A stretch of DNA of 64,000 nucleotides. Source: Candidatus Omnitrophota bacterium (GTDB lineage Bacteria; Omnitrophota; Gorgyraeia; Gygaellales; Profunditerraquicolaceae). The notes under the pieces were generated by a model. The model saw only the letters and a list, made by a program, of their open reading frames with translations, had not been told where the DNA came from and made no database searches. The translations under genes were made by a program, and so were the position numbers. This document shows positions 1-64,000 of the stretch, piece by piece. Where the stretch lies: contig JAZDEW010000064.1 of the NCBI GenBank assembly GCA_043808425.1, positions 11,772 through 75,771 on the forward strand, read 5' to 3'. Numbering within the stretch: position 1 is the first letter of the stretch; each line of letters begins with the position of its first letter.

Positions 1-1464
1 CCCCTTAGCCACAACTTCAAAAGTACTCTTCTTAAAAGGTACCGTAATCTGCCTCTTTTTCTTCATAGAAAAATCAAGGCCGCCCATGGCTTTAATAATA
101 TAGGGACTTAATAAATATCCGCGATTTGCAAACACCGCCAACATATTCGCGGCTTGTAAAGGGCTAACCAGGCAATCACCCTGGCCAATGCTTAAATTTG
201 CCGTGTCCCCATCGAACCAGCTCTTAAATTTATTCAGCTTTCTCCATAAAGGAGAGGGGATAAAACCGCTAGTTTCGCCAGCCAGCTCAAAACCTATTTT
301 TCTGCCAAAGCCTAATTTTAAAGCATAATCATAAATATTCTGCGCGCCTAGAAGTAAACCTGTCTTATAAAAAAATATATCGCAGGAACGGGAAAGTGCC
401 TGGAAAATATCCACTGAACCATGCACATCCCAACATTTAAATCTCCTAGCCCCCACCATGGTTGAGCCCTGGCAGACAAAAGTCGTAGAAGTATTTATTT
501 TTTTTAATTCCAGCCCGGCGGAAGCCACTACCATTTTAAAAACCGAAGCCGGCGGAAAGCTTGATCCGATAGCGCGGTTGATTAATGGCGCGCCGGGATC
601 ATTAAAAAGCGCGGAAATAATCTTAGCGCGTTTATACACAAAAACCTCCGGATTAAAATTCGGATAACTCGCCAAGGCCAGAATTTCTCCACTAAACGGT
701 TCCATTAAGATTACGCTGCCTTTTCGACCATTTAATTTTTCTTCGATAATCTTCTGAATTGATAAATCCAAGGTCAATACAACATCTTTACCATTACGCG
801 GAGGTTGAAAACCCAAAACGCGCATAAATTTTCCCCGGTGATTTACTTCAACCGACAGCCCTCCCTCTTCCTGCCGCAGATAATAATCATATTTCTCCTC
901 TACCCCGCCAAATCCGACAATATCTTTAGTTTTATAACCATAATCTTCTAATTTGGTTAAGCGCCAACGATCAATCTCGTTGACATAACCAATCACATGC
1001 GCGGCTAGCGGGCCATACGGATAATGACGCAATGGCTTAGGTGTAACAATAATACTCGGTTGTTCACTCTTCTGTTCACCTAATAAAATTGCATCTTTAA
1101 GCTTAATATTCGTCGCCACGGTAACCGGCACGCTGGAAGAAATAAAATTCCTTTTAAATGTCGCCCTCAACTCTTTAACTTCTACGCCTAAAATACGGCT
1201 AATCAAAGTTAAGACCTGATCAAGATGGTTTAGATCTTGAGAAATAATCATTACATCATAAGAAATTTTATTATCCACAATAATCTCGCCGTGGCGATCC
1301 AGGATATTGCCTCGGCTACCGAATTGAGATATCAACCGGATACAATTTCTATCACTAAGGCGCCGAAACTTAGCCCCTTGCCGTATCTCAAGGTTTAAAA
1401 GCCCGAAAATTAAAACACTAAACATAATAATAATAAATAAATTTAAAATATTTCTTCTTTCCAT
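1..1464 (-). CDS. mrdA: Penicillin-binding protein 2 (MrdA), the transpeptidase that elongates the cell wall. The N-terminal part runs from the ATG at 1464; the C-terminus lies beyond the window edge.
   Basis: The minus-strand translation from the ATG at 1464 has an N-terminal membrane anchor, a PBP dimerisation region and an SVFK (SxxK) active-site motif. It sits directly downstream of mreBCD, the canonical position. Confidence 0.75.
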   Translation of the reverse strand, partial: MERRNILNLFIIIMFSVLIFGLLNLEIRQGAKFRRLSDRNCIRLISQFGSRGNILDRHGEIIVDNKISYDVMIISQDLNHLDQVLTLISRILGVEVKELRATFKRNFISSSVPVTVATNIKLKDAILLGEQKSEQPSIIVTPKPLRHYPYGPLAAHVIGYVNEIDRWRLTKLEDYGYKTKDIVGFGGVEEKYDYYLRQEEGGLSVEVNHRGKFMRVLGFQPPRNGKDVVLTLDLSIQKIIEEKLNGRKGSVILMEPFSGEILALASYPNFNPEVFVYKRAKIISALFNDPGAPLINRAIGSSFPPASVFKMVVASAGLELKKINTSTTFVCQGSTMVGARRFKCWDVHGSVDIFQALSRSCDIFFYKTGLLLGAQNIYDYALKLGFGRKIGFELAGETSGFIPSPLWRKLNKFKSWFDGDTANLSIGQGDCLVSPLQAANMLAVFANRGYLLSPYIIKAMGGLDFSMKKKRQITVPFKKSTFEVVAKG

Positions 1465-1467
1465 GAT

Positions 1468-1956
1468 TTAATAAAAACTCAGTAAGTATGAGGAGATCTT
1501 TTTTGTAAGCTTAAAAATTAAAGGTGATAAGGCCGTTGTATAAATACTAACAATTATCAAGTTGCGTAAAAAAATGCCTGGCGGCATAATATTTCCGGTC
1601 ACCACGCTTTGCAGCCCAATGATAAGATTATTTAACAAGGCTACCACCAAAACTATTGCCCAACGCACATAATCATTTTCAGTAGATATCTGACGGTTGA
1701 GCCGATATAACAAATAACTCCAGATGCTAAAACAAACTGTATTTATTGCCAGCGTCCAAGGCAGGAATACGTCTTTAGCCAATCCGGCTAGTATACCAAA
1801 TAATAAAGCGGTCTTAAAATCCGTATAAAAAACTAAAGCAATCATAAAAATCAACAAAAGGTCTGGTTTACAATAAAAAAAGTTTAAAAAATTTGGCCAT
1901 ACTAATTCTAGGGTAACTAGAATTAGTATGGCCAACAAAAAAAATAACTTTTTCAT
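1468..1956 (-). CDS. mreD: Rod shape-determining protein MreD
   Basis: 162-aa polytopic membrane protein. It overlaps the mreC stop by 4 nt and sits in the mreB-mreC-mreD-mrdA order. Confidence 0.7.
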   Translation of the reverse strand: MKKLFFLLAILILVTLELVWPNFLNFFYCKPDLLLIFMIALVFYTDFKTALLFGILAGLAKDVFLPWTLAINTVCFSIWSYLLYRLNRQISTENDYVRWAIVLVVALLNNLIIGLQSVVTGNIMPPGIFLRNLIIVSIYTTALSPLIFKLTKKISSYLLSFY

Positions 1957-2726
1957 GGAATAATCACCAATACCTCTTCAAGGCTGGCAAGATCCACAAT
2001 CGGCTTAATCAAGGCATAGCGGTTAAGTCCGGAAAACTCTCGTTTGATATTTACCACTCTGCCTACAAGCAAGCCCTTAGGATAAATCTGGCTTAATTCC
2101 GAAGTAATAATAATATCCCCCGCTATAATCTGGGCCTCATCCGGAAGATAGCGCATAATTAAATTAGTGCCCAAGGTCCCGCTAACCAATCCTTCTTGCC
2201 GACTGCGCTGTACAATGCTAAAGATGCCTTGATTAGGATCATTAATTAACTGCACCTTACTAGTGCTATCCGAGCTTTCTACTATTCTCCCCACTAATCC
2301 CTCAGGGCTAATCACCGCCATTCCAGACTTAATTCCGCTATATCTACCTTTATCAATAATCACGCTAGAAGACCAGCTATCCGGCGAGTGGCCGATAACC
2401 CTAGCGGCCACCAGGCGTAAAGAAGATTTCTGTTTAAAAACAAATAAATTATTAAGCCGAATATTTTCCTGGCTAATCTCGCGTAGATCAAACAAACGCC
2501 AACGTAACAAACTAATATCGTTTTGTAATTTTTCCGCTTGAACCATATTACGATGATAAAAAATAATACCGGAGATTTCGTGCTTAATTAAACCAATAAG
2601 AGAAAGATGGGGTTTGAATATTTTTTGCGCTGGATTTTTAAAACAAGATAAAGAAATAGCTACCAATAAAACAAGGCCAATGGCTAGAATAAAACTAATT
2701 AAGGTTTTACGGGGTAATTTAAACAC
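1953..2726 (-). CDS. mreC: Rod shape-determining protein MreC
   Basis: 257 aa with an N-terminal membrane anchor, a coiled-coil segment and a beta-rich C-terminal domain. It lies between mreB and mreD. Confidence 0.75.
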   Translation of the reverse strand: MFKLPRKTLISFILAIGLVLLVAISLSCFKNPAQKIFKPHLSLIGLIKHEISGIIFYHRNMVQAEKLQNDISLLRWRLFDLREISQENIRLNNLFVFKQKSSLRLVAARVIGHSPDSWSSSVIIDKGRYSGIKSGMAVISPEGLVGRIVESSDSTSKVQLINDPNQGIFSIVQRSRQEGLVSGTLGTNLIMRYLPDEAQIIAGDIIITSELSQIYPKGLLVGRVVNIKREFSGLNRYALIKPIVDLASLEEVLVIIP

Positions 2727-2799
2727 ATTTAATTAGAAAAACAGGTGACTTCACCTGGCGCAGATTGGTATTGCGCCAGTGTCGCCTCGTGGCGAAGAT

Positions 2800-3873
2800 T
2801 TAATTGCGTATTTCGGTTTTAACCGGCACGGTAACTTTCTTAAGATATTGAATTTCACTTAATACAATACCTGTTCCATTAGCTACCGCCGTAACCGGAT
2901 CATCAGTGATATGCACAGGCAGGCCCGTCTCTTCAGAAATTAATTTATCCAGCCCCCTTAATAATGAACCACCCCCGGCCATAACAATCCCGTGGTCAAT
3001 AAGATCCGCCGCTAACTCCGGAGGAGTTCTCTCTAAAGATATTTTTATAACTTCCAGTATGGCACGTAAAGTTTCTTGAAGGGATTCACGAATCTCCTCA
3101 CTAGTAATGGTAACGGTTTTAGGCAAACCCGCAACCAGATCCCTACCCTTAACCTCCATACTCATCTCCTCTTCTAAAGGGTAAGCAGAACCGATTTTGA
3201 TCTTAATCTCTTCAGAGGTACGTTCACCGACCATCAGGTTATATGTTTTCTTAAGATACTCAATGACCGCTTCATTCATTTCGTCCCCACCGATACGAAT
3301 AGACTTGGAAAAGACTGTTCCGCAAAGGGAAATTACGGCAATCTCTGTAGTACCTCCTCCAATATCAATAATCATATTCCCGATAGGTTCCTGAATAGGC
3401 AGGCCTACGCCGATAGCCGCCGCAATTGGCTCCTCAATCAAAAATACCTCTCGCGCTCCGGCCCGCTCCGCAGAATCCTTTACTGCCCGCTTTTCTACCT
3501 CCGTAATACCGGAGGGAATAGCAATAACAATTCTGGGCCTGACTAAAACTTTACGATGATGCACCTTCTTAATAAAATAGCGCAACATAGCCTCAGTAAT
3601 CTCAAAATCAGAAATAACTCCATCTTTCATCGGCCTGATCGCAATAATATTTCCAGGAGTACGCCCGAGCATGCGCTTGGCTTCTTCTCCTACCGCTAAA
3701 ACATGCGAAGTTCCTCTTTCGATAGCAACTACAGAAGGCTCACAAAGCACCACCCCTTCGCCCTTAACAAAGACTAAAGTCGTCGCAGTGCCCAAGTCAA
3801 TTCCCATATCATTAGAGAAAAGACCTAAGATATAATTAATTCCTTTCTTTAGTTGCTGACTTAATTTATTCAT
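2800..3873 (-). CDS. mreB: Rod shape-determining actin homologue MreB
   Basis: Contains [15 protein letters not shown], the actin-fold phosphate-1 motif, and the [11 protein letters not shown] motif. The start is called at the ATG at 3873 (MNKLSQQ), which follows a GGGAGA ribosome-binding site, not at the longer ORF start at 3930. Confidence 0.9.
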
Positions 3874-4016
3874 TTTTTCTCCCAAAATTACATGATTAGA
3901 AATTTTAACAGAGATTAAGCCCTTTGTCAAATAGAATCAACACCTTATAGCTTTTCTCCTACACAGCCGTGAGAACCCAATATCATATCTTAAAAATCTC
4001 AGCCTAAACATCTTAA

Positions 4017-5450
4017 CTAATTTCTAGATAAACTTTTTAAAGTAGCCAAAAAACCGGGAAAAGACTTATTAATACAGCTAACATCATCAAGCCTAGACTC
4101 ACCCTCCGCGGCTAAAGCCGCCACCACCATACTCATGGCAGTACGATGATCTCCAAAACTTTTAAGCTCAGCCCCACAAAGCCGGCCCTGTCCATTAATA
4201 ACAATATTTTCTCTCCGGCCAGTCTTTTTTACCCGAATATCTGCTCCCATCTTCCTTAAATTAACAACCATGGAATTAATTCGATCCGTCTCCTTAACCC
4301 TAAGTTCACTAACCCCTTTAAATATACTGCGCCCTTGGGCAAAACAGGCAGCAACCATCAAAATAGGAAGCTCATCCACTAAAGAAGGTATTTCACGAAA
4401 ATAAACTGTCGTACCCTTAAGCTTGCTACTCCTTATAATAAGATTGCCCCGAGGCTCAAAATTTTCCGCCTTATGGCATTGGGCATGAGAAGACAAACCC
4501 CGCCTTGCCGGCAAGAAATCTTTCTTTAGCTTCTCAAATTTAAAAGTAACAACTTTTATTTTAGCCTGCATTCTTTTAAGCACATTGATTATTCCGCTAC
4601 GGCTAGGATTAAGGCCAACCTGCTCAATAACAATCCTGGCTTTAGGAATAATCGTAGCTAGAACTACAAAAAAAGCTGCCGAAGAAATATCCCCGGGAAT
4701 ATAAATTTCACCCGGGCTAACTAAGTTTTGGCTGGAATTTAAGGTTATGCTATTATTATTTACAGCTACATCGGCCCCGAAGATTTTAAGCATACGCTCA
4801 GTATGATCACGGGTACTTAAGCGCTCAATAACTTGAGTTTTACCTTTAGCGAATAAACCGGCTAAAAGAATCGCGGATTTAACCTGGGCCGAAGCAATCT
4901 TTAAGTGGTAGACAATGCCCTTAAGATTTCCTCCGCTGATAATTATCGGCGCATACTCTTCCTGAGCCTTAATCCTGGCAATAATCCGCGCCCCCATCAA
5001 ACGCAAGGGTACGTTTACTCTAGACATGGGCCGGGCAGAAAGATATTTACCCGCAACTATTTTAGTTTTAAAATCCATCCCGGCTAAAACACCTAAAAGT
5101 AAACGTAAAGAAGTTCCGGAATTATTTACAAAAACCGGCTGATGAGGAACTTTCCATCCTTGCCTGCCGCAACCGTTAACAAAAACTACCCCCTTCTTGC
5201 GCAATATTTTTACTCCCAAAGCGCATAAGGCATTTAAGGTAGCCAAAGAATCATCATGTACGGGAAAATTATTAAGAATGGTTTTGCCGCTAATTAAGGC
5301 ACTTAAAATTAACGCACGGTGGGCAATAGACTTATCCCCGGAAAGAGTAATACGGCCAGTCGGGATAAATTTATTCTTGATTAAAAAAGGCTGACGCGAG
5401 ATTGAAAATTTTGCCTCTAAACGATCGACGGATTTTCTAATACAGCTCAC
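4017..5450 (-). CDS. aroA: 3-phosphoshikimate 1-carboxyvinyltransferase (EPSP synthase)
   Basis: Motifs GDKSIAHRALILSA, NSGTSLRLL, RDHTERML, GDISSAAFF, VKETDRI and GDHRTAMS. It carries a roughly 25-30 aa insertion relative to E. coli AroA. Confidence 0.85.
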   Translation of the reverse strand: MSCIRKSVDRLEAKFSISRQPFLIKNKFIPTGRITLSGDKSIAHRALILSALISGKTILNNFPVHDDSLATLNALCALGVKILRKKGVVFVNGCGRQGWKVPHQPVFVNNSGTSLRLLLGVLAGMDFKTKIVAGKYLSARPMSRVNVPLRLMGARIIARIKAQEEYAPIIISGGNLKGIVYHLKIASAQVKSAILLAGLFAKGKTQVIERLSTRDHTERMLKIFGADVAVNNNSITLNSSQNLVSPGEIYIPGDISSAAFFVVLATIIPKARIVIEQVGLNPSRSGIINVLKRMQAKIKVVTFKFEKLKKDFLPARRGLSSHAQCHKAENFEPRGNLIIRSSKLKGTTVYFREIPSLVDELPILMVAACFAQGRSIFKGVSELRVKETDRINSMVVNLRKMGADIRVKKTGRRENIVINGQGRLCGAELKSFGDHRTAMSMVVAALAAEGESRLDDVSCINKSFPGFLATLKSLSRN

Positions 5451-6307
5451 TTTGTCTTTTGCGTTACCTGATCATTTTCTTTAATCAAATCTTTTAACTC
5501 CGCAGCAAAACCAGCGGCAGACATAGCTTCATGGACCTTCTCTACTTTTAAATCTCCAATAGTCTTACCCAAACGAGATACTAAAAATTCATCACCTATG
5601 CTTACATGATCTTTGCTGCCCAAATTAATCACCGCGAAATTAAATTCTTTATTTACAATTATCACCTTACCTTCTTGGCCCTTGGCCAAAGAAGGCTGAT
5701 CTTTTTTAGCAACCTTGGCGACTTTCGTCACCGGCGCATTAATTTTCTCATCAGCCAATTTAGCTTGAGCTGGAGCAGCATCAATAGCCGACTCAGACGC
5801 TTCCGGGCTGACGATCACCTTGCCCAACTCTACGCCTCCTGCACCCGTTTCTAAATCTTTAATTTTTGTCTCCAGATCAATCTTCTGCTGTTGCATGATT
5901 TTTATTTGCTCATTAATTTTCTTGCTATCTTCCTGAACCTGATTAAGCCTTTTTTCAAGATCCTTGCGCAATAATTGCTGCTCAGAAAGTTCCGCCGTAA
6001 TCTGCCCTAACTTATTAAATGTTTCCTCATGCGCTGATTTTTCCGTAAGCAACTCACCCGCTAAAGAATCCGCCTTACTTTCGGCTTCTTGTAATTTTAG
6101 CTGAAGTTCCGTAGCCACCTTTTTAGACTCTTCGAGCTGACTAACCGTTTGGCGTTGACGATTTTCCAGCTCCATAATCTGCGCTTGAAGCTGGACATTT
6201 TGCGCATGCTCTTTTTGATATAAATAAAATACCCCCACAGCAGCTGCTAATGAAATAACAAATAATACAATTAAGACCAATAACCGGATCGAGCCATTAC
6301 GATTCAT
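5447..6307 (-). CDS. Hypothetical membrane-anchored coiled-coil protein
   Basis: N-terminal transmembrane helix (LLVLIVLFVISLAAAVGVFYLY), then a Q/E/K-rich coiled coil, then a small C-terminal beta domain (VIIVNKEFNFAVINLGSKDHVSIGDEFLV). Its stop overlaps the aroA start by 4 nt. Confidence 0.4.
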   Translation of the reverse strand: MNRNGSIRLLVLIVLFVISLAAAVGVFYLYQKEHAQNVQLQAQIMELENRQRQTVSQLEESKKVATELQLKLQEAESKADSLAGELLTEKSAHEETFNKLGQITAELSEQQLLRKDLEKRLNQVQEDSKKINEQIKIMQQQKIDLETKIKDLETGAGGVELGKVIVSPEASESAIDAAPAQAKLADEKINAPVTKVAKVAKKDQPSLAKGQEGKVIIVNKEFNFAVINLGSKDHVSIGDEFLVSRLGKTIGDLKVEKVHEAMSAAGFAAELKDLIKENDQVTQKTK

Positions 6308-6587
6308 TTTTCCTCCTCATTTTTTCTCAACCTCCGGCGCTTGGGAAAAATAACCCTCAAGCTCCCGCGAAGGGAAAGATTGCTTTGCTTAAATTTCTTA
6401 AACCCTAACAAATATTTCGCTTACAAGTACAAAAGCACTAATAAATCAATGCGCTAATTCCTCCCAGGCTTACGCAGAAAATTTCAAAAAAATTCCTAAA
6501 CAATTAACCGGGGAGGCCCTCCTTATAAGGAAAAACTCCTTTTCTACTTCTTTCTTAGTCATTACTATAACATTGGTTAGGTAAAAA

Positions 6588-7505
6588 TCAAGAGAAATTC
6601 TTTTTAATAAATTCTAGAAATTCTAAAGGAATTTTACTGGTGAAATGTATAAGCTTCCCGGTAGAAGGATGAATAAAACCAATCTCTTGAGCATGTAAAG
6701 CCAACCGCGAAAAATTATCTCCCTTTCCATACTTAGCGTCGCCAAGTATCGGATAACCTAAGTAGGCCAAATGCACCCGGAGTTGATGTGTCCTGCCGGT
6801 GAAAGGTTTTAATTCCAAAAAGCTATAATGCTTAGAACGCTTTAGCGTCTTATAAAAAGTCTTGGCATATTTAGTATTTTGCGTAAACGAAACGGCCATA
6901 TTTTTTCGCTTTAAAGGATGCCGGCCAATGGGGGCCTCAATCACGTCTTCATCAAACTCCACCCGGCCACTAACAATAGCGACATATTTACGCTGAATGC
7001 TGTGTTGGGCAAACTGCTTGACCAATTTTAAGTGGCTGGCATTATTTTTAGCAATCACTAAAAGCCCGCTTGTTTCTTTATCTAGGCGATGCACAATTCC
7101 CGGACGGTTTTTATTTATATCAGAAAGTTCCGTAGAGCGGCCCAACAAAGCGTTAACTAAAGTATGCTCCCGATTTCCCGGAGCCGGATGCACCACTAAT
7201 CCCACCTGCTTATTAATTACCAATATATCCTTATCCTCATAAACAATATCCAGGGATATCTGCTCCGGTAAAAATTCTATTTTTTCTTTCTCCGGTAAGA
7301 AAACCCGCAAGGCATCACCCGGACTTAACTTCTGATGCGGCTTATTAACTATTCGCGAGTTTAATAGGACTTGCCCATCATGGATAAGCTTCTGAATATT
7401 TGTACGCGATAAACCTAAATTATTACATAAAGCATAATCCGCCAAGAACAAATCCAGGCGCATCTTTGTATCTTTGGCTTTAACTTGTAATAATAATTCT
7501 TCCAC
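6588..7505 (-). CDS. rluD: 23S rRNA pseudouridine synthase, RluD/RluA family
   Basis: N-terminal S4 domain, plus the HRLDKETSGLLV catalytic-Asp motif of RluA-family pseudouridine synthases. Confidence 0.8.
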   Translation of the reverse strand: MEELLLQVKAKDTKMRLDLFLADYALCNNLGLSRTNIQKLIHDGQVLLNSRIVNKPHQKLSPGDALRVFLPEKEKIEFLPEQISLDIVYEDKDILVINKQVGLVVHPAPGNREHTLVNALLGRSTELSDINKNRPGIVHRLDKETSGLLVIAKNNASHLKLVKQFAQHSIQRKYVAIVSGRVEFDEDVIEAPIGRHPLKRKNMAVSFTQNTKYAKTFYKTLKRSKHYSFLELKPFTGRTHQLRVHLAYLGYPILGDAKYGKGDNFSRLALHAQEIGFIHPSTGKLIHFTSKIPLEFLEFIKKNFS

Positions 7506-7560
7506 AAACTCTTCCCCGGGCAGACCTGAGCCTGTTTACCGTAAATTATTTAACCAAGGA

Positions 7561-8295
7561 TTATTTTTTCTTAATCACACGCAACCTGAAGAATACCCCC
7601 AAAGAGAGAAAAAACATCACCGAGCATAAAATCTGGAAAAGAGTTAATCCAAAAAACAACCTTGGGCTATCGTTACGGAGGAATTCAATAAAAAAACGCT
7701 TTAAAGAATAAAGAAAAAGATAACCACAGAAAATCTCTCCCGGCCAATGTTTTCTATCTTGCTTAAATCTCAAGATAACAAAAATCAAAAGCATAAGCAG
7801 CGAAGAATACAGCTGGGTCGGTATTAAAATCTGATCAAAAGCTTTAAAATATAGTCCAAATTCAGATTCCCGGCCAAAACAACAACCATTTAATAAACAC
7901 CCTATTCTGCCAATCGCCTGGCCTAAAGCAACAAAAGGAACCAACAAATCTAAGCTCCTGAGCAAATTCATTTTATGTTTCTTAATAAACAGGGCTGCCG
8001 CGCTTGAACCAAAAACTAAGCCACCGAACCAGGCCATGCCTCCATGCTGCAGCATAATGATCTCCAAAGGATACTGCAAATAGAAACGAAAATTAATGAG
8101 CACATAAAATAGCCGTGAACCTATAATACCAAAAATAAAAACATAGAATAAAAGATTGAATACCTGCTCGCTGCTCATTTGCTCTTTTGCCGCCTGTAGA
8201 GAACTTAAATAGGCGCAAACAAAAAAAGCCAAAACCAGCATCAAGCCATAAGCATAAATCGTAAAAGTCCCTATCGTGCAAATTTCAGGCAGCAT
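7561..8295 (-). CDS. lgt: Prolipoprotein diacylglyceryl transferase
   Basis: Polytopic membrane protein with Lgt signature regions (GGMAWFGG, GRIGCLLNGCCFG). It is adjacent to lspA. Confidence 0.8.
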   Translation of the reverse strand: MLPEICTIGTFTIYAYGLMLVLAFFVCAYLSSLQAAKEQMSSEQVFNLLFYVFIFGIIGSRLFYVLINFRFYLQYPLEIIMLQHGGMAWFGGLVFGSSAAALFIKKHKMNLLRSLDLLVPFVALGQAIGRIGCLLNGCCFGRESEFGLYFKAFDQILIPTQLYSSLLMLLIFVILRFKQDRKHWPGEIFCGYLFLYSLKRFFIEFLRNDSPRLFFGLTLFQILCSVMFFLSLGVFFRLRVIKKK

Positions 8296-8719
8296 TTTTA
8301 TTGAATAATAATTCCCAACTTAATACAAACGCAGCGATGGTAATCACCGAATCCGCAATATTAAAAACCGGCCAGACCCGCAGGTCCAAAAAATCGACTA
8401 CAAAACCAAAGCGCAGCCGATCAATCAAATTACCTACAGCTCCCCCTAAAATCAAGCTTAAAGACAGCTTAAATACATTTGAATTCGTTTTATTTTTTAA
8501 ATTACAGAGAATAAGCACAATCGTAAAAAGCGAAACCAGCACAAATAAAAAAAGCTGATTCTGAAAAAAACCAAAAGCAGCCCCACGATTATGCACCAAA
8601 GTCAAATTCAAAAAATTTTTTATTACGGAAACCGGAGTATTTAATTGCAGAAATCTTAAAGCAAAAAACTTAGTAAGCTGATCTAATGCAACAACGCCTA
8701 AAACGATGATCAAAATCAT
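8285..8719 (-). CDS. lspA: Lipoprotein signal peptidase II
   Basis: LDQLTKFFA, HNRGAAFGFF and FNIADSVI motifs. Confidence 0.85.
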   Translation of the reverse strand: MILIIVLGVVALDQLTKFFALRFLQLNTPVSVIKNFLNLTLVHNRGAAFGFFQNQLFLFVLVSLFTIVLILCNLKNKTNSNVFKLSLSLILGGAVGNLIDRLRFGFVVDFLDLRVWPVFNIADSVITIAAFVLSWELLFNKNAA

Positions 8720-8922
8720 CTCCTAAAACCCCCGCGCGCGCGCTTTTAGAAGCCTGGCAGATTTATTTACCCGCCAACGCTTGGCTTCCGCCTCCGCTTC
8801 CACGAAGCTTCGGCGGATGCTTCCAAGCACATTATGCAAAGAAGTATCGGCGGATCCGCCTTTAAAATTATTTTACGACATCCGTCGCAGCACTCCTGCG
8901 CGAAGGCGATCAATTAAAAGCT

Positions 8923-9306
8923 TTATTTCTTTTCCCTTTTCTGCTGGCATTTAATACATAACCGAGCGGAAGGAACTGCTTTTAATCTAATTTTAGTAAT
9001 GGAAGCCTTGCAATCATCGCAAATACCAAAAACACCTTCTTCTATCCTCTTGAGCGCGTCATCCAGCTCATAAAGAGATTTTCTCTCACTAGAAGCCAAT
9101 CCCAAAGAAAACTCACGATCATAATTATCCGTAGCCACATCCGCCATATGATAAGTATAACCGGAAATATCCCCAGAGGCCTCTTTTTGTGATTTTCTTA
9201 AAATATCATCGGATATATGCTTAAGATCGCCGAGTATCTCTTCTTTCTTCTTCAGCACAATCTTCTTAAAATCCTTCAAAGCGCTTTTAGAAAATTTTTT
9301 TTTCAC
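8923..9306 (-). CDS. DksA/TraR-family C4 zinc-finger protein
   Basis: C-terminal CDDCxxxI...CIKC four-cysteine motif after a coiled-coil region. It lies directly downstream of ileS. Confidence 0.65.
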   Translation of the reverse strand: MKKKFSKSALKDFKKIVLKKKEEILGDLKHISDDILRKSQKEASGDISGYTYHMADVATDNYDREFSLGLASSERKSLYELDDALKRIEEGVFGICDDCKASITKIRLKAVPSARLCIKCQQKREKK

Positions 9307-9307
9307 T

Positions 9308-12085
9308 TTACTTCCCCCCTATTGCCTTGAGGCAATGATCACAAATCAAAGGATGCGCCTGATTCTTTCCCACCTCTAATGAATAATTCCAGCAGCGCAG
9401 ACATTTGATGCCCTGCGCCTTCTCTACCTCAACCGAAAGATCAACAGAATTACTTTTATCCAAAGTGACCTTAACCTGTGAAACTTTAAAAATCTCACCC
9501 AGCTCCATACTACAGCTTTGTAAGAATGTATAACGATCTTGAGTTTTTGTCAATATATTTATTTGCGCGTCAAAAGAGCTGCCAATTACCCCGTTCGTAC
9601 GCATCTGTTCTAAAGCCTTGGCAGAGATGGTAATTAAATCTATCAGTGGCTGGAGCAATCCCCCGACAGCCCGCTCCGGTTCAGTTAACGCATAAAGCTC
9701 GGGCCAGCGCAAAAAGTGCACACTGGAAAAACCAGCATCCTTATCCTCTTTAGGCATATTCTGCCAAATCTCCTCCGCGGTAAAAACTAATATCGGAGAG
9801 ATAATCCTTACTAAGCATCTAAGCACTTCATATAATACCGTCTGCGCCGCTCTTCGCGGAAGCGAAGAGGCTAAAAAAGTATACAACCGGCCTTTAACCA
9901 TATCCAAATAATACATGGAAAGATCTTCATTACAAAAATCATAAATTGCTTTATAGGCTTTGTGAAACTCAAAATCATTATAAGCTTTATCCACTACAAG
10001 GCACAATGAATTTAGGCAGCCAAGTATCCAAATATCAATTTTTCTAAAATCCTGATGATCCGTCTTATGGGTATTCGGATCAAAATCGTATAAATTACTG
10101 AGAATAAAACGAACGGAATTTCTAATTTTACGATAGGCCTCAGAAAGTCGCGTTAGAATTACCGGTGAAATCCGTATATCTTCATTATAATCGCTAGAAG
10201 CCACCCACATTCTTAAAATATCAGCGCCATAAACCTTAATAATTTCAAAAGGGGAAATCACGTTACCGCTTGATTTAGACATTTTACGGCCCGCTCCATC
10301 AACTACAAAACCGTGCGTGAGTACATTTTTAAAAGGCGCCTTACCCTCAATACACACCGAGGAGATAAGCGAAGATTGAAACCATCCACGATGCTGATCT
10401 GAGCCTTCCAGATAAAGGCTAGCCGGAAACTCTAACTCTTCCCTAGCTTTTAACACTGCCTGGCTACTGACTCCGGAATCAAACCAGACATCTAAAATAT
10501 CTGAGCCCTTAGAAAAATTCTTTCCCTTACAATGCGGACAACTTAGATCCGGGCCAAAGAAAGCTTCTATCGGCTGCTGAAACCAGCAATCTGTTCCACT
10601 CTTAGCCGTTAAGACGGCAAAATTCCTAATTACCTGAGTAGATAAAAATTCTTCCTGACAATCATTGCAGATTAAAGCCGGAATAGGTACGCCCCAGTAG
10701 CGCTGGCGCGAAAGGCACCAATCCGGGCGCAAAGAAACCATCGCGGCAATTCTTTCCTGGCCTGCAGGCGGAATCCATTTAACCTCTTGGCGAATTATCG
10801 AAAGCAATTTATTTTTTAAAGCATTATGTTCCATGTTCAAAAACCACTGCTTGGTTGCCCTAAAAATTACCGGGGCCTTGCAACGCCAGCAATGCGGATA
10901 TGCATGCACAATATTAGAATTAAAAAGCAGGTCCCCGGTTTTTTCTAATTGTTCAAGAATGGGCTGCTGGGCGTCATAAACATGCAGCCCCTGGAATTGG
11001 CCGGCCGTAGAATCAAAAACTCCCCGGGAATTTACAGGCATGATTATATTTAATTTATATTTAATTCCAGTAAAATAATCTTCATTGCCATGGCCCGGAG
11101 CAGTGTGCACTAAACCCGTACCTTCCAGGCCGGAAACATAATTAGCTAACACGACCTGTCCCTCCCTGGATGCAAAAGGATGCGTATAGAGCACCCCCTC
11201 CAAATCCTTTCCTTTGAGCTCTTTAATCAGCGTGTATTTAGTCAGGCCACTATTGGTTATAAAACTGGACAACAAATCTTTGGCCACAATCAAATTTCCT
11301 TTATCCGTATTAATATAGAGGTAAACAAAATCCGGATGTACAGCCACCGCGACGTTAGCCAACAGCGTCCAAGGAGTAGTCGTCCAAATAACTAAAAAAC
11401 TTTCCGGGCCAAAATCTTCCGTCGGCTTAATTCTAAATCTTACATAGATGGATAGCGAGCTGCGCTCTTGGTGCTCTACCTCTGCTTCTGCCAAGGCTGT
11501 CTCGCACTTAAAACACCAATTCACCGGCTTTAACCCATGATATAAATAGCCTTGCTCATTAAGCTTAGCCAAAGCATTAAGAATGCTTTCTTCGTAATCA
11601 TGGCTTAAAGTAAGATAGGGATTCTCCCAATCCGCAAAGATACCCAACCGCTTAAACTGCTCCTTCTGCGTTGTAACATATTTATGAGCATAAACAAACG
11701 CCTTCTGACGAAAATCCAGCTGCGAAATTTTAGACTTATGGGTTTTCAATTCCTTAAAAAGCTGGTGCTCAATAGGCAGGCCATGGCAATCCCATCCAGG
11801 AACATAGGCAGAAGAATAGCCACGCAGGGTTTTATATTTGATAATAATATCTTTTAAAATTTTATTCAAAGCATGGCCAATATGAATATCGCCATTAGCG
11901 TAAGGCGGGCCGTCATGCAAAATATACTTCTGTTTACCGGAAGAATTAATATTTATATGTTTATAAATATCCAAGGTTGTCCAGTTCTGCAAAAAAAGCG
12001 GCTCGCGAACAGGCAGATCAGCCTTCATCGGAAAATCTGTTTTTGGTAAATTCAAGGTATGTTTATATCCAGAATTATTTGACAT
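9308..12085 (-). CDS. ileS: Isoleucyl-tRNA synthetase
   Basis: HIGH motif (PPYANGDIHIGHAL), KMSKS motif and a C-terminal zinc-binding Cys cluster. 925 aa. Confidence 0.92.
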   Translation of the reverse strand: MSNNSGYKHTLNLPKTDFPMKADLPVREPLFLQNWTTLDIYKHININSSGKQKYILHDGPPYANGDIHIGHALNKILKDIIIKYKTLRGYSSAYVPGWDCHGLPIEHQLFKELKTHKSKISQLDFRQKAFVYAHKYVTTQKEQFKRLGIFADWENPYLTLSHDYEESILNALAKLNEQGYLYHGLKPVNWCFKCETALAEAEVEHQERSSLSIYVRFRIKPTEDFGPESFLVIWTTTPWTLLANVAVAVHPDFVYLYINTDKGNLIVAKDLLSSFITNSGLTKYTLIKELKGKDLEGVLYTHPFASREGQVVLANYVSGLEGTGLVHTAPGHGNEDYFTGIKYKLNIIMPVNSRGVFDSTAGQFQGLHVYDAQQPILEQLEKTGDLLFNSNIVHAYPHCWRCKAPVIFRATKQWFLNMEHNALKNKLLSIIRQEVKWIPPAGQERIAAMVSLRPDWCLSRQRYWGVPIPALICNDCQEEFLSTQVIRNFAVLTAKSGTDCWFQQPIEAFFGPDLSCPHCKGKNFSKGSDILDVWFDSGVSSQAVLKAREELEFPASLYLEGSDQHRGWFQSSLISSVCIEGKAPFKNVLTHGFVVDGAGRKMSKSSGNVISPFEIIKVYGADILRMWVASSDYNEDIRISPVILTRLSEAYRKIRNSVRFILSNLYDFDPNTHKTDHQDFRKIDIWILGCLNSLCLVVDKAYNDFEFHKAYKAIYDFCNEDLSMYYLDMVKGRLYTFLASSLPRRAAQTVLYEVLRCLVRIISPILVFTAEEIWQNMPKEDKDAGFSSVHFLRWPELYALTEPERAVGGLLQPLIDLITISAKALEQMRTNGVIGSSFDAQINILTKTQDRYTFLQSCSMELGEIFKVSQVKVTLDKSNSVDLSVEVEKAQGIKCLRCWNYSLEVGKNQAHPLICDHCLKAIGGK

Positions 12086-12935
12086 ACTTACCTATGATTA
12101 TATTCAGCTTTTGCTTAACTTTTAAGGGAATTAATTTACGATCCGTAACAATGGCAAATTTTAAAGCCTGTCCACAACTGCATTCGCGCTTAGAACTTAA
12201 ATCTTTAATTACTTTACAGATAATTTTCTTAGCTTGCTCAATATTTTTCTGCAGATTACTTATCACCATTTCTAAGGTTACGCTGGCATGGGCCGGATGC
12301 CAGCAATCATAATCGGTAATACAGGCAAGCGTGGAATAGCAAATCTCAGCTTCCCGGCAAAGCTTGGCCTCCGCCAGATTGGTCATGCCAATAACATCCA
12401 TGCCCCAGCTACGATAAAGCTTGCTCTCCGCTAACGTAGAAAACTGCGGGCCTTCCATATTAATATAAGTTCCGGTTTTATGCATACTCAAGTTCAAAGC
12501 TTTACCAGCGGTGTATATACCGGCGCTAAGCTGCGGACATACCGGATGGCTAAAAACAATATGGCTAACAATTCCCCGGTCAAAAAAACTCATATCCCGG
12601 CCGTAATTTGTGCGATCCACGAATTGATCCACCACCACAAAATCCAGCGGCTTTAATTCCTCCCTTAAGCTCCCGCAGGCAGTGACCGAAATAATTCTTT
12701 CTACCCCTAATTTTTTCATGGCAAAAATATTAGCGCGATAATTTATTCCACTAGGTGAGATACGATGGCCTACCCCATGGCGCGGTAAAAAAACTACCTC
12801 TTTGCCCGCTAATTTTCCTATGGTAAATTTATCTGAGGGCTCTCCAAAAGGAGTCTTGACCTTTAGTTGTTTAGTAATTTTCAAGCCTTCGATTTTATAT
12901 AAACCGCTTCCGCCGATAATGCCGATACCTGACAT
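12075..12935 (-). CDS. mtnP: S-methyl-5'-thioadenosine phosphorylase / purine nucleoside phosphorylase
   Basis: GIIGGSGLY N-terminal motif of the PNP/MTAP family. The start is called at the ATG at 12935, which has an AAGGAG ribosome-binding site, not at the longer ORF start. Confidence 0.75.
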   Translation of the reverse strand: MSGIGIIGGSGLYKIEGLKITKQLKVKTPFGEPSDKFTIGKLAGKEVVFLPRHGVGHRISPSGINYRANIFAMKKLGVERIISVTACGSLREELKPLDFVVVDQFVDRTNYGRDMSFFDRGIVSHIVFSHPVCPQLSAGIYTAGKALNLSMHKTGTYINMEGPQFSTLAESKLYRSWGMDVIGMTNLAEAKLCREAEICYSTLACITDYDCWHPAHASVTLEMVISNLQKNIEQAKKIICKVIKDLSSKRECSCGQALKFAIVTDRKLIPLKVKQKLNIIIGKYVK

Positions 12936-12937
12936 AT

Positions 12938-13774
12938 CTACTCCTTTTTTAATAACTCCTGAGCGCACTGCTTAGCCGCTAGCGCCGCCTCAGGCCAGGA
13001 ACCTCCGTTAATTATAACCTTAAGCGCCGCCTCCGTTGTCCCTCCGGAAGAAGTAATCATCTTGCGCAACTGAGCGGGTGAATTACCCGTTTGTTTGACT
13101 AGATGAATAGTAGAAACAGTTGTACTCGCAGCTAGCTCTAACGCGATTTTTACCTCAATTCCAACCTTAAGCGCCGCCTCATTTAAACGATTAATCCACT
13201 CTTTTTTAGATTTTATAGAAATTTTCAGAGGATCTAACTTTTTAATTTCCATATCATAAAGAATATACGCCGGCCCGCTACCGGAAATAGCCGTAACAGA
13301 ATCAATCTTATCTTCTTTTAACTCCCAAACCTTTCCCAAGATTTTAAATAATTTTTTCGCCAACAACAAATCTTTTTCTTTAGCATGCTTACCTTTGCAT
13401 ATGCTTGTTTCGCCTTCGGCTATTTTTACCGCGATATTCGGCATAGCCCTTACGACCTTAACTTTTCCTAAAACCTTCTGTATGTAGCCCGTAGTAATAC
13501 CCGCGGCAATACTAATAATCAATTTATCCTGAATAAAATTTTTAATTTCCTTAAGCAACAAATCAAAATCCTGCGGCTTAACGGCTAAAATAACAACTTC
13601 AGATTGCCCGACTAATTCCCTGAGATTATGAACCACGGTTATATTTTCTAAATCAATTGTTTTTATTTTATCAAAAACGTAAACCGCGTATTTAAACCTA
13701 ATGCGTTCGCCAATTGCAGAACCCATATTGCCGAATCCGATAATTCCAATCTTTTTCCTTGGAAAATTAAACAT
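12938..13774 (-). CDS. proC: Pyrroline-5-carboxylate reductase
   Basis: KIGIIGFGNMGSAI NADP-binding motif and a ProC dimerisation region (SGSGPAY). Confidence 0.8.
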   Translation of the reverse strand: MFNFPRKKIGIIGFGNMGSAIGERIRFKYAVYVFDKIKTIDLENITVVHNLRELVGQSEVVILAVKPQDFDLLLKEIKNFIQDKLIISIAAGITTGYIQKVLGKVKVVRAMPNIAVKIAEGETSICKGKHAKEKDLLLAKKLFKILGKVWELKEDKIDSVTAISGSGPAYILYDMEIKKLDPLKISIKSKKEWINRLNEAALKVGIEVKIALELAASTTVSTIHLVKQTGNSPAQLRKMITSSGGTTEAALKVIINGGSWPEAALAAKQCAQELLKKE

Positions 13775-13794
13775 TATTTTATCCCGTTTGCCCC

Positions 13795-14532
13795 TTAAAT
13801 AAATGAAGCATGATCAGGCCTGTTTTGAAATAACGGGCGGGAAAATATTGCCCTGCCCAACCTGATAATATCCGCGCCCTCTTCAATCGCGACCTCAAAA
13901 TCATCAGACATTCCCATCGAAAGCAACCAACCAGGATTTAACTGATCACGCAACTGCCTAAGTCTAGAAAAATACGGCCGGGCTTCACTAGCATTATCCA
14001 CCAACGGAGCAATGGTCATTAGCCCTTTAATTCTTACATTAGAGAATTTTATAATTTCTCTACAAACCTGTGCCAACGCTTCCGGCTTAAGTCCAAACTT
14101 CCTTACCTCCAAAGATGTCTTGACCTCTAGAAGAATGTCCTGAATTTTATTTATTTTAAAAGCCTGTTGATTAATTTGGCACGCCAAGCTAACACTATCA
14201 ACAGAATGAATTAAATCGAATATTTTTAAAGCGTCTTTTACTTTATTTGACTGCAAGTGCCCGACCATATGCCATTTTATAGTCGATGGTCGATGGCCGA
14301 TGGTCGAGGAGAGCTGAGGGCTGATGGCTGATGGCTGACTATATTTCAAAAAGGCTTCCTGCACCCTATTTTCGCCAATATGGTTAATCCCCAAACTAGC
14401 TACTTCTTGTACCTCTTGAACACTCCTGCCTTTAGTCACACAGACGATCGTAATTTTGCCCGGATCAATTTTAGTCCTGGCGCAAGCTTCAAACACGCGC
14501 TGATGGACTTTTTCAATGTTCTCTTTAATCAT
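13795..14532 (-). CDS. yggS: PLP-binding protein of the YggS/PLPHP family
   Basis: VTKGRS...GENRVQE...HMVGHLQSNKVK motifs. A short insertion in the protein is encoded by heptanucleotide tandem repeats. Confidence 0.8.
   Translation of the reverse strand: MIKENIEKVHQRVFEACARTKIDPGKITIVCVTKGRSVQEVQEVASLGINHIGENRVQEAFLKYSQPSAISPQLSSTIGHRPSTIKWHMVGHLQSNKVKDALKIFDLIHSVDSVSLACQINQQAFKINKIQDILLEVKTSLEVRKFGLKPEALAQVCREIIKFSNVRIKGLMTIAPLVDNASEARPYFSRLRQLRDQLNPGWLLSMGMSDDFEVAIEEGADIIRLGRAIFSRPLFQNRPDHASFI
14283..14339. repeat. Heptanucleotide tandem repeats, (GGTCGAT)x3 then (GGCTGAT)x3, inside the yggS coding sequence
   Basis: Sequence tcgatggtcgatggccgatggtcgagg...ctgagggctgatggctgatggctgac. It encodes ..SQPSAISPQLSSTIGHRPSTI.. 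in frame. Confidence 0.7.
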
Positions 14533-14662
14533 AGCTTAAGCCGATACGTTATACACAATAACCCAAGAGGGTCAATTAAAAGAAGCTTCGCCGGCAGATC
14601 TGACGGCTTTCGCGGCGCCTGGCGGAAGACAAAAACCCAGCCTAATATTATGACAAAAAAAA

Positions 14663-15919
14663 TTAAAAATATTCCTGATAAACTTCTTTAAAACGATTAA
14701 TTGTTTTAATTAACAGATTTTTGGCAGGCTTAACTAAAGCTAAATTTCCCACAGTTTTATTTTCAAGATCCTCACAAATCATCCCCAGGCAGGTTAAATA
14801 AGTCAGATACTTCTGTCCGGATAAATCACTATTCTCTTTGGCTAAAGAAGCTATCTGGGGATGATTAATCCGTCCGATAACTACCGGCACCCCGATCACG
14901 CTCTCCATCATCTCAATAAATCCCTCAGTCAATAAAGTCTTGCCCACCATAATGAAATGACTGATTTCATGAAGCGCAACTTTTGGCTCCACCGCTTCCT
15001 TAATCTGCGTACAAATTAAACGGCTAGCATTAGTAACCATAACCGCTACATCACGTTGTTTTATTGGTTTATAAAATTCATTTTTCCTAACTAAAATTTC
15101 TTTATCCTCCTGGATATGGCTAATATCCCCGATGATCCCGTGAGTACGCTTAATATCTTCGGCCAACTCAAAATTAATTTTTAAGCCTCCCGAGAGTTGC
15201 TGCGTCATACTATTACCACCTAGAGGCAGAATTTGAATACTCTGCAAAAGGCCATCTTTAAAAATCAGCAGTTCCGTTACATCGCTGCCACAATCGCAAA
15301 ATACGCTTACACCACGTTTTTCTTCTATGCCAAATACCGCCCTGCTCGTGGCCAGTCCCGAAAAAGAAAGGCTCCCAATCTCATATCCAGCCTGGCTAAT
15401 CACCCGGCTTAAACTCTGCAAAGGTGCCAATCTAGCGCAGACTAAATATAAATCTACTTCTAATCTATGGCTATATAAGCCGATAGGATTAATCACATTA
15501 TTCTTAGAATCAATAGAATAGCTCGAAGGAATTACATGAATTATTTCATCCTCTAAACTAGAGCCAAGGATACGCGCCTGTTCATTAGCCGTAGCGATAT
15601 CCGTGGAAGTAATCACCTTATTACCACGCTCGGCAAGAGGGATAATCGCATGGCTGTGTTTAGTTGAAATATCCTTACCTGAAAAATTAATATGGATCGA
15701 CTTAATTTTTAATCCAGATTTAATTTTTAAGCTCTTAAGAATTTTAGTCAAGCAGATAACCAGCTCAGTGGCATCCACAATCACCCCTTCTTTAACCCCG
15801 CAAGATAAAAAACAATCAAAGAAGATACTGCTTATTTTATTTTTTCTTACCAAAGCCAGTGCCGCGGATATTTTATTCGAACCTATGTCTACGGCGCAAA
15901 TATAACTATTATTTAGCAT
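14663..15919 (-). CDS. ftsA: Cell division protein FtsA
   Basis: Actin/Hsp70 fold with N-terminal AVDIGSNKI and IDIGGG-like motifs. It sits directly downstream of ftsQ. Confidence 0.85.
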   Translation of the reverse strand: MLNNSYICAVDIGSNKISAALALVRKNKISSIFFDCFLSCGVKEGVIVDATELVICLTKILKSLKIKSGLKIKSIHINFSGKDISTKHSHAIIPLAERGNKVITSTDIATANEQARILGSSLEDEIIHVIPSSYSIDSKNNVINPIGLYSHRLEVDLYLVCARLAPLQSLSRVISQAGYEIGSLSFSGLATSRAVFGIEEKRGVSVFCDCGSDVTELLIFKDGLLQSIQILPLGGNSMTQQLSGGLKINFELAEDIKRTHGIIGDISHIQEDKEILVRKNEFYKPIKQRDVAVMVTNASRLICTQIKEAVEPKVALHEISHFIMVGKTLLTEGFIEMMESVIGVPVVIGRINHPQIASLAKENSDLSGQKYLTYLTCLGMICEDLENKTVGNLALVKPAKNLLIKTINRFKEVYQEYF

Positions 15920-16697
15920 TGTTCAATTTGATTAACGGTTCCTTAAACCTAAGGTCAATATACTTAATATTGGCCCATTCCTCGCGCTCCTGAATCACCA
16001 GGCCCCCTAGAATCATCATCTTTTGCCTAATATTATATGCTCCGGTGCGCACTTCAAAACCTAACCACTCTGCGCCAGGAACAGCTAAAGTATAATTGGC
16101 AATTTGCCTGGGCAAGAACATAAAAAATCCAGCGCTTCCTAGATCAGCCACATCAATCTTTTTTAGGGTAAACCCACCAAAAGCTTTATTTGCCTTAAAC
16201 TCATTAATAATACTTAAAGCTAAATCTAACTCTAAGCGCTTATAACTCATTCCCGGCTTAGGCGCAAATATCTTGGTTTCTAAGCCATAAATTATCGGTA
16301 ATTCTAGATTCTCAGTCGTAGTGTCCGGATGAAATAACACTCCCTGCTCATCGATGGCAAAATTCTTATAGAACTTTACCAGAGCCAACGGCCTGCGTTT
16401 TAAAAAATCTACCACTATGGAGCTAGGCAAAATCCGAGCAAACCTAACCTTACGACAATCCGGACATCTTAACGTCGCCCTCGCGGCCTCATTATTTAAA
16501 TTTAAAGTGAATATATTTCTACCTTTTAAATATTCAAATTGATCATCAGAATTCCTAACGATGACCTGTTTAACGGCAAAAAAATCCGCAGTAATTAATA
16601 CTTTCCAAATATATCCTATAATAAAAGAGATGGCAAGTAAAATTATCAACAAGATACTAATAATTTTTGCGGGTAAATTAAATTTTTTTTTCCTCAC
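15909..16697 (-). CDS. ftsQ: Cell division protein FtsQ (POTRA domain)
   Basis: N-terminal transmembrane anchor and POTRA-type fold. It lies between ddl and ftsA. Confidence 0.7.
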   Translation of the reverse strand: MRKKKFNLPAKIISILLIILLAISFIIGYIWKVLITADFFAVKQVIVRNSDDQFEYLKGRNIFTLNLNNEAARATLRCPDCRKVRFARILPSSIVVDFLKRRPLALVKFYKNFAIDEQGVLFHPDTTTENLELPIIYGLETKIFAPKPGMSYKRLELDLALSIINEFKANKAFGGFTLKKIDVADLGSAGFFMFLPRQIANYTLAVPGAEWLGFEVRTGAYNIRQKMMILGGLVIQEREEWANIKYIDLRFKEPLIKLNNAK

Positions 16698-17695
16698 CCG
16701 GCCCCTCCTTCCTTGATCTCGTTAACCAGCCCCTTGAAAGGGGCCGACGCATATGCTAATTCCAACAATTTAAGACAAAGCCGGCTAAAATCAATACCCG
16801 CAATTTTAGCCGCTTTGGGCAAAAGGCTAGTGGCGGTCATCCCGGGTATAGTATTAACCTCTAAAATACACACCGAGCCATCCTTAGCTAAAATAATATC
16901 CACCCGCGAACAGCCATAGCAACCCAAAAATTTATGTGCCCGCAAAGCTGCCTTTTGGACCTCTAAAGTCACCCTTGGGCCTAAAACAGCAGGAACAATA
17001 TACTGCGTTGAGCCCGTTTGATATTTAGCCGTAAAATCAAAAAATTTATGCTTAGGGATAATTTCAATTACCGGTAAAGCTTGCTCATCCAAAATGCCAA
17101 CGGTGAGCTCCCTTCCCGATACATACTCCTGTAAAATTATATGCTCATCAAATTGAAAAGCCAGATCAATGGCCGCCGGTAATTCTTGCCCGCGCTCTAC
17201 GAGCGATAACCCGATACTCGATCCTTGATTGGCCGGTTTAACCACCAGAGGAAAACCAAGCTGATTTTTAAAAGCTGGGCCTTTTCCAAAAGCATAGCTC
17301 TTCTGATAAATTGACTTCTTGATAAACTGAGATTTCGGTACACATAATCCGGCTTGCGAAAATATTTCTAATGAACCAATCTTATCCATCGCCAGCTGGC
17401 TGGCCCTAACCCCGGAGGCAGTAAAGGGGAGATTTAATCTATCTAAAATCCCCTGAATCACGCCATCTTCACCATAACGGCCATGCAAAGCGATAAACGC
17501 GCAATCTAAATTATACTTTTTAAGTAAGCTGGAATTCTCCTGCAAATTATCCATAGCGATATCAATCGCTACTACCTCCAGGCCGGCCTCCTTAAGCGCA
17601 GAAAAAACAGCCTGTCCGCTTTTTAAAGAAATCTCCCTTTCCGAAGAAGGCCCGCCCATTAAAACGCCGACTCTACCAAAATCTTTTATTTCCAT
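16694..17695 (-). CDS. ddl: D-alanine--D-alanine ligase
   Basis: ATP-grasp fold and Ddl motifs (VLMGGPSSEREISL; EVNTIPG). Confidence 0.85.
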   Translation of the reverse strand: MEIKDFGRVGVLMGGPSSEREISLKSGQAVFSALKEAGLEVVAIDIAMDNLQENSSLLKKYNLDCAFIALHGRYGEDGVIQGILDRLNLPFTASGVRASQLAMDKIGSLEIFSQAGLCVPKSQFIKKSIYQKSYAFGKGPAFKNQLGFPLVVKPANQGSSIGLSLVERGQELPAAIDLAFQFDEHIILQEYVSGRELTVGILDEQALPVIEIIPKHKFFDFTAKYQTGSTQYIVPAVLGPRVTLEVQKAALRAHKFLGCYGCSRVDIILAKDGSVCILEVNTIPGMTATSLLPKAAKIAGIDFSRLCLKLLELAYASAPFKGLVNEIKEGGAG

Positions 17696-18567
17696 ATTTT
17701 TATCTCAGGCTCTAAGTTAATTTTAAATTTTTCCCATACTTTTTTTTGCATCAAATCCATGAGCGATAAAACATCCTTGCTCTTGGCCTTCGCGGTATTC
17801 AAAATAAAATTCGCGTGCCGCTTAGAGATCACTGCCCCCCCCTTGGCCTTACCCTTTAATCCGCAGGCATCAACCAATCTACCGGCAGAGCCCAAAGAAG
17901 GATTCTTAAAAATACACCCGGCACTGAGCAAGTTATGGCCATAAGATTGCTTACGCCGCGAGAGATATTCGTTTATCTTTGTTAAAATTACTTTCTTTGG
18001 CGCAGCATGCAGCTTAAGCTTAGCCCAGATAATAATATATTTATTTAAATTGGATTTTCGATAAGCAAACTTCAGCTGCTGGCTGGTCAGCAGTTTTAGC
18101 TTTCCACTATAATCTAGGACACCTACCTGCTTTACCAATTCTCCTATAGAGCTACCCCAGGCGCCGGCATTGCCCATCAATGAACCACCCAATGTCCCGG
18201 GGATACCCACCAGAAACTCCGAACCACTTAAATTGTTCTTCTTTGAAAATGAAATAAATTCATTTAATTTTAAACCGCTCCAGGCCACTACACAACTACC
18301 CTGACAAGAACATTTTCTAAAATCCCGGCTGCTTAATCTAATCACCAGCCCATCTAAACCTTTATCACTAACCAGGATATTGCTGCCCGCTCCCAGGATA
18401 AAAACATCCAGGCCATTATGCCTAGCAATCACTAACGCCTCTTGTAGTGCTTTAAGATTCTGCGGTTCAAAAAAATATTTTGCCCGGCCCCCAATCCTAA
18501 AACTCGTAAAACTTGCCAAATTAATTTTGGTTTTTATTGCCTTATTTAAGTGCCCGGACCAATGCAT
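17686..18567 (-). CDS. murB: UDP-N-acetylenolpyruvoylglucosamine reductase
   Basis: FAD-binding domain (GGRAKYF...ILGAGSN). Confidence 0.8.
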   Translation of the reverse strand: MHWSGHLNKAIKTKINLASFTSFRIGGRAKYFFEPQNLKALQEALVIARHNGLDVFILGAGSNILVSDKGLDGLVIRLSSRDFRKCSCQGSCVVAWSGLKLNEFISFSKKNNLSGSEFLVGIPGTLGGSLMGNAGAWGSSIGELVKQVGVLDYSGKLKLLTSQQLKFAYRKSNLNKYIIIWAKLKLHAAPKKVILTKINEYLSRRKQSYGHNLLSAGCIFKNPSLGSAGRLVDACGLKGKAKGGAVISKRHANFILNTAKAKSKDVLSLMDLMQKKVWEKFKINLEPEIKIWK

Positions 18568-19921
18568 CGCTAACCCTCACAATATCCCCTGCTCCTAAGG
18601 TCATCACCAGATCGCCTTCTCTAATTATGCCCAAAATATGGGCAAGGATACCTTCTTTAGGCAGATAGAAGGCTTCTTTATCCGGAGCATGTTCTTTTAT
18701 TTTTTTTAATAACTCCAAAGCGCTTACTCCTTCTATCGGCTGCTCACTAGCCGCATAAATATCGGTAATAATCAAATAATCCGCCAGCGCAAAAGATTGA
18801 ATAAAATCATTTAAAAGCAATTGCGTACGGGTATAACGATGCGGCTGGAACACGATGATTTTTCGCTTAATCTTCAAATTAGCTACTGCCGCCAAAGAAG
18901 CTTTAATTTCCGAAGGATGATGCGCATAATCATCAATAACCAGATATTTATCACTTTGAAATTTAATCTCTAATCTGCGGCCAGCGCCTTTATATCCCTC
19001 TAGGCTACTGCGTATATGCTTTAAATCAATACCTAGCTCTAATCCCAGGCCAATTACCGCCAAGGCATTGGAAATATTATGCCTTCCCCCTAGAGACAAA
19101 TGAAAACGCAAAATAAATTTATCTTTAAAATAACAATCAAAATCTGAAACCAGCCCATGTAATTCGATGTTTTTAGCGCAAATATCAGCCGAATGGTCTA
19201 GGCCAAAAAATACGCGCTTGCCCTCATAGTCGCGCATCAGCTTTAAAAGACAAGGGTCGTCAAAACAAGCAAAAACACAACCTCCCGCCAAGGTCTGTTT
19301 AATAAAAAGCCCAAAGGCGGCTAATACATTGCTAAAATTATGATAATAATCCAAATGCTCATGGTCAATATTCGTAATAATAGAATACTTGGGTGTATAG
19401 CTTAAGAAGGACCCGTCAGATTCGTCAGCTTCAGCAACAAAAAACTGGCCGCTTCCTAAACAAGCATTGGTCTGGATATTATTCAGAATGCCCCCAATAG
19501 CTACCGTAGGACAAACCCCTGCTTCCATAAGCATATAAGAAATTAAAGAAGTAGTCGTGGTCTTACCATGGCTACCAGCAACGGTTATAACTGTTTTTTG
19601 CCGCATCAGCTCGGCGAGAGCCTGTGCCCTCTTAATCAAAGGTATACCTAAAACCCTGCTCTGATACACCTCAGGGTTATCCGCGGTAATAACCGAAGAA
19701 TAGACCACTACATCCTGCTGGGATATATTTTGTGCGCGATGTCCCAGAAAAATCTCTGCCCCCAGGCCAGCCAACTGCCGCGTAATAAGATTTTCTTTTA
19801 AATCCGAGCCGCTTACCCTGAATCCGCTCTCCAACATCAAACGCGCAATCCCGCTCATCCCGATCCCGCCTATACCGATAAAATGATAATATTTTCTCAT
19901 AATAAAAGCTGTTCCTTCCAT
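18542..19921 (-). CDS. murC: UDP-N-acetylmuramate--L-alanine ligase
   Basis: IGIGGIGMSG and GSHGKTTT P-loop motifs of the Mur ligase family. The true start may be the MRKYYHF methionine a few codons in. Confidence 0.88.
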   Translation of the reverse strand: MEGTAFIMRKYYHFIGIGGIGMSGIARLMLESGFRVSGSDLKENLITRQLAGLGAEIFLGHRAQNISQQDVVVYSSVITADNPEVYQSRVLGIPLIKRAQALAELMRQKTVITVAGSHGKTTTTSLISYMLMEAGVCPTVAIGGILNNIQTNACLGSGQFFVAEADESDGSFLSYTPKYSIITNIDHEHLDYYHNFSNVLAAFGLFIKQTLAGGCVFACFDDPCLLKLMRDYEGKRVFFGLDHSADICAKNIELHGLVSDFDCYFKDKFILRFHLSLGGRHNISNALAVIGLGLELGIDLKHIRSSLEGYKGAGRRLEIKFQSDKYLVIDDYAHHPSEIKASLAAVANLKIKRKIIVFQPHRYTRTQLLLNDFIQSFALADYLIITDIYAASEQPIEGVSALELLKKIKEHAPDKEAFYLPKEGILAHILGIIREGDLVMTLGAGDIVRVSDALVRALK

Positions 19922-20673
19922 GAACTTTCAAGTTCCTGCAAACTAGCAAAAGCATAGGCCATCCTAAGCGCCCTAACTAAATCTTTATAATCTCGCAGCC
20001 AATGACAAAAAAGCACAAATTTATCCCTACCAAACTCTTTAATCAGATAATTCAATAAGCTATAGGATTCGGCATAAAACAGCTCTATTAACTGCTTATC
20101 TTTTACGCGCATTAAATCAAACCTATTTAATTGGTCTAAACTCATAAAGTTATTTGTCCTAACTTTTGCGGCCAAATACCTCTGCACTGACTGATTTTCA
20201 GATTGTCTTTCCTGAAAAGTAGCCACCCCTTCTTCCAGCCAAAGCGGAACAGCCGGATTATTAAAACCAACCACCTCTCTAAAAATAATATGCGCCAACT
20301 CATGCGCCAGAACATGATCTAAAAACCCTGGAGCAGCCGCATAGCATTGGATAGATTTATTACTCACCGTTACTAAGCCAGCGGACCAATCTGGGCCGCT
20401 ATTTTCTTTCATGTATTCTTCTTGGGTATCAAAAAGATAAATTTTTGCGCGGTTATCCCAGGTCCAGAAGTTAAAACGGTTAAATCCAAAATCATCCGTA
20501 ATTTTTTCATAATATCCTTCCGCCTTTTTAATCAACCGGTCTAGCAAGGCCTCCGAAGCACCCCGATAAAAAACCTGAAAATGCGTGCTTTTGGATACGC
20601 GCCAATCCTGATTTTGCGCAAAAACCAATACCGGCGTAAAAATAAATAAAATTAATAATCTTAATTTAAACAT
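19897..20673 (-). CDS. Secreted HExxH metallopeptidase-like protein (peptidase-MA / DUF1570-like)
   Basis: Signal peptide (MFKLRLLILFIFTPVLVFAQ), HELAH zinc motif and a downstream WLEEGVATFQE glutamate. It is inserted between murG and murC. Confidence 0.5.
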   Translation of the reverse strand: MFKLRLLILFIFTPVLVFAQNQDWRVSKSTHFQVFYRGASEALLDRLIKKAEGYYEKITDDFGFNRFNFWTWDNRAKIYLFDTQEEYMKENSGPDWSAGLVTVSNKSIQCYAAAPGFLDHVLAHELAHIIFREVVGFNNPAVPLWLEEGVATFQERQSENQSVQRYLAAKVRTNNFMSLDQLNRFDLMRVKDKQLIELFYAESYSLLNYLIKEFGRDKFVLFCHWLRDYKDLVRALRMAYAFASLQELESSWKEQLLL

Positions 20674-21788
20674 TACTTTAGCTTTAACACCTCGCTTGAC
20701 AGCCTTTCTGTTGCATTTAAAGCCGGCAGCCCTTGATACGCTTTTTGCATTTCTTTAAGTTTTTCATGATTACAAAAGTATGCCTGTAAACTTTCTTTTA
20801 ATTTATCCGCACTTAATTCCGCATCGAGCATTATTTCGGCCGCGCCAACATCTGCTAAAACCTGCGCATTAGCTAACTGATGCGCATAAGCAAAAGGATA
20901 CGGAATCAATAACGCCGGTAAATTAAATTTTTGTATTTCCGCAATCGTGGTAGCTCCGGCCCGGCAAATTACCAGGTCGGCTGCGCTATAGGCATATTCC
21001 ATCTGATGAAAAAAATCATAAAGCTTATAGGCCAAAGGCAACACTGCGTACTCAGCTGCCAGCCAAGTAAAATCCTGCGTTCCGCAGATATGAATCACCT
21101 GCAAATCATCCTTTTTTTGATAAGCAGACAACACCTCCAGGCATGCCGCATTTATTCTATGCGCCCCCTGGCTGCCACCCATAATTAAAATAGTGAATTT
21201 TCCTTCTTTAAACTTAAAAAAAAACCCGGCCTTTTTTTTATCCATCCGCGACAAGCCCCTGCGTAGAGGGTTACCCGTTAAAATAATTTTATGAGGAGCG
21301 ATATTGAGATAATTACGAGTCTGGCTAAATGATACCGCGACTTTATCTACCAGCTTGACCAATAATTTATTGGCCCTACCGCAAATAACATTTTGCTCAT
21401 GAATCATCGTTTTTATCCTGAATAACCAGGCCCAAAATATTAAGGCAACAGTATTTAAGCTGCCGAATCCCACAACCAGATCCGGTTTAAATTTTACAAT
21501 TATCCGCAATGACGCCCAGGCGCCAGCTAAAAAAAAGTAAAAGCCAAATATATTTTTACGATTTAAATTAAAGCTCAAATTAGCCGCGGGAATATACTTT
21601 ACTTGTCCCGGAGCGACAGGAATCTCATCCTGATGGATTTTTTGCGGTAACACCAAGAGCGCTTCTTGCCCGGAATTATTTAATGAGTCCAAAAGAGCGA
21701 TCGCCGGAAAAATATGGCCGCCGCTGGAGCCGGTAACAATCAAAACACGCATAGCTAAAGTCTCCGATCTTAAGGATACTCTCCGCAA
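20673..21788 (-). CDS. murG: Undecaprenyldiphospho-muramoylpentapeptide beta-N-acetylglucosaminyltransferase
   Basis: GGSGGHIFPA motif and GT28 fold. A later ATG (MRVLIVTG) is an alternative start. Confidence 0.85.
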   Translation of the reverse strand: MRRVSLRSETLAMRVLIVTGSSGGHIFPAIALLDSLNNSGQEALLVLPQKIHQDEIPVAPGQVKYIPAANLSFNLNRKNIFGFYFFLAGAWASLRIIVKFKPDLVVGFGSLNTVALIFWAWLFRIKTMIHEQNVICGRANKLLVKLVDKVAVSFSQTRNYLNIAPHKIILTGNPLRRGLSRMDKKKAGFFFKFKEGKFTILIMGGSQGAHRINAACLEVLSAYQKKDDLQVIHICGTQDFTWLAAEYAVLPLAYKLYDFFHQMEYAYSAADLVICRAGATTIAEIQKFNLPALLIPYPFAYAHQLANAQVLADVGAAEIMLDAELSADKLKESLQAYFCNHEKLKEMQKAYQGLPALNATERLSSEVLKLK

Positions 21789-22864
21789 CGAGCGATATTA
21801 ATCAAAATACCCAGGCTAACCATATCAAAGATTAACGATGAGCCCCCGTAGCTAATAAACGGCAGCGGTAAGCCCTTAGTGGGAAAAACTCCGCAAGAAA
21901 CACCAATATTAATAATCGCCTTAATCGAAATCATTAAAATTAACCCCAGAGCAAGAAAATATCCGAACCTGTCTTGTGCATTCTTAATAATTTTAAGCCC
22001 TTGATAAATAAAAATCATAAACAACGCTATTATCCCTAAGGTGCCCAACAAACCCAGCTCTTCGCCAATGATGGAAAAAATAAAATCAGTATGCGCCGCC
22101 GGAAGATAAAAAAGTTTCTGCTGAGAATGGCCCAGCCCCCTGCCAAATATCCCCCCTGAACCAATAGCAATCTGCGATTGAATAATCTGAAAACCTGACC
22201 CTTTAGGATCAAGCCAGGGATTTATAAAAGCTAAAATTCTCGCTCGGCGATAAGGCACGCTAAAAATTAAAAAATAAAATACCGGCAAGCTACAAAGCAA
22301 CATGTTCAAAATATACTTGCCTCTAACCCCGCCCACAAAAAGCATAGTTAAAACTACGCTGCCTAAAGCGATAATCGTACCTAAATCCGGCTGCAAAAGT
22401 ATCAGCAAAGCCACTGCCCCCAACATACATACCGCGGGCATAAAACCGGCCACTAACGTTTTAATCTTATCTTCTTTACGAGAGATAAAATCAGCAATAT
22501 AAATAATAAGCGCCAAATTGGCAAACTCCGAAGGCTGAAAACTAATAAATTTAAATCTAAACCAGCGCCGAGCTCCGGAAACTTCTCTACCTACTCCGGG
22601 TATCAGCACTAAAATCAGTAAGCCTAGAGCAATCCAAATCAGCCAGTGAACATATTTCCTAAAAAAACGATAGTCAATAACCATGGCCGCGAAAGCCAAC
22701 AGCGATCCGACAAACAAAAAAGATAAATGCCGCTTTAAAAAATAAAAACTATCTTTATACCTCTCCCAGGCATAGATACTTGAAGAGCTATAGATCATTA
22801 CGATACCGATACAAACGAGTACAACCGATACCGTAAGCAAGTTAATTCGCGTTTTCCTAACCAT
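21770..22864 (-). CDS. ftsW: Peptidoglycan glycosyltransferase FtsW (SEDS family)
   Basis: Polytopic SEDS-family membrane protein sitting between murD and murG. Confidence 0.8.
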   Translation of the reverse strand: MVRKTRINLLTVSVVLVCIGIVMIYSSSSIYAWERYKDSFYFLKRHLSFLFVGSLLAFAAMVIDYRFFRKYVHWLIWIALGLLILVLIPGVGREVSGARRWFRFKFISFQPSEFANLALIIYIADFISRKEDKIKTLVAGFMPAVCMLGAVALLILLQPDLGTIIALGSVVLTMLFVGGVRGKYILNMLLCSLPVFYFLIFSVPYRRARILAFINPWLDPKGSGFQIIQSQIAIGSGGIFGRGLGHSQQKLFYLPAAHTDFIFSIIGEELGLLGTLGIIALFMIFIYQGLKIIKNAQDRFGYFLALGLILMISIKAIINIGVSCGVFPTKGLPLPFISYGGSSLIFDMVSLGILINIARCGEYP

Positions 22865-24137
22865 GAAGCTTAACCGCTTGAGCTAAATCCAAAACAATTC
22901 TTTTAAAGGCCATGCCCCGGGCTTCAAAATCCGTAAACATATCATAACTTGAACACATGGGAGACAGCAATACGCAATACCCTGGCTGAGACTGGTCATA
23001 GGCTTTAGTTACCGCCTCTTTAAGGGTATCCACCTTAGCGATCGGAAAACCTCCCCTGTTAAGGTCAGAAGCAATTATATCCCTGGCTTCTCCAATTAAA
23101 AACACCTGCTGGACCTTGCCTCTGGAGGCATCAAGAATTACCCGATAATCAATTCCCTTATGCCTGCCTCCGGCGATAAGCATAATCGGTGAAGCGATAT
23201 TATTTATCGCCCAAATAGCGGAATCCGCGGTAGTGGCTTTAGAATCATTAATAAATTTTACCCCGTTTATTTCTGCTACCTCCTCTAAGCGGTGCTGAAT
23301 CCCTTTAAATTCCTGAAAAACTTTTTGCATCTGTGGCAATTTTACTCCCAAAATTCCGCCCACCTCCAACACCGCGCTCTGGTTAGAGTTTAATCCTTTT
23401 TCCTGAGCAAAAAAAGAAACCTTTGATTTAGCGTCAAAGCCAACAGCTCTCAAAACAGAATCATCGGCATTTAAAACCAAAAAATCCCCTTGATCCTGAT
23501 TCATGAAAATACGTTTTTTCGCAGCTGCATATTCCTGCATATTGTCATAGCGATCCAAATGATTCGGAGTTAAATTCAAAATAACCGCAATCTTAGGTTT
23601 AAAATCTTTAACCGTCTCCAACTGGAATGAACTTACTTCCAGAACCACAAAATCATTCTCTTTTATCTTCTCCACTTCAGCGCAAAATGAATTCCCGATA
23701 TTACCGCAAACAAAAACATTCTTTTTCAATGTGGACAAAACTTTACCGATTAAGGTAGCCACCGTAGTCTTTCCGTTTGAGCCAGTAACAGCGATAATTG
23801 GTGCCGAACACAAAATACTCGCCACCTCAATTTCACTAATCAATAACTTATTGAATTCTTTGGCCCAATTAACGCACAAAGAATCTGGCGGCACACCGGG
23901 AGAAATTACCACTAAATCCGCCTGCTTAACCCAATCTTGACTATGCCTGCCTAATTCCACCCTAATTTCACTGTCACAAAGTTTAGCCCGAGCTTGACGA
24001 CTTTGCGCGTCATCCTTAATATCGGTAACGCTAACAATGGCTTTTAAGCGATGTAAAAGATTAGCGCAAGCCAGGCCGGAACGCGCTAAACCAACAATAG
24101 TAACTTTTTTATTTTTAAAATATTCGCTATTACGCAT
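22857..24137 (-). CDS. murD: UDP-N-acetylmuramoylalanine--D-glutamate ligase
   Basis: Mur ligase P-loop GSNGKTT. It sits in the mraY-murD-ftsW order. Confidence 0.85.
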   Translation of the reverse strand: MRNSEYFKNKKVTIVGLARSGLACANLLHRLKAIVSVTDIKDDAQSRQARAKLCDSEIRVELGRHSQDWVKQADLVVISPGVPPDSLCVNWAKEFNKLLISEIEVASILCSAPIIAVTGSNGKTTVATLIGKVLSTLKKNVFVCGNIGNSFCAEVEKIKENDFVVLEVSSFQLETVKDFKPKIAVILNLTPNHLDRYDNMQEYAAAKKRIFMNQDQGDFLVLNADDSVLRAVGFDAKSKVSFFAQEKGLNSNQSAVLEVGGILGVKLPQMQKVFQEFKGIQHRLEEVAEINGVKFINDSKATTADSAIWAINNIASPIMLIAGGRHKGIDYRVILDASRGKVQQVFLIGEARDIIASDLNRGGFPIAKVDTLKEAVTKAYDQSQPGYCVLLSPMCSSYDMFTDFEARGMAFKRIVLDLAQAVKLHG

Positions 24138-24144
24138 AAACTTT

Positions 24145-25230
24145 TTATCTGATCTTTAGGGTAACTAGGGCAAACAGGGCAAGTAAACCCGCAATAATCC
24201 AAAACCTGACAATTATTTTATTCTCCGGCCAATCCAGAAACTGGAAATGGTGGTGCAAAGGGGCAATCTTAAAAATGCGTTTTTTGGTCAGCTTATAAGT
24301 TGCTACCTGCAAAATAACCGAAAATGCCTCTAAAACAAATATCCCCCCTACAATTATAAGCAGCATCTCTTTTTTAATCAATAACGCGACTGTTCCAATC
24401 GCACCGCCTAAAGCAAGTGAACCGATATCTCCCATAAAAATTGTCGCCGGATAACAATTAAACCATAGAAATCCTAAACCCGCTCCAATAATACTTGAGC
24501 AAAAAATAGTTAACTCCCCGCTGCCTCTAATATAGGGAACGAGCAGATAATGACTTAAATTAATATTACCGGAAACATAGCAAAGAATGCTAAAAGCAAT
24601 CGCCACCATAACCACAATACCGATAGCCAGTCCGTCTAAGCCATCCGTAAGATTTACCGCGTTCGATGAACCCGCAATCACTATAATCACAAACAAAATA
24701 TATAGGCCGTCTAAATCAAAATTAACACCTTTTAAAAAAGGAATCTCAAGATTAACATTATGCTGGCTATAGATGAGAATCACCCCTAAAATCAGGCCCA
24801 AAACAACCTGGCTGGCAAGTTTTACCTTAGGGGATAATCCGCCGGGCTGCTTCTTGATCTGCTTTAAATAATCATCAGCAAAGCCAGTTAAACCTAACCA
24901 AGACGTACTAAATAAAACAATCCAAATGCACTGCTGCCTGATATCCGCCCAAAGCAATGTTGAAATTATCACCGTGCCCAAAATAAGAATTCCGCCCATC
25001 GTGGGCGTACTCTGTTTATGGTGGTGCAAATCATCCAGCTTTTGGCTATCGGCCTTATTTATCTTCTCACCAATCTTAAGAATTTTTAATTTATTAATTA
25101 ACCAGGGGCCAAAAATCAGGCTGAGCACAAAAGCGGTTAAAGCCGCCATGGCTGCACGAAAAGTGATGTAGCGAAATATATTAAAAACAGAAATAAAATC
25201 CCTGAGGGGATAAAGCAGGTGGTAAAGCAT
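24145..25230 (-). CDS. mraY: Phospho-N-acetylmuramoyl-pentapeptide transferase
   Basis: Polytopic membrane protein with MraY motifs (NAVNLTDGLDGLA). Confidence 0.88.
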   Translation of the reverse strand: MLYHLLYPLRDFISVFNIFRYITFRAAMAALTAFVLSLIFGPWLINKLKILKIGEKINKADSQKLDDLHHHKQSTPTMGGILILGTVIISTLLWADIRQQCIWIVLFSTSWLGLTGFADDYLKQIKKQPGGLSPKVKLASQVVLGLILGVILIYSQHNVNLEIPFLKGVNFDLDGLYILFVIIVIAGSSNAVNLTDGLDGLAIGIVVMVAIAFSILCYVSGNINLSHYLLVPYIRGSGELTIFCSSIIGAGLGFLWFNCYPATIFMGDIGSLALGGAIGTVALLIKKEMLLIIVGGIFVLEAFSVILQVATYKLTKKRIFKIAPLHHHFQFLDWPENKIIVRFWIIAGLLALFALVTLKIR

Positions 25231-26591
25231 TAAACTCCTAGAACCTCTTCCATTTTCATCGACCGAGAACCTTTTACCAGGATCAAATCATCGGCTTTCG
25301 GAAGTATCTTTTTAAATAATAAATCCCTGGCCGCGAGCGCGTTAGCGCAACAAAATACATGCTTAGTCTCCAGGCCATTCTCTCTGGCGGCATTAGCAGT
25401 AATTCGGGCTAAACTACCTACAGCAATCAACAGATCGCAGCTATTAGTTATACTCCAAGCGATTTGCCTATGCAATAACTCTTTTTGTTTGCCCAGCTCC
25501 AACATATCGCCCATAATCAAAATCTTCCTACCTTTGCAATCTAAAGCGCCTAAAGCGGCCAGGGCCGCCTTTAAAGAAAACGGGTTGGAATTATAGGTAT
25601 CATCAATAAACCTTAAACCTCTAAAATTAACCAAGTTAAACCTGCCTTTAGGAAATTTAAATGCCGCCAATCTTGTGCGCATCTGGAGATAACTCAATCC
25701 TAATATACGGCCAACGGCAATAGCCGCTAAGGCATTATAAACATTATAATCTCCCATAGTCGATAATTCAAAGTTAAATTTAGAGTTAACCTTAAACTCC
25801 ACCTTGGAGTTTTTTAATTTAAGAGAAGAGGCGCAAAAATCGCTTTTCTTATTAAAACCATAACTAAATATATTTTGACCGCTAATTTTACGCTTAATTA
25901 AGCCATAAAATGATTTATCGTCAGCATTAAGCAGGACAATCGCGGGATTCGCTAAATTATCCAATAAAGCAGTTTTTTCTTTTAACACCCCTTTTAAATC
26001 TCCTAAAAACTCCAAGTGGCTGGAACCGATATTAGTAATTATGCCGATATTCGGCCTGGCTATTTTAGATAAATAATCCACTTCTCCAAAATGATTAGTA
26101 CCTACCTCCACCACAGCATAACTATCTGTTTTGGCCAGGGCAATTAATGTTTGCGGAAGGCCAATCTGATTATTTTTAGTTCCTTCATTCTTAAGCACTT
26201 TGGCCTTAGCCGATAATACCCAAGCAATCATCTCTTTGGTCGTCGTTTTACCGTTAGAACCAGTGACCGCGATAACCGGCAGATTAATTTTCTGTCGCTG
26301 AAAGCGCGCAATATCTCCTAAGGCTAAAGTAGTATCTTGGACCCTGATCACCGTCAGAGCCCGCGGAATCGAAAACCGCGGCTTCTGATCTACAATCAAA
26401 CAATTAACTTTTGATTTTATAGCTATAGCAATAAAATCATGCCCATCATAGCTCTTTCCCCGTAAAGCCAGGAATGCTTCTTGCGGTTTTAGACTTCTGG
26501 TGTCCGTGGAAATGCCCGCTACTTTATTCTGAAGCTTACCCTGAATAAGCTTTCCTTGAGTGGCTTTAATTATTTCATTAACCTTAAACAT
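25230..26591 (-). CDS. murF: UDP-N-acetylmuramoyl-tripeptide--D-alanyl-D-alanine ligase
   Basis: Mur ligase family with GSNGKTTTKE P-loop. Confidence 0.85.
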   Translation of the reverse strand: MFKVNEIIKATQGKLIQGKLQNKVAGISTDTRSLKPQEAFLALRGKSYDGHDFIAIAIKSKVNCLIVDQKPRFSIPRALTVIRVQDTTLALGDIARFQRQKINLPVIAVTGSNGKTTTKEMIAWVLSAKAKVLKNEGTKNNQIGLPQTLIALAKTDSYAVVEVGTNHFGEVDYLSKIARPNIGIITNIGSSHLEFLGDLKGVLKEKTALLDNLANPAIVLLNADDKSFYGLIKRKISGQNIFSYGFNKKSDFCASSLKLKNSKVEFKVNSKFNFELSTMGDYNVYNALAAIAVGRILGLSYLQMRTRLAAFKFPKGRFNLVNFRGLRFIDDTYNSNPFSLKAALAALGALDCKGRKILIMGDMLELGKQKELLHRQIAWSITNSCDLLIAVGSLARITANAARENGLETKHVFCCANALAARDLLFKKILPKADDLILVKGSRSMKMEEVLGV

Positions 26592-27985
26592 TCCCGCACT
26601 ACCTTTCGATCATTAAATTTCAATGCTCTATTTTTTAATATTTGATAATCCTCATGCCCTTTACCGGCAACCAGTAAGCAATCCGCCTGATTAATTAAAG
26701 ATAGCCCTTTACGAATAGCTTGCCGGCGATCGGAGATTGAACAATAATTGGTCTTCTGTATGCCCTGCTGAATATCCTTAATAATCTGGCCAGGGTTTTC
26801 CGAGCGAGGATTATCGCTGGTGATAATCGCATAATCCGCTAACTCCGTAACCACTTTGCCCATCTGCGGACGCTTAAGCTTGTCCCGCTCTCCGCCGCAG
26901 CCAAAAATTACAACAATCTTACCCTTAATCAACGGCCTTAGAGCGCTAATCACATTAAAAAGCGCATCCGGTGTATGCGCATAATCAACGAAAATACTGC
27001 CTACTTTTGAACAATTAATTTTTTCTAATCTGCCGGGAACATTTTTAAATTTTTCAATCGCACGCTTAATATCCTGAACGGGTAATTTTTCACTTAACCC
27101 CCAGGCAACCGCAGCCAAAATATTATAAATATTATAACATCCTACCAGACTTGTCTTCATCCTGACATAAATATGTGGAGCAACTAATAAAAATTCCGTT
27201 GACTGCAGGTTAAAATTAATCTCCTTGGCCATTATATCAGATTTTCTCTTTATCCCATAAGTTAATATCTTAGCTTTAGTTAAACGCTTAATCCGGTTAC
27301 CATGCTGATCATCATTATTAATAATCGCTGTGCTGGTTGCCGGTAGGGCAGAAAAAAGTTTAGCTTTAGCTAAGAAATAATTTTTTAAGTTCTTATGATA
27401 ATCCAGGTGATCCTGGGTAAGATTGGTAAAAACAGCGTGGCTAAAATTAATTCCTGCCGCCCTCTCCTGGGCTAAAGCATGGGAAGAAACTTCCATCGCG
27501 CAATATTTAACTTTTCCTAGATACATCTTCCTAAGTAGTCCTTGCAGCTCCGCGGCTCCGGGAGTAGTATTTTTGGCAATAATAATTCTACCCTTAAAAC
27601 GGTAATTAATCGTACCAATCACTCCGCAGTCATAGCCGGATTCTTTGGCCATCCGTTCGATCAAATACGCAATAGTCGTCTTACCGTTAGTGCCGGTAAT
27701 GCCGACAACTTTAACCTTATTTGAAGGAGCGCCATAAAACTTATGCGTAACTTGGGCAAAAAACTTGCGACAATCATTAACTACTAAAAATACAACTTTT
27801 GCCCGGGATTTTATCTGAGGCGCCTTTTTCTCAACAACAACGATAACCGCCCCACGAGCAATTGCCTCTTGAATAAAATGATTGCCATTTTGACGCTCGC
27901 CCTTAATCGCCACAAAAAGAAAACCTTTTTTTATTTCTTTGGAATTAGAAGTTATTCCTTTAATCTCTAAATCAACGATTTTCAC
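26570..27985 (-). CDS. murE: UDP-N-acetylmuramoyl-L-alanyl-D-glutamate--2,6-diaminopimelate ligase
   Basis: Mur ligase with GTNGKTT P-loop. GTG start at 27985. Confidence 0.85.
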   Translation of the reverse strand: MKIVDLEIKGITSNSKEIKKGFLFVAIKGERQNGNHFIQEAIARGAVIVVVEKKAPQIKSRAKVVFLVVNDCRKFFAQVTHKFYGAPSNKVKVVGITGTNGKTTIAYLIERMAKESGYDCGVIGTINYRFKGRIIIAKNTTPGAAELQGLLRKMYLGKVKYCAMEVSSHALAQERAAGINFSHAVFTNLTQDHLDYHKNLKNYFLAKAKLFSALPATSTAIINNDDQHGNRIKRLTKAKILTYGIKRKSDIMAKEINFNLQSTEFLLVAPHIYVRMKTSLVGCYNIYNILAAVAWGLSEKLPVQDIKRAIEKFKNVPGRLEKINCSKVGSIFVDYAHTPDALFNVISALRPLIKGKIVVIFGCGGERDKLKRPQMGKVVTELADYAIITSDNPRSENPGQIIKDIQQGIQKTNYCSISDRRQAIRKGLSLINQADCLLVAGKGHEDYQILKNRALKFNDRKVVRECLRLMK

Positions 27986-27991
27986 TGTGCG

Positions 27992-28079
27992 CCTTCCTGC
28001 CTGCCGGCAAGGCAGGCTTTCTTACTTGATTTATCAAGCCATATGCTTTTAATAATTGAATACTTAGAAGGTACTAGGT
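27992..28079. repeat. Bipartite intergenic repeat element, copy A, in the ftsI-murE spacer
   Basis: Imperfect palindrome CCTGCCTGCCGGCAaGGCAGG, then an AT-rich stretch, then the 26-nt stop-proximal box gaatacttagaaggtactaggttca that overlaps the ftsI stop. About 80% identical to copy B over roughly 80 nt. Confidence 0.7.
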
Positions 28080-29777
28080 TCATTGTCTTCTTGCCTCCAC
28101 AGGTATTTGGCTTCCTTTTAAGTAACGGATAACATCTCCGGCGACTTTTTGAAATACCGGAGCAGCAACTACCCCGCCAAAATAATAGGGATGCGGCTCA
28201 TCCACGGTCACCACGATAGTTAATAAAGGGTCTTCGGCAGGTAAAAAACCAATAAAAGAAGCCACAAACTTATTATGAGAATAACTTCCATCCGGCTCAA
28301 CTTTCTGGGCAGTACCCGTTTTACCGGCAGCGCTAAACCCCAGAACCTTACCCATTTTACCTGTTCCTTCCTCAATTACTCCGGTAAGGATTTTTTTAAT
28401 TCGCAGCGCCGTATCCACAGAAATAACTTTACGCATCAATACTGGTTTATTTTGCTTAATAATCCGGCCCTGATTATCACGCACAGAATCAATAATATAC
28501 GGCTTCATTAATTGCCCCCCATTAGCAATTACGGAAATTGCGCTAGCCAATTGCAAAGCACTCACCCCTACTTCGTGCCCCATAGGCACCGAGGTAATCG
28601 ATGCCTTCGACCAAAGACGCGGCGGGCTAATCATCCCCGATATTTCTCCGGAAAGATCAATTCCTAATTTTGATCCAAAACCAAAAGCCCGGATGTATTG
28701 ATACAACATATCCGGGCCTAAAAGCTGGGCCACCTTAACAGTGCCGATATTACTAGACTCTTCAATAATCTCCCTAAAAGTAAGCCGGCCATGCGGTTTA
28801 TGGTCATGCAAAATACGGCCCCCTACCTGGTAAGATCCATTTTCACAAAAAAATACATCTTTCTCCGTAACCTTTTTTTCTTCCAGCGCGGCAGAAGCGG
28901 TAACTATTTTAAATACTGAACCAGGCTCAAATAAATCACAAATTGCCCGATTTCGCATCGAATCCTTACTCGCGCCAGAATGATTATTTAGATCATAAGT
29001 AGGCCGATTAGCCATAGCTAAGATCCTACCGGTATGCGGGTCCATCACCACGATACTAGCGCCCTTAGCGTGAAAATCGATAAAAGCCTTATCTAGCTCT
29101 CTCTCCGCGATATATTGAACAACCTCATCAATGGTCAAAACTAAATCCATACCATCTTGCGGCAAAACCATCTTCTCCCAAATATCTAATTTTTTCATCC
29201 GCGCATCACGTAAAAAAATCGCCCAGCCAGGAACACCTTTTAAATAATTATCAAAGCTTCTCTCTACGCCCTCTAGGCCAATATTATCCATACCGCTAAA
29301 ACCAATAATGTGGCTAGCCAAATAACTATTTGGATAAATACGTTTAGTTTCCCTTAAAAACCCTAATCCTTTAATATTTAAATTCTTGATTGCCTCGGAT
29401 TTATCCGGAGCAAGCTTACGCGCCAGCCAAATAAAAGACTTTTTACGACTCAATCTATCCTGCAAATAGCTGTGCTTTAAGCCAAGTATGGGCAATAATT
29501 GCCTGATAACAGACTCTTTGTCTTTAATAATATTAGGAACAGCATAAAGAGAATCCATGGACATATTAAATGCCTGCGCCTTAAGATTACAGTCATAGAT
29601 TGCCCCGCGAGGCGGTTCCAACTCCACAAGCTGATTATGTTGTTTTTTAGCGATTGAGGTAAGATAATCCGAACGGAATAGCTGAATAAAAAAAAGTCGG
29701 CCCACGCAAAGCAAAAGAAATACAAAAAAAATCAAAAACACCGCCTCACATCTTCGGCGATAGTTACTGATATACAC
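28080..29777 (-). CDS. ftsI: Peptidoglycan D,D-transpeptidase FtsI (PBP3)
   Basis: N-terminal transmembrane helix, PBP dimerisation domain, and transpeptidase motifs SVFK, SSN and KTGT. Confidence 0.88.
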   Translation of the reverse strand: MYISNYRRRCEAVFLIFFVFLLLCVGRLFFIQLFRSDYLTSIAKKQHNQLVELEPPRGAIYDCNLKAQAFNMSMDSLYAVPNIIKDKESVIRQLLPILGLKHSYLQDRLSRKKSFIWLARKLAPDKSEAIKNLNIKGLGFLRETKRIYPNSYLASHIIGFSGMDNIGLEGVERSFDNYLKGVPGWAIFLRDARMKKLDIWEKMVLPQDGMDLVLTIDEVVQYIAERELDKAFIDFHAKGASIVVMDPHTGRILAMANRPTYDLNNHSGASKDSMRNRAICDLFEPGSVFKIVTASAALEEKKVTEKDVFFCENGSYQVGGRILHDHKPHGRLTFREIIEESSNIGTVKVAQLLGPDMLYQYIRAFGFGSKLGIDLSGEISGMISPPRLWSKASITSVPMGHEVGVSALQLASAISVIANGGQLMKPYIIDSVRDNQGRIIKQNKPVLMRKVISVDTALRIKKILTGVIEEGTGKMGKVLGFSAAGKTGTAQKVEPDGSYSHNKFVASFIGFLPAEDPLLTIVVTVDEPHPYYFGGVVAAPVFQKVAGDVIRYLKGSQIPVEARRQ

Positions 29778-29801
29778 TATGTTCCTTAGGAATGATAAAT
29801 C

Positions 29802-30170
29802 TTAGGGGTTAATTGTTTTTGCTTGAGCTTCCCGTTTCAAACTAAAAATCCGCGCTAATAAACCTTCCTGGCCTTGCCCTTGATCCGCAAGCTTTAAGCT
29901 GCCAGATGAAGAAATAAATTTAACAAAACGATAGTTATCCGGCATTTGGAAATCATTACTACCACTAATACGCGCACCAATATTTACCAAAGAAGAGCTT
30001 TTGTTAATATTATACCTCAATGCCGTATTTTTATCCAGCAGTTCCGTAAAAACAACCTGCTTTTTCTGCCCCAGATAAGCCAGACGAAAAATTTCACTTT
30101 GTTGATAAACATAAAGCACGCAAAAAGATGTAATAAATACTACCGTGGAAAAAAACTTGGTCAGCTTCAT
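29802..30170 (-). CDS. ftsL: Cell division protein FtsL-like
   Basis: Small 122-aa protein with an N-terminal transmembrane helix. It occupies the canonical position between rsmH and ftsI. Confidence 0.5.
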   Translation of the reverse strand: MKLTKFFSTVVFITSFCVLYVYQQSEIFRLAYLGQKKQVVFTELLDKNTALRYNINKSSSLVNIGARISGSNDFQMPDNYRFVKFISSSGSLKLADQGQGQEGLLARIFSLKREAQAKTINP

Positions 30171-30176
30171 ATAACT

Positions 30177-31079
30177 TTATATCCTTTCGGCAACTCTGAA
30201 TTTAGAACTGCGGCTAGAAGGATTCACTTCTATCTCGCCAAATCCCGGGGTCAGAGGCTTAGTAGTAATAATATCAATTAATCCGTCGGCCTTAAGCGCG
30301 CGGAATGTATGCTTGATCGCGCGATCTTCCAAAGAATGAAATGAAATAACACATATTCTAGCCTGCTTTTTTAAAATATCAACAGCTTTCTTAATTGTAT
30401 TTTCCAGAATTTCTAATTCTCTATTTACGGCGATACGCACGGCTTGAAAAGTACGCGTAGCCGGATGAATGCGGTAATAACTCCGCCGATATCGATGCGG
30501 GATGGCGCGCATTACTAAATTAGCTAACTGCGTAGTTGTAGCGATCGGTTCATTCCTGCGTTCCTGGACTAATAAATGCGCAATACGATTATGCCAACGC
30601 TCCTGCCCAAAATTCCAAAGCATCTGAGAAATTTCGTCTTCATTAAGGTTATTTACTAAATCAAACGCACAAATATAACTACTTTTATCCAAACGCATAT
30701 CTAGCGGACCCTCCTCCTGAAAGCTAAACCCTCTATGCGCATCATGCAGCTGATAACTAGAGATCCCTAAATCAAAAACAATACCATCAATCTTCTCAAT
30801 ACCCAAATTGGCTAAAATTTGATCTAAATCCACAAAATTTGCATGCACGAATTCAGTGTTATCTTTAAAATCTGCCAGCCTTTGACGGCAAAGCGCCAAG
30901 GAATCTTCATCCCGGTCTATCCCAATCAACCTGCCTTGCGGAGTAATTCTCTTTAATATCTCCAGTGCGTGCCCACCAGTACCTAAAGTCGCATCAACAA
31001 TTATTTGTCCGGGCACTGGCTTTAGAAAATCCAACACTTCCTGCAGCATCACCGGAACGTGCAACTTCTCAATTAACAT
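30177..31079 (-). CDS. rsmH: 16S rRNA (cytosine1402-N4)-methyltransferase RsmH (MraW)
   Basis: SAM-binding motif and a conserved MraW fold. It follows mraZ. Confidence 0.88.
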   Translation of the reverse strand: MLIEKLHVPVMLQEVLDFLKPVPGQIIVDATLGTGGHALEILKRITPQGRLIGIDRDEDSLALCRQRLADFKDNTEFVHANFVDLDQILANLGIEKIDGIVFDLGISSYQLHDAHRGFSFQEEGPLDMRLDKSSYICAFDLVNNLNEDEISQMLWNFGQERWHNRIAHLLVQERRNEPIATTTQLANLVMRAIPHRYRRSYYRIHPATRTFQAVRIAVNRELEILENTIKKAVDILKKQARICVISFHSLEDRAIKHTFRALKADGLIDIITTKPLTPGFGEIEVNPSSRSSKFRVAERI

Positions 31080-31517
31080 TTATACGTCCATTAATTTTTC
31101 GGCAATTTCTTCAAAAGACTGACGACTATTGGCATAAAAATCATACCATAAATTTTTTGCCCAAATCTCAATCCGGTTAGAAACACCCACGATCATCACA
31201 TCTTTTTTAATATCGGCAAAATCTTTCAAATATGGCGGCAAAAGAATCCTGCCCTGCTTATCCGCATTCACATCCACCGCGCCACTAAAAAGCAGCCGAT
31301 TAAAAGTACGCGACTGCTGTTTAGTAAACGACATAGTTTTAAATTTATTTTCTTGAAGACCCCACTCTTCTTCTGAAAACATAAAAAGGCATTTATCTAA
31401 ACCCCGCGTAACAAAGAATTTTTCAATAAATTGATTTTTAGCAACTTCACGAAATTTGGCCGGTAATATTAAACGCCCCTTACGATCTATCGAATGCTCA
31501 AACTCACCATAGAACAT
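31080..31517 (-). CDS. mraZ: Transcriptional regulator MraZ
   Basis: First gene of the dcw cluster. It has the characteristic duplicated MraZ/SpoVT-AbrB-type motifs. Confidence 0.85.
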   Translation of the reverse strand: MFYGEFEHSIDRKGRLILPAKFREVAKNQFIEKFFVTRGLDKCLFMFSEEEWGLQENKFKTMSFTKQQSRTFNRLLFSGAVDVNADKQGRILLPPYLKDFADIKKDVMIVGVSNRIEIWAKNLWYDFYANSRQSFEEIAEKLMDV

Positions 31518-31530
31518 TTTATTCTTCCTT

Positions 31531-31556
31531 CCACTTTACTCCACTTTTATCCACTT
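31531..31556 (-). promoter_or_regulatory. Three direct AAGTGG repeats at a 10-bp period (candidate MraZ boxes) in the mraZ leader
   Basis: Plus strand reads CCACTTtactCCACTTttatCCACTT, which on the minus strand is AAGTGGataaAAGTGGagtaAAGTGG. It lies 14-39 nt upstream of the mraZ ATG. Confidence 0.5.
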
Positions 31557-31564
31557 ATGCACCA

Positions 31565-31593
31565 AGTATAGATAAAATCCCTCCCCTTGTCAA
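31565..31593 (-). promoter_or_regulatory. Sigma-70-type promoter for mraZ and the dcw operon
   Basis: Minus strand reads TTGACA-N17-TATACT. The -35 box is at 31588-31593 and the -10 box at 31565-31570. Confidence 0.5.
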
Positions 31594-31671
31594 GATAAAA
31601 ATTACCTAAATACTACCAATACAAGCTTTTGTGGATAAAACGATTGCGACACCTAGCTATTGTGGTATGAT

Positions 31672-32580
31672 CTAAAAAGGGAGTAAAATTTTATGACAGG
31701 AGATAACGTCTTTTTGAATCTGTGCGGATAAATCCCTTAAACTCGCGAATTTTTGATCCAAACGTATTAATTTAATAAACTGAATTTCCAACAACTTTCC
31801 ATAAATATTTTTATGAAAATCAAATATATGCACTTCTATGCGTAGAGTATTTTTTTTAAGATGAATCGTCGGCCTTTTGCCGATGTAGCAGACGCCCTTA
31901 TATTTTTTTTTAGAAAATACAATTTGCACCGCATAAATACCTACCGGCGGAATAACTTCATGATGCGCCTTAATATTAGCCGTAGGAAACCCTAATAACC
32001 TCCCTAACCGGCTGCCTTTAATCACCGTTCCCAAAACACTTACCCGACGGCCAAGCAGGCGGTCAGCTTCTTTAATTTTAGATTTTTTTATTAATCTTCT
32101 TATGGCCGTGCTACTAATCGGCAAGTCGCCGGATTTTACAATATCAAAAATTCTAACTCTAAACTTATACCTCTTCGCCTCTTTAACTAGCAATCTATAA
32201 TCACCCAGAGCTTGTTTACCAAAACGAAAATTTTTCCCCACATAAACAAAACGCGCTTTAATTTTATCAACTAGTATTTTAGTAATAAAATCTTGAGCGC
32301 TAATTTTCGCGAAACTGTGGCTAAAATTAACCACCATGCATACATCCGACCCTAACTCGGCAATCAACCTTAAGCGATGCCCTAAAGAATACAGGCTTGC
32401 TTTTCCTTGCGGATGCGGGAAAAAAGTTAAAATTAAACTAGTGCCATTGATTTGATTAGCTTTTCTAACTACGGCCTGTAAAATATTGCGGTGGCCAAGA
32501 TGTAGGCCGTCAAAAACCCCCAAGGCCACTACCGGCCTGCGTAGTTTTCCGATCTTTCCTAAACCATAGATAATTTTCAT
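31672..32580 (-). CDS. ribF: Bifunctional riboflavin kinase / FMN adenylyltransferase
   Basis: N-terminal FAD synthetase motif (GVFDGLHLGH) and C-terminal riboflavin kinase domain. Confidence 0.85.
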   Translation of the reverse strand: MKIIYGLGKIGKLRRPVVALGVFDGLHLGHRNILQAVVRKANQINGTSLILTFFPHPQGKASLYSLGHRLRLIAELGSDVCMVVNFSHSFAKISAQDFITKILVDKIKARFVYVGKNFRFGKQALGDYRLLVKEAKRYKFRVRIFDIVKSGDLPISSTAIRRLIKKSKIKEADRLLGRRVSVLGTVIKGSRLGRLLGFPTANIKAHHEVIPPVGIYAVQIVFSKKKYKGVCYIGKRPTIHLKKNTLRIEVHIFDFHKNIYGKLLEIQFIKLIRLDQKFASLRDLSAQIQKDVISCHKILLPF

Positions 32581-32641
32581 CAGATTTTCTACACACTGAT
32601 TATAAATACAGTAAAATACTTATAAATAAAACGAGCAGAAG

Positions 32642-33613
32642 CTATTTTAAGTCCTGACAAATTTTAGCAATAACTTTACCTCGCACAGCCAAGAACCCTC
32701 CGGGAATAGTGCAACCGGCGGCAGTCTTATGCCCTCCCCCTCCAAAAAAAGATGCGATCTTATTTACGTCAACCTTACCCTGGCTTCTTAAATTAACACG
32801 GATCTGGGATTTTAAGCTTAAGCTATCCTTAAATAATACTACCACCTCTACTCCTTTAATCGCCCGGCCAAAATTTAAAGCATAGTCCGCTAAATCAGTC
32901 CCCGGTATTTTAGCTCCGGATGGCTCAGCAGCGATTCTAAGGGCAGCAATCCTTCCCCGGCCAAAAAATTTTATTTCTAACAATAATTTAAGCAGCGATT
33001 TTACCTCTGAGGGCAAAATATTTTCATAAGCATAACGATAGACCCGCGCGACATTAATTTTAAATTTCAAAAGTTCCGCGGCAGCCTTAAACGTAGAACT
33101 AGAAGTATTAGAATAGCGAAATGATCCTGTGTCCGTCATGATGCCCGTGTACAAAACTAAAGCGGTGTTTTTATCCAACGGCAAACGTAGATGTTTATAC
33201 AACCGATAAATCATCTCTGAGCAGGAAGAGGCCCGCGCGTCTACCCAATTTACATCGCCAAAGGCCTGATTGCTAATATGATGATCAATATTTAATACCG
33301 GCTTATGATCGATGTTAAGCTTATGGACTCTTCCTGTGCGCTTTAAGTCCGCGCAATCCAGAACCACTAAACAATCAAATTTAATAGATTTAAATTTCTG
33401 GCCTAAGCGGCGAATATATTTAATCCCGGGAAGAAAATCATAACCATAAGGTAATTGATCATCGCTCATGATTATGGCCCGTTTACCTAATTTTTTAATA
33501 AGCCTATAAAACCCCAGCGCAGAACCCAGGGCATCAGCCTCCGGGCTGATATGAGCAGTAATCAAAAAATTATTATATTTCTCTATACTCTGGCAGATTT
33601 CATTTAGGCTCAT
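32642..33613 (-). CDS. nrnA: DHH/DHHA1 phosphoesterase, NrnA-like oligoribonuclease / pAp phosphatase
   Basis: DHH family motifs (HISPEADALGS, LNIDHH) with a C-terminal GGGGH DHHA1 motif. Confidence 0.75.
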   Translation of the reverse strand: MSLNEICQSIEKYNNFLITAHISPEADALGSALGFYRLIKKLGKRAIIMSDDQLPYGYDFLPGIKYIRRLGQKFKSIKFDCLVVLDCADLKRTGRVHKLNIDHKPVLNIDHHISNQAFGDVNWVDARASSCSEMIYRLYKHLRLPLDKNTALVLYTGIMTDTGSFRYSNTSSSTFKAAAELLKFKINVARVYRYAYENILPSEVKSLLKLLLEIKFFGRGRIAALRIAAEPSGAKIPGTDLADYALNFGRAIKGVEVVVLFKDSLSLKSQIRVNLRSQGKVDVNKIASFFGGGGHKTAAGCTIPGGFLAVRGKVIAKICQDLK

Positions 33614-33700
33614 CTTACACCTTCCTGCCTGCCGGCAGGCAGGCTTTCTTAATTAATTTATCAAACTGCATAACTTTAATAATTAAATACTTAGCTAAGT
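33614..33700. repeat. Bipartite intergenic repeat element, copy B, in the rbfA-nrnA spacer
   Basis: Perfect 20-nt palindrome CCTGCCTGCCGGCAGGCAGG at 33624-33643, lying 10 nt upstream of the nrnA ATG after AAGGTG on the coding strand, then an AT-rich stretch and a degenerate stop-proximal box. Confidence 0.7.
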
Positions 33701-34114
33701 GCCTGGCTCTTCCGTTTTTTTTGCTTGATCAGGAGTCTCCGACGCAGGTGGAACAACCGCCCCTGGCTCCTTGCTGTCAACGGGTTTTATCTTGTTTAAT
33801 ATCTCCTGAATCTTAACGCTATACTCAATAGAATGATCCTCTTGAAACATCAGCTCAGTGGCAAAACGCATATTAATCCTCTGGGCCACCAGGCTGCGGA
33901 TATACCCTAAAGCAGAATCCAGGGCGATTTTAGTTTTTTTACAGGTATCCTCTTTACCCAAAACGCTATAAAAAATATTCGCATTTTTTAAATCCTTAGA
34001 CAGCTCTACCCGCGTGATCGTGACAAAACCTATACGCGGATCTTTAAGCTCGTCATGGATAATAAGACTAACTTCTTTTTTAATCGCCTCTTCAACACGC
34101 TGTTGTCTAGACAT
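33695..34114 (-). CDS. rbfA: Ribosome-binding factor A
   Basis: KH-like RbfA fold. N-terminal RQQRVEEAIKKEVSLII. Confidence 0.8.
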   Translation of the reverse strand: MSRQQRVEEAIKKEVSLIIHDELKDPRIGFVTITRVELSKDLKNANIFYSVLGKEDTCKKTKIALDSALGYIRSLVAQRINMRFATELMFQEDHSIEYSVKIQEILNKIKPVDSKEPGAVVPPASETPDQAKKTEEPGT

Positions 34115-34117
34115 CTT

Positions 34118-35410
34118 TTATACGCTCCGTTTCTGTTTATTGGCCCGCACTAACTTTCTAATTAAAGCCAGCTCAGTTCGACGATTACTTACCTGCCCAT
34201 TAAGCTTGGCCGCTAATACTTTAGCAAATATCTCTTGATACTCCGGCCCCGGTAAAACACCTAGCCGCCCCAAATCATTTCCGCCAACACAAAGACGCAT
34301 GCCGTTATAAATCTCAAAAAAATCTGCCAGGTGCTTTTTAAAATTTATATTTTGTGAAATAGCGCTAACTAAGATAATCATTTCATAGCTTAAGGGCTCA
34401 AGTAATGAAAAAATCCGCTCCGGTAACACTTGCTTCTTGCTCAAAAAAGAAATAAGCTTATCTTCTTCCCGGCAATAGCTGATAATCCGCTTCTGATCAC
34501 CCTTGGGCAAGCCTAGCCGGTGAATAATCACTTTAATCTCAAGCAAAGTGAACGGTTCCAAGAGTGCCATAAAATAAACCAACCAAATATCCAGCTGTCT
34601 GCGCGCGGGAAAATTTGCCATAAAGCCTGAAATTTTTTTAGCGATTGACCTAAATAAAACTTGTGTTGATTTTCCAATTTTTAACTTAGGGCTAATAAAA
34701 GATAGCGCGCCTAAATCACCCAGCGCCTTTATCAGCCCGTAAGGATTCTGCTCCTTAAGTATCAATATCAATTCATCCCGCATTCTATGCGGATTTACTT
34801 TATTTAACAAACTATCACTGATAGCCTCCTTAAGTAACGCAAGCGTTTTAGGCTCAAGCTTAAAATTAAAACGATGGCTAAAGCGTATCGCTCTGAATAT
34901 CCGCGTAGGGTCATCCTGAAAACTTAAATTGTGTAAAATACGGATTCTGCCTGCGGCCAGATCAATTTGAGCGCCATAAGGATCAATTGTTGCTTGGCCC
35001 CCATCTGCCCCTAAGCTTAACGCCATGGCATTGATCGTAAAATCCCGGCGCTTAAGGTCTTCAGTTAATGATCCTGAACTTACCACCGGAAGTGCCGCGG
35101 AATGAGGATATTCTTCCTGACGCGTAGTAGAAATATCCACTTTTAACCCATTATTTAAAATTAAGGTAGCCGTGCCAAACCGCTCATAAATTTTTAAATT
35201 TGCTTTTAATTTTTGCGCCAAATGCTTGGCAAAAATAATACCGCTTCCTTCAATCGCAATGTCTAAGTCCAGATTCTTAACCCCTAAAATTAAATCGCGT
35301 AAACATCCGCCGACCAGGTATGCCGGCATCCGAATTTCCTCAGAAACACCGGAAACCTGACGAATAGCTTCTCTTAATTCTCGAGGTAGTTTTTTTATAT
35401 ATTTTTTCAT
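34118..35410 (-). CDS. cca: tRNA nucleotidyltransferase (CCA-adding enzyme) / poly(A) polymerase family
   Basis: GGCLRD...DLDIAIEG polymerase-beta head motif with an RNA-binding body domain. Confidence 0.75.
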   Translation of the reverse strand: MKKYIKKLPRELREAIRQVSGVSEEIRMPAYLVGGCLRDLILGVKNLDLDIAIEGSGIIFAKHLAQKLKANLKIYERFGTATLILNNGLKVDISTTRQEEYPHSAALPVVSSGSLTEDLKRRDFTINAMALSLGADGGQATIDPYGAQIDLAAGRIRILHNLSFQDDPTRIFRAIRFSHRFNFKLEPKTLALLKEAISDSLLNKVNPHRMRDELILILKEQNPYGLIKALGDLGALSFISPKLKIGKSTQVLFRSIAKKISGFMANFPARRQLDIWLVYFMALLEPFTLLEIKVIIHRLGLPKGDQKRIISYCREEDKLISFLSKKQVLPERIFSLLEPLSYEMIILVSAISQNINFKKHLADFFEIYNGMRLCVGGNDLGRLGVLPGPEYQEIFAKVLAAKLNGQVSNRRTELALIRKLVRANKQKRSV

Positions 35411-35420
35411 CTTCTCCCAA

Positions 35421-35469
35421 CCTACGACCTATGACCTATCAGCTATGACCTGCGACCTACGACCTATCA
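35421..35469. repeat. Seven tandem CCTAYGA heptamers that exactly fill the xerD-cca intergenic space
   Basis: cctacga cctatga cctatca gctatga cctgcga cctacga cctatca. The array runs from the xerD stop to the GGGAGAAG ribosome-binding site of cca. Confidence 0.7.
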
Positions 35470-36357
35470 CTATGGCCGCGGATGAAACATCTGATAAACC
35501 GTTTTAAGCCGCTCTTTATCGATATGCGTATAAATCTGGGTTGTCGAGATATCAGAGTGTCCCAGCATCTCCTGCACTGAACGCAGATCCGCGCCTCTTT
35601 CCAGTAGATGCGTGGCAAATGAATGCCTAAGAGTATGCACTTTTATCGATTTTTTAATTTTAGCCTCTTGGGCATACCGCTTAATTAATTTCCAAACAGA
35701 CTGCCGGGATAGCTTAGCCCCAGAACGACTGATAAAAATAAACTCTGAAGTTTTTTGTTTTAAAAAATACGGCCGGCTGAATTCTAAATAACGATTAATA
35801 CCATGAATAGCTTTTTTGCCCAACGGAATAATCCTCTCCTTATCTCCCTTTCCAATACAACGCAAAAATCCAATATCTAAATTAACATTATTAGTTTTAA
35901 GATTGCTTAATTCCGATACGCGCATTCCTGTGGCATAAAGAGTTTCTAAAATTGCCTTATCTCTAGCGCCCTGGCGCTCACGCACATCAGGCTGGCTAAT
36001 TAATAACTCCACTTCATTTAAAGAAAGGGTGTCCGGAATCTTCTTCCACAATTTTGGAGAATCAATCAAAGTAGTCGGATCGCTTTTTAAAACTCTTTCT
36101 CTGGCTAAAAAACGATGAAACATGCGTATCGCCGCCAAACGGCGCGAGATACTTACCGGCGATATTCCAGCAGTTTTTTGAAAAAGCATAAATTCCACAA
36201 TGTCGTTTTTAGTAACCTTGGAAAGCGCCGATATTCCTCGTTTATCAATAAAATCCAAATAAAGATTCAAATCCACCCGATAGGCAAAAATGGTATTTTT
36301 AGCCAGAGCGCGCTCAACCAAAAGATAATCTAAAAATGAGTCAATAAGTTCTTTCAC
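35470..36357 (-). CDS. xerD: Tyrosine site-specific recombinase XerC/XerD
   Basis: N-terminal SAM-like domain and C-terminal catalytic R..HxxR..Y motifs (HTLRHSFATHLL ... IYTH). GTG start. Confidence 0.8.
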   Translation of the reverse strand: MKELIDSFLDYLLVERALAKNTIFAYRVDLNLYLDFIDKRGISALSKVTKNDIVEFMLFQKTAGISPVSISRRLAAIRMFHRFLARERVLKSDPTTLIDSPKLWKKIPDTLSLNEVELLISQPDVRERQGARDKAILETLYATGMRVSELSNLKTNNVNLDIGFLRCIGKGDKERIIPLGKKAIHGINRYLEFSRPYFLKQKTSEFIFISRSGAKLSRQSVWKLIKRYAQEAKIKKSIKVHTLRHSFATHLLERGADLRSVQEMLGHSDISTTQIYTHIDKERLKTVYQMFHPRP

Positions 36358-36433
36358 CTCGCACCTTCTTTTCTATTTAATACATTAAACCAGACAGCTT
36401 TAATGATGGAATATCCAGAAGGTGCGGGGCTCA

Positions 36434-37054
36434 TTATACCCTAAACAGGTTGTTGTTCTTTTCTCTTCCAATGGTGGTAGCGGCTCCGTGCCCCGGATAA
36501 ACTTTAGTATTATCCGGCAAGACAAATAATCTATCTCTAATCGCCTCCTCCAACCGCTGCTGACTGCCTCCCGGTAAATCAGAGCGCCCTACACCCTGAC
36601 AAAACAAAGTGTCGCCGGTAAAAATAATATCTGTTTGCGGTTTTCTCATCAAAAGGCCGATACCTCCCGGAGTATGTCCGGGCAGATGCATTACCTCCAA
36701 TTCCAAACAATCTAATTTAATAATTTCTTTATCCTGTAAAGCTTTAATCTCAGAATTAACCTGATAGGCCAAAGAAAAACTAGCAGAAAAGTTTTTTCGG
36801 GCATCCACAAGCATAGGAAGATCCATTTTATGCGCATAAACCAAAACGCCAAATTCGTCGTCACTGCCGATATGGTCATAATGCCCATGCGTATTGATCA
36901 CCATAGCCGGTTTTAAACTATGCTTATCTAAAACCGCCTTAATCTTAAGGTGCTGATCGCCAGGATCGATAATAACCGCCGGCCCGCCGCCGGCGCAAGC
37001 CAGAATATAACAATTAACCTGCATCGAGCCAACCTTGACTGTTTCTAAGATCAT
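36434..37054 (-). CDS. Metallo-beta-lactamase-fold hydrolase (glyoxalase II-like)
   Basis: HGHYDH zinc-binding motif. Confidence 0.75.
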   Translation of the reverse strand: MILETVKVGSMQVNCYILACAGGGPAVIIDPGDQHLKIKAVLDKHSLKPAMVINTHGHYDHIGSDDEFGVLVYAHKMDLPMLVDARKNFSASFSLAYQVNSEIKALQDKEIIKLDCLELEVMHLPGHTPGGIGLLMRKPQTDIIFTGDTLFCQGVGRSDLPGGSQQRLEEAIRDRLFVLPDNTKVYPGHGAATTIGREKNNNLFRV

Positions 37055-37560
37055 TTTAAATAATTTTTTATCTTTGGATAAATAAATCTTTTATGAATGC
37101 TAGACTTAATCCGCTCAGCCACCTGCCGATTCCGGCCATTATTAACCCCATAAATATCACTTTTTACATAAATCAAGAGGTCATCTAATTTAGCAATCTC
37201 TATGTCAAAATTTTTCTGGGCATCCGCTACCAGCATCAATTTCAGGTTAACCAGATTCTTTAAAGCCTCTTGAGTACAATCTACTTTTTTCTTTAAGCTT
37301 GCCTTTTGGGTCAAGGCATTGATCAGCTCATCCTGCCAAGAGCTCCAATAAAGATAATACTGCCGATAAATCTCCTCTTTAGTCATATCCGGGCCTTTAT
37401 ATTCCTGCGGAACAAGAACCATCTCTACCGCTGCATCCGGCTTTTTAGATTTACGGGTAAATTTTCGCGTAAAAGCCTCGCAACCAAAAACAGCAGTTAG
37501 CAGGCAGCAAATAACGGTGAGAAAAAAAATCTTTTTAAAAATATATTTGACATTTGTCAT
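37051..37560 (-). CDS. Hypothetical secreted protein or lipoprotein
   Basis: N-terminal hydrophobic signal-like segment ending in Cys. No recognisable domain. Confidence 0.35.
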   Translation of the reverse strand: MTNVKYIFKKIFFLTVICCLLTAVFGCEAFTRKFTRKSKKPDAAVEMVLVPQEYKGPDMTKEEIYRQYYLYWSSWQDELINALTQKASLKKKVDCTQEALKNLVNLKLMLVADAQKNFDIEIAKLDDLLIYVKSDIYGVNNGRNRQVAERIKSSIHKRFIYPKIKNYLK

Positions 37561-39593
37561 TTAAGCACTCTCTTTCCATGAAAATTATTAGCAAATCCGC
37601 CACTAATCATAGCCAAAAATTCTTTTTCATTAATAATTTTTATACCTAATTCTTGAGCTTTATTAAATTTTGAACCCGTACTTTTCGCGGCGACTAAAAA
37701 ATCGGTTTTGCTACTTACGCTAGAGGTTGTCAGGCCGGCGGATATACGCACCAGCTCTTCTGCTTCAGAACGGCTGAATCGGTCCAATTGGCCGGTAAAA
37801 ACTACTGTTTTGCCGGTTAATTTATTCGCCTTAATCCTCGGAGCTTCCTGGCGCAGGTTAAGGCCAGAATTTTTTAGCTCCTGAATTAACTTTTTAGTCC
37901 GGCCAAGATTAAAATAATCTACAATAGAACCGGCCATAACCGTGCCAATCTCGGGAACCTTATCCAGCTCTTGGAACTTTGCCCGCATAAGTTTATCTAT
38001 ATCCGAAAACTCTTGCGCCAACGTATAGGCAGCTTTCTGGCCAACATGGCGAATGCCTAAAGCAAAAATCAGGCGCGCCAAAGGCTGAATTTTACTTCTC
38101 TGAATTGCATTTAAGAGATTATTAGCTTTTTTTTCTTTAAATAACTCTAATCCCAATAAATTATTAATTTTAAGTTTATAAATATCCGCTAAGCTCTTCA
38201 ATAGCCCCAGCTTTACCAGCTGATTAATTACCGCCTGGCCTAAACCCTCGATATCCAAAGCATCGCGGCTAGAAAAATGTAAAAGCGCCCGCTCAAGTTG
38301 AGCGGGACAATCAGAATTAATACAACGATAAGCAACATCCTCTGCCTTCTCCTTAATAATCTTTTCACCACAGGCAGGGCAATTTTCAGGTTTATTATAA
38401 GGCCGTTTGCCTTTTTGTTCTACCACTTTTACTATCTTAGGAATAACATCGCCCGCGCGCTCAATAAGCACCCGATCACCCTCACGCAATCCCAATCTTT
38501 CTATTTCATCAAAATTATGTAACGTAGCGTTGCTAATAATTACGCCAGAACATTCCACTCCTTTAAGCATGGCAATAGGCGTAATCACCCCGGTGCGTCC
38601 GACATTAACCTTAATTTCTAAAACTTCGGTTGTCGCCTGACGCGCAGGAAACTTATAAGCTACTGCCCAACGTGGGCTTTTAACCGTAAAGCCTAAATTC
38701 TGTTGATACTTAAAACTATTTAATTTAACTACTATTCCATCAATCTCATAACCTGCTTGATCTCTTTTTTTCTGCCACTTTAGGCAATAGTCAATTACCG
38801 CATCAATATCTTTGCAAAACAGCGAATGTTTATCTAAGCGCAAGTTCCAAGTTTTTAATAAGCCTAAAAATTCCCATTGAGTATAAATTGGCTTCCCTTG
38901 ATAAGCGCCTAAAGAGTGCGCGATAAAATTAAGATGCCGTTTCGCCACTATATGGCTATCTAGTAATTTCAACGATCCGCTGGTAGCATTGCGTGGATTG
39001 GCAAACAAAACCTCTTGGTTATCTTCGCGCTGATGATTAACCTTTAAGAAATCTTGGCTTTCCATATAAACTTCACCACGAATTTCAATTAAGTCCGGAA
39101 GATCTTTACCCATCAGAACCAGAGGAATAGCGCGAATAGTTTTTATGTTTGCCGTAACATCCTCGCCAGTTGAGCCATCTCCTCTAGTAGCTCCGAGGAT
39201 TAGCTTACCTTGAGCATAAGTTAAATTCGCGCTTACCCCATCAACCTTAAGTTCAACCACATATTCAAAAACAGCCTCTTTACTTAAACCTTTACGCACA
39301 CGCCTATCCCAAGCTTTTAATTCTTCAATAGAATAAGTATTATCCAAAGAAAACATGCCGGCTTTATGTTTTACCGTTTTAAAACCCACACTTACGCCGC
39401 TACTTAAACGCTGACTGGGAGAATCGCTGTTTAAATACTGCGGGTACCTATCTTCCAATAGTTTTAATTTAACCATCAAATCATCGTACTCTTTATCTGA
39501 AATTTCAGGCTGGCTTAGAGCATAATAAAGATAATCATGCCGTCTAAGCTTATCTCTTAATTTCTCGATTTCTTTATTTATTGAGCTAGACAT
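37557..39593 (-). CDS. ligA: NAD-dependent DNA ligase
   Basis: KxDG adenylation motif (ELKVDGVS), OB fold, Zn finger (CPACG...C), HhH region and BRCT domain. Confidence 0.92.
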   Translation of the reverse strand: MSSSINKEIEKLRDKLRRHDYLYYALSQPEISDKEYDDLMVKLKLLEDRYPQYLNSDSPSQRLSSGVSVGFKTVKHKAGMFSLDNTYSIEELKAWDRRVRKGLSKEAVFEYVVELKVDGVSANLTYAQGKLILGATRGDGSTGEDVTANIKTIRAIPLVLMGKDLPDLIEIRGEVYMESQDFLKVNHQREDNQEVLFANPRNATSGSLKLLDSHIVAKRHLNFIAHSLGAYQGKPIYTQWEFLGLLKTWNLRLDKHSLFCKDIDAVIDYCLKWQKKRDQAGYEIDGIVVKLNSFKYQQNLGFTVKSPRWAVAYKFPARQATTEVLEIKVNVGRTGVITPIAMLKGVECSGVIISNATLHNFDEIERLGLREGDRVLIERAGDVIPKIVKVVEQKGKRPYNKPENCPACGEKIIKEKAEDVAYRCINSDCPAQLERALLHFSSRDALDIEGLGQAVINQLVKLGLLKSLADIYKLKINNLLGLELFKEKKANNLLNAIQRSKIQPLARLIFALGIRHVGQKAAYTLAQEFSDIDKLMRAKFQELDKVPEIGTVMAGSIVDYFNLGRTKKLIQELKNSGLNLRQEAPRIKANKLTGKTVVFTGQLDRFSRSEAEELVRISAGLTTSSVSSKTDFLVAAKSTGSKFNKAQELGIKIINEKEFLAMISGGFANNFHGKRVLK

Positions 39594-39610
39594 CTATAGG
39601 ACTTGTTAAA

Positions 39611-39904
39611 TCAGAATTGCACTTGGAAATCACTAAATTCTCCGCTTGCCGGAAGCCACTCCACGGTTGTATCTGTTATATAGCGCGAAAAATGCTGGTT
39701 AACTTGCTCAAGAAAAACATTAAGGGTATCTTCTTCCGATTCCGCTAAAATCTCCACTCGCCCGTCATTTAAATTCTTAACCCAACCACAAACCTTTTGA
39801 CCCAAAGCAATATCCAAAACAGTATAGCGAAACCCTATGCCTTGCACCTTACCTGAATAGTAAAGATGAAGCCTCATTATCATGGGCGTATCTCTTGCCC
39901 ACAA
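39611..39904 (-). CDS. acyP: Acylphosphatase
   Basis: VQGIGFR and [12 protein letters not shown] motifs. Confidence 0.75.
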
Positions 39905-40014
39905 ACTCGCAAGGATTTACCTAAATCAAAACCTAAAGCGGCCATTTATTTTACCGTTTTTTAATCTATCCCTACTAGTTAAATATCAAAATTCAACATC
40001 CAACCACTAAATAT

Positions 40015-41067
40015 TTATTTTTTAGCCTGTTCGCCCGCCCATTGCGATGAATTCATCGCCGCTCTTAATTCAGAGGTTCCTCCCACGGCTTTCTCCGCGA
40101 TGTCTTCTACTTTCTGGTAAGCTTTTTCCAACTGCGCTGACAGCTTAAGTAACTGCTCTTTCTGCTCCTTAACCAGGGTTTCAAAAGAATCTACTCGCGT
40201 TTGTAAAACGTTGCGTTCGCCTTCAAAAGATTTTTTTAGGAATTCTTCACGGTTTCGCGATTCTGCCTGGCACTTTTCCGTTGTTTCTTTGATTGTTTTC
40301 TGCGCCGCTAATTCCAGCTCTTTTGAAAAGCTCTCCATTTTCTTGCGTAAAGAACTCAATTCTCCTTCACTCTCCTTCATATAATTGTCGCGCTCTACCA
40401 TCTGTTTTTCTATAGCTTCCCGTTTTATTTGAAATTCCTTCTCTTTCTTGACTTGTTCGTCAGTAAATTTATCCAATGCCGCTTGTTTATCGCGTTTAAA
40501 TACATATTCATAGTCTTCTTTTTCCCGCTGGCGCGTACGATTATCCTCAGCTTGCTGTTCTTTTAACCTAGCATCATAACGTTTCCTATCTTCTTCCCGT
40601 TCCAACGCCAGTGCATCCATTCCATGTTCAAAAGCATTCTTCTTCTCTTCCATCTCTTGCTCATAATCAAGCCGTCTCTTATCCTGCGTTTCAATAAGCG
40701 CGGCCAGGCTCTGGGCGGCTTTATGTATTCCATATATCTCTTCCAGTTCTTTAGTTTTTATCTCCACCGCGTCCTTTACCTTACGATATCGCCCCACCTC
40801 ACCTTCCATTTCTTCCGCGATTTTACCAAGCATACCGCTAATATCCAGCCGCAGCTGGCCAATACTCTTAATCACTCCTTCTACCGATAGGCCATTAGCT
40901 TCTTCTACAATTTCCTTAGTTTTCCTTTGTTCAATTACAGCTTCTGGCCTTAATTCTAACGCGTTCTTTTCCTGAAGTTGTTTGAGTAATTCATTATAAG
41001 CCGCCACCATTTCTTGTTTAGTATTGGTAAGACTAACCTTCCGCTGTTCCTTAATTTTCTCAGCCAT
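40015..41067 (-). CDS. Hypothetical highly charged coiled-coil protein
   Basis: 350 aa rich in E, K, R and Q with a heptad-like periodicity. No catalytic motif seen. It lies at the inner edge of the defence island. Confidence 0.4.
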   Translation of the reverse strand: MAEKIKEQRKVSLTNTKQEMVAAYNELLKQLQEKNALELRPEAVIEQRKTKEIVEEANGLSVEGVIKSIGQLRLDISGMLGKIAEEMEGEVGRYRKVKDAVEIKTKELEEIYGIHKAAQSLAALIETQDKRRLDYEQEMEEKKNAFEHGMDALALEREEDRKRYDARLKEQQAEDNRTRQREKEDYEYVFKRDKQAALDKFTDEQVKKEKEFQIKREAIEKQMVERDNYMKESEGELSSLRKKMESFSKELELAAQKTIKETTEKCQAESRNREEFLKKSFEGERNVLQTRVDSFETLVKEQKEQLLKLSAQLEKAYQKVEDIAEKAVGGTSELRAAMNSSQWAGEQAKK

Positions 41068-41159
41068 TTTGCTTCCTCCTTTTAATTTCTACATCAATCA
41101 ACTCCAACATCTTCTAACCCTTTAATTGAAAAACATATCCACTCATTGCTGTCCAAATT

Positions 41160-41222
41160 ACGTCATTCTGAGCGTAGCGAAAAATCGCGTACCGTCGAGA
41201 TTCCTGCCTGCCGGCAGGCAGG
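41160..41222. repeat. Composite repeat: a half-copy of the 44.2 kb hairpin-repeat arm fused to the 20-nt CCTGCCTGCCGGCAGGCAGG palindrome
   Basis: cgtcattctgagcgtagcgaaaaatcgcgtaccgtcgagattc matches, in reverse complement, the right arm of the hairpin repeat in 44233..44357 (gaatctcgacg...cgctcaggatgacg). It is followed by the perfect palindrome at 41203-41222. Confidence 0.6.
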
Positions 41223-41273
41223 CTTCGTCGCTCCGCTGCCCAAAATAAAAAGCGTATATTTATATCTCAAAAA

Positions 41274-41597
41274 TTATTCTCGACGATAGATAATGTTTAA
41301 TTTGGACACGAGTGCTCTTTCATATATGATCCTTCCCTTAGATAAAATCCTTTTCTGGAAATGTTCTCTGATGTCGTCAAAATCGACCATATCAACTTCA
41401 TCATCTACCGCCATAGAGATTCTTCCATAATATTTAAAAAAGTCCTTAGCCTCAATTCCTTCTACCGCTATATCAATATCATTAGCCGTCTCAACGCTTT
41501 CCAGGCATGAGCCAAACAAAAATACTTTTTTCACATCAAACTCTTTGCTAATTTCTCCTATTTTAATCAATTCATTATCTAAAATTTCTTTTTTCAT
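41274..41597 (-). CDS. Minimal nucleotidyltransferase (MNT-like, pol-beta superfamily)
   Basis: GSxxxG..DxD-type motif (FLFGSCLESVETANDIDIAV). No HEPN partner ORF is adjacent. Confidence 0.7.
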   Translation of the reverse strand: MKKEILDNELIKIGEISKEFDVKKVFLFGSCLESVETANDIDIAVEGIEAKDFFKYYGRISMAVDDEVDMVDFDDIREHFQKRILSKGRIIYERALVSKLNIIYRRE

Positions 41598-41669
41598 TAC
41601 CTACCCCTCTCTTTTAACAAGGCCGTTTCTATTTTACCTTTGGTCAAAAACTATGCTAACTTTCTTCAT

Positions 41670-44126
41670 TTATTTAAAAATATCTAAAAAAAACCGGCCG
41701 GCCTGAACTATTTTTTTTATTGTCTCATCATCGGGTAATGGAATTTGAAGCGCCGGTTTCCCGGTTGCTTCATCTTTTTTTATTTTAATTCCAAAAGGAG
41801 GCTGCGTATCTGATAAAACCGATTCTTCCTTGGTATCGCTGTCAAGCTGTTTAAGCATCTTACCCAAAAAAGAAATCCCGGCTTCTAAAAAATTCCGCGC
41901 GGCTTCTCTAACAAACACGGGTTCCTGGGAAAAAGTTTTCTTGGCCTCTTCTTTTTGGCTATCTTCCTCTATAACCTCTTCGCGCGCCGCCTGTTCATCT
42001 TTTATTACTTCTTCAAACCCACCCCGCGAAACTTTCTCTTCTATCTTAGGTATACCCTCCGCGGCAGTCTCGACTGTTTTAATAAACTGATTAAAACGAG
42101 ACGTTCCCATAAACACTTCATTCTCTCCATTATCAAGTATGCCGGAAAACATGGAACGTTTAAATTTAAGAAGCGACAACATTCCCTGTTCGATAGAACC
42201 TTCGGTAATAAAATTAATCACCCTGACACAACGTTTTTGCCCTATGCGGTGAACACGGCAGATACGCTGCTCCAAAACCGCAGGGTTCCACGGTAAATCC
42301 AGATTAATAACCGTGGACGCGTTTTGCAGGTTAAGCCCCAGCCCGCCTGCCTCTGTTGATAAAAATACGCGGCAATTAGAATCTTCTTTAAACCTGCTGA
42401 TAAGTTCTCCTCGTTTATTACCCGGCACGCCTCCGTGGAGCCAGACGTATTTCCAACCACGCGCGTTCATCATCGCCATAACGAGTTCAAACATCCGAAT
42501 CCATTGTGAAAAAATCACTACTTTAGCGCCGCGATCTTCCAATAAATCTTGCAGTTGTATTTCTAATTCGCCAATTTTATTGCCGCTTCTTTTATTTAAG
42601 CCGATCAAATACGTATCGTCGCTAACCATTCTCATATTTTGCAGAGCCATCATCAGGCGCTGTTTATCCTCTTCGCTCAAAAACTTATACCGTTTCCATT
42701 TATTCACAATCCGGGCGGTAATCTCCCTGTTTTCTTCATGAATGGCAGACTGTTCGGCAGTCATTGCCACAAAATACTCTTTTTCTATTCGCCCGGGAAG
42801 CTGCGCTAAAACTTCTTTTTTCCTCCGGCGTATCAAAATAGGCCTTAATGATTCTCCTAATTTATTAAGATTGCGATATCCAATCGCCCGCCCTGTTTCA
42901 TCTATTATTTCGTGCGTATGCCGAAAACGAAAAAGCGGCCCTAAATGGTGCTTATCAATAAATCCGACAATAGAATGTAATTCTTCTAATCTGTTTTCCA
43001 GCGGCGTTCCGGTAAGGACAATCGCGTAAGGAGAGTAGATTTTTTTTACTGATTTGGCTAACCGCGTCCTCCAGTTTTTAATGCGCTGCGCCTCATCAAG
43101 TATTATAATATCCGGCTTCCATCCTTCAATAGCCTTAATATCGCGATGGATCACGTCATAATTGGTAATCTTAAAAAAACTCTCTTGCTTATACAATAAT
43201 TGTCTTTTAGATAATAAGCCCTGAACCACTTGAACAGAACGATGACTAAATCGCTGGATCTCTTTCTCCCATTGATGTTTTAAACTGGTAGGGCAAATAA
43301 TCAGCGCCTTTTCAATTCCAAAACAATCAGCCATAATTTCACTCGCCGCAATAGCCTGCAATGTTTTGCCCAGCCCCATATCATCCGCTATTATGCATCT
43401 GCCGGCTATTGCCGCGAATAACGCCCCTTCTTTTTGATAAGGGTATAATTTCGCCTTTAGTAAATCTCCAAACGCGGCGTCTTGTCCGCCCCGCGGAAAC
43501 TTTTTCTCAACGCGCTTTCTGCGGATATCCGCGTCTTTGGCCATAGCGATAAATAATAACGCGTCTTCATGATAGCGGACATCATCATCTAACAAATCCA
43601 CCTGTTTAACAAATTCATCAAAATGCTGCAAGCCCTCCGCGATTAGAAAGCCCTCGTGATCGAAAAATTGGTTAACTAATTTCTTAAGCGGATTACTAAC
43701 GCGCCGCCCCATAGAAAAGGCAACGCGGCGCCTAAGCCCATACCTCAAGGTAACAAAGGAATATTCCGGGACATAACCTTCTTTAAGTATCTTTTTTGCC
43801 CCCTTTTTTCTTCGTAATCTGCGTAAAAGGTATTCGATATGCTTACAGGTCCCTAATGTATTTACGGAATAATCAGGGCAAGAACAATAATTAACCCCTA
43901 ATTTCTCTCCCCAAATTACAACTCGATAGGCCCTTTCTGTTTTGAGATTAGTTAGTTCAAATGTTGAAAAAATTAGATCCGCGCCGATATTTTTTACCCG
44001 ATAAGCCTCATCTTGAGCAATCTGCCGCCTAAGTAGAATCTGCCATTCTTCTAAAGATAATTCCTTAGGTTTTACTGTATGCGAAAACCTTTTTATTACT
44101 TTTTTACTTTTTTTCTTTGTGGACAT
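41670..44126 (-). CDS. SNF2-family helicase/ATPase with an N-terminal SWIM zinc finger
   Basis: SWIM CxC...CxH motif (YCSCPDYSVNTLGTCKHIEYLL), SNF2 motifs I and II (DDMGLGKTLQAIA; ILDEAQRIKN) and a helicase C domain. Confidence 0.85.
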   Translation of the reverse strand: MSTKKKSKKVIKRFSHTVKPKELSLEEWQILLRRQIAQDEAYRVKNIGADLIFSTFELTNLKTERAYRVVIWGEKLGVNYCSCPDYSVNTLGTCKHIEYLLRRLRRKKGAKKILKEGYVPEYSFVTLRYGLRRRVAFSMGRRVSNPLKKLVNQFFDHEGFLIAEGLQHFDEFVKQVDLLDDDVRYHEDALLFIAMAKDADIRRKRVEKKFPRGGQDAAFGDLLKAKLYPYQKEGALFAAIAGRCIIADDMGLGKTLQAIAASEIMADCFGIEKALIICPTSLKHQWEKEIQRFSHRSVQVVQGLLSKRQLLYKQESFFKITNYDVIHRDIKAIEGWKPDIIILDEAQRIKNWRTRLAKSVKKIYSPYAIVLTGTPLENRLEELHSIVGFIDKHHLGPLFRFRHTHEIIDETGRAIGYRNLNKLGESLRPILIRRRKKEVLAQLPGRIEKEYFVAMTAEQSAIHEENREITARIVNKWKRYKFLSEEDKQRLMMALQNMRMVSDDTYLIGLNKRSGNKIGELEIQLQDLLEDRGAKVVIFSQWIRMFELVMAMMNARGWKYVWLHGGVPGNKRGELISRFKEDSNCRVFLSTEAGGLGLNLQNASTVINLDLPWNPAVLEQRICRVHRIGQKRCVRVINFITEGSIEQGMLSLLKFKRSMFSGILDNGENEVFMGTSRFNQFIKTVETAAEGIPKIEEKVSRGGFEEVIKDEQAAREEVIEEDSQKEEAKKTFSQEPVFVREAARNFLEAGISFLGKMLKQLDSDTKEESVLSDTQPPFGIKIKKDEATGKPALQIPLPDDETIKKIVQAGRFFLDIFK

Positions 44127-44232
44127 AAATCTACACTCACTTCCCCGCGCTGCTCCCTCTTCGTTCTTTATTAGCCATACTTTACACCTTGATCCCTATC
44201 CGATAAGTCCTCAAGCTTACCGCGAAACTTCT

Positions 44233-44357
44233 TATCAAGTGACTGTTGCGAAATGCAATTTGTGGCGTCATTCTGAGGCCGGAGGCCGAAGAATCTCGAC
44301 GCTGATAAGATCCTTCGCTTCGCTCAGGATGACGAAAATTTGTATTTCGCAACAATC
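44233..44357. repeat. Long imperfect hairpin (MITE-like inverted repeat) in the spacer between res and the SNF2-family helicase gene
   Basis: Left arm gttgcgaaatgcaatttgtggcgtcattctgagg. Right arm cgctcaggatgacgaaaatttgtatttcgcaac. The arms are reverse complements with a few mismatches and flank a roughly 50-nt core. Confidence 0.65.
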
Positions 44358-44444
44358 CCATCAAAAACCCTATTGTCACAAAAATATTCTATAAATTCGG
44401 AATAACTATTCGGACTCAAAAAGCGAAAGAAGTATTCCCTATTA

Positions 44445-47222
44445 TTAACTCAATAATTGCTTAGTGAAAATTTCTTCAAAAACTTGTTCTTTTTCTTTAT
44501 TAAATAATGGCAATCCGATTAATTTATAATCCTTATTTTCCGCTTTCAGCAAATTTCCATTACTATATTTATCCGTAATTTGTTGTAAAAATTCTTCTTT
44601 CCAGCCTTCTTTGCTCTCTTTAAATCCGTTTTTTTTATCCGCAAATTGTCCGCCTTTCGGTTCAATAAAAATTTGATAGTATAAATTGCCTTTTTTGCCT
44701 TTCAAAAACAGCAAAAAGTCCGGCTCAAATCCGCGCCCCTGCTCAAAGTCATAAATTTTATATATTTCTTCATTTCGAAGCAAATAAACCTCATTATATT
44801 TCTCTTCTAAATTTCCAATTCTATCCTTTAAAAATTCAAGTAAACCAATTTCTTCACTTGTTCCAACAAAACCATCCAGCACATACCATTTATTTTTCAA
44901 TACTTCGTTTTCATAACTTTTGCTATACTTTTCTATATTTATACTTTTTTCTTTTGGCTCGCCAAACAAATCCTCAAAAGAAAAAGATTCAAATTTTTCT
45001 GTTCCTTTATATGGATTAGCGATTTCTTTAAGCTTTCTTGCAAATTCATCAAAAAACCCCAGTAATAATTCCAGCTTTTCTTCATTACTAATATCGCTTA
45101 AATCGTTTTTATCTTTTGGGGCAATTATATTGATCTTAAAATTGCCAATAAAATTATCCGTAAAGATTTCATCAATACTGTTTAAGCTCAATTCATTCTG
45201 TAAATTTTCAAACCGCAAAAGCGACAAATCTTTTGCCGCCTTTTTATTGATTGCTTTCGCGATGATATGCTTTTCAAAATCTTTAAGTTTTTTACTAATT
45301 GTTTTACTGCCTTTTGATAAACTTTCCGTGAGAATTTCATCTTTCTCTCTATCTAAGATAACCTGCTGTTCTTTCATTGCGAACTTTCTCGTTTTATATT
45401 CAAAAACAAACTCTTTTTCCAGCTCAGCCAATGTCATTTTTCTTTTTACCGGATTGTCCTTTTTTTCGTTTTTCCAGACTTTTATTTCTTTGAAAAAATC
45501 GCTTTGCTTAAATTCATCTTTTAGCGCGAATTTCTTTATCTGGCGATTCTCTTGAATAAATCCTTTATTTTTAAGCTCTCTTTTTAATTCGTCAAGATAA
45601 TGCGAATCATCATCACTATGATAATAAAATTCTTCCAATACTCTAAGCGGATTTTCCAAATCATTATCAAATTTTCTTTTGTTTTTCTCGCACTCATTAT
45701 AGGCAAAAGGAAAATAACGCACGCCTCTGCCGATTAGCTGAATTTCTTGTACAGTCGCCTCTCCGGCTTTTCTTTTTCCGGTGCTTTTTTCTTTTCCTTC
45801 ATCGCGCCCTTCGTAAAGCCTGACAATATCAAAAAGATTCAATACATCCCATCCTTCTGTTAACCGTTTTACCGTAAAAACCGCGCGAATATGATTATTT
45901 TTATCTTCCAAACTATTCAGCAATTGATCCTGCTCTTCTGTCGTCCTCTCCTTAGTAATTGCCTTATTGTCTTTTGAATTGGTTATAATACAATTTCTTT
46001 CGGCAAACTCGTCTTTAATATAGTTCACGATTTTGCTAATGCTTTTTTTATCATTAATAAACTTAAGCATTTGCTTAACCCTGCTTCTGCCTTGCTCATA
46101 TACCTTAGTTGAATTTGAATCATCTTGTTTTATGCTATTTTCAATGTTTTTTAAAAAATCAAAATCAGCCGGTTTTAATTCGGCAATTAGAGATATAAAT
46201 TCTTGATAATCATTTTTTGATTCTTCAATAAATTTGCTTCTAAAAAGTATTACCGGCTTGAAATTAGCAATCTTGTTTTTAAGCGCGATTTGATGGCGAT
46301 ACCAGTTAAAAAGCAAGGCGAGCAAGATCTTTTCTTTCTTTTTCAGCGAAGTTGAAACAAGGTTTATTTCTTTGGTATAGCCGGCTCTAAGAAAGTCAAC
46401 GAGTTCAAATTTATAAATTGTTTTAGGACGGTATTTTTCTATAACATCCACGTTTTGCGGTATTGTCGCGGTGAATTCCAATAAAACATTTCTATTCTCA
46501 ATATCTTGCTTATTCTTACCTCTTTTTAGGATTTTATTAATTATTGTATTTTCCCAGCTTTTCTCAATATCTTTTTCGCTGGCACTTTCCTTCAATTCCA
46601 AAGGTAAATCCAATTCAGCCTGCCCGTTTCTCATTGTTGAAGCGTTAAGATGATGCGCTTCGTCGCCAATCATTACCAAATCTTTTTTCTGCAAATCGAA
46701 AAGCGTCACTTCGTTTTCTTTAGCCAAATAAACCGCGTTATGAAGCTTGTGAATTGAAGTAAATTTTATCTGAATATCGTCCGTGCTGTCAAAAGTCTCC
46801 ACTTTGCGGATATTGATGGTTCTATCTTCAATCACGATATTTTGACGAAAAATGTATTTGGTGTGATTTTTATTGATAAAATTATTTTCCGTCTTATCTA
46901 CGATATTGTTTTGATTAACAAAGAAAATAAAATACCTGCGGCCTTTTTTGTAGTAATACAAAATCAACGCCGCCATCAGCATGGTTTTGCCGGTGCCGGT
47001 CGCCATATTAAACATCAGATGCGTCGGCTCAAAATTATTCTCTTTTACTTTGATCTTTTCCCAAATTAAAAAACTTTCCAACGCTTCTTTCTGCCATTGC
47101 CACAAAGAATGCCGGATATTTTCCGCGATAAAAACCGGTATCTGCACATCCTGCTTGGTAATACCCAAGTTAAAAGCTTCATCTCTAACTTGACCGGATA
47201 AATCCCTGCTTAAATCATACAT
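44445..47222 (-). CDS. res: Type III restriction-modification system restriction subunit (Res; helicase plus PD-ExK nuclease)
   Basis: Walker A motif FNMATGTGKT, DEAH box IGDEAHH, C-terminal EPDF...IEPKG nuclease motif. It lies downstream of a DPPY methyltransferase gene. Confidence 0.8.
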   Translation of the reverse strand: MYDLSRDLSGQVRDEAFNLGITKQDVQIPVFIAENIRHSLWQWQKEALESFLIWEKIKVKENNFEPTHLMFNMATGTGKTMLMAALILYYYKKGRRYFIFFVNQNNIVDKTENNFINKNHTKYIFRQNIVIEDRTINIRKVETFDSTDDIQIKFTSIHKLHNAVYLAKENEVTLFDLQKKDLVMIGDEAHHLNASTMRNGQAELDLPLELKESASEKDIEKSWENTIINKILKRGKNKQDIENRNVLLEFTATIPQNVDVIEKYRPKTIYKFELVDFLRAGYTKEINLVSTSLKKKEKILLALLFNWYRHQIALKNKIANFKPVILFRSKFIEESKNDYQEFISLIAELKPADFDFLKNIENSIKQDDSNSTKVYEQGRSRVKQMLKFINDKKSISKIVNYIKDEFAERNCIITNSKDNKAITKERTTEEQDQLLNSLEDKNNHIRAVFTVKRLTEGWDVLNLFDIVRLYEGRDEGKEKSTGKRKAGEATVQEIQLIGRGVRYFPFAYNECEKNKRKFDNDLENPLRVLEEFYYHSDDDSHYLDELKRELKNKGFIQENRQIKKFALKDEFKQSDFFKEIKVWKNEKKDNPVKRKMTLAELEKEFVFEYKTRKFAMKEQQVILDREKDEILTESLSKGSKTISKKLKDFEKHIIAKAINKKAAKDLSLLRFENLQNELSLNSIDEIFTDNFIGNFKINIIAPKDKNDLSDISNEEKLELLLGFFDEFARKLKEIANPYKGTEKFESFSFEDLFGEPKEKSINIEKYSKSYENEVLKNKWYVLDGFVGTSEEIGLLEFLKDRIGNLEEKYNEVYLLRNEEIYKIYDFEQGRGFEPDFLLFLKGKKGNLYYQIFIEPKGGQFADKKNGFKESKEGWKEEFLQQITDKYSNGNLLKAENKDYKLIGLPLFNKEKEQVFEEIFTKQLLS

Positions 47223-47248
47223 ATTATTTGGGGTTATAAAATTTTCGC

Positions 47249-48301
47249 TTAAGGCAATATCCTCTTTTGAGATTCGGTATTTTTTAAAAGTTTTTTTACT
47301 TCACGATCAAAATCAGAAACAAAAAGTTTGTCTTGAACCGGTTTGTATTTCTCGAATTCGCTTTCCGCGAAAGATTTAGCTATTTCTGCCGTTACTTTTC
47401 CCGCGTTTTCCAAAATTTTCGCATCGTTAAATTTCAGAAAAGCGTTTAATTTTCCTGACCAGTCCCGCATTGTCATGGGTATCCCTTTTTCCGCTTGGTA
47501 TTCGGCATAATCAAGATACATAGTTACAATTCTGTTTAAAAATTTTATTTCTTTTTCATTAAGATAATTTTTGGCAATTACCACATCGGATTTTAGAATT
47601 TTCCCGTCCGCTGATTTTTTCCAAGTAGTAAGCCCCATATAGTCTTTAGTGTGATTGGCGCGATTGACAATAACTTCCGCCGCCGTGTGCCCATGCGTGG
47701 CAAAATGAAGTTTGTTTTGAACTGTGGCAAAAAAATCTTTGGTCGTTGGAGACCGTAAATCATAATCAATTGCAGTTACATAAATATCTGTAATTTGTTG
47801 ATAAAAATTTCTTTCACTCTCGCGAATATCGCGAATTTCAAGTATCAAATCTTTGAAATACTGCTTACTTAAATATGCTCCATTTTTTAATCTCACATCG
47901 TCAAGAACATATCCCCGAATAGCGTAATCTTTCAAAACTTGAGTAGCCCACCGTCTAAAATCTACTGCCTTTGAGGAATTAATTCTGTATCCAAGAGCGA
48001 TAATAATTTCTAAATTATAATAGTCAACCGCTCTTTTTATCTGCCTATCTCCTTCTTTTTGAACTGTTTCCAAAATGGAAATAGTTGCTTTTTTTGACAA
48101 TTCTCCTTCATCGTAAATATTTTTTAAATGTTTGGAAATAGCCGGAATATTCACGTCAAAAAGTTTTGCGATAAGTTTTTGAGTAAGCCAAATATTTTCA
48201 TCGTAAATTCTCACTTCAATGCCATTCTCTTCGGCTTGAGATGTGAAAATAAGAAATTCCGCGGTAGAATTACGAATTATAAGTTTTTTATCTTTTGCCA
48301 T
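47249..48301 (-). CDS. rhuM: RhuM-family protein (virulence protein RhuM-like)
   Basis: N-terminus AEFLIFTSQAEENGIEVRIYDENIWLTQKLIAKLFDV...HLKNIYDEGEL matches the conserved RhuM N-terminal domain. It is intercalated between mod and res. Confidence 0.65.
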   Translation of the reverse strand: MAKDKKLIIRNSTAEFLIFTSQAEENGIEVRIYDENIWLTQKLIAKLFDVNIPAISKHLKNIYDEGELSKKATISILETVQKEGDRQIKRAVDYYNLEIIIALGYRINSSKAVDFRRWATQVLKDYAIRGYVLDDVRLKNGAYLSKQYFKDLILEIRDIRESERNFYQQITDIYVTAIDYDLRSPTTKDFFATVQNKLHFATHGHTAAEVIVNRANHTKDYMGLTTWKKSADGKILKSDVVIAKNYLNEKEIKFLNRIVTMYLDYAEYQAEKGIPMTMRDWSGKLNAFLKFNDAKILENAGKVTAEIAKSFAESEFEKYKPVQDKLFVSDFDREVKKLLKNTESQKRILP

Positions 48302-48309
48302 AATTATAT

Positions 48310-50316
48310 CTAACGGGGTAAATAAAATTCTTCGCTTAAAGCGATATCTGCTTTGGAAAGATTATATTTTTTATCCGCTCGCTCGCTAAAATTCACATAC
48401 ATTTGGTTCAGATCCAACATTTCCACAAAAAGTTTTTTCTGTTTGTCCAAACCCAGCTTTTTAAATTCTTCCTCTTTAACGCTTTCTTGGAATTTTTTAA
48501 TTTCAACATTGTAATTGATAAAATATCGTTCATAAAGCTCATCAAATAATTTTTCCAATTCGCTTAAATTCTTGGCTTTCAAAATTCTCTCTTTGGCTTC
48601 TTCGTTCCATTTGGCAATTTCAAGATATACAAAATCCCCAGCCTTATTGTTTTCAATAACTTTTTTAACCCGTTCTTTTGTCACTGTATCAACATAGTGC
48701 ATTTGCTCGCACAAAATAAACTGCCGGTTTCCGCCATCTTCTTTGTTTAATTCTAAAACCGCGTGAGCGGTGGTTCCGCTTCCAGCAAAAAAATCAAGAA
48801 CAATATCTTCTTTACCTCGCTCTGTAACAATATCAATAGTATCTTTAACTGTATAAAGGGATTTAGGATAACTAAATAATTTATCTCCCGAAAAAATATT
48901 TTTCAATAGCATCGTACCATTTGCTGAAGCATCATATTTTGAATCAATCCATATCGTTTTTGGCTTTCTGCCATCCTTAATTCTATCCTTCATATAAATA
49001 ACACATTTTCCAGTAGTTTTTTTACAAACCATATCACCTCTTTTAACAGCTTCTAAAAAAGATGGCCGTGTTTGTCTCCAAACTCGTTTTTTCCCAAGCT
49101 TATCAATTGGAAATATTTCAATGTATCCCGATTTTTTATCAAGAGCAAAAATATTATTTTTTTCATCAAAATATATTGGATAGTATGAATTCGGCCTTTC
49201 TTCTGGAGTAGAAGTTCCGCCACTTCGCCTAAACGGCAAAAGACGATAGTCCCCTGAATTATCTTTTTTATCAAAATCTAATTCTTGCTCTTTTGTTAAT
49301 TTAAGAAAATTCAACGAAACCTGATCAATATCTTTCGCATAAAACATTGCGTACTCGTGTGAAGTCGCAAAATGCGTATTTGTAGTTCTGCCCCGTGGAT
49401 TACTTTGCACAATAACCGTACCAACAAAATTTTCTCTTCCAAATACTTCGTCGCTTAAAATTTTCAAATGAGCTTGCTCAGAATCATCAATGGTAACAAC
49501 AATTACTCCCTCGTCGCTCAATAATGTTTTTGCTATGTCCAATCGATTCTTAATAAAAGTCAGCCAAGAAGAGTGGTTAAAACTGTTATTATAGACAAAG
49601 GTATTATTTTCTCCTTCTGTATTATACGGCGGATCAATATAAATCAATTTTACTTTTCCAGCAAATTGCTCTTTTAAACAATGCAAGACAAGCAAATTAT
49701 TGCCCTTGATAATCAAATTATCCTTAATCACGCCATTTTCATCGCGGCGAAAACCGAGATTGCCGCGGTCGCTATCGCTCCCTCGCAATGACAGCATAGA
49801 ATGCTCGCCGTCTCTGTCTATTCGTTTAAAATTAGTAAATGCTTTGGGATCAAAAAGCCGGTCAATTTCATCTTTGGCTAAAACTTCATTAAAGAATACC
49901 TCGTTTCTTTTTTGATCTTCTTTGGTCATGCCGCCTTCCAACACACAATCCTTGAAAGGCCAATCCAAAACAACCTCTTCACGCTCGGAAAGAAGTTTAT
50001 TGCCAACGCGTAAACCGATTTTATTTTGATATTGAGTATACGAATTATCCAGCTTATTTTCATCAATAAAAAATTTCAAATCATTATGTTTTAAAACAAA
50101 AACATCTTTAATCCTGATAAAAAACTTTTCTTTTATTTCTTTATCGCTAAGTAACAATTCAATAATTTTCTCATCCAGCTTATCAATCAAATCTTTCAAA
50201 AGAGTCTCGTTGATCTCTTTTTTTTCTTCATCCCAAAGCCGAGCGTCTTTTTTAAGTATTTTATACAGATTGTCTTTAAATTTGTTTCCCATAGTAAAAT
50301 TTTCCCTTTTTTCCAT
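48310..50316 (-). CDS. mod: Type III restriction-modification system methyltransferase subunit (Mod; beta-class N6-adenine/N4-cytosine MTase)
   Basis: Motif IV DPPY (LIYIDPPYNTE) precedes motif I FxGSG (VLDFFAGSGTTAHAV), which is the beta-class order. A long middle region is consistent with a target-recognition domain. Confidence 0.82.
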   Translation of the reverse strand: MEKRENFTMGNKFKDNLYKILKKDARLWDEEKKEINETLLKDLIDKLDEKIIELLLSDKEIKEKFFIRIKDVFVLKHNDLKFFIDENKLDNSYTQYQNKIGLRVGNKLLSEREEVVLDWPFKDCVLEGGMTKEDQKRNEVFFNEVLAKDEIDRLFDPKAFTNFKRIDRDGEHSMLSLRGSDSDRGNLGFRRDENGVIKDNLIIKGNNLLVLHCLKEQFAGKVKLIYIDPPYNTEGENNTFVYNNSFNHSSWLTFIKNRLDIAKTLLSDEGVIVVTIDDSEQAHLKILSDEVFGRENFVGTVIVQSNPRGRTTNTHFATSHEYAMFYAKDIDQVSLNFLKLTKEQELDFDKKDNSGDYRLLPFRRSGGTSTPEERPNSYYPIYFDEKNNIFALDKKSGYIEIFPIDKLGKKRVWRQTRPSFLEAVKRGDMVCKKTTGKCVIYMKDRIKDGRKPKTIWIDSKYDASANGTMLLKNIFSGDKLFSYPKSLYTVKDTIDIVTERGKEDIVLDFFAGSGTTAHAVLELNKEDGGNRQFILCEQMHYVDTVTKERVKKVIENNKAGDFVYLEIAKWNEEAKERILKAKNLSELEKLFDELYERYFINYNVEIKKFQESVKEEEFKKLGLDKQKKLFVEMLDLNQMYVNFSERADKKYNLSKADIALSEEFYLPR

Positions 50317-50325
50317 AATATAATT

Positions 50326-51162
50326 TTATTTCAATTTTTTAGTTTTTAATTTTGGCAAAAAGTTTTCGCCTGTAATCACGCTTTTTCCAGTTTTTTCTTC
50401 CAAAGCCGTTCTCGCGTCTTTAGCAATTTTACCGCCTTTCTTCGCGGGAATCTTGTTAGCCTCCAAACCTTTTGTTTCCATAGTTTCCGCGATTTGGCGA
50501 GTGGAAAGTTCCGCCAAGGCCGTAAAAACCAATTCCGCGTCAGACATATGATCCCGTAAATTTTGCGTCTTTAACTTCTTTAAATTTTTATGTTCTCTAA
50601 CCGACAAATCACTCCATTCTTGGTGGATAATATTTGTCAAAATAGCGTATTCGTCTTTTTCTTCAACTTCGTTGTCTTTCCAGTAATCCGTCAGCTTATT
50701 CCTAACTTCCTGCCCCATCATTCTTTGCTGAATCCATTTTTGGCTTCGGCCCATTTTTTGCCAATAATCACGGCTGCGATTAAGTGCTTTTTCAGGATCA
50801 CTTATTTCTTTTATTCTTTCATAACCAACTTTTGCAAGCCAAAGCTTTATCGGCTCGGCTTTTTTACTCGGAACCGATTGAATAATTCTAAATAGATGCT
50901 CAGGATTTCCGGCTAAAGTTTTTCTGTTTTTCCCTGTTTCCGTGCCCATTTCTATCTGGGGACAATTTGTCCCTATGTAGCGGCCAAGTTCAGAATCCCT
51001 TTTTCTTAATTTTTTCAAGTAATCCGTGGGATTGACGCTTCCAGTAAGCGCAAAAATAATATCCACCACGGAAAAATACCATGATCCTTTTTGTTCATCA
51101 TAGAAACGCCGGATTTTATAGGTTTCAAAAATTGCCAATGAATTTTGATTATTTTTCTTCAT
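50326..51162 (-). CDS. Bro-N / KilA-N domain protein (DinD-like, DNA-damage-inducible protein D family)
   Basis: N-terminal IRRFYDEQKGSWYFSVVDIIFALT matches the Bro-N fold. It is the first gene after radC in the defence operon. Confidence 0.55.
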   Translation of the reverse strand: MKKNNQNSLAIFETYKIRRFYDEQKGSWYFSVVDIIFALTGSVNPTDYLKKLRKRDSELGRYIGTNCPQIEMGTETGKNRKTLAGNPEHLFRIIQSVPSKKAEPIKLWLAKVGYERIKEISDPEKALNRSRDYWQKMGRSQKWIQQRMMGQEVRNKLTDYWKDNEVEEKDEYAILTNIIHQEWSDLSVREHKNLKKLKTQNLRDHMSDAELVFTALAELSTRQIAETMETKGLEANKIPAKKGGKIAKDARTALEEKTGKSVITGENFLPKLKTKKLK

Positions 51163-51170
51163 ATTTTAAT

Positions 51171-51854
51171 TTAAATTAACCCTTTATCCTTAAAACTTAA
51201 AAACCCATTTGCCGTAACAATGATATGATCAATAATTTCAATCCCCATAATTTTACCAACCTCAACTAATCTTTTGGTAATCGTCAAATCGTCTTCCGAC
51301 GGTTTGGGGTCGCCCGAGGGATGATTGTGAACAAATATCACGGATGCCGCCTTATTTTTGATGGCTTCGGCGAATACTTCGCGCGGATGGACAATGCTGG
51401 CGTTAAGGCTGCCCACGGAAACCTCTGCCACTGAGTGATTTCTACTATTAAGAGCGATAATATAAAAATGTTCTTTTTGATAATCTTTGAGTCTGCTTTT
51501 TATCAACTGATAGACCTTTAGGGGATCGGTAAGTTCTTTACTCTTATATGGCGGGGCCTGAGTAGAAACGCGGCGTCCAATTTCAAAAACGGCTTTTATT
51601 TGTGACGCTTTTGCTAATCCAATTCCTCTAACTGAAGACAGCTCCTCAATACTTGCTTCGGCTAATTTCTGTAAACTGCCAAATTGCGATAGTAGTTTTT
51701 GCGCCGTGACTACCACCGATTCACCAGCAATACCGCGCCCTAAAATAACCTGTAATAACTCCTGAGCCGAAAGCGCCTGTTCACCAAACTTTACCAATCG
51801 CTCGCGTGGACGTTCATCGGCTGGTAGATCATGAATAGTAAACGATTTGCTCAT
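51171..51854 (-). CDS. radC: RadC-like JAB/MPN domain protein (UPF0758)
   Basis: N-terminal HhH region (ELLQVILGRG) and C-terminal JAMM motif HNHPSGDPKPSEDD. Confidence 0.8.
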   Translation of the reverse strand: MSKSFTIHDLPADERPRERLVKFGEQALSAQELLQVILGRGIAGESVVVTAQKLLSQFGSLQKLAEASIEELSSVRGIGLAKASQIKAVFEIGRRVSTQAPPYKSKELTDPLKVYQLIKSRLKDYQKEHFYIIALNSRNHSVAEVSVGSLNASIVHPREVFAEAIKNKAASVIFVHNHPSGDPKPSEDDLTITKRLVEVGKIMGIEIIDHIIVTANGFLSFKDKGLI

Positions 51855-51908
51855 ATTTAATCAAACCATTAACGCTAACTTATAACGTTTTGGCGATTTT
51901 TGTTAGAT

Positions 51909-51986
51909 TGGTCGGGGAGAGCGGATTTGAACCGCTGACCTCTTGCTCCCGAAGCAAGCGCTCTAGCCAAGCTGAGCCACTCCCCG
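51909..51986 (-). tRNA. tRNA-Pro (anticodon CGG)
   Basis: Minus-strand sequence CGGGGAGTGGCTCAGCTTGGCTAGAGCGCTTGCTTCGGGAGCAAGAGGTCAGCGGTTCAAATCCGCTCTCCCCGACCA folds as a cloverleaf. It has a 7-bp acceptor stem, a GCTC/GAGC D stem, a CTTGC/GCAAG anticodon stem with loop TTCGGGA, a GGTTCAAAT T loop and an encoded CCA. Confidence 0.88.
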
Positions 51987-52001
51987 TTAATCTATTTAAA
52001 A

Positions 52002-52676
52002 CTAAAAATTATTATCTTCGTAAATAGCTTTTAACCAACCAATAATCTTTTTATATACTTTTATATCACATAAAATCACGTGAGCTGTACCGTATTTTGA
52101 ACGCCTAAGATGCCGGCAAGGTTCGTCTTTGTAGCTTCTTTTTATAAAAGGCTTACAGAACTGATCCGCAACAATACCCAGCCCCCCTGACCAAAACTTC
52201 TTTGCCTCTTCCGGGCATATATCTTCATATAACATCAACCTCACTTTAATCTTTTTCTTGGGAACCAAACATACCTTTATTAGAAAATTTATAAATATAC
52301 GCAATATCTCAGGGTTGGAATTGGCAATCTCGACTCTCTGCCCTGAAACATTCGAAGATTTGAATCCTTCACCCGCATACAGCATAAGCCCGGCAATCCA
52401 CAAATCCCTGTTAGATAATGGAATGATTTCTTCTCTACACTTAGCATTAATCTCATCATTACGCCTAGCAATATTAGAAAGCCTTGTCTTGCGGCTTTGC
52501 TCTCTGCCTAAACGACGCTGATCATTAATATTAAAGAATACCTCTCTAGGCACTGTTACATTTCGAACCCAAGCGCTTACTGACCCCTTAGAAACTTCTA
52601 GCCTCTGGGCGATTTGCTTCAGCGACAAACCATTAAGGCGCAAACCCTGAGCTTTTTCTTTTTCTAATAATTTCAT
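52002..52676 (-). CDS. Helix-turn-helix DNA-binding protein of unknown function
   Basis: N-terminal HTH (LSLKQIAQRLEVSKGSVSAWV) with a C-terminal Cys/Lys-rich domain and a weak LAGLIDADG-like stretch (IAGLMLYAGEG). It is adjacent to the tRNA. Confidence 0.4.
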   Translation of the reverse strand: MKLLEKEKAQGLRLNGLSLKQIAQRLEVSKGSVSAWVRNVTVPREVFFNINDQRRLGREQSRKTRLSNIARRNDEINAKCREEIIPLSNRDLWIAGLMLYAGEGFKSSNVSGQRVEIANSNPEILRIFINFLIKVCLVPKKKIKVRLMLYEDICPEEAKKFWSGGLGIVADQFCKPFIKRSYKDEPCRHLRRSKYGTAHVILCDIKVYKKIIGWLKAIYEDNNF

Positions 52677-52723
52677 GAAATCAGTATAGCAAAAATTCAG
52701 AGTTTACGCAATAACAGAAAAGA

Positions 52724-53314
52724 CTAAGCGGCAGTTTTTTTAGCGAGAATATCAAATTCAACGTTCAATTTATCCGAGGGGCCCTTAAAATTTAAAGTTG
52801 TATTCTTAAGGGTCTGGGGAATGATACAAACCTTAAAAGTATTACCGCGAATCAACGCTAAAGTTAAACTTATTCCGTCAAGAGACACTGACCCCTTAGG
52901 CAGACAGTAGCGCATAAAAGCAGACGGAACAGAAATCTCAAACTCAACACTCCCATTACGCAGGATTTTCCTGCGCACCAAACCCAGACAATCAATATGC
53001 CCGCTCACAAAATGCCCGCTGACTCTATCTGCCACCTTCAAGCTGCGCTCAAGATTGACGGCTTGTCCGATTTTTAATAATCCCAGGTTAGTATTTTTAC
53101 GAGTGGTATCCATAACCTCAAAACTCACCCAACTCCTGCGCGCAGGGGCGGGGTCAATTTTTGCTACCGTCAGGCAAGCCCCGTTAACCGCGATACTCTG
53201 GCCAATCTTAGTATCAATTAATGTTTCCTTAGCGCTGATTTCTAGCAGGACTATACCTGAACGCTGCGTTATTTTTTTTACCCGGCCTAATTCTTCAACA
53301 ATACCCGTAAACAT
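52724..53314 (-). CDS. ribE: Riboflavin synthase alpha subunit
   Basis: MFTGIVEELG N-terminus and duplicated lumazine-binding repeats. Confidence 0.85.
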   Translation of the reverse strand: MFTGIVEELGRVKKITQRSGIVLLEISAKETLIDTKIGQSIAVNGACLTVAKIDPAPARRSWVSFEVMDTTRKNTNLGLLKIGQAVNLERSLKVADRVSGHFVSGHIDCLGLVRRKILRNGSVEFEISVPSAFMRYCLPKGSVSLDGISLTLALIRGNTFKVCIIPQTLKNTTLNFKGPSDKLNVEFDILAKKTAA

Positions 53315-54412
53315 TTACCTTAGTACCCTTGCCGCCACTAAAAGTTCTTCGCCAAAACGCCTAATCTTTAAATCGGACAATTTTATCGCCTGATCTATAC
53401 GCTTAACCCCCTTGCCCATCACCGAAGAAACAGCGTCTTTGCCACCGATAATCTTAGGGCTGATAAAAAATAAAATCTTATCCACTAATCTTTCATCGAA
53501 TAACGAACCGATGAGAGTCCCTCCTCCTTCGACGATAATACTGCTTATTTGTAATTGCGCCAATTTCTTTAAGGCATCCGTTAAATTAATCTGGCCGCCT
53601 TTTTCCTTAACCTCCAGGATCCTGGCTTTAGCCGCTAAATTTTTGCGGTTCTCCGTTTCCTGGCCAGGCCGGCTAGGCAAAGTAATAATAATTACCTGAC
53701 TATCCCCGGCAAAAATATTAGAATCAGCCGATATACTTAAATTACTATCCACAATTATCTTAATTAACTTTTTTTGAGAAAACCAGGCATTCAAACTAGG
53801 ATTATCACGCAAGACAGTATTTACCCCGACCATAATCGCATCATAATCCTTGCGTATGCTATGGGCAAACGCCCGCGACTTATCCGAAGTAATCCATTTA
53901 GAGTCACCGGTACGGGTAGCAATCCGGCCGTCTAAAGATTCGGCAACCTTAACGGTAATAAAAGGAATTCTAGTCGTGATATATTTAATAAAACTCTCAT
54001 TTATTTTTTCCAATTGATCGCTTAAAACCCCCACCCTGACTTTAATGTTGCTCTGTTTAAGCAGGCCGACACCTTTGCCGTTATTTAAAGGGTTAGGATC
54101 AATCATCCCGACCACCACTTCTTTTATACCGCTTCCAATTATACGATTAATACAAGGCGGAGTACGGCCAGTATGCGCGCAAGGCTCAAGAGTAACATAC
54201 AAAGTTGCACCGACTGCCAATTTAGCCGCTTCATCTAAAGCCATAATCTCCGCATGCGCAGACCCGGCCTGAGCATGAAAACCGCGGCCAATAATTTTAT
54301 TCGCTTTTACCACTAATGCGCCGACTAAAGGATTAGGAGAAGTTTTTCCTTTAGCTTTAAGCGCTAATTTTAAAGCCAACCCCATATAATATTCATCCAA
54401 CGGTTTAATCAT
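53315..54412 (-). CDS. ribD: Bifunctional diaminohydroxyphosphoribosylaminopyrimidine deaminase / 5-amino-6-(5-phosphoribosylamino)uracil reductase
   Basis: HAE...PCxxC zinc deaminase motif (HAEIMAL, EPCAHTGRTPPC) and a C-terminal reductase domain. Confidence 0.85.
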   Translation of the reverse strand: MIKPLDEYYMGLALKLALKAKGKTSPNPLVGALVVKANKIIGRGFHAQAGSAHAEIMALDEAAKLAVGATLYVTLEPCAHTGRTPPCINRIIGSGIKEVVVGMIDPNPLNNGKGVGLLKQSNIKVRVGVLSDQLEKINESFIKYITTRIPFITVKVAESLDGRIATRTGDSKWITSDKSRAFAHSIRKDYDAIMVGVNTVLRDNPSLNAWFSQKKLIKIIVDSNLSISADSNIFAGDSQVIIITLPSRPGQETENRKNLAAKARILEVKEKGGQINLTDALKKLAQLQISSIIVEGGGTLIGSLFDERLVDKILFFISPKIIGGKDAVSSVMGKGVKRIDQAIKLSDLKIRRFGEELLVAARVLR

Positions 54413-55224
54413 TTTTTAGCCAGCCTTAATTTTTCCACTAATTCCAACGGTATTTTAATCATGCCTAATTTTATCTGAGGTTTTGCATGGCCATGGAAAT
54501 CTGTTCCTCCGGTAACCAAAAGATTAAGCTTCTTAACTAAATCCAGATAAAAATTAACCACCGCCTGGGAATGCTCAGGATAATGCACTTCAATACCCTC
54601 TAGCCCATAATCTGTAAATTCAGCAATCAAGGCGTCATTATGCAGCATATACGGGTGCGCTAAAACCGCTACCCCGCCGGCAGCATGAATTAATTTTATA
54701 GCCTCCGGCACAGAAAGACAAAAACCCGCAACATAAGCCGGAGATTTATCTCCGATATATTTACGGAATGCCTCAGAAGTAGAACCCACCAATCTTTCTT
54801 TAACTAATGCTTGGGCAATATGCATTCTACCCACCGTGCCCTGCCCAGAAATATTAAAAACAGTGCCCGGATTAAGCTTTAATCCCAGAGCCCCTAAATT
54901 CTCTACTATTTTATAAACCCGTTGAATACGATTAAGTTGTAATAATTTTAATTTTTCAAGCAGCTCTTTATTCTGATAGTCCAAAAAATACCCTAGAATA
55001 TGTATCTCCTGATTCTCATGCTGGGCAGTTAATTCAATGCCCGGAATAATCTCTAAATCCTTTCCCTGGGCTTGAGCAAATGCTTCAGCCAGGGCGTCGG
55101 TGGTATCATGATCCACAATCGCCAGCACAGAAATACCTCGCGCGATTGCTTCCTTAATCAATTGCGCGGATGTATATGTGCCATCACTGTGAGAGGTATG
55201 CACATGCAAATCAGCATATTTCAT
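54409..55224 (-). CDS. PHP-domain phosphoesterase (TrpH/YciV-like)
   Basis: N-terminal DLHVHTSHSDG PHP metal-binding motif. Confidence 0.7.
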   Translation of the reverse strand: MKYADLHVHTSHSDGTYTSAQLIKEAIARGISVLAIVDHDTTDALAEAFAQAQGKDLEIIPGIELTAQHENQEIHILGYFLDYQNKELLEKLKLLQLNRIQRVYKIVENLGALGLKLNPGTVFNISGQGTVGRMHIAQALVKERLVGSTSEAFRKYIGDKSPAYVAGFCLSVPEAIKLIHAAGGVAVLAHPYMLHNDALIAEFTDYGLEGIEVHYPEHSQAVVNFYLDLVKKLNLLVTGGTDFHGHAKPQIKLGMIKIPLELVEKLRLAKK

Positions 55225-55297
55225 CAGGCACCTTCTAATTTATTCATTCTTTTTAGCCTTTTAGTTTTTAGTATTGAATACAAAGAAGGCGCGGGGT

Positions 55298-55714
55298 TCA
55301 TTTTTCTTTTTCAATTTTTATTTGATCCAGTATAGCATTAACAAACTTACCCGACTCTAAGCCGGAATATTTCTTAGCTAGCTCCACCGCTTCATTAATC
55401 GCCACTTTGGGGGGGATATCCACCCGAAACAAAAGCTCAAAACAGCCCAGGCGCATAATATTACGATCCACAAATGCCATACGTTCAAGCTGCCAATTCG
55501 TAGCATATTTGCTAATCATTTTATCAATCTCCGACAAATGATCAATCACTCCCCCTAGCAGCTCAGAAGAAAAATCTTTAAGCTCACCAGACATATCAAG
55601 CCGGTCATTGCTTGCAGAAAAATTTTCTAAAACTTCCTGCCAATTACCCTGAGTAATATCCACCTGGTAGAGCATTTGCAATACATATTCACGTGCTTTA
55701 GTCCGTTTACGCAT
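55298..55714 (-). CDS. nusB: Transcription antitermination factor NusB
   Basis: KRTKAREYVLQMLYQ N-terminus and all-helical NusB fold. It sits next to ribH as in many bacteria. Confidence 0.8.
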   Translation of the reverse strand: MRKRTKAREYVLQMLYQVDITQGNWQEVLENFSASNDRLDMSGELKDFSSELLGGVIDHLSEIDKMISKYATNWQLERMAFVDRNIMRLGCFELLFRVDIPPKVAINEAVELAKKYSGLESGKFVNAILDQIKIEKEK

Positions 55715-55789
55715 TTAATGATTTATTCCAACGTATGCGTAAAAATATTAAATAAAATTTTTACGCGTTTGTAAATCAGAATCAAGTTG

Positions 55790-56257
55790 TTATTTCAACT
55801 GTCCCGTTAAGTTAATCATCTCAATAGCCGAAAGAGCCGCATCTTTACCTTTGTTTCCATCTTTAGAACCTGCGCGTTCAACTGCCTGCTCAATACTATC
55901 CGCAGTAATTACGCCAAAAATAACCGGTAGGCCGCTATCCAAAGAAACCTTGGCAACCCCCTTGGCCACTTCAGCAGCAATATAATCAAAATGCGGAGTT
56001 GCTCCTCGAATAATCGTACCTAAGCAAATCAAGGCATCAAATGATTTAGCTTTGGCCATTCTCTGAGCAACTAAAGGAATCTCAAATGCCCCCGGAACCC
56101 AAACTACGGTAATATCTTTATCTTCTGCGCCGTGCCTAATCAAAGTATCGATACAGCCACTAACCAGCTCCTTGGTCATAAAATCATTAAATCGGGAAGC
56201 CACTAAGCCAAAACTCTGGCCCTTTACTAACAATTTACCTTCAATCACTTTCACCAT
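55790..56257 (-). CDS. ribH: 6,7-dimethyl-8-ribityllumazine synthase
   Basis: Lumazine synthase motifs (VASRFNDF..., VWVPGAFE). Confidence 0.85.
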
Positions 56258-56293
56258 ATTCCCTCCTCTAATGGATATCTACTTATTTAAACT

Positions 56294-57502
56294 TTATAAC
56301 TCTAACTGGTGCCCCATCTTTTCTTTCTTTGTTTTAAGGTATTTATAATTCTGATCATTAGGCTCAATCTCTAAGGGTACCCGCTGTAAAACCTTTAGCC
56401 CATAACCTTCCAGGCCGACAATTTTACGCGGATTATTAGTTAGCAATCTGATCTGCTTAATCCCTAAATCTACAAGAATCTGAGCGCCAATGCCATAATC
56501 GCGTAAATCCGCTTTGTGCCCCAACGCCTCATTAGCTTCCACCGTATCCATTCCGTTATCCTGCAAATTATACGCACGCAACTTCTCAATTAATCCTATA
56601 CCGCGCCCTTCTTGATGCATATAGAGGATTACGCCTTTCTTTTCTAAAGCAATAAGCTGCATCGACTTCTCTAGCTGCCTTCCACAGTCACAACGCAATG
56701 AACCAAAAACATCTCCGGTCAAACATTCTGAATGTACGCGCACCAAGACCGACTCATGCGACCAATTTCCCATACACAAAGCAATATGCGTTTGATTATT
56801 AGTTTGATCACGATAAACAAATAACTTAAATTCACCAAATTTTGTCGGCAATCTGGTTTGCACAATGGCCTCCACCAGCTTCTCGCTTCGACGGCGATAT
56901 TCAATAAGGCTGGCAATCGTACAAATCCTTAAAGCATGTTTGCCGGCAAACTCCAAAAGCTGCTTTAAGCGAGCCATACTGCCATCATCGTTCATGATCT
57001 CACAAATTACCCCTGCCGGATAAAGCCCGGCCAAGCGCATCAAATCCACGCTAGCTTCCGTATGCCCTGCCCGAACTAAGACTCCTCCGCAACGCGAAAG
57101 TAAAGGAAAAACGTGTCCGGGACGCACTATGTCCTGCGCCCTACTTTGCCGGTTAATTAAGGCCTCAATTGTTCTGGCCCGATCTCCAGCAGAGATACCG
57201 GTACTAACTCCTTTAGCGGCATCCACGGAAATCATCCAAGCGGTTTTAAAAAGATCCTCGCTGCCAACGGACAAGGTATTCTTAAGCATAGGATCGAGCT
57301 CCAAAAAACGTAACCTTTCCTCCTCCATGGGAACACAAATCAGGCCCCGGCCAAATTTAGCCATAAAATTAATGTCTGCGGATTTAATTTTTGATGCCGC
57401 CATTACTAAGTCACCTTCGTTTTCACGATCTTCATCGTCAACAACAATGACCATTAATCCGGCTTTTAAATCTTCTAAAATTTCTGGGATGCTATTAAAC
57501 AT
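56294..57502 (-). CDS. ribBA: Bifunctional 3,4-dihydroxy-2-butanone-4-phosphate synthase / GTP cyclohydrolase II
   Basis: DHBP synthase motifs (VVVDDEDRENEGDLV) plus GTP cyclohydrolase II Cys cluster (CxxGxxFxSxxCDC). The start is called at the ATG at 57502, which follows AAGGAGAGG. The longer ORF reaching 57544 runs into the riboswitch expression platform. Confidence 0.85.
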   Translation of the reverse strand: MFNSIPEILEDLKAGLMVIVVDDEDRENEGDLVMAASKIKSADINFMAKFGRGLICVPMEEERLRFLELDPMLKNTLSVGSEDLFKTAWMISVDAAKGVSTGISAGDRARTIEALINRQSRAQDIVRPGHVFPLLSRCGGVLVRAGHTEASVDLMRLAGLYPAGVICEIMNDDGSMARLKQLLEFAGKHALRICTIASLIEYRRRSEKLVEAIVQTRLPTKFGEFKLFVYRDQTNNQTHIALCMGNWSHESVLVRVHSECLTGDVFGSLRCDCGRQLEKSMQLIALEKKGVILYMHQEGRGIGLIEKLRAYNLQDNGMDTVEANEALGHKADLRDYGIGAQILVDLGIKQIRLLTNNPRKIVGLEGYGLKVLQRVPLEIEPNDQNYKYLKTKKEKMGHQLEL

Positions 57503-57600
57503 ACCTCTCCTTGCCCACAAGGGCACACCCGCGCTCCCTACCAAGGGACACCGGCGCGATTCAAATTAGCGCCGCGTAACTTCTTAGCGCCAAGAGCAAT

Positions 57601-57632
57601 AAAAAACCCGAAACAAAATCTTCGGGCCTTAA
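57601..57632 (-). terminator. Rho-independent terminator, the expression platform of the FMN riboswitch
   Basis: Minus strand reads GGCCCGAAGATTTTGTTTCGGGTTTTTT. The stem is CCCGAA/TTCGGG followed by a T-run, 100 nt upstream of the ribBA start. Confidence 0.6.
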
Positions 57633-57644
57633 CTCTTTCCCGCC

Positions 57645-57800
57645 ATACTCATTGGCGGGTCCGCCGTACATTATAGCGGAAATCTTCTTCCATCTGGACT
57701 ATGACCATCGGCCCTGGAATCTCACCAGATCTGTCCGCCAATGAATTAAAGGCTGACTCGCGGGCTAAACCGCCGGTAAGGATTTTCACCTTGCCCTAAA
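57645..57800 (-). ncRNA. FMN riboswitch (RFN element) controlling ribBA-ribH
   Basis: Minus strand has AGGGCAAGGTGAAAATCCTTACCGGCGGTTTAGCCCGCGAG ... CAGATCTGGTGAGATTCCAGGGCCGATGG ... AGTCCAGATGGAAGAAG. These match conserved RFN blocks (GGTGAAATTCC, CCGGCGGTA, AGCCCGCGA, GATCTGGT, GATGGGAGAAG). Confidence 0.8.
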
Positions 57801-57871
57801 GATTAATTGCTATTTAGTTTAACAGAGAAACTAGACTTGTCAATATATTTAAAACGGGTATAATATCTATT

Positions 57872-58342
57872 GTGCTTAAGAAAATAACCCGGCAAATCCA
57901 TAACCAACTAACCCATCAAAAAAAAACCATTTCTCTGGCTGAATCCTGCACCGGAGGCCTTCTCGCTACACTTTTAACCAGTTTACCGGGGTCTTCGAAT
58001 TATTTTCACTCAGGGGTGATTACTTATAGCAACAAATCCAAAGAAATAATTCTAAATATACCCGCAAAAATAATCGCCAGATACGGTGCGGTTTCCCGCC
58101 AAGTTGCTATATTAATGGCTAAGAACATCCGAAAAAAAACCCATACTAATTTTGGCATCAGCATTACCGGAATGGCCAGCCCCGGAAGGACAACCACCGC
58201 CATGTCCGTGGGCACCGTCTTTATCTGCCTATCCGAAAAAAATAAAGACATTTGCCACAAATTTAAATTCTCCGGCAACCGAGAAAATATCCGAAAAAAT
58301 TCCGCCTTAAAAGCAATGCGCTTATTATCCGCTAGCTTATGA
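57872..58342 (+). CDS. cinA: CinA C-terminal domain protein (nicotinamide-nucleotide amidohydrolase PncC-like)
   Basis: ISLAESCTGGLLA motif. It is the only plus-strand gene in the window. Confidence 0.75.
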   Translation: MLKKITRQIHNQLTHQKKTISLAESCTGGLLATLLTSLPGSSNYFHSGVITYSNKSKEIILNIPAKIIARYGAVSRQVAILMAKNIRKKTHTNFGISITGMASPGRTTTAMSVGTVFICLSEKNKDICHKFKFSGNRENIRKNSALKAMRLLSASL

Positions 58343-58817
58343 AATTTGAAAAAACCGCCAACTTTAGAATTATCAAAACCACAATATTCGTATAAATGCC
58401 GGCAATTAAATCATCGGTCAAGATTCCGGCCGAACCTGATAAATGTTGTAATTTCCCAGCCGGATATGGTTTAAGTGTATCCAGGACACGAAAAACCAAA
58501 AAAGCCAAAAAAATTAACTTAAAATCATAGGGAATAAAACTAAGGGCAATGAGCATACCGGCCACTTCATCTATCACGATGCAACCAGGATCCTTCTTAT
58601 TTAATAACTTTTCCATCCGGCCGCCAGTCATTAACCCCAAAATAACTATGCCGAAAATAAATAAAAAATAATTTATTAAAGTTGTGCCTCTAAGTAAATA
58701 AAATAAACCCACTCCGGCAATACTGCCAAAAGTACCGGGGACTAACGGTAAATAGCCGATAAAAAAAACCGTACTAATAGCTTTAACAAAAAAATCACCT
58801 GCTTTTTTAAATTTCAT
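58332..58817 (-). CDS. pgpA: Phosphatidylglycerophosphatase A
   Basis: FIGYLPLVPGTFGS motif. Confidence 0.8.
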   Translation of the reverse strand: MKFKKAGDFFVKAISTVFFIGYLPLVPGTFGSIAGVGLFYLLRGTTLINYFLFIFGIVILGLMTGGRMEKLLNKKDPGCIVIDEVAGMLIALSFIPYDFKLIFLAFLVFRVLDTLKPYPAGKLQHLSGSAGILTDDLIAGIYTNIVVLIILKLAVFSNFIS

Positions 58818-59392
58818 AGACGAGTAATTACTTTACGGTTAGCCCATAAATATGACAGCCCGGAATAAAGAGTTAGCCCAACGGTTACCAGCATGAGAAA
58901 AAATATCCCCCGATGAAAGATCTTTTCCCAAGCAGGATTCCAGGTATAATATTTTAATAAAATCTCTTTAAGCAGAATAAATCCTAAAATAATAAAAATA
59001 ACCGCCATCTGTAAAACTGTCTTATGTTTACCAGCACGCGCCGCAGAAAGTATCTTACCCTTATTCAGAGCAAACAGGCGCATGGAAGTAATTAAAATTT
59101 CCCTAGAAACTATAATTACGAACATCCAAGCATCAATTAACTGCAACTGCACAAAAGCCGCGAAAGCGGCCAAAACTAAAATTTTATCCGCAATCGGATC
59201 CATCAATCTACCAAAATCCGTTACCATATTCCTGCGCTGCGCGATCAGGCCATCAAAATAATCCGATAAAGCGGCCAAGATAAAAACCACCAAACTAATA
59301 GCTTTAGGCCAAAGCCCGTTACAAAACAAAAAAAACATAAACACAAAAGTTAATAAAATGCGCAACATGGTCAACCGATTAGCAAGATTCAT
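58814..59392 (-). CDS. pgsA: CDP-diacylglycerol--glycerol-3-phosphate 3-phosphatidyltransferase
   Basis: CDP-alcohol phosphatidyltransferase motif DYFDG...G...DPIADK. Confidence 0.85.
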   Translation of the reverse strand: MNLANRLTMLRILLTFVFMFFLFCNGLWPKAISLVVFILAALSDYFDGLIAQRRNMVTDFGRLMDPIADKILVLAAFAAFVQLQLIDAWMFVIIVSREILITSMRLFALNKGKILSAARAGKHKTVLQMAVIFIILGFILLKEILLKYYTWNPAWEKIFHRGIFFLMLVTVGLTLYSGLSYLWANRKVITRL

Positions 59393-59509
59393 CGTACACC
59401 TTCCTGCCTGCCGGCAGGCAGGCTTTCATATTTAATTTTTTAATTTGATTCCTACTTTTATAAATTCTATATTTCTAACCCCTTGAATACATAGAAAGTG
59501 CGGGATTCA
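59393..59509. repeat. Bipartite intergenic repeat element, copy D, in the rimO-pgsA spacer
   Basis: Perfect palindrome at 59403-59422 followed on the coding strand by AAGGTGTACG-ATG(pgsA). The 26-nt box ttgaatacatagaaagtgcgggattca overlaps the rimO stop. Confidence 0.7.
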
Positions 59510-60754
59510 TAGTTTTGGCTCCCCCACTAAGTCATACTCTAAAGTATCTGTAATTTTTACCTGAATAAATTTACCCATTCTCAAGGGCTGTTTAGTGTTT
59601 ATATACACCACTCCGTCTACCTCCGGGGCATCAGCCTGACTCCGCCCAACATAAACACGGCCTTGTTTTTCCTCCACTAAAACAGAAATAATCTTTCCCA
59701 GTAATTTGCCATTCAAAACGGCCGCTATTTGACGCTGCGTGGCCATAATTTTATCAAATCTCTTTTGTTTTAACTGCTGGCAAATTTGTCCCTTAAAATT
59801 AAAAGCGCGCGTGCCCTCTTCCCGGGAATAGATAAAAGCTCCCAGCCTTTCAAATTTCGCCTCTTTAACAAAATCCAGCAACTCATTAAATTCTTCTGCT
59901 GTCTCTGAGGGAAAACCTACAATTAAAGAAGTACGCAGATAAACCCCGGGGATAGCTTCCCTGATCTTCTTAATCAGAGCAATAATCTCTTCCTTGGTAG
60001 TTGTGCGATTCATCAACTTTAGAATGCGATTATTAATATGTTGTATGGGCAAATCAATATATTTACATATCCGGCTTGAAGTTGCCATTAGCCTCAACAA
60101 CTCATTAGTAATTCGTTTTGGATTCAAATATAAAAGACGAATCCATCCAATCTGCGGCGTATATCTAATTATTTTCCGTAAGAGGCCGGCCAGCTGACTT
60201 TTGCCGGAAACATCTATTCCAAAACCGGTAATATCCTGACCAATAATATTTAGCTCTGAAATCCTTTCCTGATTAAAACGCTTAACTTTACGAATTATCG
60301 TTGACTCGTTTAGGCTCTCCAGCCTGCCTTTAATCTTGGGAATTACGCAGTAACTACACTGGTTTACACAACCTTCGCATATTTTCAAGTAAGCGTAATG
60401 CGCAGGGGTTAAAGCAAACCTTTTTAATTCATGATTTAACCCCAATCTTCCTACAAAAGCGTCTACTTCCGGTAAATCTTTGGCTAAATTTTTATAACGC
60501 TGTGCCAGGCAACCGTAAACGATTATTTTTTTAAGTTTCCCCTGCTTTTTTAGCTCAATCAAATTCAAGATGGCATCAATGGATTCACGCTTGGCCTCTT
60601 GAATAAAAGCACAGGTATTCACTAAAACAACCTGTGCGCGAGCTATGTCTTCAACTATAGAATAATCTTTAAAACTGAGCCGTCCGGCAAGGTCTTCGGC
60701 ATCCACCAGGTTTCTAGGACAGCCTAAGGAAAGTATACCTATCCTCTGTTTCAT
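59507..60754 (-). CDS. rimO: Ribosomal protein S12 methylthiotransferase RimO (radical SAM MTTase)
   Basis: N-terminal MTTase domain (ILSLGCPRNLVDAE), radical-SAM CxxxCxxC (CVNQCSYC) and a C-terminal TRAM domain. Confidence 0.75.
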   Translation of the reverse strand: MKQRIGILSLGCPRNLVDAEDLAGRLSFKDYSIVEDIARAQVVLVNTCAFIQEAKRESIDAILNLIELKKQGKLKKIIVYGCLAQRYKNLAKDLPEVDAFVGRLGLNHELKRFALTPAHYAYLKICEGCVNQCSYCVIPKIKGRLESLNESTIIRKVKRFNQERISELNIIGQDITGFGIDVSGKSQLAGLLRKIIRYTPQIGWIRLLYLNPKRITNELLRLMATSSRICKYIDLPIQHINNRILKLMNRTTTKEEIIALIKKIREAIPGVYLRTSLIVGFPSETAEEFNELLDFVKEAKFERLGAFIYSREEGTRAFNFKGQICQQLKQKRFDKIMATQRQIAAVLNGKLLGKIISVLVEEKQGRVYVGRSQADAPEVDGVVYINTKQPLRMGKFIQVKITDTLEYDLVGEPKL

Positions 60755-61539
60755 CTGGAAATTTTCAAACCTTCTTTATTAATCAGAACATTCTTTAAAG
60801 ACTGCCCATGCCGGCCGAGATTAGCAAAACGCTGGTCATTAACCTGCAGCTCTACCGCCCCGGCATCTCCCAGAGACAATTCAACTTTTTCCTTAGCTTG
60901 CCAGGTTTCAGATCGGCCACGAGCAAGCGCGCCATGGAAGACAACCTTCCCATCAACTTTTACCGAGATCCAGGATTTGCCACGCGCAAATACGCCCAAA
61001 GTAAACCCTGAAGCTAAATCTTTATTAATTTTAGCTTGCCTAGCCTCAGCCTTAGGGACAGGGACAGAAACGGGCATTAATTTTTTAGCCTTCTCTATCT
61101 GATTCTTAGGCCGCGAAGAAACCAGTTTAATTAAACTGATCCCTAAAAATATAAAAATGAACGGAATAACTACAAATATAATTATTTTCTTTAAGCTCAC
61201 CCTGGGCTTGAGCGCGCTTAGCTTAATAGAAACATCTTTAATAAAAGAATATTTCTTTTCCATCCGCGCTCCGATAGGCTTACCGACAGCCGCATTTAAA
61301 GGTGGCTTCTGCCGCTGTTCATTAGTAACAATAAAAGCTTTAGCATCCAAACCAAGGCAAGCGCAATAAATCTTAATAAAACCTTTAAGATAAATCGGGC
61401 TTAAATTTGAAATACTATCACCTTCAATTGCGCGTAAAACGTTGAGGTGAATTTTGGTCTTTTTTTGGATATCCTCTAAACTTAATCCTCTTTCCTGACG
61501 AATCTTCTTTAGCCGGGGACCGACTGCCTCAATATTCAT
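60751..61539 (-). CDS. rodZ: RodZ-like cytoskeleton protein (XRE HTH, TM, C-terminal DUF4115-like domain)
   Basis: N-terminal HTH (GPRLKKIRQERGLSLEDIQKKTKI), a single transmembrane segment and a C-terminal beta domain. Confidence 0.65.
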   Translation of the reverse strand: MNIEAVGPRLKKIRQERGLSLEDIQKKTKIHLNVLRAIEGDSISNLSPIYLKGFIKIYCACLGLDAKAFIVTNEQRQKPPLNAAVGKPIGARMEKKYSFIKDVSIKLSALKPRVSLKKIIIFVVIPFIFIFLGISLIKLVSSRPKNQIEKAKKLMPVSVPVPKAEARQAKINKDLASGFTLGVFARGKSWISVKVDGKVVFHGALARGRSETWQAKEKVELSLGDAGAVELQVNDQRFANLGRHGQSLKNVLINKEGLKISR

Positions 61540-63731
61540 TCAGCACCTTCTCTCTTATTCATCCCAGTAGTTTCCACGCCTTTAGCACCAGTCAATTCTT
61601 TGAGCCAAGCCTGACGGTCAACTAAAATCCGGCGCGGCTTACTTCCTTCAAACTGCCCCACTAACCCTTCTGCCTCCATCATATCAATAATGCGCGCGGC
61701 ACGCGTATATCCTAAGCGCATTCGCCGCTGCAATATAGAAACCGAGGCCTGATTACTTTCCATGATTACACGCACCGCTTCATCATAAAGCTCATCTTTA
61801 TCGCCATTGGCTAAACTATTTTTTTGCTGCTCCTTAAGAATCTGCTCATCATAAGCCGGCTCACCTTGAGCCTTAATAAATTTTACCACCCGCTCAATCT
61901 CAGCATCTTTAACCAAGGCCCCCTGAATACGCACTAAATCTTCTTTTCCGGGTTGCAAAAATAACATGTCCCCCTTGCCTAATAAAGCCTCCGCGCCATT
62001 GCCATCTAGCACTGTACGTGAATCAACTTTAGAGGCCACTTTAAAAGATACGCGCGCCGGTAAATTTGCTTTAATTACTCCGGTAATTACATCCACGCTT
62101 GGCCGCTGCGTAGCTAAAATCAAATGTATGCCTACCGCCCGCGATAGCTGCGCCAAACGCGTAATCGCATTCTCAATCTGATCACGCGCCACACTCATTA
62201 AATCCGCAAACTCATCAACAACAACAATAATATAAGGAATCTTTTCCTGCTTTTCATTATATGCCTCAATATTCCTAACTCCGATTTTAGATAAGAGCAC
62301 GTAACGAGATTCCATCTCGGAAACCACCCAATTAAGGGCAACGGCTGCCTTCTTGGCGTCTGTAACTACCGGACACAAAAGATGCGGCAGGCCATTAAAA
62401 GGCATCAGTTCCACCATCTTAGGATCAATCATTAAAAATTTTAAATCATTCGGAGATCCGCGGAAAAGTAATGACAAAATGCAGGTATTCACGCAGACAG
62501 TTTTACCAGAACCGGTAGTTCCGGCAATTAACAAATGCGGCATATCATCTAAATCACCAAATACGGATCGACCGGTAATATCCTTGCCCAAAGCGATGGT
62601 CAAAAACGACTTATGCTTATGATACTCCGCAGAGGTAAGCAAATCTCGAATACAAACTAATGTACTCTGCAGATTAGGCACCTCCACCCCTACCCTGCCT
62701 TTTCCCGGAATAGGAGCGATAATCCTGATCGACTGGGCCTTGATCGCCAAAGCGATATCATCACTTAAGGCCTCAATACGGTTAATCTTTACTCCGGCCG
62801 CCGGTTCCAATTCATAACGAGTAATAACCGGGCCACGGATAATATCCGTAACTTTTGCCAAAATACCAAAATCTTCTAAAGTATCTTCCAATGTCCTAGC
62901 GCAGGCCTCCAAGTCTTCTTTCATTTGTTTATTATCCGCCGGCGGCGGCGCGTCTAATAAATCCACGGAAGGCAAATGATAATCACCAATCTTTAGTTCG
63001 CTAGTTTTTATCTTAATTTGCTCTAGCGGCTTATTTTTAATCTGAGTTTTTAAATCTGACATAAAAATTTTAGGCTTCGATAAGCCAGGCTCAAAATCTT
63101 GTCTTTTAGGCAATAAGCTATTTTTACCGCCAAGGTTGGGCTTAATTTTCGCTACAAGATGTTTTTGCCGATTAGAAAAAAAAGACAGACTGGAAAAAAC
63201 AGATTTTATTTTTCCGGCGAGCTTAAGAAAAAGCGAAGAAATAAGAATCTCCGTCACCAGGGCCAAAGAGAGAATGATAAAAGTAATAAAAATAATAAAA
63301 CCGCCTAAACGGCTAAAATAAGTAGTGATGAAATTAGCCGTAAGCGCGCCAAAAAATCCTGAGGTCTGGAACCTTAAGCTATCGTTATTTAAATTAAACA
63401 TACCGATGAGCGAGCTTATGGAAACCAGCAGCACAAACATTCCTAAAATGCGCGCCACGCTTAAGTAGGGCTTATCCTGGCGAAAATATTTTATGCCCAG
63501 CATGATCACTAAGAAGGGTATGCAAAAACTGGAGAGACTACCAAAAAGTAGAACGATTAACCCGGCCAAATAGGCACCAAAAACTCCCAGAAGATTTTTA
63601 GCGGGGAAATTAGGAGCGGAGGTGTAAAAAACAAGATCCAAACGGTCAAAGCGAACAAGGCTGGCCAAAACCATCAACCCCGCCGCTACCAGAACAACGC
63701 CCTTGACCTCATTAATTCTTCTTTCTCTCAC
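61536..63731 (-). CDS. ftsK: DNA translocase FtsK/SpoIIIE
   Basis: N-terminal transmembrane segments, Walker A motif LLIAGTTGSGKTV and a C-terminal gamma winged-helix domain. Confidence 0.9.
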   Translation of the reverse strand: MRERRINEVKGVVLVAAGLMVLASLVRFDRLDLVFYTSAPNFPAKNLLGVFGAYLAGLIVLLFGSLSSFCIPFLVIMLGIKYFRQDKPYLSVARILGMFVLLVSISSLIGMFNLNNDSLRFQTSGFFGALTANFITTYFSRLGGFIIFITFIILSLALVTEILISSLFLKLAGKIKSVFSSLSFFSNRQKHLVAKIKPNLGGKNSLLPKRQDFEPGLSKPKIFMSDLKTQIKNKPLEQIKIKTSELKIGDYHLPSVDLLDAPPPADNKQMKEDLEACARTLEDTLEDFGILAKVTDIIRGPVITRYELEPAAGVKINRIEALSDDIALAIKAQSIRIIAPIPGKGRVGVEVPNLQSTLVCIRDLLTSAEYHKHKSFLTIALGKDITGRSVFGDLDDMPHLLIAGTTGSGKTVCVNTCILSLLFRGSPNDLKFLMIDPKMVELMPFNGLPHLLCPVVTDAKKAAVALNWVVSEMESRYVLLSKIGVRNIEAYNEKQEKIPYIIVVVDEFADLMSVARDQIENAITRLAQLSRAVGIHLILATQRPSVDVITGVIKANLPARVSFKVASKVDSRTVLDGNGAEALLGKGDMLFLQPGKEDLVRIQGALVKDAEIERVVKFIKAQGEPAYDEQILKEQQKNSLANGDKDELYDEAVRVIMESNQASVSILQRRMRLGYTRAARIIDMMEAEGLVGQFEGSKPRRILVDRQAWLKELTGAKGVETTGMNKREGAE

Positions 63732-64000
63732 TTAGCTGCTTTGTTGCGGTGCTTCAGCCTGTTTTTTGCTTAAATTAATCCTACCCAATTCATCTATACC
63801 GATAACCTTAACATTAAATTCATCACCCACTTTAACCACATCCTCAATTTTTTTAACGAAGGTACTGGACAGCTCAGATACATGCACCAGCCCCTCTTTA
63901 CGCGGGGCCAGCTCAACAAATACCCCAAATTGCATAATCCGCTTTACTTTGCCAAAATAAATCCGGCCTACCTCTAGTTCATCCGTGATCGCCTTAATCA
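63732..64000 (-). CDS. pnp: Polyribonucleotide nucleotidyltransferase (PNPase). Only the C-terminal S1 domain is in the window; the gene continues beyond the window edge.
   Basis: The in-frame translation continues upstream of the listed Met (..[31 protein letters not shown]..), matching the PNPase S1 domain. There is no stop before the window end. Confidence 0.7.

Follow-up and report, generated by a model that had tools for sequence, protein, structure and literature searches.

The closest described relatives of the element reported here are the CGTC-tagged REPs and the Ssn-related motifs (SRM). CGTC-tagged REPs were defined first and were concluded to have no dedicated transposase; the repeat dRS3 is their CGTC-1 (Di Nocera, De Gregorio, Rocco 2013, BMC Genomics 14:522, PMC3733652). 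In Neisseria, dRS3 is contained in the NTS, CGTCATTCCCGCGMAVGCGGGAATCYRG, and SRM generalise the NTS to motifs that flank Ssn genes, which encode single-domain GIY-YIG proteins (cd10448) of about 94 aa (Chenal et al. 2025, Nat Commun 16:2388, PMC11893778). SsnA binds its motif in single-stranded DNA only and cleaves a few nucleotides to the 5' side; the enzyme is inactive on duplex DNA and on RNA, and in N. meningitidis it reduces transformation by NTS-bearing DNA (PMC11893778). The same authors liken the NTS-ssnA-NTS arrangement to an insertion sequence and compare it with REP/RAYT (PMC11893778). As the repeat class has thus been published, as CGTC-tagged REPs in 2013 and as Ssn/SRM in 2025, its basic discovery is not new. 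The core of our element is a variant of this known SRM/CGTC-REP kind, with unusually clean evidence of mobility.

We analysed the window, a stretch of 64 kb of Omnitrophota DNA, in which a type III res gene (44445-47222) and an SNF2 helicase gene (41670-44126) lie on the minus strand; both had been named correctly in the initial annotation of the sequence. The spacer between the res stop and the SNF2 start is 318 nt long (44127-44444) and holds a long imperfect palindrome, which that annotation had placed correctly. As RNA, the palindrome folds strongly on either strand, at -53.5 kcal/mol on the plus strand (z = -6.3) and at -49.7 kcal/mol on the minus strand (z = -4.9), with 0 of 200 shuffles as good in each case, and the DNA fold of the element gave z = -4.8 and -4.9. 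The 11-mer GTCATTCTGAG has three occurrences in the window when one mismatch is allowed, where 0.38 would be expected, and 0 of 100 shuffles reached that count; two of these sites are the inner arms of the palindrome and the third is at 41162. The observation of a palindrome was therefore correct, given a fold that beats the shuffles and an excess of the 11-mer in the window.

The complete palindromic, non-coding element occupies 44239-44359 (121 bp). We derived these limits from an empty site in a related Omnitrophota contig (L323) and from an alignment with three further copies; the limits first proposed, 44233-44357, came within 6 nt of the left end and within 2 nt of the right. Direct repeats of 5 bp, ATCAA (TTGAT in gene orientation), enclose the element at 44234-44238 on the left and, by comparison with L323, at 44360-44364 on the right; we read them as a target-site duplication, TTGAT being single in L323. 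Its outer terminal inverted repeats are about 26 nt long and begin GRGACTGTTGCGAAAT. The left one, GTGACTGTTGCGAAATGCAATTTGTGG (44239-44265, plus strand), pairs with the right one at 44335-44359, which on the minus strand reads GGGATTGTTGCGAAATACAAATTTT, the arms of the outer palindrome being 44244-44261 and 44337-44354. The extreme ends, GRGACTGTTGCGRAAT, were conserved in all four DNA copies in the alignment.

Within the outer repeats, the core of the element is a tail-to-tail pair (two inverted copies) of 26-30-nt units, CGTCATYCTGAGCGNAGCGAAGRATC. The left unit (44266-44295, plus strand) reads CGTCATTCTGAG-GCCGGAGGC-CGAAGAATC, has a tip stem GGCC/GGCC and is predicted to fold with an NTS-like topology. 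The right unit (44309-44334, minus strand) has the canonical form CGTCATCCTGAGCGAAGCGAAGGATC, an exact match to the pattern GTCATYCTGAGCGNAGCGAARRATC. The two unit tails are separated by a central spacer, TCGACGCTGATAA (44296-44308), which is conserved in 4/4 copies. The arms of the inner palindrome are cGTCATTCTGAG at 44266-44277 and CTCAGGATGACg at 44323-44334, and the inner pair measures 67 nt in the window.

The units share with SRM and NTS a 5' CGTCAT head, a stem that opens with AT and a conserved C that directly follows the hairpin (units CGTCATTCTGAG...GAAGAATC and CGTCATCCTGAGCGAAGCGAAGGATC). Like SRM, units of the window type are multi-copy and intergenic and are found on both sides of GIY-YIG genes of about 94 aa. 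Each unit is a mini-hairpin with the layout CGTC-ATYCT-GA-[tip]-GA-AGRAT-C, that is, a 5' CGTC head, a stem ATYCT/AGRAT, a tandem G.A step, a tip (canonically GC-GNA-GC) and a 3' C; in its predicted DNA fold the stem lies between a 4-nt 5' tail and a 3' tail, a topology shared with the Neisseria NTS. In 334/653 units the tip was GCGNAGC. GCGAAGC is a classic, very stable DNA mini-hairpin. The 245 different non-canonical tips retained a terminal stem of at least 2 bp in 58% of cases, against 7.5% of shuffles. By the nearest-neighbour DNA model the energy of a single unit was weak (-2.7 kcal/mol) and no better than that of shuffles.

There are also clear differences from the published definitions. 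The published SRM pattern, HGTCWYN(0-2)YYVSBRHN(0-5)WNVSBRGN(0-2)RNCYNB, matched nothing in the window, none of 293 exact units and none of 80 ssn loci; as a control, the same regular expression did find gonococcal NTS and Rhizobium SRMs. [quoted passage not shown] With the CGTC-tagged REPs the unit shares an unpaired CGTC or TGTC tag (TGTC variants were seen in L333 and L062), complementary A/T at stem positions 1-2, a short unpaired tail, a mostly intergenic position and frequent inverted dimers able to fold into larger structures. However, those repeats were published with continuous stems of 8-9 bp, loops of 4-5 nt and mostly head-to-head dimers, from 5 phyla, whereas the window-type unit has a stem interrupted by a 2x2 G.A step, a 3-nt loop and tail-to-tail dimers. 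Because the SRM pattern fails and the stem, loop and dimer differ, we file the core as a variant of SRM/CGTC-REPs and not as a match to either definition. The resemblance to REP/BIME and RAYT, in which short tagged hairpins bracket a small nuclease gene and gene-less copies are amplified, is one of analogy, not membership, as RAYT is an HUH tyrosine enzyme with a GTAG tag and the present system has a GIY-YIG nuclease and a CGTC tag.

The unit is widespread. The exact 25-mer pattern GTCATYCTGAGCGNAGCGAARRATC was found in at least 120 stretches of species-representative genomes and in at least 120 of IMG/VR, and the genome matches listed included Nitrospirota, Chloroflexota, Acidobacteriota, Bacteroidota, Patescibacteria, Omnitrophota, Planctomycetota, Bacillota, Pseudomonadota and others. 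Across these 240 listed loci, which are the basis of all our counts of pairing, placement and covariation, a reverse-complement partner within 400 nt lay downstream of 138/284 units but upstream of only 19/287, the modal total pair length was 60-100 nt, and the two arms of a pair covaried at the free position (64 of 105 concordant against 30.7 expected). Family hairpins were intergenic in 86% of cases, compared with 18% of random positions, and beyond being intergenic they had no extra bias to convergent or 3' gene ends in the same loci. Some single contigs contained paralogous copies and tandem arrays (for example L093, L106, L283 and L303).

The association of the units with Ssn-type nuclease genes was found at several levels. 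In three loci (L115, L021 and L078) a GIY-YIG ORF of about 90 aa abuts the units. We then scored occurrences of a unit-derived 13-mer, allowing up to two mismatches and a distance of 160 nt from the gene, in 80 metagenome loci picked solely by two GIY-YIG peptide patterns. The forward motif was upstream in 27/80 of these loci, the reverse motif downstream in 30/80 and both in 13/80, and about 50/80 had the motif in some orientation within 160 nt, against a chance expectation that we estimate at less than one. In the clearest loci an inward-pointing unit precedes the start by 50-110 nt, and the stop is overlapped by a unit in reverse orientation. The gene lies between outward-facing units, and the anatomy is constant: a left unit, 20-30 nt, the ATG, and an ORF of 90-105 aa that runs into the right unit. 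The stop of this ORF is the TGA inside the terminal ATGAC of the right unit, and many predicted proteins therefore end ...DSSLRSE or ...DPSLRSG.

With one of these proteins (P0019) as query, tblastn returned an ORF of 94 aa from N. gonorrhoeae (47% identity, E 6e-17), around which canonical NTS copies lie. A profile of the unit-flanked proteins aligned to this gonococcal protein in hhalign at 99.75% (E 2.7e-27, 45% identity, 88/94 residues), and the invariant Y5, Y16 and E63 of the unit-flanked proteins fall on the published catalytic Y6, Y17 and E64. Judged by sequence, the unit-flanked GIY-YIG proteins of about 95 aa are full-length homologues of the NTS-flanked gonococcal SsnA. In a Rhizobium homologue the flanking motifs match the published SRM pattern, and TGTCATTCTGAGTGAAACGAAGAATCTC, the motif variant of the window, flanks a Planktothrix homologue that shares 69% identity with P0019. 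The UPF0213/YhbQ structures 1ZG2 and 1YWL were rejected as the match, being only distantly similar (E 4e-7), and NCBIfam and PHROGs gave no informative name for the unit-associated GIY-YIG proteins. An assignment of the repeats to 23S-IVS four-helix-bundle genes was also considered and was dropped, as the data supported the GIY-YIG link. At E <= 1, neither the 64-kb window nor the fetched relatives yielded an ssn gene. The very common variant GTCATYCTGAGCGNAGCGAAGRATC, which brackets ssn genes in many uncultured phyla and viral contigs, is missed by the published SRM pattern, and the published census therefore probably undercounts the system.

The whole element, as distinct from its core, is also repeated. 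Gene callers often call ORFs across repeats, so we sought copies by searching protein collections with the translated element. The search returned P0241 and then P0242-P0245, and DNA was recovered for three copies. In all there were at least five further copies in unrelated contexts; with that of the window, this makes six. Of the further copies, one adjoins ftsA (L331), one is on a short contig (L392), one of 126 nt lies in frame within a 562-aa ORF (L393), and two are known from peptides (P0244 and P0245). The initial annotation's description of a dispersed repeat family is thus borne out by four DNA copies and two seen as peptides only. The three further DNA copies were 85-93% identical to the window copy, and when the four were aligned the homology was limited to the element, GRGACTGTTGCG...CGCAACARTCYC, with unrelated flanks. 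The tip of the left unit varied compensatorily among the four (GGCC-GGA-GGCC, GGCC-GAA-GGCC and TCC-GAA-GGA).

All four DNA copies were flanked by 5-bp repeats, TTGAT/TTGAT, TAGTT/TAGTT, ATCAT/ATCGT and CAATA/CATTA (5/5, 5/5, 4/5 and 4/5 identical), and the chance of four flank pairs at 4/5 identity or better is about 6e-8. The element has terminal inverted repeats, no coding capacity and a length of 121 bp (below 300 bp), and it has a target-site duplication, an empty site and several copies in unrelated contexts. On these grounds the 121-bp element is a MITE. A miniature mobile element was among the options raised at the outset, and the inverted repeats, duplications and empty site bear it out. 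In being non-coding and shorter than 300 bp, with inverted repeats, short target duplications and strong hairpins, it is similar to the Correia/NEMIS and Rickettsia palindromic elements, which also sit beside or inside genes; the in-frame copy within an ORF (L393) has its counterpart in the Rickettsia elements. The sequences are unrelated, however, and the core of our MITE is a pair of nuclease-recognition hairpins.

Direct evidence for mobility came from L323, whose SNF2 is 87% identical to that of the window. This contig has the same SNF2 leader with the element absent, which makes the difference a clean indel. The two leaders are identical at 36/41 nt upstream of the site and at 92/107 nt downstream, without gaps, and L323 lacks exactly 126 nt, namely 44239-44359 plus one copy of the 5-bp repeat. 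In the orientation of the genes, the sequence of the window is ...GGGTTTTTGAT|GGGATTGTTGCG...CGCAACAGTCAC|TTGAT|AAGAAG... and that of L323 is ...GGGTTTTTGAT|AAGCAA.... The 126-nt difference is an insertion or a precise deletion; as there is one empty site and no outgroup, it is not formally polarised. A homology search with the window SNF2 returned an identical protein in a Candidatus Omnitrophota MAG and gave access to the relatives. Of these, L321, L322 and L324-L330 had no more than about 25 nt in common with the window ahead of the SNF2 start, and they supplied no further empty site and no outgroup. Presence and absence also differed in the reciprocal direction, L323 having an SRM-like pair between its acylphosphatase and ligA genes, a gap of 17-18 nt in the window, L321 and L322. 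For an SRM-bearing element, presence and absence together with target duplications are direct evidence of a mobility that the 2025 paper raised as a hypothesis only.

The same comparison bears on the proposal, made in the initial annotation, that the palindrome is a recombination scar or attachment site at the junction of two separately acquired island segments. In the relatives, SNF2, acylphosphatase, ligA and an Xer-type integrase form a conserved block, and upstream of SNF2 lies a variable hot spot whose defence genes differ from relative to relative, as a junction of this kind would have it. However, the site is set about 35 nt into the block conserved with L323, and therefore not at the junction with the variable island or at a homology boundary; the leader is conserved on both sides of a clean 126-nt indel, and the same element is found beside ftsA (L331) and within an unrelated ORF (L393). 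We regard a scar as extremely improbable.

In our preferred reading, for which we think the case is strong, the locus is a non-autonomous MITE that carries a pair of SRM-variant hairpins and was inserted in the SNF2 5' leader with duplication of 5 bp (TTGAT on the gene strand). In single-stranded form, as arises during replication, uptake or repair, each arm would be expected to fold. A putative cognate Ssn, with its gene elsewhere in the genome, may then bind the folded arm and nick it 5' of the CGTC head. If Neisseria is a guide, single-stranded DNA bearing the motif could be restricted or trimmed in this way, with an effect on recombination near the flanked genes. Movement of the composite would be the work of a transposase that recognises the outer repeats.

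The last step is where a different mechanism can be proposed, in which the Ssn-type GIY-YIG nuclease itself mobilises the whole element, as a deletion derivative of an SRM-ssn-SRM cassette and with no separate transposase. Since the units face outward, cutting 5' of the two heads would leave one nick in each strand, at the boundaries of the element. The ssn genes lie between such outward-facing units, with their stop within the right unit, in a cassette that resembles an insertion sequence, a resemblance on which Chenal et al. also remarked (PMC11893778); SRM-like pairs come and go in this lineage, as at the acylphosphatase-ligA site of L323, and the paralogous copies and tandem arrays within single contigs would also fit. 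Against this, the conserved ends and the 5-bp duplications of the window family are about 27 nt further out than the unit heads, and so more than a few nucleotides away, and for Ssn only cutting of single-stranded DNA has been shown, and no joining (PMC11893778). Bare pairs are a further point: a statistical search around 104 bare family hairpins gave no target-duplication signal above control, and the 5-bp duplication therefore belongs to the outer repeats. Outer palindromic extensions were not general in the family, with only 7/105 above the 99th percentile of controls. Because the ends are about 27 nt outside the heads and bare pairs give no duplication signal, an ordinary transposase acting on the outer repeats is more likely, and we consider mobilisation by Ssn rather unlikely.

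Transposase action on the outer repeats remains our preferred mechanism. A search of IMG/VR and of the fetched loci yielded no autonomous element that shares the ends of the MITE. In IMG/VR the composite pattern had no match, and the outer repeat alone had 22 matches, all single, without a partner or extended similarity, and about as many as we would estimate by chance. The element was likewise without a match at E <= 0.01 among PLSDB plasmids and INPHARED phages.

A wider form of the nuclease-driven proposal would make SRM pairs and SRM-ssn-SRM cassettes a true class of mobile element, driven by the single-strand nuclease of about 95 aa. The two reciprocal presence/absence sites between the window and L323 support such a class, and if it were real it would imply a route of transposition or homing not known for bacterial insertion sequences; we put it forward tentatively, as a possibility with the odds against it. 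The proposal would further make the window element and its relatives into non-autonomous derivatives that still move in Omnitrophota, which is, to us, similarly doubtful.

We also considered whether the palindrome acts at the RNA level between res and SNF2, as a terminator, an mRNA-stabilising hairpin or an RNase III site, its dispersal being secondary. The minus-strand transcript folds well, as given above, and such roles have often been proposed for REP-type repeats (PMC3733652). Yet no T run follows the hairpin on the gene (minus) strand and a terminator scan of 44127-44444 was empty, in agreement with the initial view that this is not a one-off terminator. The plus strand, which is antisense to the genes, folds better than the minus strand, L323 has the same leader without the element, and the absence of convergent or 3' bias in the family beyond being intergenic also argues against such a role. 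The initial annotation had offered a structured small RNA as another option. This was not supported, as neither the element nor canonical family members matched Rfam at the gathering threshold or at E <= 10, and the partner of this repeat class binds single-stranded DNA, SsnA not binding RNA (PMC11893778). That the palindrome is an RNA-level element is very unlikely in our judgement. For the MITE that we prefer, a long hairpin in any transcript running from res to SNF2 might still arise as a side effect.

Placed in a conserved SNF2 leader at a defence-island hot spot, the element offers a concrete site at which effects of such hairpins on recombination or expression can be tested. The repeat also matters for annotation, because it accounts for a large set of spurious 'hypothetical proteins' and of C-terminal tails (...DSSLRSE, ...DPSLRSG) in metagenome gene calls.

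The window contains a second, decayed pair of units around 41161. The initial annotation had seen a related arm at 41160-41222, which is indeed there, and had taken it for a half copy only, in opposite orientation, which it is not. An intact unit, CGTCATTCTGAGCGTAGCGAAAAATC, lies on the plus strand at 41161-41186, in the same orientation as the left arm of 44239-44359, and is followed on the minus strand by the remnant of a right arm at 41197-41237, made up of GAGATT (41197-41202) and CTTCGTCGCTCCGCT (41223-41237). This arm is split exactly by a 20-nt palindrome, CCTGCCTGCCGGCAGGCAGG (41203-41222), and has lost its terminal CCTCAGAATGAC (about 12 nt). With the palindrome removed it reads GAGATTCTTCGTCGCTCCGCT, a variant found intact in four other loci (L022, L024, L030 and L090). 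What remains at this locus is a decayed pair in which an insertion is nested. The SNF2-MNT segment has one of the two SRM loci of the window on either side.

Immediately upstream of the conserved SNF2 gene lies a hot spot whose cargo differs from relative to relative (41274-50316 in the window; loci L321-L330 in the relatives). The window carries a type III mod-RhuM-res system there, whereas the corresponding cargo is mod-res-MNT-HepT in L321, RmuC plus Bro-N in L323, and AbiEii plus a HATPase in L329. The interval between SNF2 and the acylphosphatase gene is variable as well. In the window, 41274-41597 encodes an MNT-type nucleotidyltransferase and 40015-41067 is an ORF of 350 aa that has no Pfam match; their place is taken in L321 and L322 by an ORF of 102 aa and a toxin of the ParE type, and in L323 the interval is gene-free. 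L323, the relative without the window's element, has an SRM-like inverted pair of its own (CGTCATCCTGAGGAGTCCGCC...GGGCTCAGAATGACG) in the gap between the acylphosphatase gene and ligA (7859-7961), a gap of just 17-18 nt in the window (39594-39610), in L321 (8659-8676) and in L322. The SRM-like pair of L323 and the element of the window are a reciprocal presence/absence polymorphism within a single lineage.

In Acidobacteriota copies (loci L007, L014, L019, L071, L079, L095, L098 and L112) the outer inverted repeat that encloses the SRM-like pair is conserved and reads ACAGGCTGCGGAAAAA, with a further 10-13 nt after it. This repeat differs from the outer repeat of the window's element; window-like outer arms of the AAATGC(A/G)A type were found in loci L003, L085 and L233. 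Because the acidobacterial copies have an outer repeat of their own, the packaging of SRM-like pairs in lineage-specific outer repeats is recurrent. Many units are, in addition, preceded by two to four tandem repeats with a period of 19-23 nt (loci L047, L083, L089, L101, L109, L005, L046 and L333), in which the unit's initial ~12 nt (GTCATCCTGAGC) are joined to 7-10 nt of other sequence; in some cases the repeats are mirrored at the opposite end. They could serve as additional binding sites, or be traces left by successive rounds of cutting and repair.

The ssn ORF enters the right-hand unit, where its stop codon is the TGA within the terminal ATGAC (loci L258, L280, L304, L293 and L278, among others); for this reason ...DSSLRSE or ...DPSLRSG forms the C-terminus of many proteins in the databases, and some proteins start with translated repeat (MSLRAKRSNL...). 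Proteins P0006, P0009, P0021 and P0046 are among those affected, and such repeat-derived ends serve as an annotation flag. The NTS-flanked ssnA used as our anchor came from Neisseria gonorrhoeae records NZ_CP119140.1 and NZ_CP119142.1 in PLSDB, which files these two 2.17-Mb records as plasmids; they look like chromosomes. As for the 121-bp MITE, the copy in locus L393 (1805-1925) lies in frame within a called ORF of 562 aa (1501-3189) that has no Pfam match. The MITE and its 5-bp duplication together add 126 nt, or 42 codons, an arrangement resembling that of Rickettsia palindromic elements inserted in frame.

At gathering score, the only Rfam matches in the whole window were an FMN riboswitch (57678-57807, minus strand, 110 bits) and a tRNA (51912-51986, minus strand). 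A perfect 20-nt palindrome, CCTGCCTGCCGGCAGGCAGG, is repeated within the window at 33624-33643, 41203-41222 and 59403-59422, with an imperfect copy at ~27997-28018; the copy at 41203-41222 exactly splits the decayed SRM arm. Three window copies occupy short gaps where, on the gene strand, they come immediately 5' of the ribosome-binding site and start of the next gene (GCAGGCAGGAAGGTGTAAGATG). Exact copies with unrelated flanks occur in 35 IMG/VR contigs (L335-L369), and the sequence looks like a tiny, insertion-prone palindrome. In one of these contigs (L359) it takes the position of the variable arm in a tRNA-Met still called by ARAGORN, and in another (L366) it interrupts an apparent tRNA D-arm.

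Follow-up and report, generated by a model that had tools for sequence, protein, structure and literature searches.

Gene content of the locus

The analysed stretch of DNA, hereafter the window, is 64,000 nucleotides long and comes from an environmental Omnitrophota bacterium. Five minus-strand open reading frames are found here in the order radC, Bro-N gene, mod, rhuM and res, separated by spacers of 8, 9, 8 and 26 nt (Table 1). An earlier reading of the sequence alone had given the same open reading frames, coordinates and spacers, with RhuM intercalated between mod and res, and this layout is correct. Profile searches also back its assignments of the proteins as RadC, Bro-N/DinD-like, Type III Mod, RhuM and Type III Res, the Pfam match of the Bro-N protein being marginal.

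Table 1. Features of the locus, in the direction of transcription (positions in the window)
Feature	Positions	Strand	Remarks
tRNA-Pro(CGG)	51909-51986	minus	ARAGORN; Rfam tRNA, 65 bits; directly upstream of radC
radC	51171-51854	minus	227 aa
Bro-N gene	50326-51162	minus	278 aa
mod	48310-50316	minus	668 aa
mod 3′ end, copy 1	48310-48373	minus	duplicated (direct repeat D2); functional copy, encodes a C-terminus ending in KKYNLSKADIALSEEFYLPR and stop
rhuM	47249-48301	minus	350 aa; 1053 nt
mod 3′ end, copy 2	47223-47286	minus	decayed; KEDIALSENFITPK and stop, 1-nt deletion
res	44445-47222	minus	925 aa
Structured intergenic region	44127-44444	minus	318 nt; downstream of res

RadC matches the NCBIfam equivalog NF000642 (246 bits against a cutoff of 180), Pfam RadC (PF04002, 4.8e-42) and UPF0758_N (PF20582). 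It has a UPF0758/HhH N-terminus and a JAB domain, the HxHxxxxxxxSxxD motif is represented by HNHPSGDPKPSEDD in the translation, and the protein is of the full-length canonical chromosomal type. The Bro-N protein displays an N-terminal Bro-N DNA-binding domain, with a marginal match to Pfam Bro-N (PF02498, 2.4e-6, 28.5 bits against a cutoff of 25.6), and a conserved DinD-like C-terminal region; it matches PADLOC PDC-S13 over positions 3-273 of 286 (1.7e-113, 376.7 bits). The DinD label of its homologs comes from names in the source databases (“DNA-damage-inducible protein D”), and the putative orthology to E. coli DinD is taken from these names.

Mod carries N6_N4_Mtase (PF01555, 5.4e-32) and TypeIII_RM_meth (PF12564, 5.6e-15) and matches PADLOC MTase_III (3.4e-158). 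Res matches Pfam ResIII (PF04851, 1.8e-25) and, over residues 23-915, PADLOC REase_III (1.8e-103). In the translations, IDPPYN precedes FAGSGT in Mod (DPPY before FxGxG), and Res shows GTGKT, DEAHH and EPD...IEPKG, i.e., an SF2 helicase with a C-terminal PD-ExK nuclease. Both open reading frames are full-length in comparison with homologs, and mod and res are apparently intact.

RhuM matches Pfam Virulence_RhuM (PF13310) over positions 1-249 of the 252-position profile (2.5e-107, 358 bits against a cutoff of 33.7) and PADLOC PDC-S05 over its full length (1.5e-147, 489 bits). The family is shared with the Salmonella SPI-3 RhuM (“virulence protein”), and a virulence role is not suggested for the protein described here. 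A Bro-N match below threshold is present at residues 33-123 (E = 0.023), and such matches are seen in 9 of 26 diverse members. Direct comparisons of RhuM with the Bro-N protein of the window gave no BLASTP match and a profile-profile probability of just 4.6%. Thus it is on the sub-threshold Pfam matches in the 9 of 26 members that the RhuM N-terminus is assigned as probably a divergent Bro-N-like domain; the C-terminal RhuM domain is probably enzymatic. PDB sequence searches with RhuM, the Bro-N protein and the RhuM profile returned no match, and an AlphaFold2 model of RhuM, built with 33 homologs that are all at least 73% identical, had a mean pLDDT of 39.5, which is too low for use.

Spacing, transcription and composition

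The minus strand holds 59 of the 61 open reading frames of at least 90 aa in the window. Gaps between same-strand neighbours have a median of 7.5 nt and do not exceed 30 nt in 35 of 56 cases. Co-orientation and tight spacing are thus the background state of this genome and do not mark the five genes as a functional unit. Co-transcription of the five is nevertheless plausible, since they lie on a common strand with spacers of at most 26 nt and no intrinsic terminator was detected in any of these spacers. Promoter-like sites (33, against 28.2 +/- 5 in shuffled sequences) do not exceed the shuffle level.

The region downstream of res contains an inverted repeat (44232-44261 / 44337-44366) and folds at the RNA level with -69.8 kcal/mol (z = -2.47). 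It shows no homology to the related restriction-modification (R-M) loci, and the CATCCTGAGCGAAGCGAAGGATC motif of its repeat occurs only once in the window. The transcription unit probably ends at this structured region. Apart from the tRNA, no non-coding RNAs were found between 43.8 and 52.8 kb.

The GC fraction is 0.328 for res, 0.341 for rhuM, 0.335 for mod, 0.380 for the Bro-N gene and 0.423 for radC, with 40 background genes (0.408 +/- 0.018) as the reference. Thus the genes for Mod, RhuM and Res lie about 4 sd below those of the host.

The flank of radC and tRNA-Pro

The tRNA-Pro is host context and lies outside the R-M cassette. RadC is absent from all 31 related Type III loci, in which up to 9 kb were examined, and was not seen near the examined relatives of RhuM or of the Bro-N protein. 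Judged by its composition, its family type and this absence from sister loci, radC is probably a native host gene that only abuts the island; an empty-site genome was not found. An integrative island at tRNA-Pro was also considered and rejected: downstream of res neither the tRNA nor the radC 3′ end was seen to recur as an att-like repeat, and no integrase was found.

The Type III pair and its sister loci

Homologs of Res with 70-88% identity are found in CPR, Atribacterota, DPANN archaea and proteobacteria, and the mod/res pair is horizontally acquired. Nucleotide homology with the related loci is confined to these two genes. In mod it spans 50303 to 48322, with the exception of a variable central region that is presumably the target-recognition region, and in res it stops at 44450, 5 nt from the stop codon.

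Twenty-nine related Type III loci carry both genes, and in 27 of these mod and res are directly adjacent or overlapping. The sequence-only reading, too, took such pairs to be normally adjacent; in the window pair rhuM lies in between. Neither RhuM nor RadC occurs in the 29 loci. In the 27 loci no Bro-N gene was found upstream of mod; in one sister locus, L029, a Bro-N homolog lies downstream of res. Two sister loci have a different module in the mod-res slot, a GHKL ATPase (L024) and an AAA_13 ABC ATPase (L025). Together with RhuM, these make at least three uses of the mod-res junction by different modules within a single, very mobile Type III lineage.

Duplication of the mod 3′ end around rhuM

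A second copy of the mod 3′ end, about 60 nt in length, lies just after rhuM and is joined by TAA-T to the ATG of res. The final 11 codons of rhuM run through this copy in a different frame. The two copies align with a Smith-Waterman score of 45, against 18 +/- 2.4 in shuffled sequences (z = 11), and the mod-res junctions of four related loci (L011, L014, L009 and L008) align with both. Positions 6224-6274 of L011 match 48372-48322 as well as 47285-47235 of the window; this locus is the best match of the mod 3′ remnant and also holds the best Res relative. Because a decayed mod 3′ end lies between rhuM and res, the sequence of the junction demonstrably identifies rhuM as a secondary insertion in an ancestral mod-res junction. 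Translation of res is now likely coupled to rhuM instead of mod.

Junction duplications flank RhuM in several loci, with 50-90 nt duplicated in the window, L156 and L100. Conceivably, though with less likelihood than a wiring of RhuM to the restriction enzyme (see below), such single genes move by a dedicated mechanism that leaves the junction it targets duplicated over this length. No insertion scar was detected around the Bro-N gene (z = 0.8).

Relatives of RhuM and of the Bro-N protein

The closest relatives of RhuM, with 77-82% identity, have no R-M neighbour and are found in unrelated contexts in other phyla. One is solo in Desantisbacteria, another, in Moranbacteria, lies inside a liv transporter operon with toxin-antitoxin and GIY-YIG genes next to it, and others are found elsewhere. 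Among 135 RhuM loci surveyed, R-M genes lie within three genes of RhuM in 17, and these are mostly Type I; in 10 of the 17, both Type I and Type III, RhuM directly follows the methylase gene. The order mod-rhuM-res is found in three further loci (L056, L067 and L107), which belong to a different Type III family, and has arisen independently in this second family. This arrangement and the recurrence of RhuM after methylase genes leave room for some functional interplay with R-M. In viral contigs, integrases or recombinases make up 12 of the 45 operonic neighbours of RhuM.

Relatives of the Bro-N protein (77-85% identity) are widespread in Patescibacteria and are solo in L046 and L047. Further relatives are embedded in R-M loci, in the order hsdM-BroN-hsdS in L267 and, in L195, as the immediate upstream neighbour of a Type III res. 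RhuM and DinD-like genes occur together in L109, L128 and a gut mobile-element family, more commonly than expected if they were unrelated, and the two may depend on each other to some extent.

In a published assay a PDC-S05 gene alone, represented by a single homolog whose similarity to the window RhuM is unstated, brought about a roughly 1000-fold drop in plating for T7 and T5 and a roughly 10-fold drop for T4 in E. coli B (bioRxiv 10.1101/2024.09.26.614923). RhuM has also been predicted as a toxin in R-M operons, where it would supply the protein-modifying level of multi-level R-M loci (PMC3710099). Our literature search found no mechanism for RhuM and no paper on PDC-S13.

Comparison with known systems

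The Type III pair resembles EcoP1I and EcoP15I in the beta-class motif order of Mod (DPPY before FxGxG) and in a Res composed of an SF2 helicase and a C-terminal PD-ExK nuclease. The ancestral order of mod then res with an abutting junction, likewise shared with these enzymes, is kept in 27 of the 29 relatives. In the window, however, the junction is split by a 1.05-kb foreign gene, and res no longer directly follows mod.

PrrC is regulated by its R-M partner. In EcoprrI (Type Ic), as with RloC and other HEPN/ABC ATPases, a gene foreign to R-M lies between R-M subunit genes, and in this the window is similar; the AAA_13 ABC ATPase at the mod-res site of L025 is of a similar general kind. PrrC is almost always embedded in R-M loci (bioRxiv 10.1101/2024.01.29.577857), and such near-exclusive embedding is seen neither for RhuM (17 of 135 loci) nor for the Bro-N protein, which has solo relatives. 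In further contrast to PrrC, RhuM of the window clade is mostly solo and one RhuM homolog works alone.

A close parallel is with guilt-by-embedding (Payne et al. 2024, bioRxiv 10.1101/2024.01.29.577857). The PDC families come from that survey, which looked for genes nested in Hma, BREX, DISARM and Type I R-M systems; Type III lay outside it. The window RhuM and Bro-N protein match PDC-S05 and PDC-S13 over their full length and, as in the survey, are co-oriented single genes nested within or against a multi-gene defence system; both families also have non-embedded members. The differences are that the host system in the window is Type III and that the insertion is recorded by a sequence scar.

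Interpretation

The locus is best explained as a mosaic of native genes, a mobile Type III pair and two self-contained single-gene modules, with no five-gene system, and we consider this explanation probable. The tRNA-Pro and radC would be native Omnitrophota genes that form the host backbone. The mod/res lineage travels across widely separated phyla only as a cassette of two genes, and as a rule its mod stop codon touches or overlaps the start codon of res. rhuM (PDC-S05) entered some 60 nt short of the mod terminus, leaving a complete mod 3′ end upstream and a decaying duplicate between itself and res, and the Bro-N/DinD-like gene (PDC-S13) would be a second self-contained module, placed between radC and mod. 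A single transcript probably covers all five genes, as the gaps between them leave no space for signals of their own. Even so, the most likely mode of action of RhuM and the Bro-N protein is a solitary one, each as a putative independent anti-phage or abortive-infection layer. In each, a Bro-N-type domain at the N-terminus may bind DNA or act as a sensor, with an effector domain at the C-terminus. What they would gain from the R-M operon is co-expression, co-transfer and protection from loss; they would be neither subunits, regulators nor guards of the R-M enzyme.

The sequence-only reading had taken the embedded genes as accessory, regulatory or anti-anti-restriction modules that serve the R-M system. 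For RhuM, Bro-N and RadC alike, such a role finds no support in the comparison: 27 of 29 related loci have mod and res directly adjacent and carry none of the three genes. The mod 3′ scar shows rhuM to be a secondary insertion, the nearest RhuM and Bro-N relatives (77-85% identity) are solo in unrelated contexts, and R-M linkage is seen for RhuM in only 17 of 135 loci; radC has a native composition and is absent from all related R-M loci. Its statement that the roles of such proteins are not established is out of date, as PDC-S05 and PDC-S13 are catalogued embedded defence candidates and RhuM alone gave resistance (bioRxiv 10.1101/2024.09.26.614923).

Several other explanations should be considered. 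RhuM and the Bro-N protein could be mobile-element baggage without a role in host defence, i.e., antirepressor-like regulators, addiction toxins or anti-defence genes of prophages and integrative elements, lodged by illegitimate recombination and simply carried along. Domains of the Bro-N, KilA-N and ORF6N types are characteristic of phage antirepressors, and this background fits the idea, as do the integrases and recombinases beside RhuM in viral contigs, a gut element family with HTH-RhuM-ORF6N-BroN in tandem, the duplicated junctions around RhuM, and the RhuM with toxin-antitoxin and GIY-YIG neighbours inside a transporter operon. The very high conservation across phyla would fit selfish spread. 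However, 75-85% identity across phyla implies strong purifying selection, and the rhuM and Bro-N open reading frames are both intact in the window. Moreover, one test gave RhuM a direct anti-phage phenotype, PDC-S05 and PDC-S13 were defined by enrichment inside defence systems, and a position at prophage ends is ambiguous, as phage-encoded defence genes also sit there. We regard this explanation as unlikely, though not negligible.

Coupling of the PrrC type, which corresponds to the anti-anti-restriction idea of the sequence-only reading, is more doubtful. In this case RhuM and/or the Bro-N protein would be restrained by the Type III enzyme or sense its state, and would be freed as a toxin that backs up the R-M system when a phage inhibits Mod or Res. 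It has the precedent of PrrC in EcoprrI and of RhuM as a predicted protein-modifying arm (PMC3710099). rhuM sits between the two R-M genes, probably on one transcript with them, methylase genes in Type I and Type III loci repeatedly have RhuM as their immediate downstream neighbour, and embedding between mod and res arose independently in two Type III families. Against this, the closest RhuM relatives are without an R-M neighbour, R-M genes are near RhuM in a small minority of loci while PrrC is almost exclusively R-M-embedded, a RhuM gene alone is reported as protective in E. coli B, and 27 of 29 sister Type III loci manage without RhuM. A specific protein-protein interface is also made less likely by the R-M partners of RhuM, which differ from one another in both type and family. 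The related idea is a functional wiring of RhuM, perhaps along with the DinD-like Bro-N protein, into the restriction enzyme, so that it senses failure or inhibition of Mod/Res and then kills or arrests the cell. This would explain the independent landings at the methylase-nuclease junction in two unrelated Type III families and many Type I loci, and we give it slightly less credence again. Least credible by far is a true five-gene unit with RadC as, for example, a DNA-processing or anti-restriction partner of R-M: the 8-nt spacer between radC and the Bro-N gene on a common strand and the occurrence of short RadC-like JAB proteins near anti-restriction genes in mobile elements would favour it, but the window RadC is of the full-length chromosomal type with a UPF0758/HhH N-terminus, its gene has a host-like GC, RadC is missing from the 31 related Type III loci and from the surroundings of RhuM and Bro-N relatives, and short gaps are usual throughout the window.

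As a mosaic, the locus reveals no new kind of system. Autonomous defence genes embedded in R-M operons are a known pattern (PrrC; Payne et al. 2024), of which this is a new example, and the pattern that defence genes nest in defence operons is modestly extended to Type III R-M. The duplicated mod 3′ end is an unusually clear molecular fossil of the nesting event. The locus is also a natural test, for RhuM (PDC-S05) and the DinD-like protein (PDC-S13), of whether embedding adds anything beyond co-expression.

Identity, spacing and composition of the five genes

A sequence-only reading of the window had taken radC, a Bro-N (DinD-like) gene, mod, rhuM and res, in order of transcription, as one operon in which RhuM, Bro-N and RadC would serve as accessory, regulatory or anti-anti-restriction modules of a Type III restriction-modification (R-M) system. 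ORF calling confirms five consecutive minus-strand ORFs at the coordinates and with the spacers then reported (26, 8, 9 and 8 nt between res, rhuM, mod, Bro-N and radC). The motifs named are present in the translations, and all five family assignments are upheld by Pfam, NCBIfam and PADLOC, although the Bro-N match is marginal in Pfam, barely over threshold (28.5 bits vs 25.6).

Features of the locus and of the intergenic region 3′ of res (window positions)
Feature	Position	Strand	Description
res	44445-47222	minus	ResIII (Pfam); full-length REase_III (PADLOC)
rhuM	47249-48301	minus	Virulence_RhuM 2.5e-107 (Pfam); full-length PDC-S05 (PADLOC)
mod	48310-50316	minus	N6_N4_Mtase and Type III Mod N-terminal domain (Pfam); full-length MTase_III (PADLOC)
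Bro-N gene	50326-51162	minus	Bro-N (Pfam); full-length PDC-S13 (PADLOC)
radC	51171-51854	minus	RadC and UPF0758_N (Pfam); canonical RadC equivalog (NCBIfam)
Intergenic region 3′ of res	44127-44444		318 nt; 30-nt inverted repeat 44232-44261 / 44337-44366

Co-transcription of the five genes is plausible: in a simple scan of the spacers no terminators were found, and no excess of promoter-like sites. It should be noted that co-orientation and tight spacing do not mark a five-gene unit, because both are the norm here; of the 61 window ORFs with 90 aa or more, 59 are minus-strand, and neighbours on one strand are separated by a median of 7.5 nt. GC skew is also negative throughout, uniformly over all 64 kb (1-64000), and with the strand bias of the ORFs this places the window inside one replichore with extreme gene-strand bias.

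Identical database proteins carry source names that assign the window to a Candidatus Omnitrophota genome bin. Background GC is 0.408 +/- 0.018 (40 genes). Values for Res (0.328), RhuM (0.341) and Mod (0.335) lie about 4 sd below it; the Bro-N gene has 0.380, and radC, at 0.423, is host-like. Directly upstream of radC is a tRNA-Pro(CGG) gene. No integrase or att-like repeat was found at the tRNA-Pro/radC/R-M locus, which thus does not look like a classical tRNA-integrated island.

A long hairpin is predicted for the intergenic region 3′ of res (-69.8 kcal/mol, z = -2.47). The core of its repeat, CATCCTGAGCGAAGCGAAGGATC, occurs once in the window, and a 91-aa plus-strand ORF overlapping the region is spurious. 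Just downstream of the island are a small Polbeta-type nucleotidyltransferase (PADLOC PDC-S09; 41274-41597) and a SWIM/SNF2 helicase (41670-44126), the gene for the latter with host-like GC. Next to the nucleotidyltransferase, no ORF of 50 aa or more encodes a HEPN partner.

A mobile Type III mod-res lineage

Homologs of Res with 70-88% identity are found in Patescibacteria, Atribacterota, DPANN archaea, proteobacteria and others. Thirty-one related Type III loci were fetched and annotated using the window proteins. Both mod and res are present in 29 of these, and in 27 of the 29 res directly follows mod, the two either overlapping or lying a few nt apart. Nucleotide homology with the window covers mod (50303 to 48322, minus a variable central region) and res (47286 to 44450) and ends at the gene ends. 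A Bro-N homolog occurs once in the 31 loci, downstream of res (L029). Neither RhuM nor RadC is found in any of them; RadC, its GC host-like, is probably a native neighbour, and its proposed membership in the R-M unit is not supported. Apart from having been imported, the Mod/Res pair is an ordinary Type III one and belongs to a very mobile two-gene lineage with abutting mod and res.

Two related loci have a different gene at the mod-res junction. In L024 (6968-8914) it encodes a GHKL ATPase with a restriction-fold (HSDR_N_2-type nuclease) domain, and in L025 (6591-8897) an AAA_13 ABC ATPase of the PrrC/RloC-like class. Unrelated modules have thus landed repeatedly at the mod-res junction of this lineage.

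Two further features of the lineage were observed. The mod gene is split into two or three ORFs in L002, L015 and L019, as is res in L030, and the cause could be an inactivating frameshift or phase variation. An extra Peptidase_S24 (LexA/UmuD-like) domain is carried by about a dozen Type III Res homologs (69-73% identical, 1086-1152 aa), among them matches P0086, P0091, P0097, P0102, P0103, P0110, P0112, P0116, P0117, P0119 and P0120, which suggests that in some members Res is fused to a module that is autoproteolytic and possibly SOS-responsive.

An insertion scar at rhuM

In L011, the locus with the closest Res relative, mod ends in ...KEDIALSEEFYNSK-TAA-T-ATG(res). This junction sequence is present twice in the window. 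The first copy (48310-48373) is the functional mod end, ...ADIALSEEFYLPR*, and is followed after 8 nt by the rhuM start. The second (47223-47286) comes right after the rhuM body. It carries a 1-nt deletion and reads KEDIALSENFITPK-TAA-T-ATG(res), and the final 11 rhuM codons cross this remnant in another frame. Alignment of the copies with each other scores 45, where shuffles give 18 +/- 2.4 (z = 11), and both align with the single junction of each of L011, L014, L009 and L008. Thus mod abutted res in the ancestral arrangement, and rhuM was inserted some 60 nt upstream of the mod end. The duplicate of the mod end would have been brought along with the insertion or created by it, either as a target duplication or through one-sided homologous recombination with a donor that was already mod-rhuM. 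RhuM does lie between mod and res as first described, but the duplicated mod end documents it as a later insertion. No such scar was found around the window Bro-N gene.

Similar direct duplications of 30-90 nt of local junction flank RhuM in about 4 of 108 loci, and therefore are no general RhuM signature. L156 has an 85-nt duplicate beside RhuM (4799-4884 / 6034-6122), comprising the ribosome-binding site and first codons of a downstream integrase gene, and L100 has one of 49 nt (6666-6714 / 7848-7896). In L190, RhuM is likewise flanked by a junction duplicate (6868-6899 / 8022-8050).

Distribution of RhuM and Bro-N genes

Hundreds of RhuM relatives with 74-82% identity are found across phyla. 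In all four long contigs inspected the close relatives are solo: among sugar-metabolism and O-antigen genes in Desantisbacteria, within a liv-type ABC transporter operon in Moranbacteria, beside a HipA pair, and close to a NACHT gene. The genes of the Moranbacteria liv operon (L042 / L043, 3496-11720) are broken up by RhuM, a nucleotidyltransferase/HepT toxin-antitoxin pair, a GIY-YIG gene and an 81-aa ABC_tran fragment, which illustrates the scattering of selfish or defence modules through a CPR housekeeping operon.

Among 135 RhuM loci surveyed in metagenomes and viral contigs, 17 have R-M genes, mostly Type I, within three genes of RhuM, whose typical position there is immediately 3′ of the methylase gene. 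Annotated plasmids show hsdM-hsdS-rhuM-hsdR, solo rhuM copies and copies adjoining integrases; in viral contigs integrases and recombinases are the commonest operonic neighbours. The order mod-rhuM-res recurs in L056, L067 and L107, which belong to another Type III family (PADLOC models 03634/03647, vs 03635/03651 in the window), and thus arose independently more than once. In L058, L065, L086 and L094, two or three divergent RhuM paralogs stand in tandem, all co-oriented.

Among Patescibacteria, relatives of the Bro-N protein (77-85% identity) are widespread. L046 and L047 have solo copies of such relatives, L267 has the embedded order hsdM-BroN-hsdS, and in L195 the gene lies immediately 5′ of a Type III res. 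RhuM adjoins a DinD-like gene in L109 and L128. Gut viral/mobile-element contigs (L204, 3979-6894; L206, L207 and about 13 others) carry HTH_3, RhuM, an ORF6N protein and a DinD-like Bro-N protein in that order, with other small genes in place of RhuM in some members. The window Bro-N gene is most likely a second independent module, and from these distributions RhuM and the Bro-N protein both appear to be autonomous, promiscuous single genes.

Possible function

The basis for PADLOC's PDC families was a set of genes nested in BREX, DISARM and Type I R-M systems, from a survey without Type III systems (bioRxiv 10.1101/2024.01.29.577857). On E. coli B expressing a PDC-S05 (RhuM) gene alone, T7 and T5 plated about 1000-fold less and T4 about 10-fold less (bioRxiv 10.1101/2024.09.26.614923). 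Comparative work has proposed RhuM as a toxin domain of R-M loci, often Doc-fused (PMC3710099); a Fic fusion is present in 1 of 26 diverse RhuM members. The literature search found no papers on PDC-S13, and PDB sequence searches found no relatives of either protein with solved structure.

The RhuM N-terminus (residues 33-123) shows a co-linear, nearly full-length, sub-threshold Bro-N match, present in 9 of the 26 members, and profile-profile support for the likeness is weak. Many polar residues of the C-terminal part are invariant (R160, D179, Y180, E209, K244, N245) or nearly so (S162, E163, K197), which suggests an enzyme. In a working model, RhuM and the Bro-N protein would each be a one-gene defence or abortive-infection module, combining a Bro-N-type DNA-binding or sensor domain with its own effector domain. 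PrrC-like coupling, in which one or both proteins would be kept inactive by the Type III enzyme, or would sense its state, and act as a toxin upon its inhibition, is disfavoured, since near-identical copies are mostly solo.

The gene identities and order of the proposed operon stand, and its reading as a functional unit with R-M accessory modules is only partly supported, with RadC probably native, RhuM inserted and Bro-N most likely independent. Autonomous defence genes embedded in R-M operons are an already established pattern, to which this locus makes a modest addition, the Type III context and a clear insertion scar.

Follow-up and report, generated by a model that had tools for sequence, protein, structure and literature searches.

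A conserved box behind rimO in an Omnitrophota genome is probably the left end of a very small mobile element seated on start codons

What is a 26-nt box doing at the end of rimO, and why does the same box recur behind other genes nearby? The DNA considered here (the window) is a 64-kb stretch of an Omnitrophota genome, whose proteins show 72-83% identity to those of Omnitrophota MAGs. The initial annotation took the box to be a conserved host module between genes, set by the stop codons of the upstream genes and pairing with the downstream Shine-Dalgarno (SD) sequence. The repetition itself is real. The pattern GAATAYNNAGAARGYGCGGGRNTCA matches the plus strand without mismatch at 36409-36433, 55276-55300 and 59485-59509, and with three mismatches at 28058-28082; these are four copies, against 0.01 expected from shuffles, and there is one truncated copy besides. 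The nusB copy had been placed at 55270-55297, about 3 nt off. A degenerate copy reported near 33675-33700 does retain CTAAGTATTTAATTATTAAAG from the inner part, together with the element's right half, but its CCCGCACCTTCT core is absent. The box abuts the TGA and makes one 75-115-nt unit with its spacer, and a GC palindrome is found in three spacers, as described. The box does end on the stop codon of rimO (59507-59509), nusB (55298-55300) and the ftsI-type PBP gene (28080-28082), but not on that of the MBL-fold gene; there, the in-frame stop is a TAA at 36434-36436, and the TGA of the box is the next triplet.

The rimO/pgsA junction can be compared with that of a sister contig (L001), which over 7.9 kb shares 99.7% identity with the window. 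In L001, rimO and pgsA simply overlap at ATGA; it reads ...CTATGAATCTTGC... at the point at which the window carries a further 114 nt and a second TGAA. Between the two, the pgsA and rimO products are equal in length, and that of pgsA is identical. The site is also empty in two more distant relatives (L115 and L116, 76-87% identity), and in another (L114, 84%) it is filled by a copy homologous to that of the window along its length. What had been called a conserved host module is, in other words, a dispensable insertion. Empty and filled states are known at this one junction only, and the change may be either a gain or an exact loss. A search of metagenomes for an empty ftsI/murE site gave no match, and exact-protein look-ups of murE, nrnA, rbfA, the ftsL region and ftsI matched no record.

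The box of 26 nt combines the left terminal inverted repeat of a mobile element, one of a family whose members are very small, with the TGA beside it. The name proposed for the family is MITE-like element (miniature inverted-repeat transposable element). Its consensus is Y-CCCGCACCTTCT-nnn-TATTCAA ... (T)GAATA-nnn-AGAAGGTGCGGG-R, with a 4-bp direct repeat (consensus TGAA) outside. Within this, Y-CCCGCACCTTCT pairs with AGAAGGTGCGGG-R, and the pairing is extended by TATTCAA and GAATA. The terminal Y and R covary, with C..G in 26 copies, T..A in 26 and a mismatch in only 4 (Fisher 4e-11). The flanking 4-mers match each other in 70 of 82 copies. Where at least one flank departs from TGAA (26 copies), the same variant stands on both sides in 14; the variants found on both sides are TGAG, TGGA, TGCG and TTCA. 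Deviations within the arms, which might tell RNA-level from DNA-level selection, come by eye to about 11 of the wobble type (G·U) and about 5 of the mismatch type (A·C); these are too few for the purpose and are confounded by A-to-G changes that improve the SD.

In the window there are five miniatures without a gene, between 73 and 114 nt long, and a solo arm, as follows.

59392..59505, minus strand: copy 1 (rimO/pgsA), a 114-nt miniature element
59483-59505, minus strand: left arm of copy 1, T-CCCGCACTTTCT-ATG-TATTCAA, which is the box as first described minus TGAA
59392-59404, minus strand: right arm of copy 1, GGAAGGTGTACG-A, its final A being base 1 of the pgsA start codon
59506..59509, minus strand: left TGAA target duplication of copy 1; the empty site has CTA-TGAA-TCTTGC once
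59388..59391, minus strand: right TGAA target duplication of copy 1, bases 2-5 of pgsA
59403..59423, no strand: GC-rich palindrome GCCTGCCTGCCGGCAGGCAGG in the right arm of copy 1, inserted secondarily with ATGAAAG and AAGGTG on its two sides
55224..55296, minus strand: copy 2 (nusB/PHP), a 73-nt element with a box-SD stem
55274-55296, minus strand: left arm of copy 2, C-CCCGCGCCTTCT-TTG-TATTCAA
55224-55236, minus strand: right arm of copy 2, AGAAGGTGCCTG-A
55297-55300 and 55220-55223, minus strand: TGAA duplications of copy 2
55224..55301, minus strand: relay mini-ORF of copy 2, MNPAPSLYSILKTKRLKRMNKLEGA*, forming ATGA with the nusB stop and TGATG with the start of the PHP gene
36357..36429, minus strand: copy 3 (MBL-fold hydrolase/tyrosine recombinase), a 73-nt element
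36407-36429, minus strand: left arm of copy 3, C-CCCGCACCTTCT-GGA-TATTCCA
36357-36369, minus strand: right arm of copy 3, AGAAGGTGCGAG-G
36430-36433 (TGAG) and 36353-36356 (TGAA), minus strand: flanking repeats of copy 3
36354..36434, minus strand: relay mini-ORF of copy 3, MSPAPSGYSIIKAVWFNVLNRKEGAR*, forming TAATG with the upstream TAA stop and GTGA with a GTG start
27985..28078, minus strand: copy 4 (ftsI-type PBP/murE), a 94-nt element
28056-28078, minus strand: degenerate left arm of copy 4, C-CTAGTACCTTCT-AAG-TATTCAA
27996-28017, minus strand: GC palindrome of copy 4
27985-27997, minus strand: right arm of copy 4, GGAAGGCGCACA-G
28079-28082 and 27981-27984, minus strand: TGAA duplications of copy 4
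27982..28083, minus strand: relay mini-ORF of copy 4, MNLVPSKYSIIKSIWLDKSSKKACLAGRQEGAQ*, forming ATGA with the PBP stop and GTGA with the murE start
33613..33694, minus strand: copy 5 (rbfA/nrnA), 5'-truncated, with the CCCGCACCTTCT core gone and the inner sequence kept
33624-33644, minus strand: palindrome of copy 5
33613-33625, minus strand: right arm of copy 5, GGAAGGTGTAAG-A
61540..61575, minus strand: solo right-arm remnant, GGGATGAATAAGAGAGAAGGTGCTGA-ATGA, at an ftsK/rodZ-like junction

In copy 1, the TGA at 59507-59509 is the rimO stop, and A59510 with the following TG is the former pgsA start. The homologue of this copy in L114 is without the palindrome and reads ATGAAAG/AAGGTGCGGGATG. 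Copies 2 and 3 are present in the sister strain too; the subfamily of copy 2 occupies the orthologous junction in L042, and copy 3 belongs to a 71-73-nt family common to L011, L087, L095 and others. Copy 5 is homologous to copy 4 over its full length. The sister contig L003 terminates within copy 5. The solo arm gives FtsK its last codons (..GMNKREGAE*) and the next gene its SD; it resembles the doubled right ends of two full-length elements (L058 and L077).

A scan for the family yielded 104 stretches, of which 91 were counted as true copies; these lie in 41 MAGs of Omnitrophota and Planctomycetota. The viral contigs gave no match to the element. The common ends are found at more than 50 unrelated gene starts across the two phyla. 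With this wider set, the supposed association with stop codons falls away, the flanking TGA being the stop of an upstream gene in just 29 of 91 copies (32%). It is the downstream gene's start codon that is the constant partner of the element. In 61 of 71 cases, the right arm is followed at once by an ORF of 50 codons or more. The left flank carries ATG, GTG or TTG at -6..-4 in 80 of 91 copies, and GGAG, GAGG or AGGA stands at -18..-4 in 31 of these 80 start-bearing flanks, against a background of 8.6%. At least 80 copies run in the same direction as the host gene, and 4 are inverted.

This arrangement can be read base by base. An A from the host and the left TGAA make up the former start, ATGA(A); where the two host genes overlapped at ATGA, the left TGA doubles as the upstream stop. 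At the other end, the last base of the element (R) and the right TGAA give a new start, RTG, and the right arm puts an SD-like AGAAGGTG 4 nt upstream of it. The parasite thereby takes the start codon of its host and returns an SD and a start.

Some copies are longer. Between the same arms, seven (L027, L031, L058, L064, L077, L108, L111) have an autonomous-looking form of about 290-375 bp with one gene, for a single-domain GIY-YIG nuclease of 85-105 aa. The protein matches the Pfam GIY-YIG family at E about 1e-15, with the residues of the catalytic motif at least 95% conserved, and its nearest solved chains are the UPF0213 proteins 1zg2 and 1ywl. When compared with free-standing homing endonucleases, the proteins measure 85-125 aa, and the score against TIGR01453, the model for group I intron endonucleases, is 21 bits (cut-off 56). 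The frame begins at the old ATG of the host (MNPAPS...) and ends ...KEGAG* on the TGA that shares bases with the new start. The nuclease takes up this whole frame in many of the long copies; in the others it starts at an internal ATG just within the left arm. The nuclease gene of L108 shares an ATGA and a GTGA with gcvPA and gcvPB. Close homologues fall into 469 clusters; among the 120 clusters listed, the MNPAPS... N-terminus is called in 33 and the ...EGAG C-terminus in 32.

From this association, we infer that the GIY-YIG protein is the putative mobilizing enzyme. It would move the element by a cut and repair that gives the 4-bp duplication and permits exact excision. To our knowledge, GIY-YIG enzymes are not credited with strand-transfer catalysis, and we know of no transposition chemistry for such a protein; nor is a 4-bp duplication among the cut geometries that we know for these enzymes. 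The window itself has no nuclease gene, and tblastn found neither a GIY-YIG ORF nor any other in its copies. Thus, the copies in the window are either mobilized in trans or inactive.

The miniatures keep something of this frame. In many of them, the relay frame, which runs from the old ATG through M-N-P-A-P-S (the box) to K-E-G-A-G-stop (the right arm), is a relic ORF of 25-40 codons. At 21 of 56 distinct sites, against 3.1 expected, no stop interrupts it between the old ATG and the overlapping TGA, and the length of the element is in the required frame at 30 of the 56 (p = 0.0014). The 21 open sites are not fully independent, of course, because mini-ORFs are partly inherited within subfamilies; still, open frames occur in at least 12 sequence-distinct subfamilies. 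In the window, the frame is open in copies 2, 3 and 4, running in copy 4 through the nested palindrome. Stop/start overlaps stand at both ends of these three mini-ORFs, as they do at both ends of the L108 nuclease gene, and coupling is predicted from them. Copy 1 has an early stop in the relay frame, and copy 5 has no left arm. As both host genes presumably remain expressed despite these defects, an open relay is not obligatory.

That the box is complementary to the downstream SD had been correctly noted. The left arm looks like an "anti-SD" because it is an inverted repeat whose right arm bears the SD. Minimum-free-energy folds bear out the pairing in three of the five spacers, namely nusB/PHP (z = -3.7), MBL/integrase (z = -5.7) and ftsI/murE (z = -2.5), but not at rimO/pgsA, whose box has mutated to CACUUUCU, nor at rbfA/nrnA, which is without one. 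The stem of copy 3 spans 13 positions, of which up to 12 are complementary.

These features suggest how a host gene might live with the insertion. Ribosomes that end the upstream gene, or that start at the old ribosome-binding site, would translate the relay ORF. This, in turn, would melt the arm-arm hairpin that otherwise masks the SD and the start. The ribosomes would then terminate at RTGA and re-initiate on the host gene, leaving the insertion nearly neutral and the original coupling retained. That the relay and the melting of the hairpin preserve coupling is our inference; an effect of the element on translational coupling is plausible. The scans gave little sign of a promoter or a terminator: none of the elements has a sense-strand terminator or a promoter that convinces, and the GC palindrome has a terminator score on the antisense strand alone. 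Against Rfam, only an FMN riboswitch and a tRNA in the window reached the gathering score, and no model matched the element. Selenocysteine insertion, a read-through signal and a resemblance to helix 45 of 16S rRNA had also been entertained, and were abandoned once the insertion polymorphism was found.

How does this compare with known systems? The copies in the window are short, falling below about 500 bp, lack a transposase gene, have terminal inverted repeats and are bounded by a target-site duplication. They belong to a dispersed multi-copy family with a presence/absence polymorphism. In all this, the family is like the bacterial MITEs (Correia, ERIC, RUP and the Rickettsia RPEs, which insert in frame), as it is in forming mRNA hairpins, lying in transcribed spacers and occasionally giving codons or signals to host genes. 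However, the known MITE parents are DDE-type insertion sequences, whereas the only protein associated with the present element is a tiny GIY-YIG nuclease. Full-length elements with common ends, which encode this nuclease, are candidates for the autonomous partner. The tip of the element had been likened to what was taken for an IS5-like end (GGAAGGTGCG); that end has the opposite orientation relative to the tip. In the literature searched, no MITE sits systematically on a start codon and re-supplies SD and start with a relay ORF. No account of the element turned up under the box sequence or under GIY-YIG in combination with MITE, transposon, Planctomycetes or Omnitrophota.

The dispersed palindromic repeats of the REP/REPIN-RAYT systems are likewise tied to one nuclease gene that they flank. 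RAYT, however, belongs to the HUH/Y1 enzymes; REPs have no target duplication, are found downstream of genes and not at start codons, and differ in tags and sequence. Here, the ORF is GIY-YIG, and the arms, unlike the tagged 20-40-bp palindromes of REPs, are not self-palindromic and have no GTAG or CGTC tag. The termini of GTAG-tagged REPs do often donate the stop codon of a flanking ORF (Di Nocera et al., 2013, PMC3733652). Palindrome-associated elements derived from IS200/IS605, with their subterminal hairpins and lack of a target duplication, do not fit, the inverted repeats here being terminal and the 4-bp duplication present. Termination-reinitiation coupling is described at ATGA and TGATG overlaps (e.g., Huber et al., 2019, PMC6728339). 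The present element is lodged in overlaps of this kind and rebuilds one at each end of its ORF; what sets it apart from plain stop/start coupling is that an inserted relay ORF links two of them, and that an SD-masking hairpin falls in the middle.

The seg and mob genes of T-even phages encode free-standing GIY-YIG homing endonucleases of more than 200 aa, with DNA-binding domains, which home to one site. They too are selfish GIY-YIG genes wedged between conserved genes and expressed off host transcripts. Unlike the element, they have no inverted repeats, target duplication or miniature derivatives.

The closest known system is Ssn/NTS. In it, the GIY-YIG protein, of the cd10448 clade, has a single domain and about 90-100 aa, and a family-specific repeat lies on either side of its gene; the repeats are also dispersed as many gene-less copies, and the authors remark on the IS-like architecture (Chenal et al., Nat Commun 2025, PMC11893778). 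The flanks of Ssn are each their own 20-50-nt hairpin with a CGTC/GTCAT tag, whereas here the flanks are inverted repeats of each other. Nor is mobility, start-codon association or coupling described for Ssn (PMC11893778), whereas the element has its 4-bp target duplication, its seat on the start codon, and arms that are translated as the termini of an ORF.

Taken overall, the best explanation, and in our view a probable one, is that the box is the left end of a tiny start-codon mobile element, putatively moved by a nuclease and translated as a relay. Others must be weighed against it. A module evolved by the host, in which a stop-anchored box pairs with the downstream SD for coupling or attenuation, would explain the complementarity and the stable stems just described. 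Further, the box lies 1 nt past the UGA, which, given the established geometry of the ribosome, would put it within the footprint of a terminating ribosome. Such a module should not, however, be missing from a 99.7%-identical strain whose genes overlap by ATGA, carry a target duplication and terminal inverted repeats, recur with near-identical ends at the starts of more than 50 unrelated genes from two phyla, or contain a nuclease gene in its longer forms. The box-SD pairing is also absent from copies 1 and 5, and the TGA is a real stop in a minority of copies. As an origin for the element, this module is largely refuted, and we hold it very improbable. It is harder still to credit that the spacers are genes for small functional proteins, peptides of 25-40 aa running MNPAPS...KEGAG. 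The excess of open frames and the conserved peptide ends would speak for such genes, but these ends coincide exactly with the inverted-repeat arms, so that their conservation lies at the DNA level. The interiors are free to vary in sequence and in length (57-375 nt), and many copies, copy 1 of the window among them, have early stops.

An alternative that we regard as unlikely, yet deserving of some weight, is that the miniatures are immobile, each left by the decay in place of a free-standing homing-endonuclease gene that homed to the same junctions. The pgsA start is indeed occupied in the window, L114, L023 and L020, and nusB/PHP in the window, L042 and L004; many short copies retain recognizable N- and C-terminal nuclease codons, and the strong bias to one orientation fits as well. 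Homing, however, requires homologous flanks, which leaves more than 50 different sites unexplained. Single MAGs have near-identical short copies at different host genes, at 94.5-97% identity (L087/L096, 97%; L011/L087 and L064/L072, 94.5%), and the interiors at the pgsA site are unrelated among L023, L020, L008 and the window. The nuclease is small, has no DNA-binding domain and falls short of the cut-off of the intron endonuclease model. Finally, the arms might be sites for an Ssn-like single-strand nuclease that modulates transformation or recombination, the family being a domesticated repeat of the REP/NTS type with no transposon at all. The ssnA gene and the NTS/SRM (Ssn-related motif) repeats do have this layout, in which a small single-domain GIY-YIG gene stands between repeats that also exist in many gene-less copies (PMC11893778). 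The published SRM hairpin expression (HGTCWY..YYVSBRH..WNVSBRG..RNCYNB), however, has 0 matches in the window and 8 in 810 kb of loci, none of them at the ends of elements. A single arm is not a hairpin but pairs with the other arm, and the placement at start codons, the continuity of frame and the 4-bp duplication would go unexplained. We consider a domesticated repeat of this type quite improbable.

The mobile element thus stands as the preferred reading. It would be a genome parasite that leaves the translation of operons working, and an origin as a host regulator is very improbable. It is possible, if somewhat less likely than not, that the family represents a new class: an autonomous prokaryotic element of about 300 bp whose sole protein is a GIY-YIG nuclease of about 90 aa read from the start codon of the host, which targets RTGAA, repays an SD and a start, and gives rise to miniatures that act as coupling-preserving relay ORFs. 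If the nuclease does move the element, this would be among the smallest self-contained mobile elements known, and GIY-YIG enzymes would gain in bacteria a transposon-like role that the Ssn paper offers only as a hypothesis (PMC11893778). The arms and the nuclease may also be a new pair of sequence-specific nuclease and site, of use as a tool. For those who annotate MAGs of Omnitrophota and Planctomycetota, the consequences are spurious small ORFs, shifted start calls and broken assemblies. For the biology of these organisms, the element shows how a parasite can survive at almost no cost in essential operons (the dcw cluster, nusB, rimO-pgsA and the gcvP subunits), where a translated bridge would retain the termination-reinitiation coupling of the genes that it parts.

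The window has a G+C content of ~40% and a strongly negative GC skew, and nearly all of its long ORFs lie on the minus strand. The box that an initial annotation described is largely confirmed by a scan of the window: three matches to its pattern carry no mismatch and one carries three, with shuffles giving an expectation of 0.01. The rbfA|nrnA copy (copy 5), however, lacks the box core. The places concerned, with other features of the same DNA, are these.

27996-28017: variant of the GC-rich palindrome GCCTGCCTGCCGGCAGGCAGG
28058-28082: box, three mismatches (copy 4, ftsI-type PBP|murE)
33624-33644, 41203-41223 and 59403-59423: GC-rich palindrome GCCTGCCTGCCGGCAGGCAGG
35411-35469 (-): spacer between an integrase-like and a poly(A)-polymerase-family gene, with repeated (A/G)TAGGTC(R) units, GUGAUAGGUCGUAGGUCGCAGGUCAUAGCUGAUAGGUCAUAGGUCGUAGGU
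36409-36433: box, exact (copy 3, MBL-fold|integrase)
44127-44444 and 41068-41273 (-): spacers with GTCAT...GAATGAC-type sequences (CGTCATCCTGAGCGAAGCGAAGGATCT..., ...GCTCAGAATGACG)
~44000-52000: G+C of 0.34-0.36 against ~0.40, negative AT skew, several long ORFs
51912-51986 (-): the one tRNA gene
55276-55300: box, exact (copy 2, nusB|PHP)
57678-57807 (-): FMN riboswitch (110 bits), upstream of a DHBP synthase/GTP cyclohydrolase II gene
59485-59509: box, exact (copy 1, rimO|pgsA)
61540-61575 (-): solo right arm at an ftsK | rodZ-like junction

In the mRNA sense, the five spacers share one plan: a stop, (R)YCCCGCACCUUCU-nnn-UAUUCAA, an A+U-rich stretch, sometimes the GC palindrome, and AGAAGGUGC-nnn-AUG/GUG. 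Gene names are backed at the family level by Pfam (Radical_SAM/TRAM, CDP-OH_P_transf, NusB, PHP, Lactamase_B, Phage_integrase, RBFA, PBP transpeptidase, Mur ligase and DHH/DHHA1). An Rfam search of the window gave no family matching the element. The palindrome is a separate small module, nested in the right arm of three elements; it also lies in an unrelated spacer and, alone, right before a start codon of another Omnitrophota MAG (L072, 3209-3228), and scores as an intrinsic terminator on the antisense (+) strand.

The box had been taken for part of a conserved intercistronic module. This origin is wrong, since the element is an insertion whose site is empty in a nearly identical strain. An exact look-up of the pgsA protein led to contig L001 of assembly GCA_043809945.1, which matches the window at 99.7% identity along 7.9 kb. 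There, the rimO/pgsA overlap reads ...AAAACTATGAATCTTGC..., where the window has 114 extra bases and a second TGAA. The nusB|PHP, MBL|integrase and rbfA|nrnA copies are also present in this sister strain. In its contig L002 (~400-445, against window 55296-55312), the A-run before the nusB stop is one A shorter, which carries the called nusB frame past its stop into the box; the difference is either a true frameshift or a fault of the assembly. Its contig L003 (3838-3914) stops inside copy 5; this break and the ends of L001 and L002 suggest that the element repeats split up short-read assemblies of these genomes.

Three further lineages, at 76-87% identity, came from metagenomes scanned with the left flank of the rimO|pgsA junction. 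The site is empty in two of these (L115 and L116) and filled in the third (L114), whose copy aligns along the whole length of copy 1 and has the CACTTTCT variant in common with it. This makes it probable that the copy predates the split from L114 and that the sister strain lost it exactly. The L114 copy has an intact right arm, AAGAAGGTGCGGGATG, and no GC palindrome; the palindrome of copy 1 entered later, as 20 nt inserted between ATGAAAG and AAGGTG. Alternatively, the window may have gained its copy recently and exactly, from a similar master copy. Gain or loss alike, the event was base-precise, and left or restored a working ATGA overlap.

A single scan with CCCGCRCYTTCTNNRTATTCMA across species-representative genomes returned 104 stretches. 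Fourteen matches are scattered singles in unrelated taxa, with ~17 expected by chance from the information content of the pattern. In all, 91 copies lie in 41 MAGs (22 Omnitrophota, 17 Planctomycetota, 2 labelled "bacterium"); the viral contigs searched held no copies. A canonical copy reads ..A-TGAA-[Y CCCGCACCTTCT nnn TATTCAA ... GAATA nnn AGAAGGTGCGGG R]-TGAA.... Its outermost base pair covaries over 56 distinct host genes (C..G in 26, T..A in 26, mismatched in 4; Fisher 4e-11), and 70 of 82 copies have the same 4-mer on their two flanks. The flank is other than TGAA in 26 copies, 14 of which have the same variant on both sides (TGAG, TGGA, TGCG, TTCA). This, in turn, means that the repeat is a duplication of the target, not part of the element. 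Copies at different host genes of the same MAG are 94.5-97% identical. Copies 2 and 3 of the window belong to 71-73-nt subfamilies present in several Omnitrophota MAGs. Proteins of the window are 72-83% identical to Omnitrophota MAG proteins. By structure, the window copies qualify as MITEs.

The constant partner of the element is a start codon. Of the 71 copies with a recognisable right arm, 61 have an ORF of 50 codons or more that begins at the R-TG beside this arm. On the left flank, 80 of 91 copies have ATG, GTG or TTG at -6..-4, and in 31 of these 80 a GGAG, GAGG or AGGA comes before it (background 8.6%); this flank thus seems to be the ribosome-binding site and start that the host had at first. 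The rule that the box ends on the stop codon of the upstream gene does not hold. Just 29 of the 91 copies have the TGA as the end of an upstream ORF of 60 or more codons. Another 33 have their upstream stop 1-12 nt further to the 5' side (TAATGA and the like), and in 25 the distance exceeds 12 nt. The MBL-fold gene, for example, stops in frame on TAA, the box TGA being the following triplet. Stop overlap is a special case, in which the target is an ATGA stop/start overlap; a precedent for it exists in REPs that provide stop codons.

At least 80 copies are co-directional with the host gene and 4 are inverted, as judged by their asymmetric inner parts. Several left flanks are right arms of another copy, so that one start codon can carry a tandem stack of elements. 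L004, L024, L026, L029, L051, L058 and L092 show such arrays, of whole elements or of extra arms, at a single host start, which implies that the newly made start region is itself a target. An element remnant, the solo right arm, appears to have given FtsK its final codons (..GMNKREGAE*) and the following gene its SD.

Five long copies (L027, L031, L058, L064, L077; 292-375 nt) hold between the same arms an ORF of 87-96 aa that matches Pfam GIY-YIG (E ~1e-15). Its closest solved relatives are UPF0213 proteins, and it scores far under the cut-off for intron-type endonucleases. A protein search gave 469 homologue clusters (62-100% identity), whose names refer to Omnitrophota, Phycisphaerae, Sedimentisphaerales and a single Uhrbacteria MAG; catalytic-motif residues are at least 95% conserved. 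Among 120 clusters listed, 33 are called with an MNPAPS... N-terminus and 32 with an ...EGAG C-terminus; the arms are therefore the first and last codons of the frame. The box AAC-CCC-GCA-CCT-TCT supplies codons 2-6 (N-P-A-P-S) of a frame starting on the host's old ATG, and the SD region AAA-GAA-GGT-GCG-GGG-TGA reads K-E-G-A-G-stop, the stop overlapping the host's new start. In L108, a 100-aa nuclease gene lies between two glycine-decarboxylase P subunits, with a 4-nt overlap with each; L111 has a variant whose arms are CCTTTT/AAAAGG between two isopropylmalate-isomerase-type (aconitase-family) subunits.

The interiors of miniature copies vary freely in sequence. Even so, the frame from the old ATG to the overlapping TGA is open at 21 of 56 distinct sites, against 3.1 by interior shuffling, and element length is in the required frame at 30 of 56 (p = 0.0014). 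Open frames occur in at least 12 sequence-distinct subfamilies, copies within a subfamily not being independent. In the window, this relay ORF is open in copies 2, 3 and 4 (25, 26 and 33 codons), in copy 4 even through the nested palindrome; it closes after 11 codons in copy 1, and copy 5 no longer has a left end. What is kept is, to judge from these frames, translation through the element, not a particular peptide.

The RNA pairing and coupling first proposed are partly right. In three spacers, the box and the SD are predicted to fold into a single stem (z = -3.7, -5.7, -2.5); the folds of the two remaining spacers show no such pairing. The right arm's AGAAGGUG, 4 nt before the start, would act as the SD, and in the mRNA the left arm would cover it. 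The stem might then be opened by a ribosome that terminates on the adjoining UGA or translates the relay ORF; on terminating at RUGA, the ribosome could pass to the host start, much as it does in common ATGA coupling. The GIY-YIG protein may mobilise the element; this is the weakest step, suggested by co-occurrence and shared ends.

The closest published system is Ssn/NTS (SRM), in which a very small GIY-YIG nuclease gene stands between copies of a dispersed repeat of its own. Those repeats, however, are self-contained hairpins whose consensus differs from the arms found here, the published SRM search expression does not match this element, and neither mobility nor a start-codon link is reported. 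The GTCAT...GAATGAC spacer sequences recall the CGTC-tagged REP/NTS-SRM repeats, and are likewise not matched by the expression. The literature consulted, mainly non-subscription, yielded no description of such an element, or of the box in a relevant context. The element is MITE/IS-like and tied to a small GIY-YIG nuclease; there is an appreciable chance, somewhat below even, that its nuclease-bearing parent represents a new class of mobile element.
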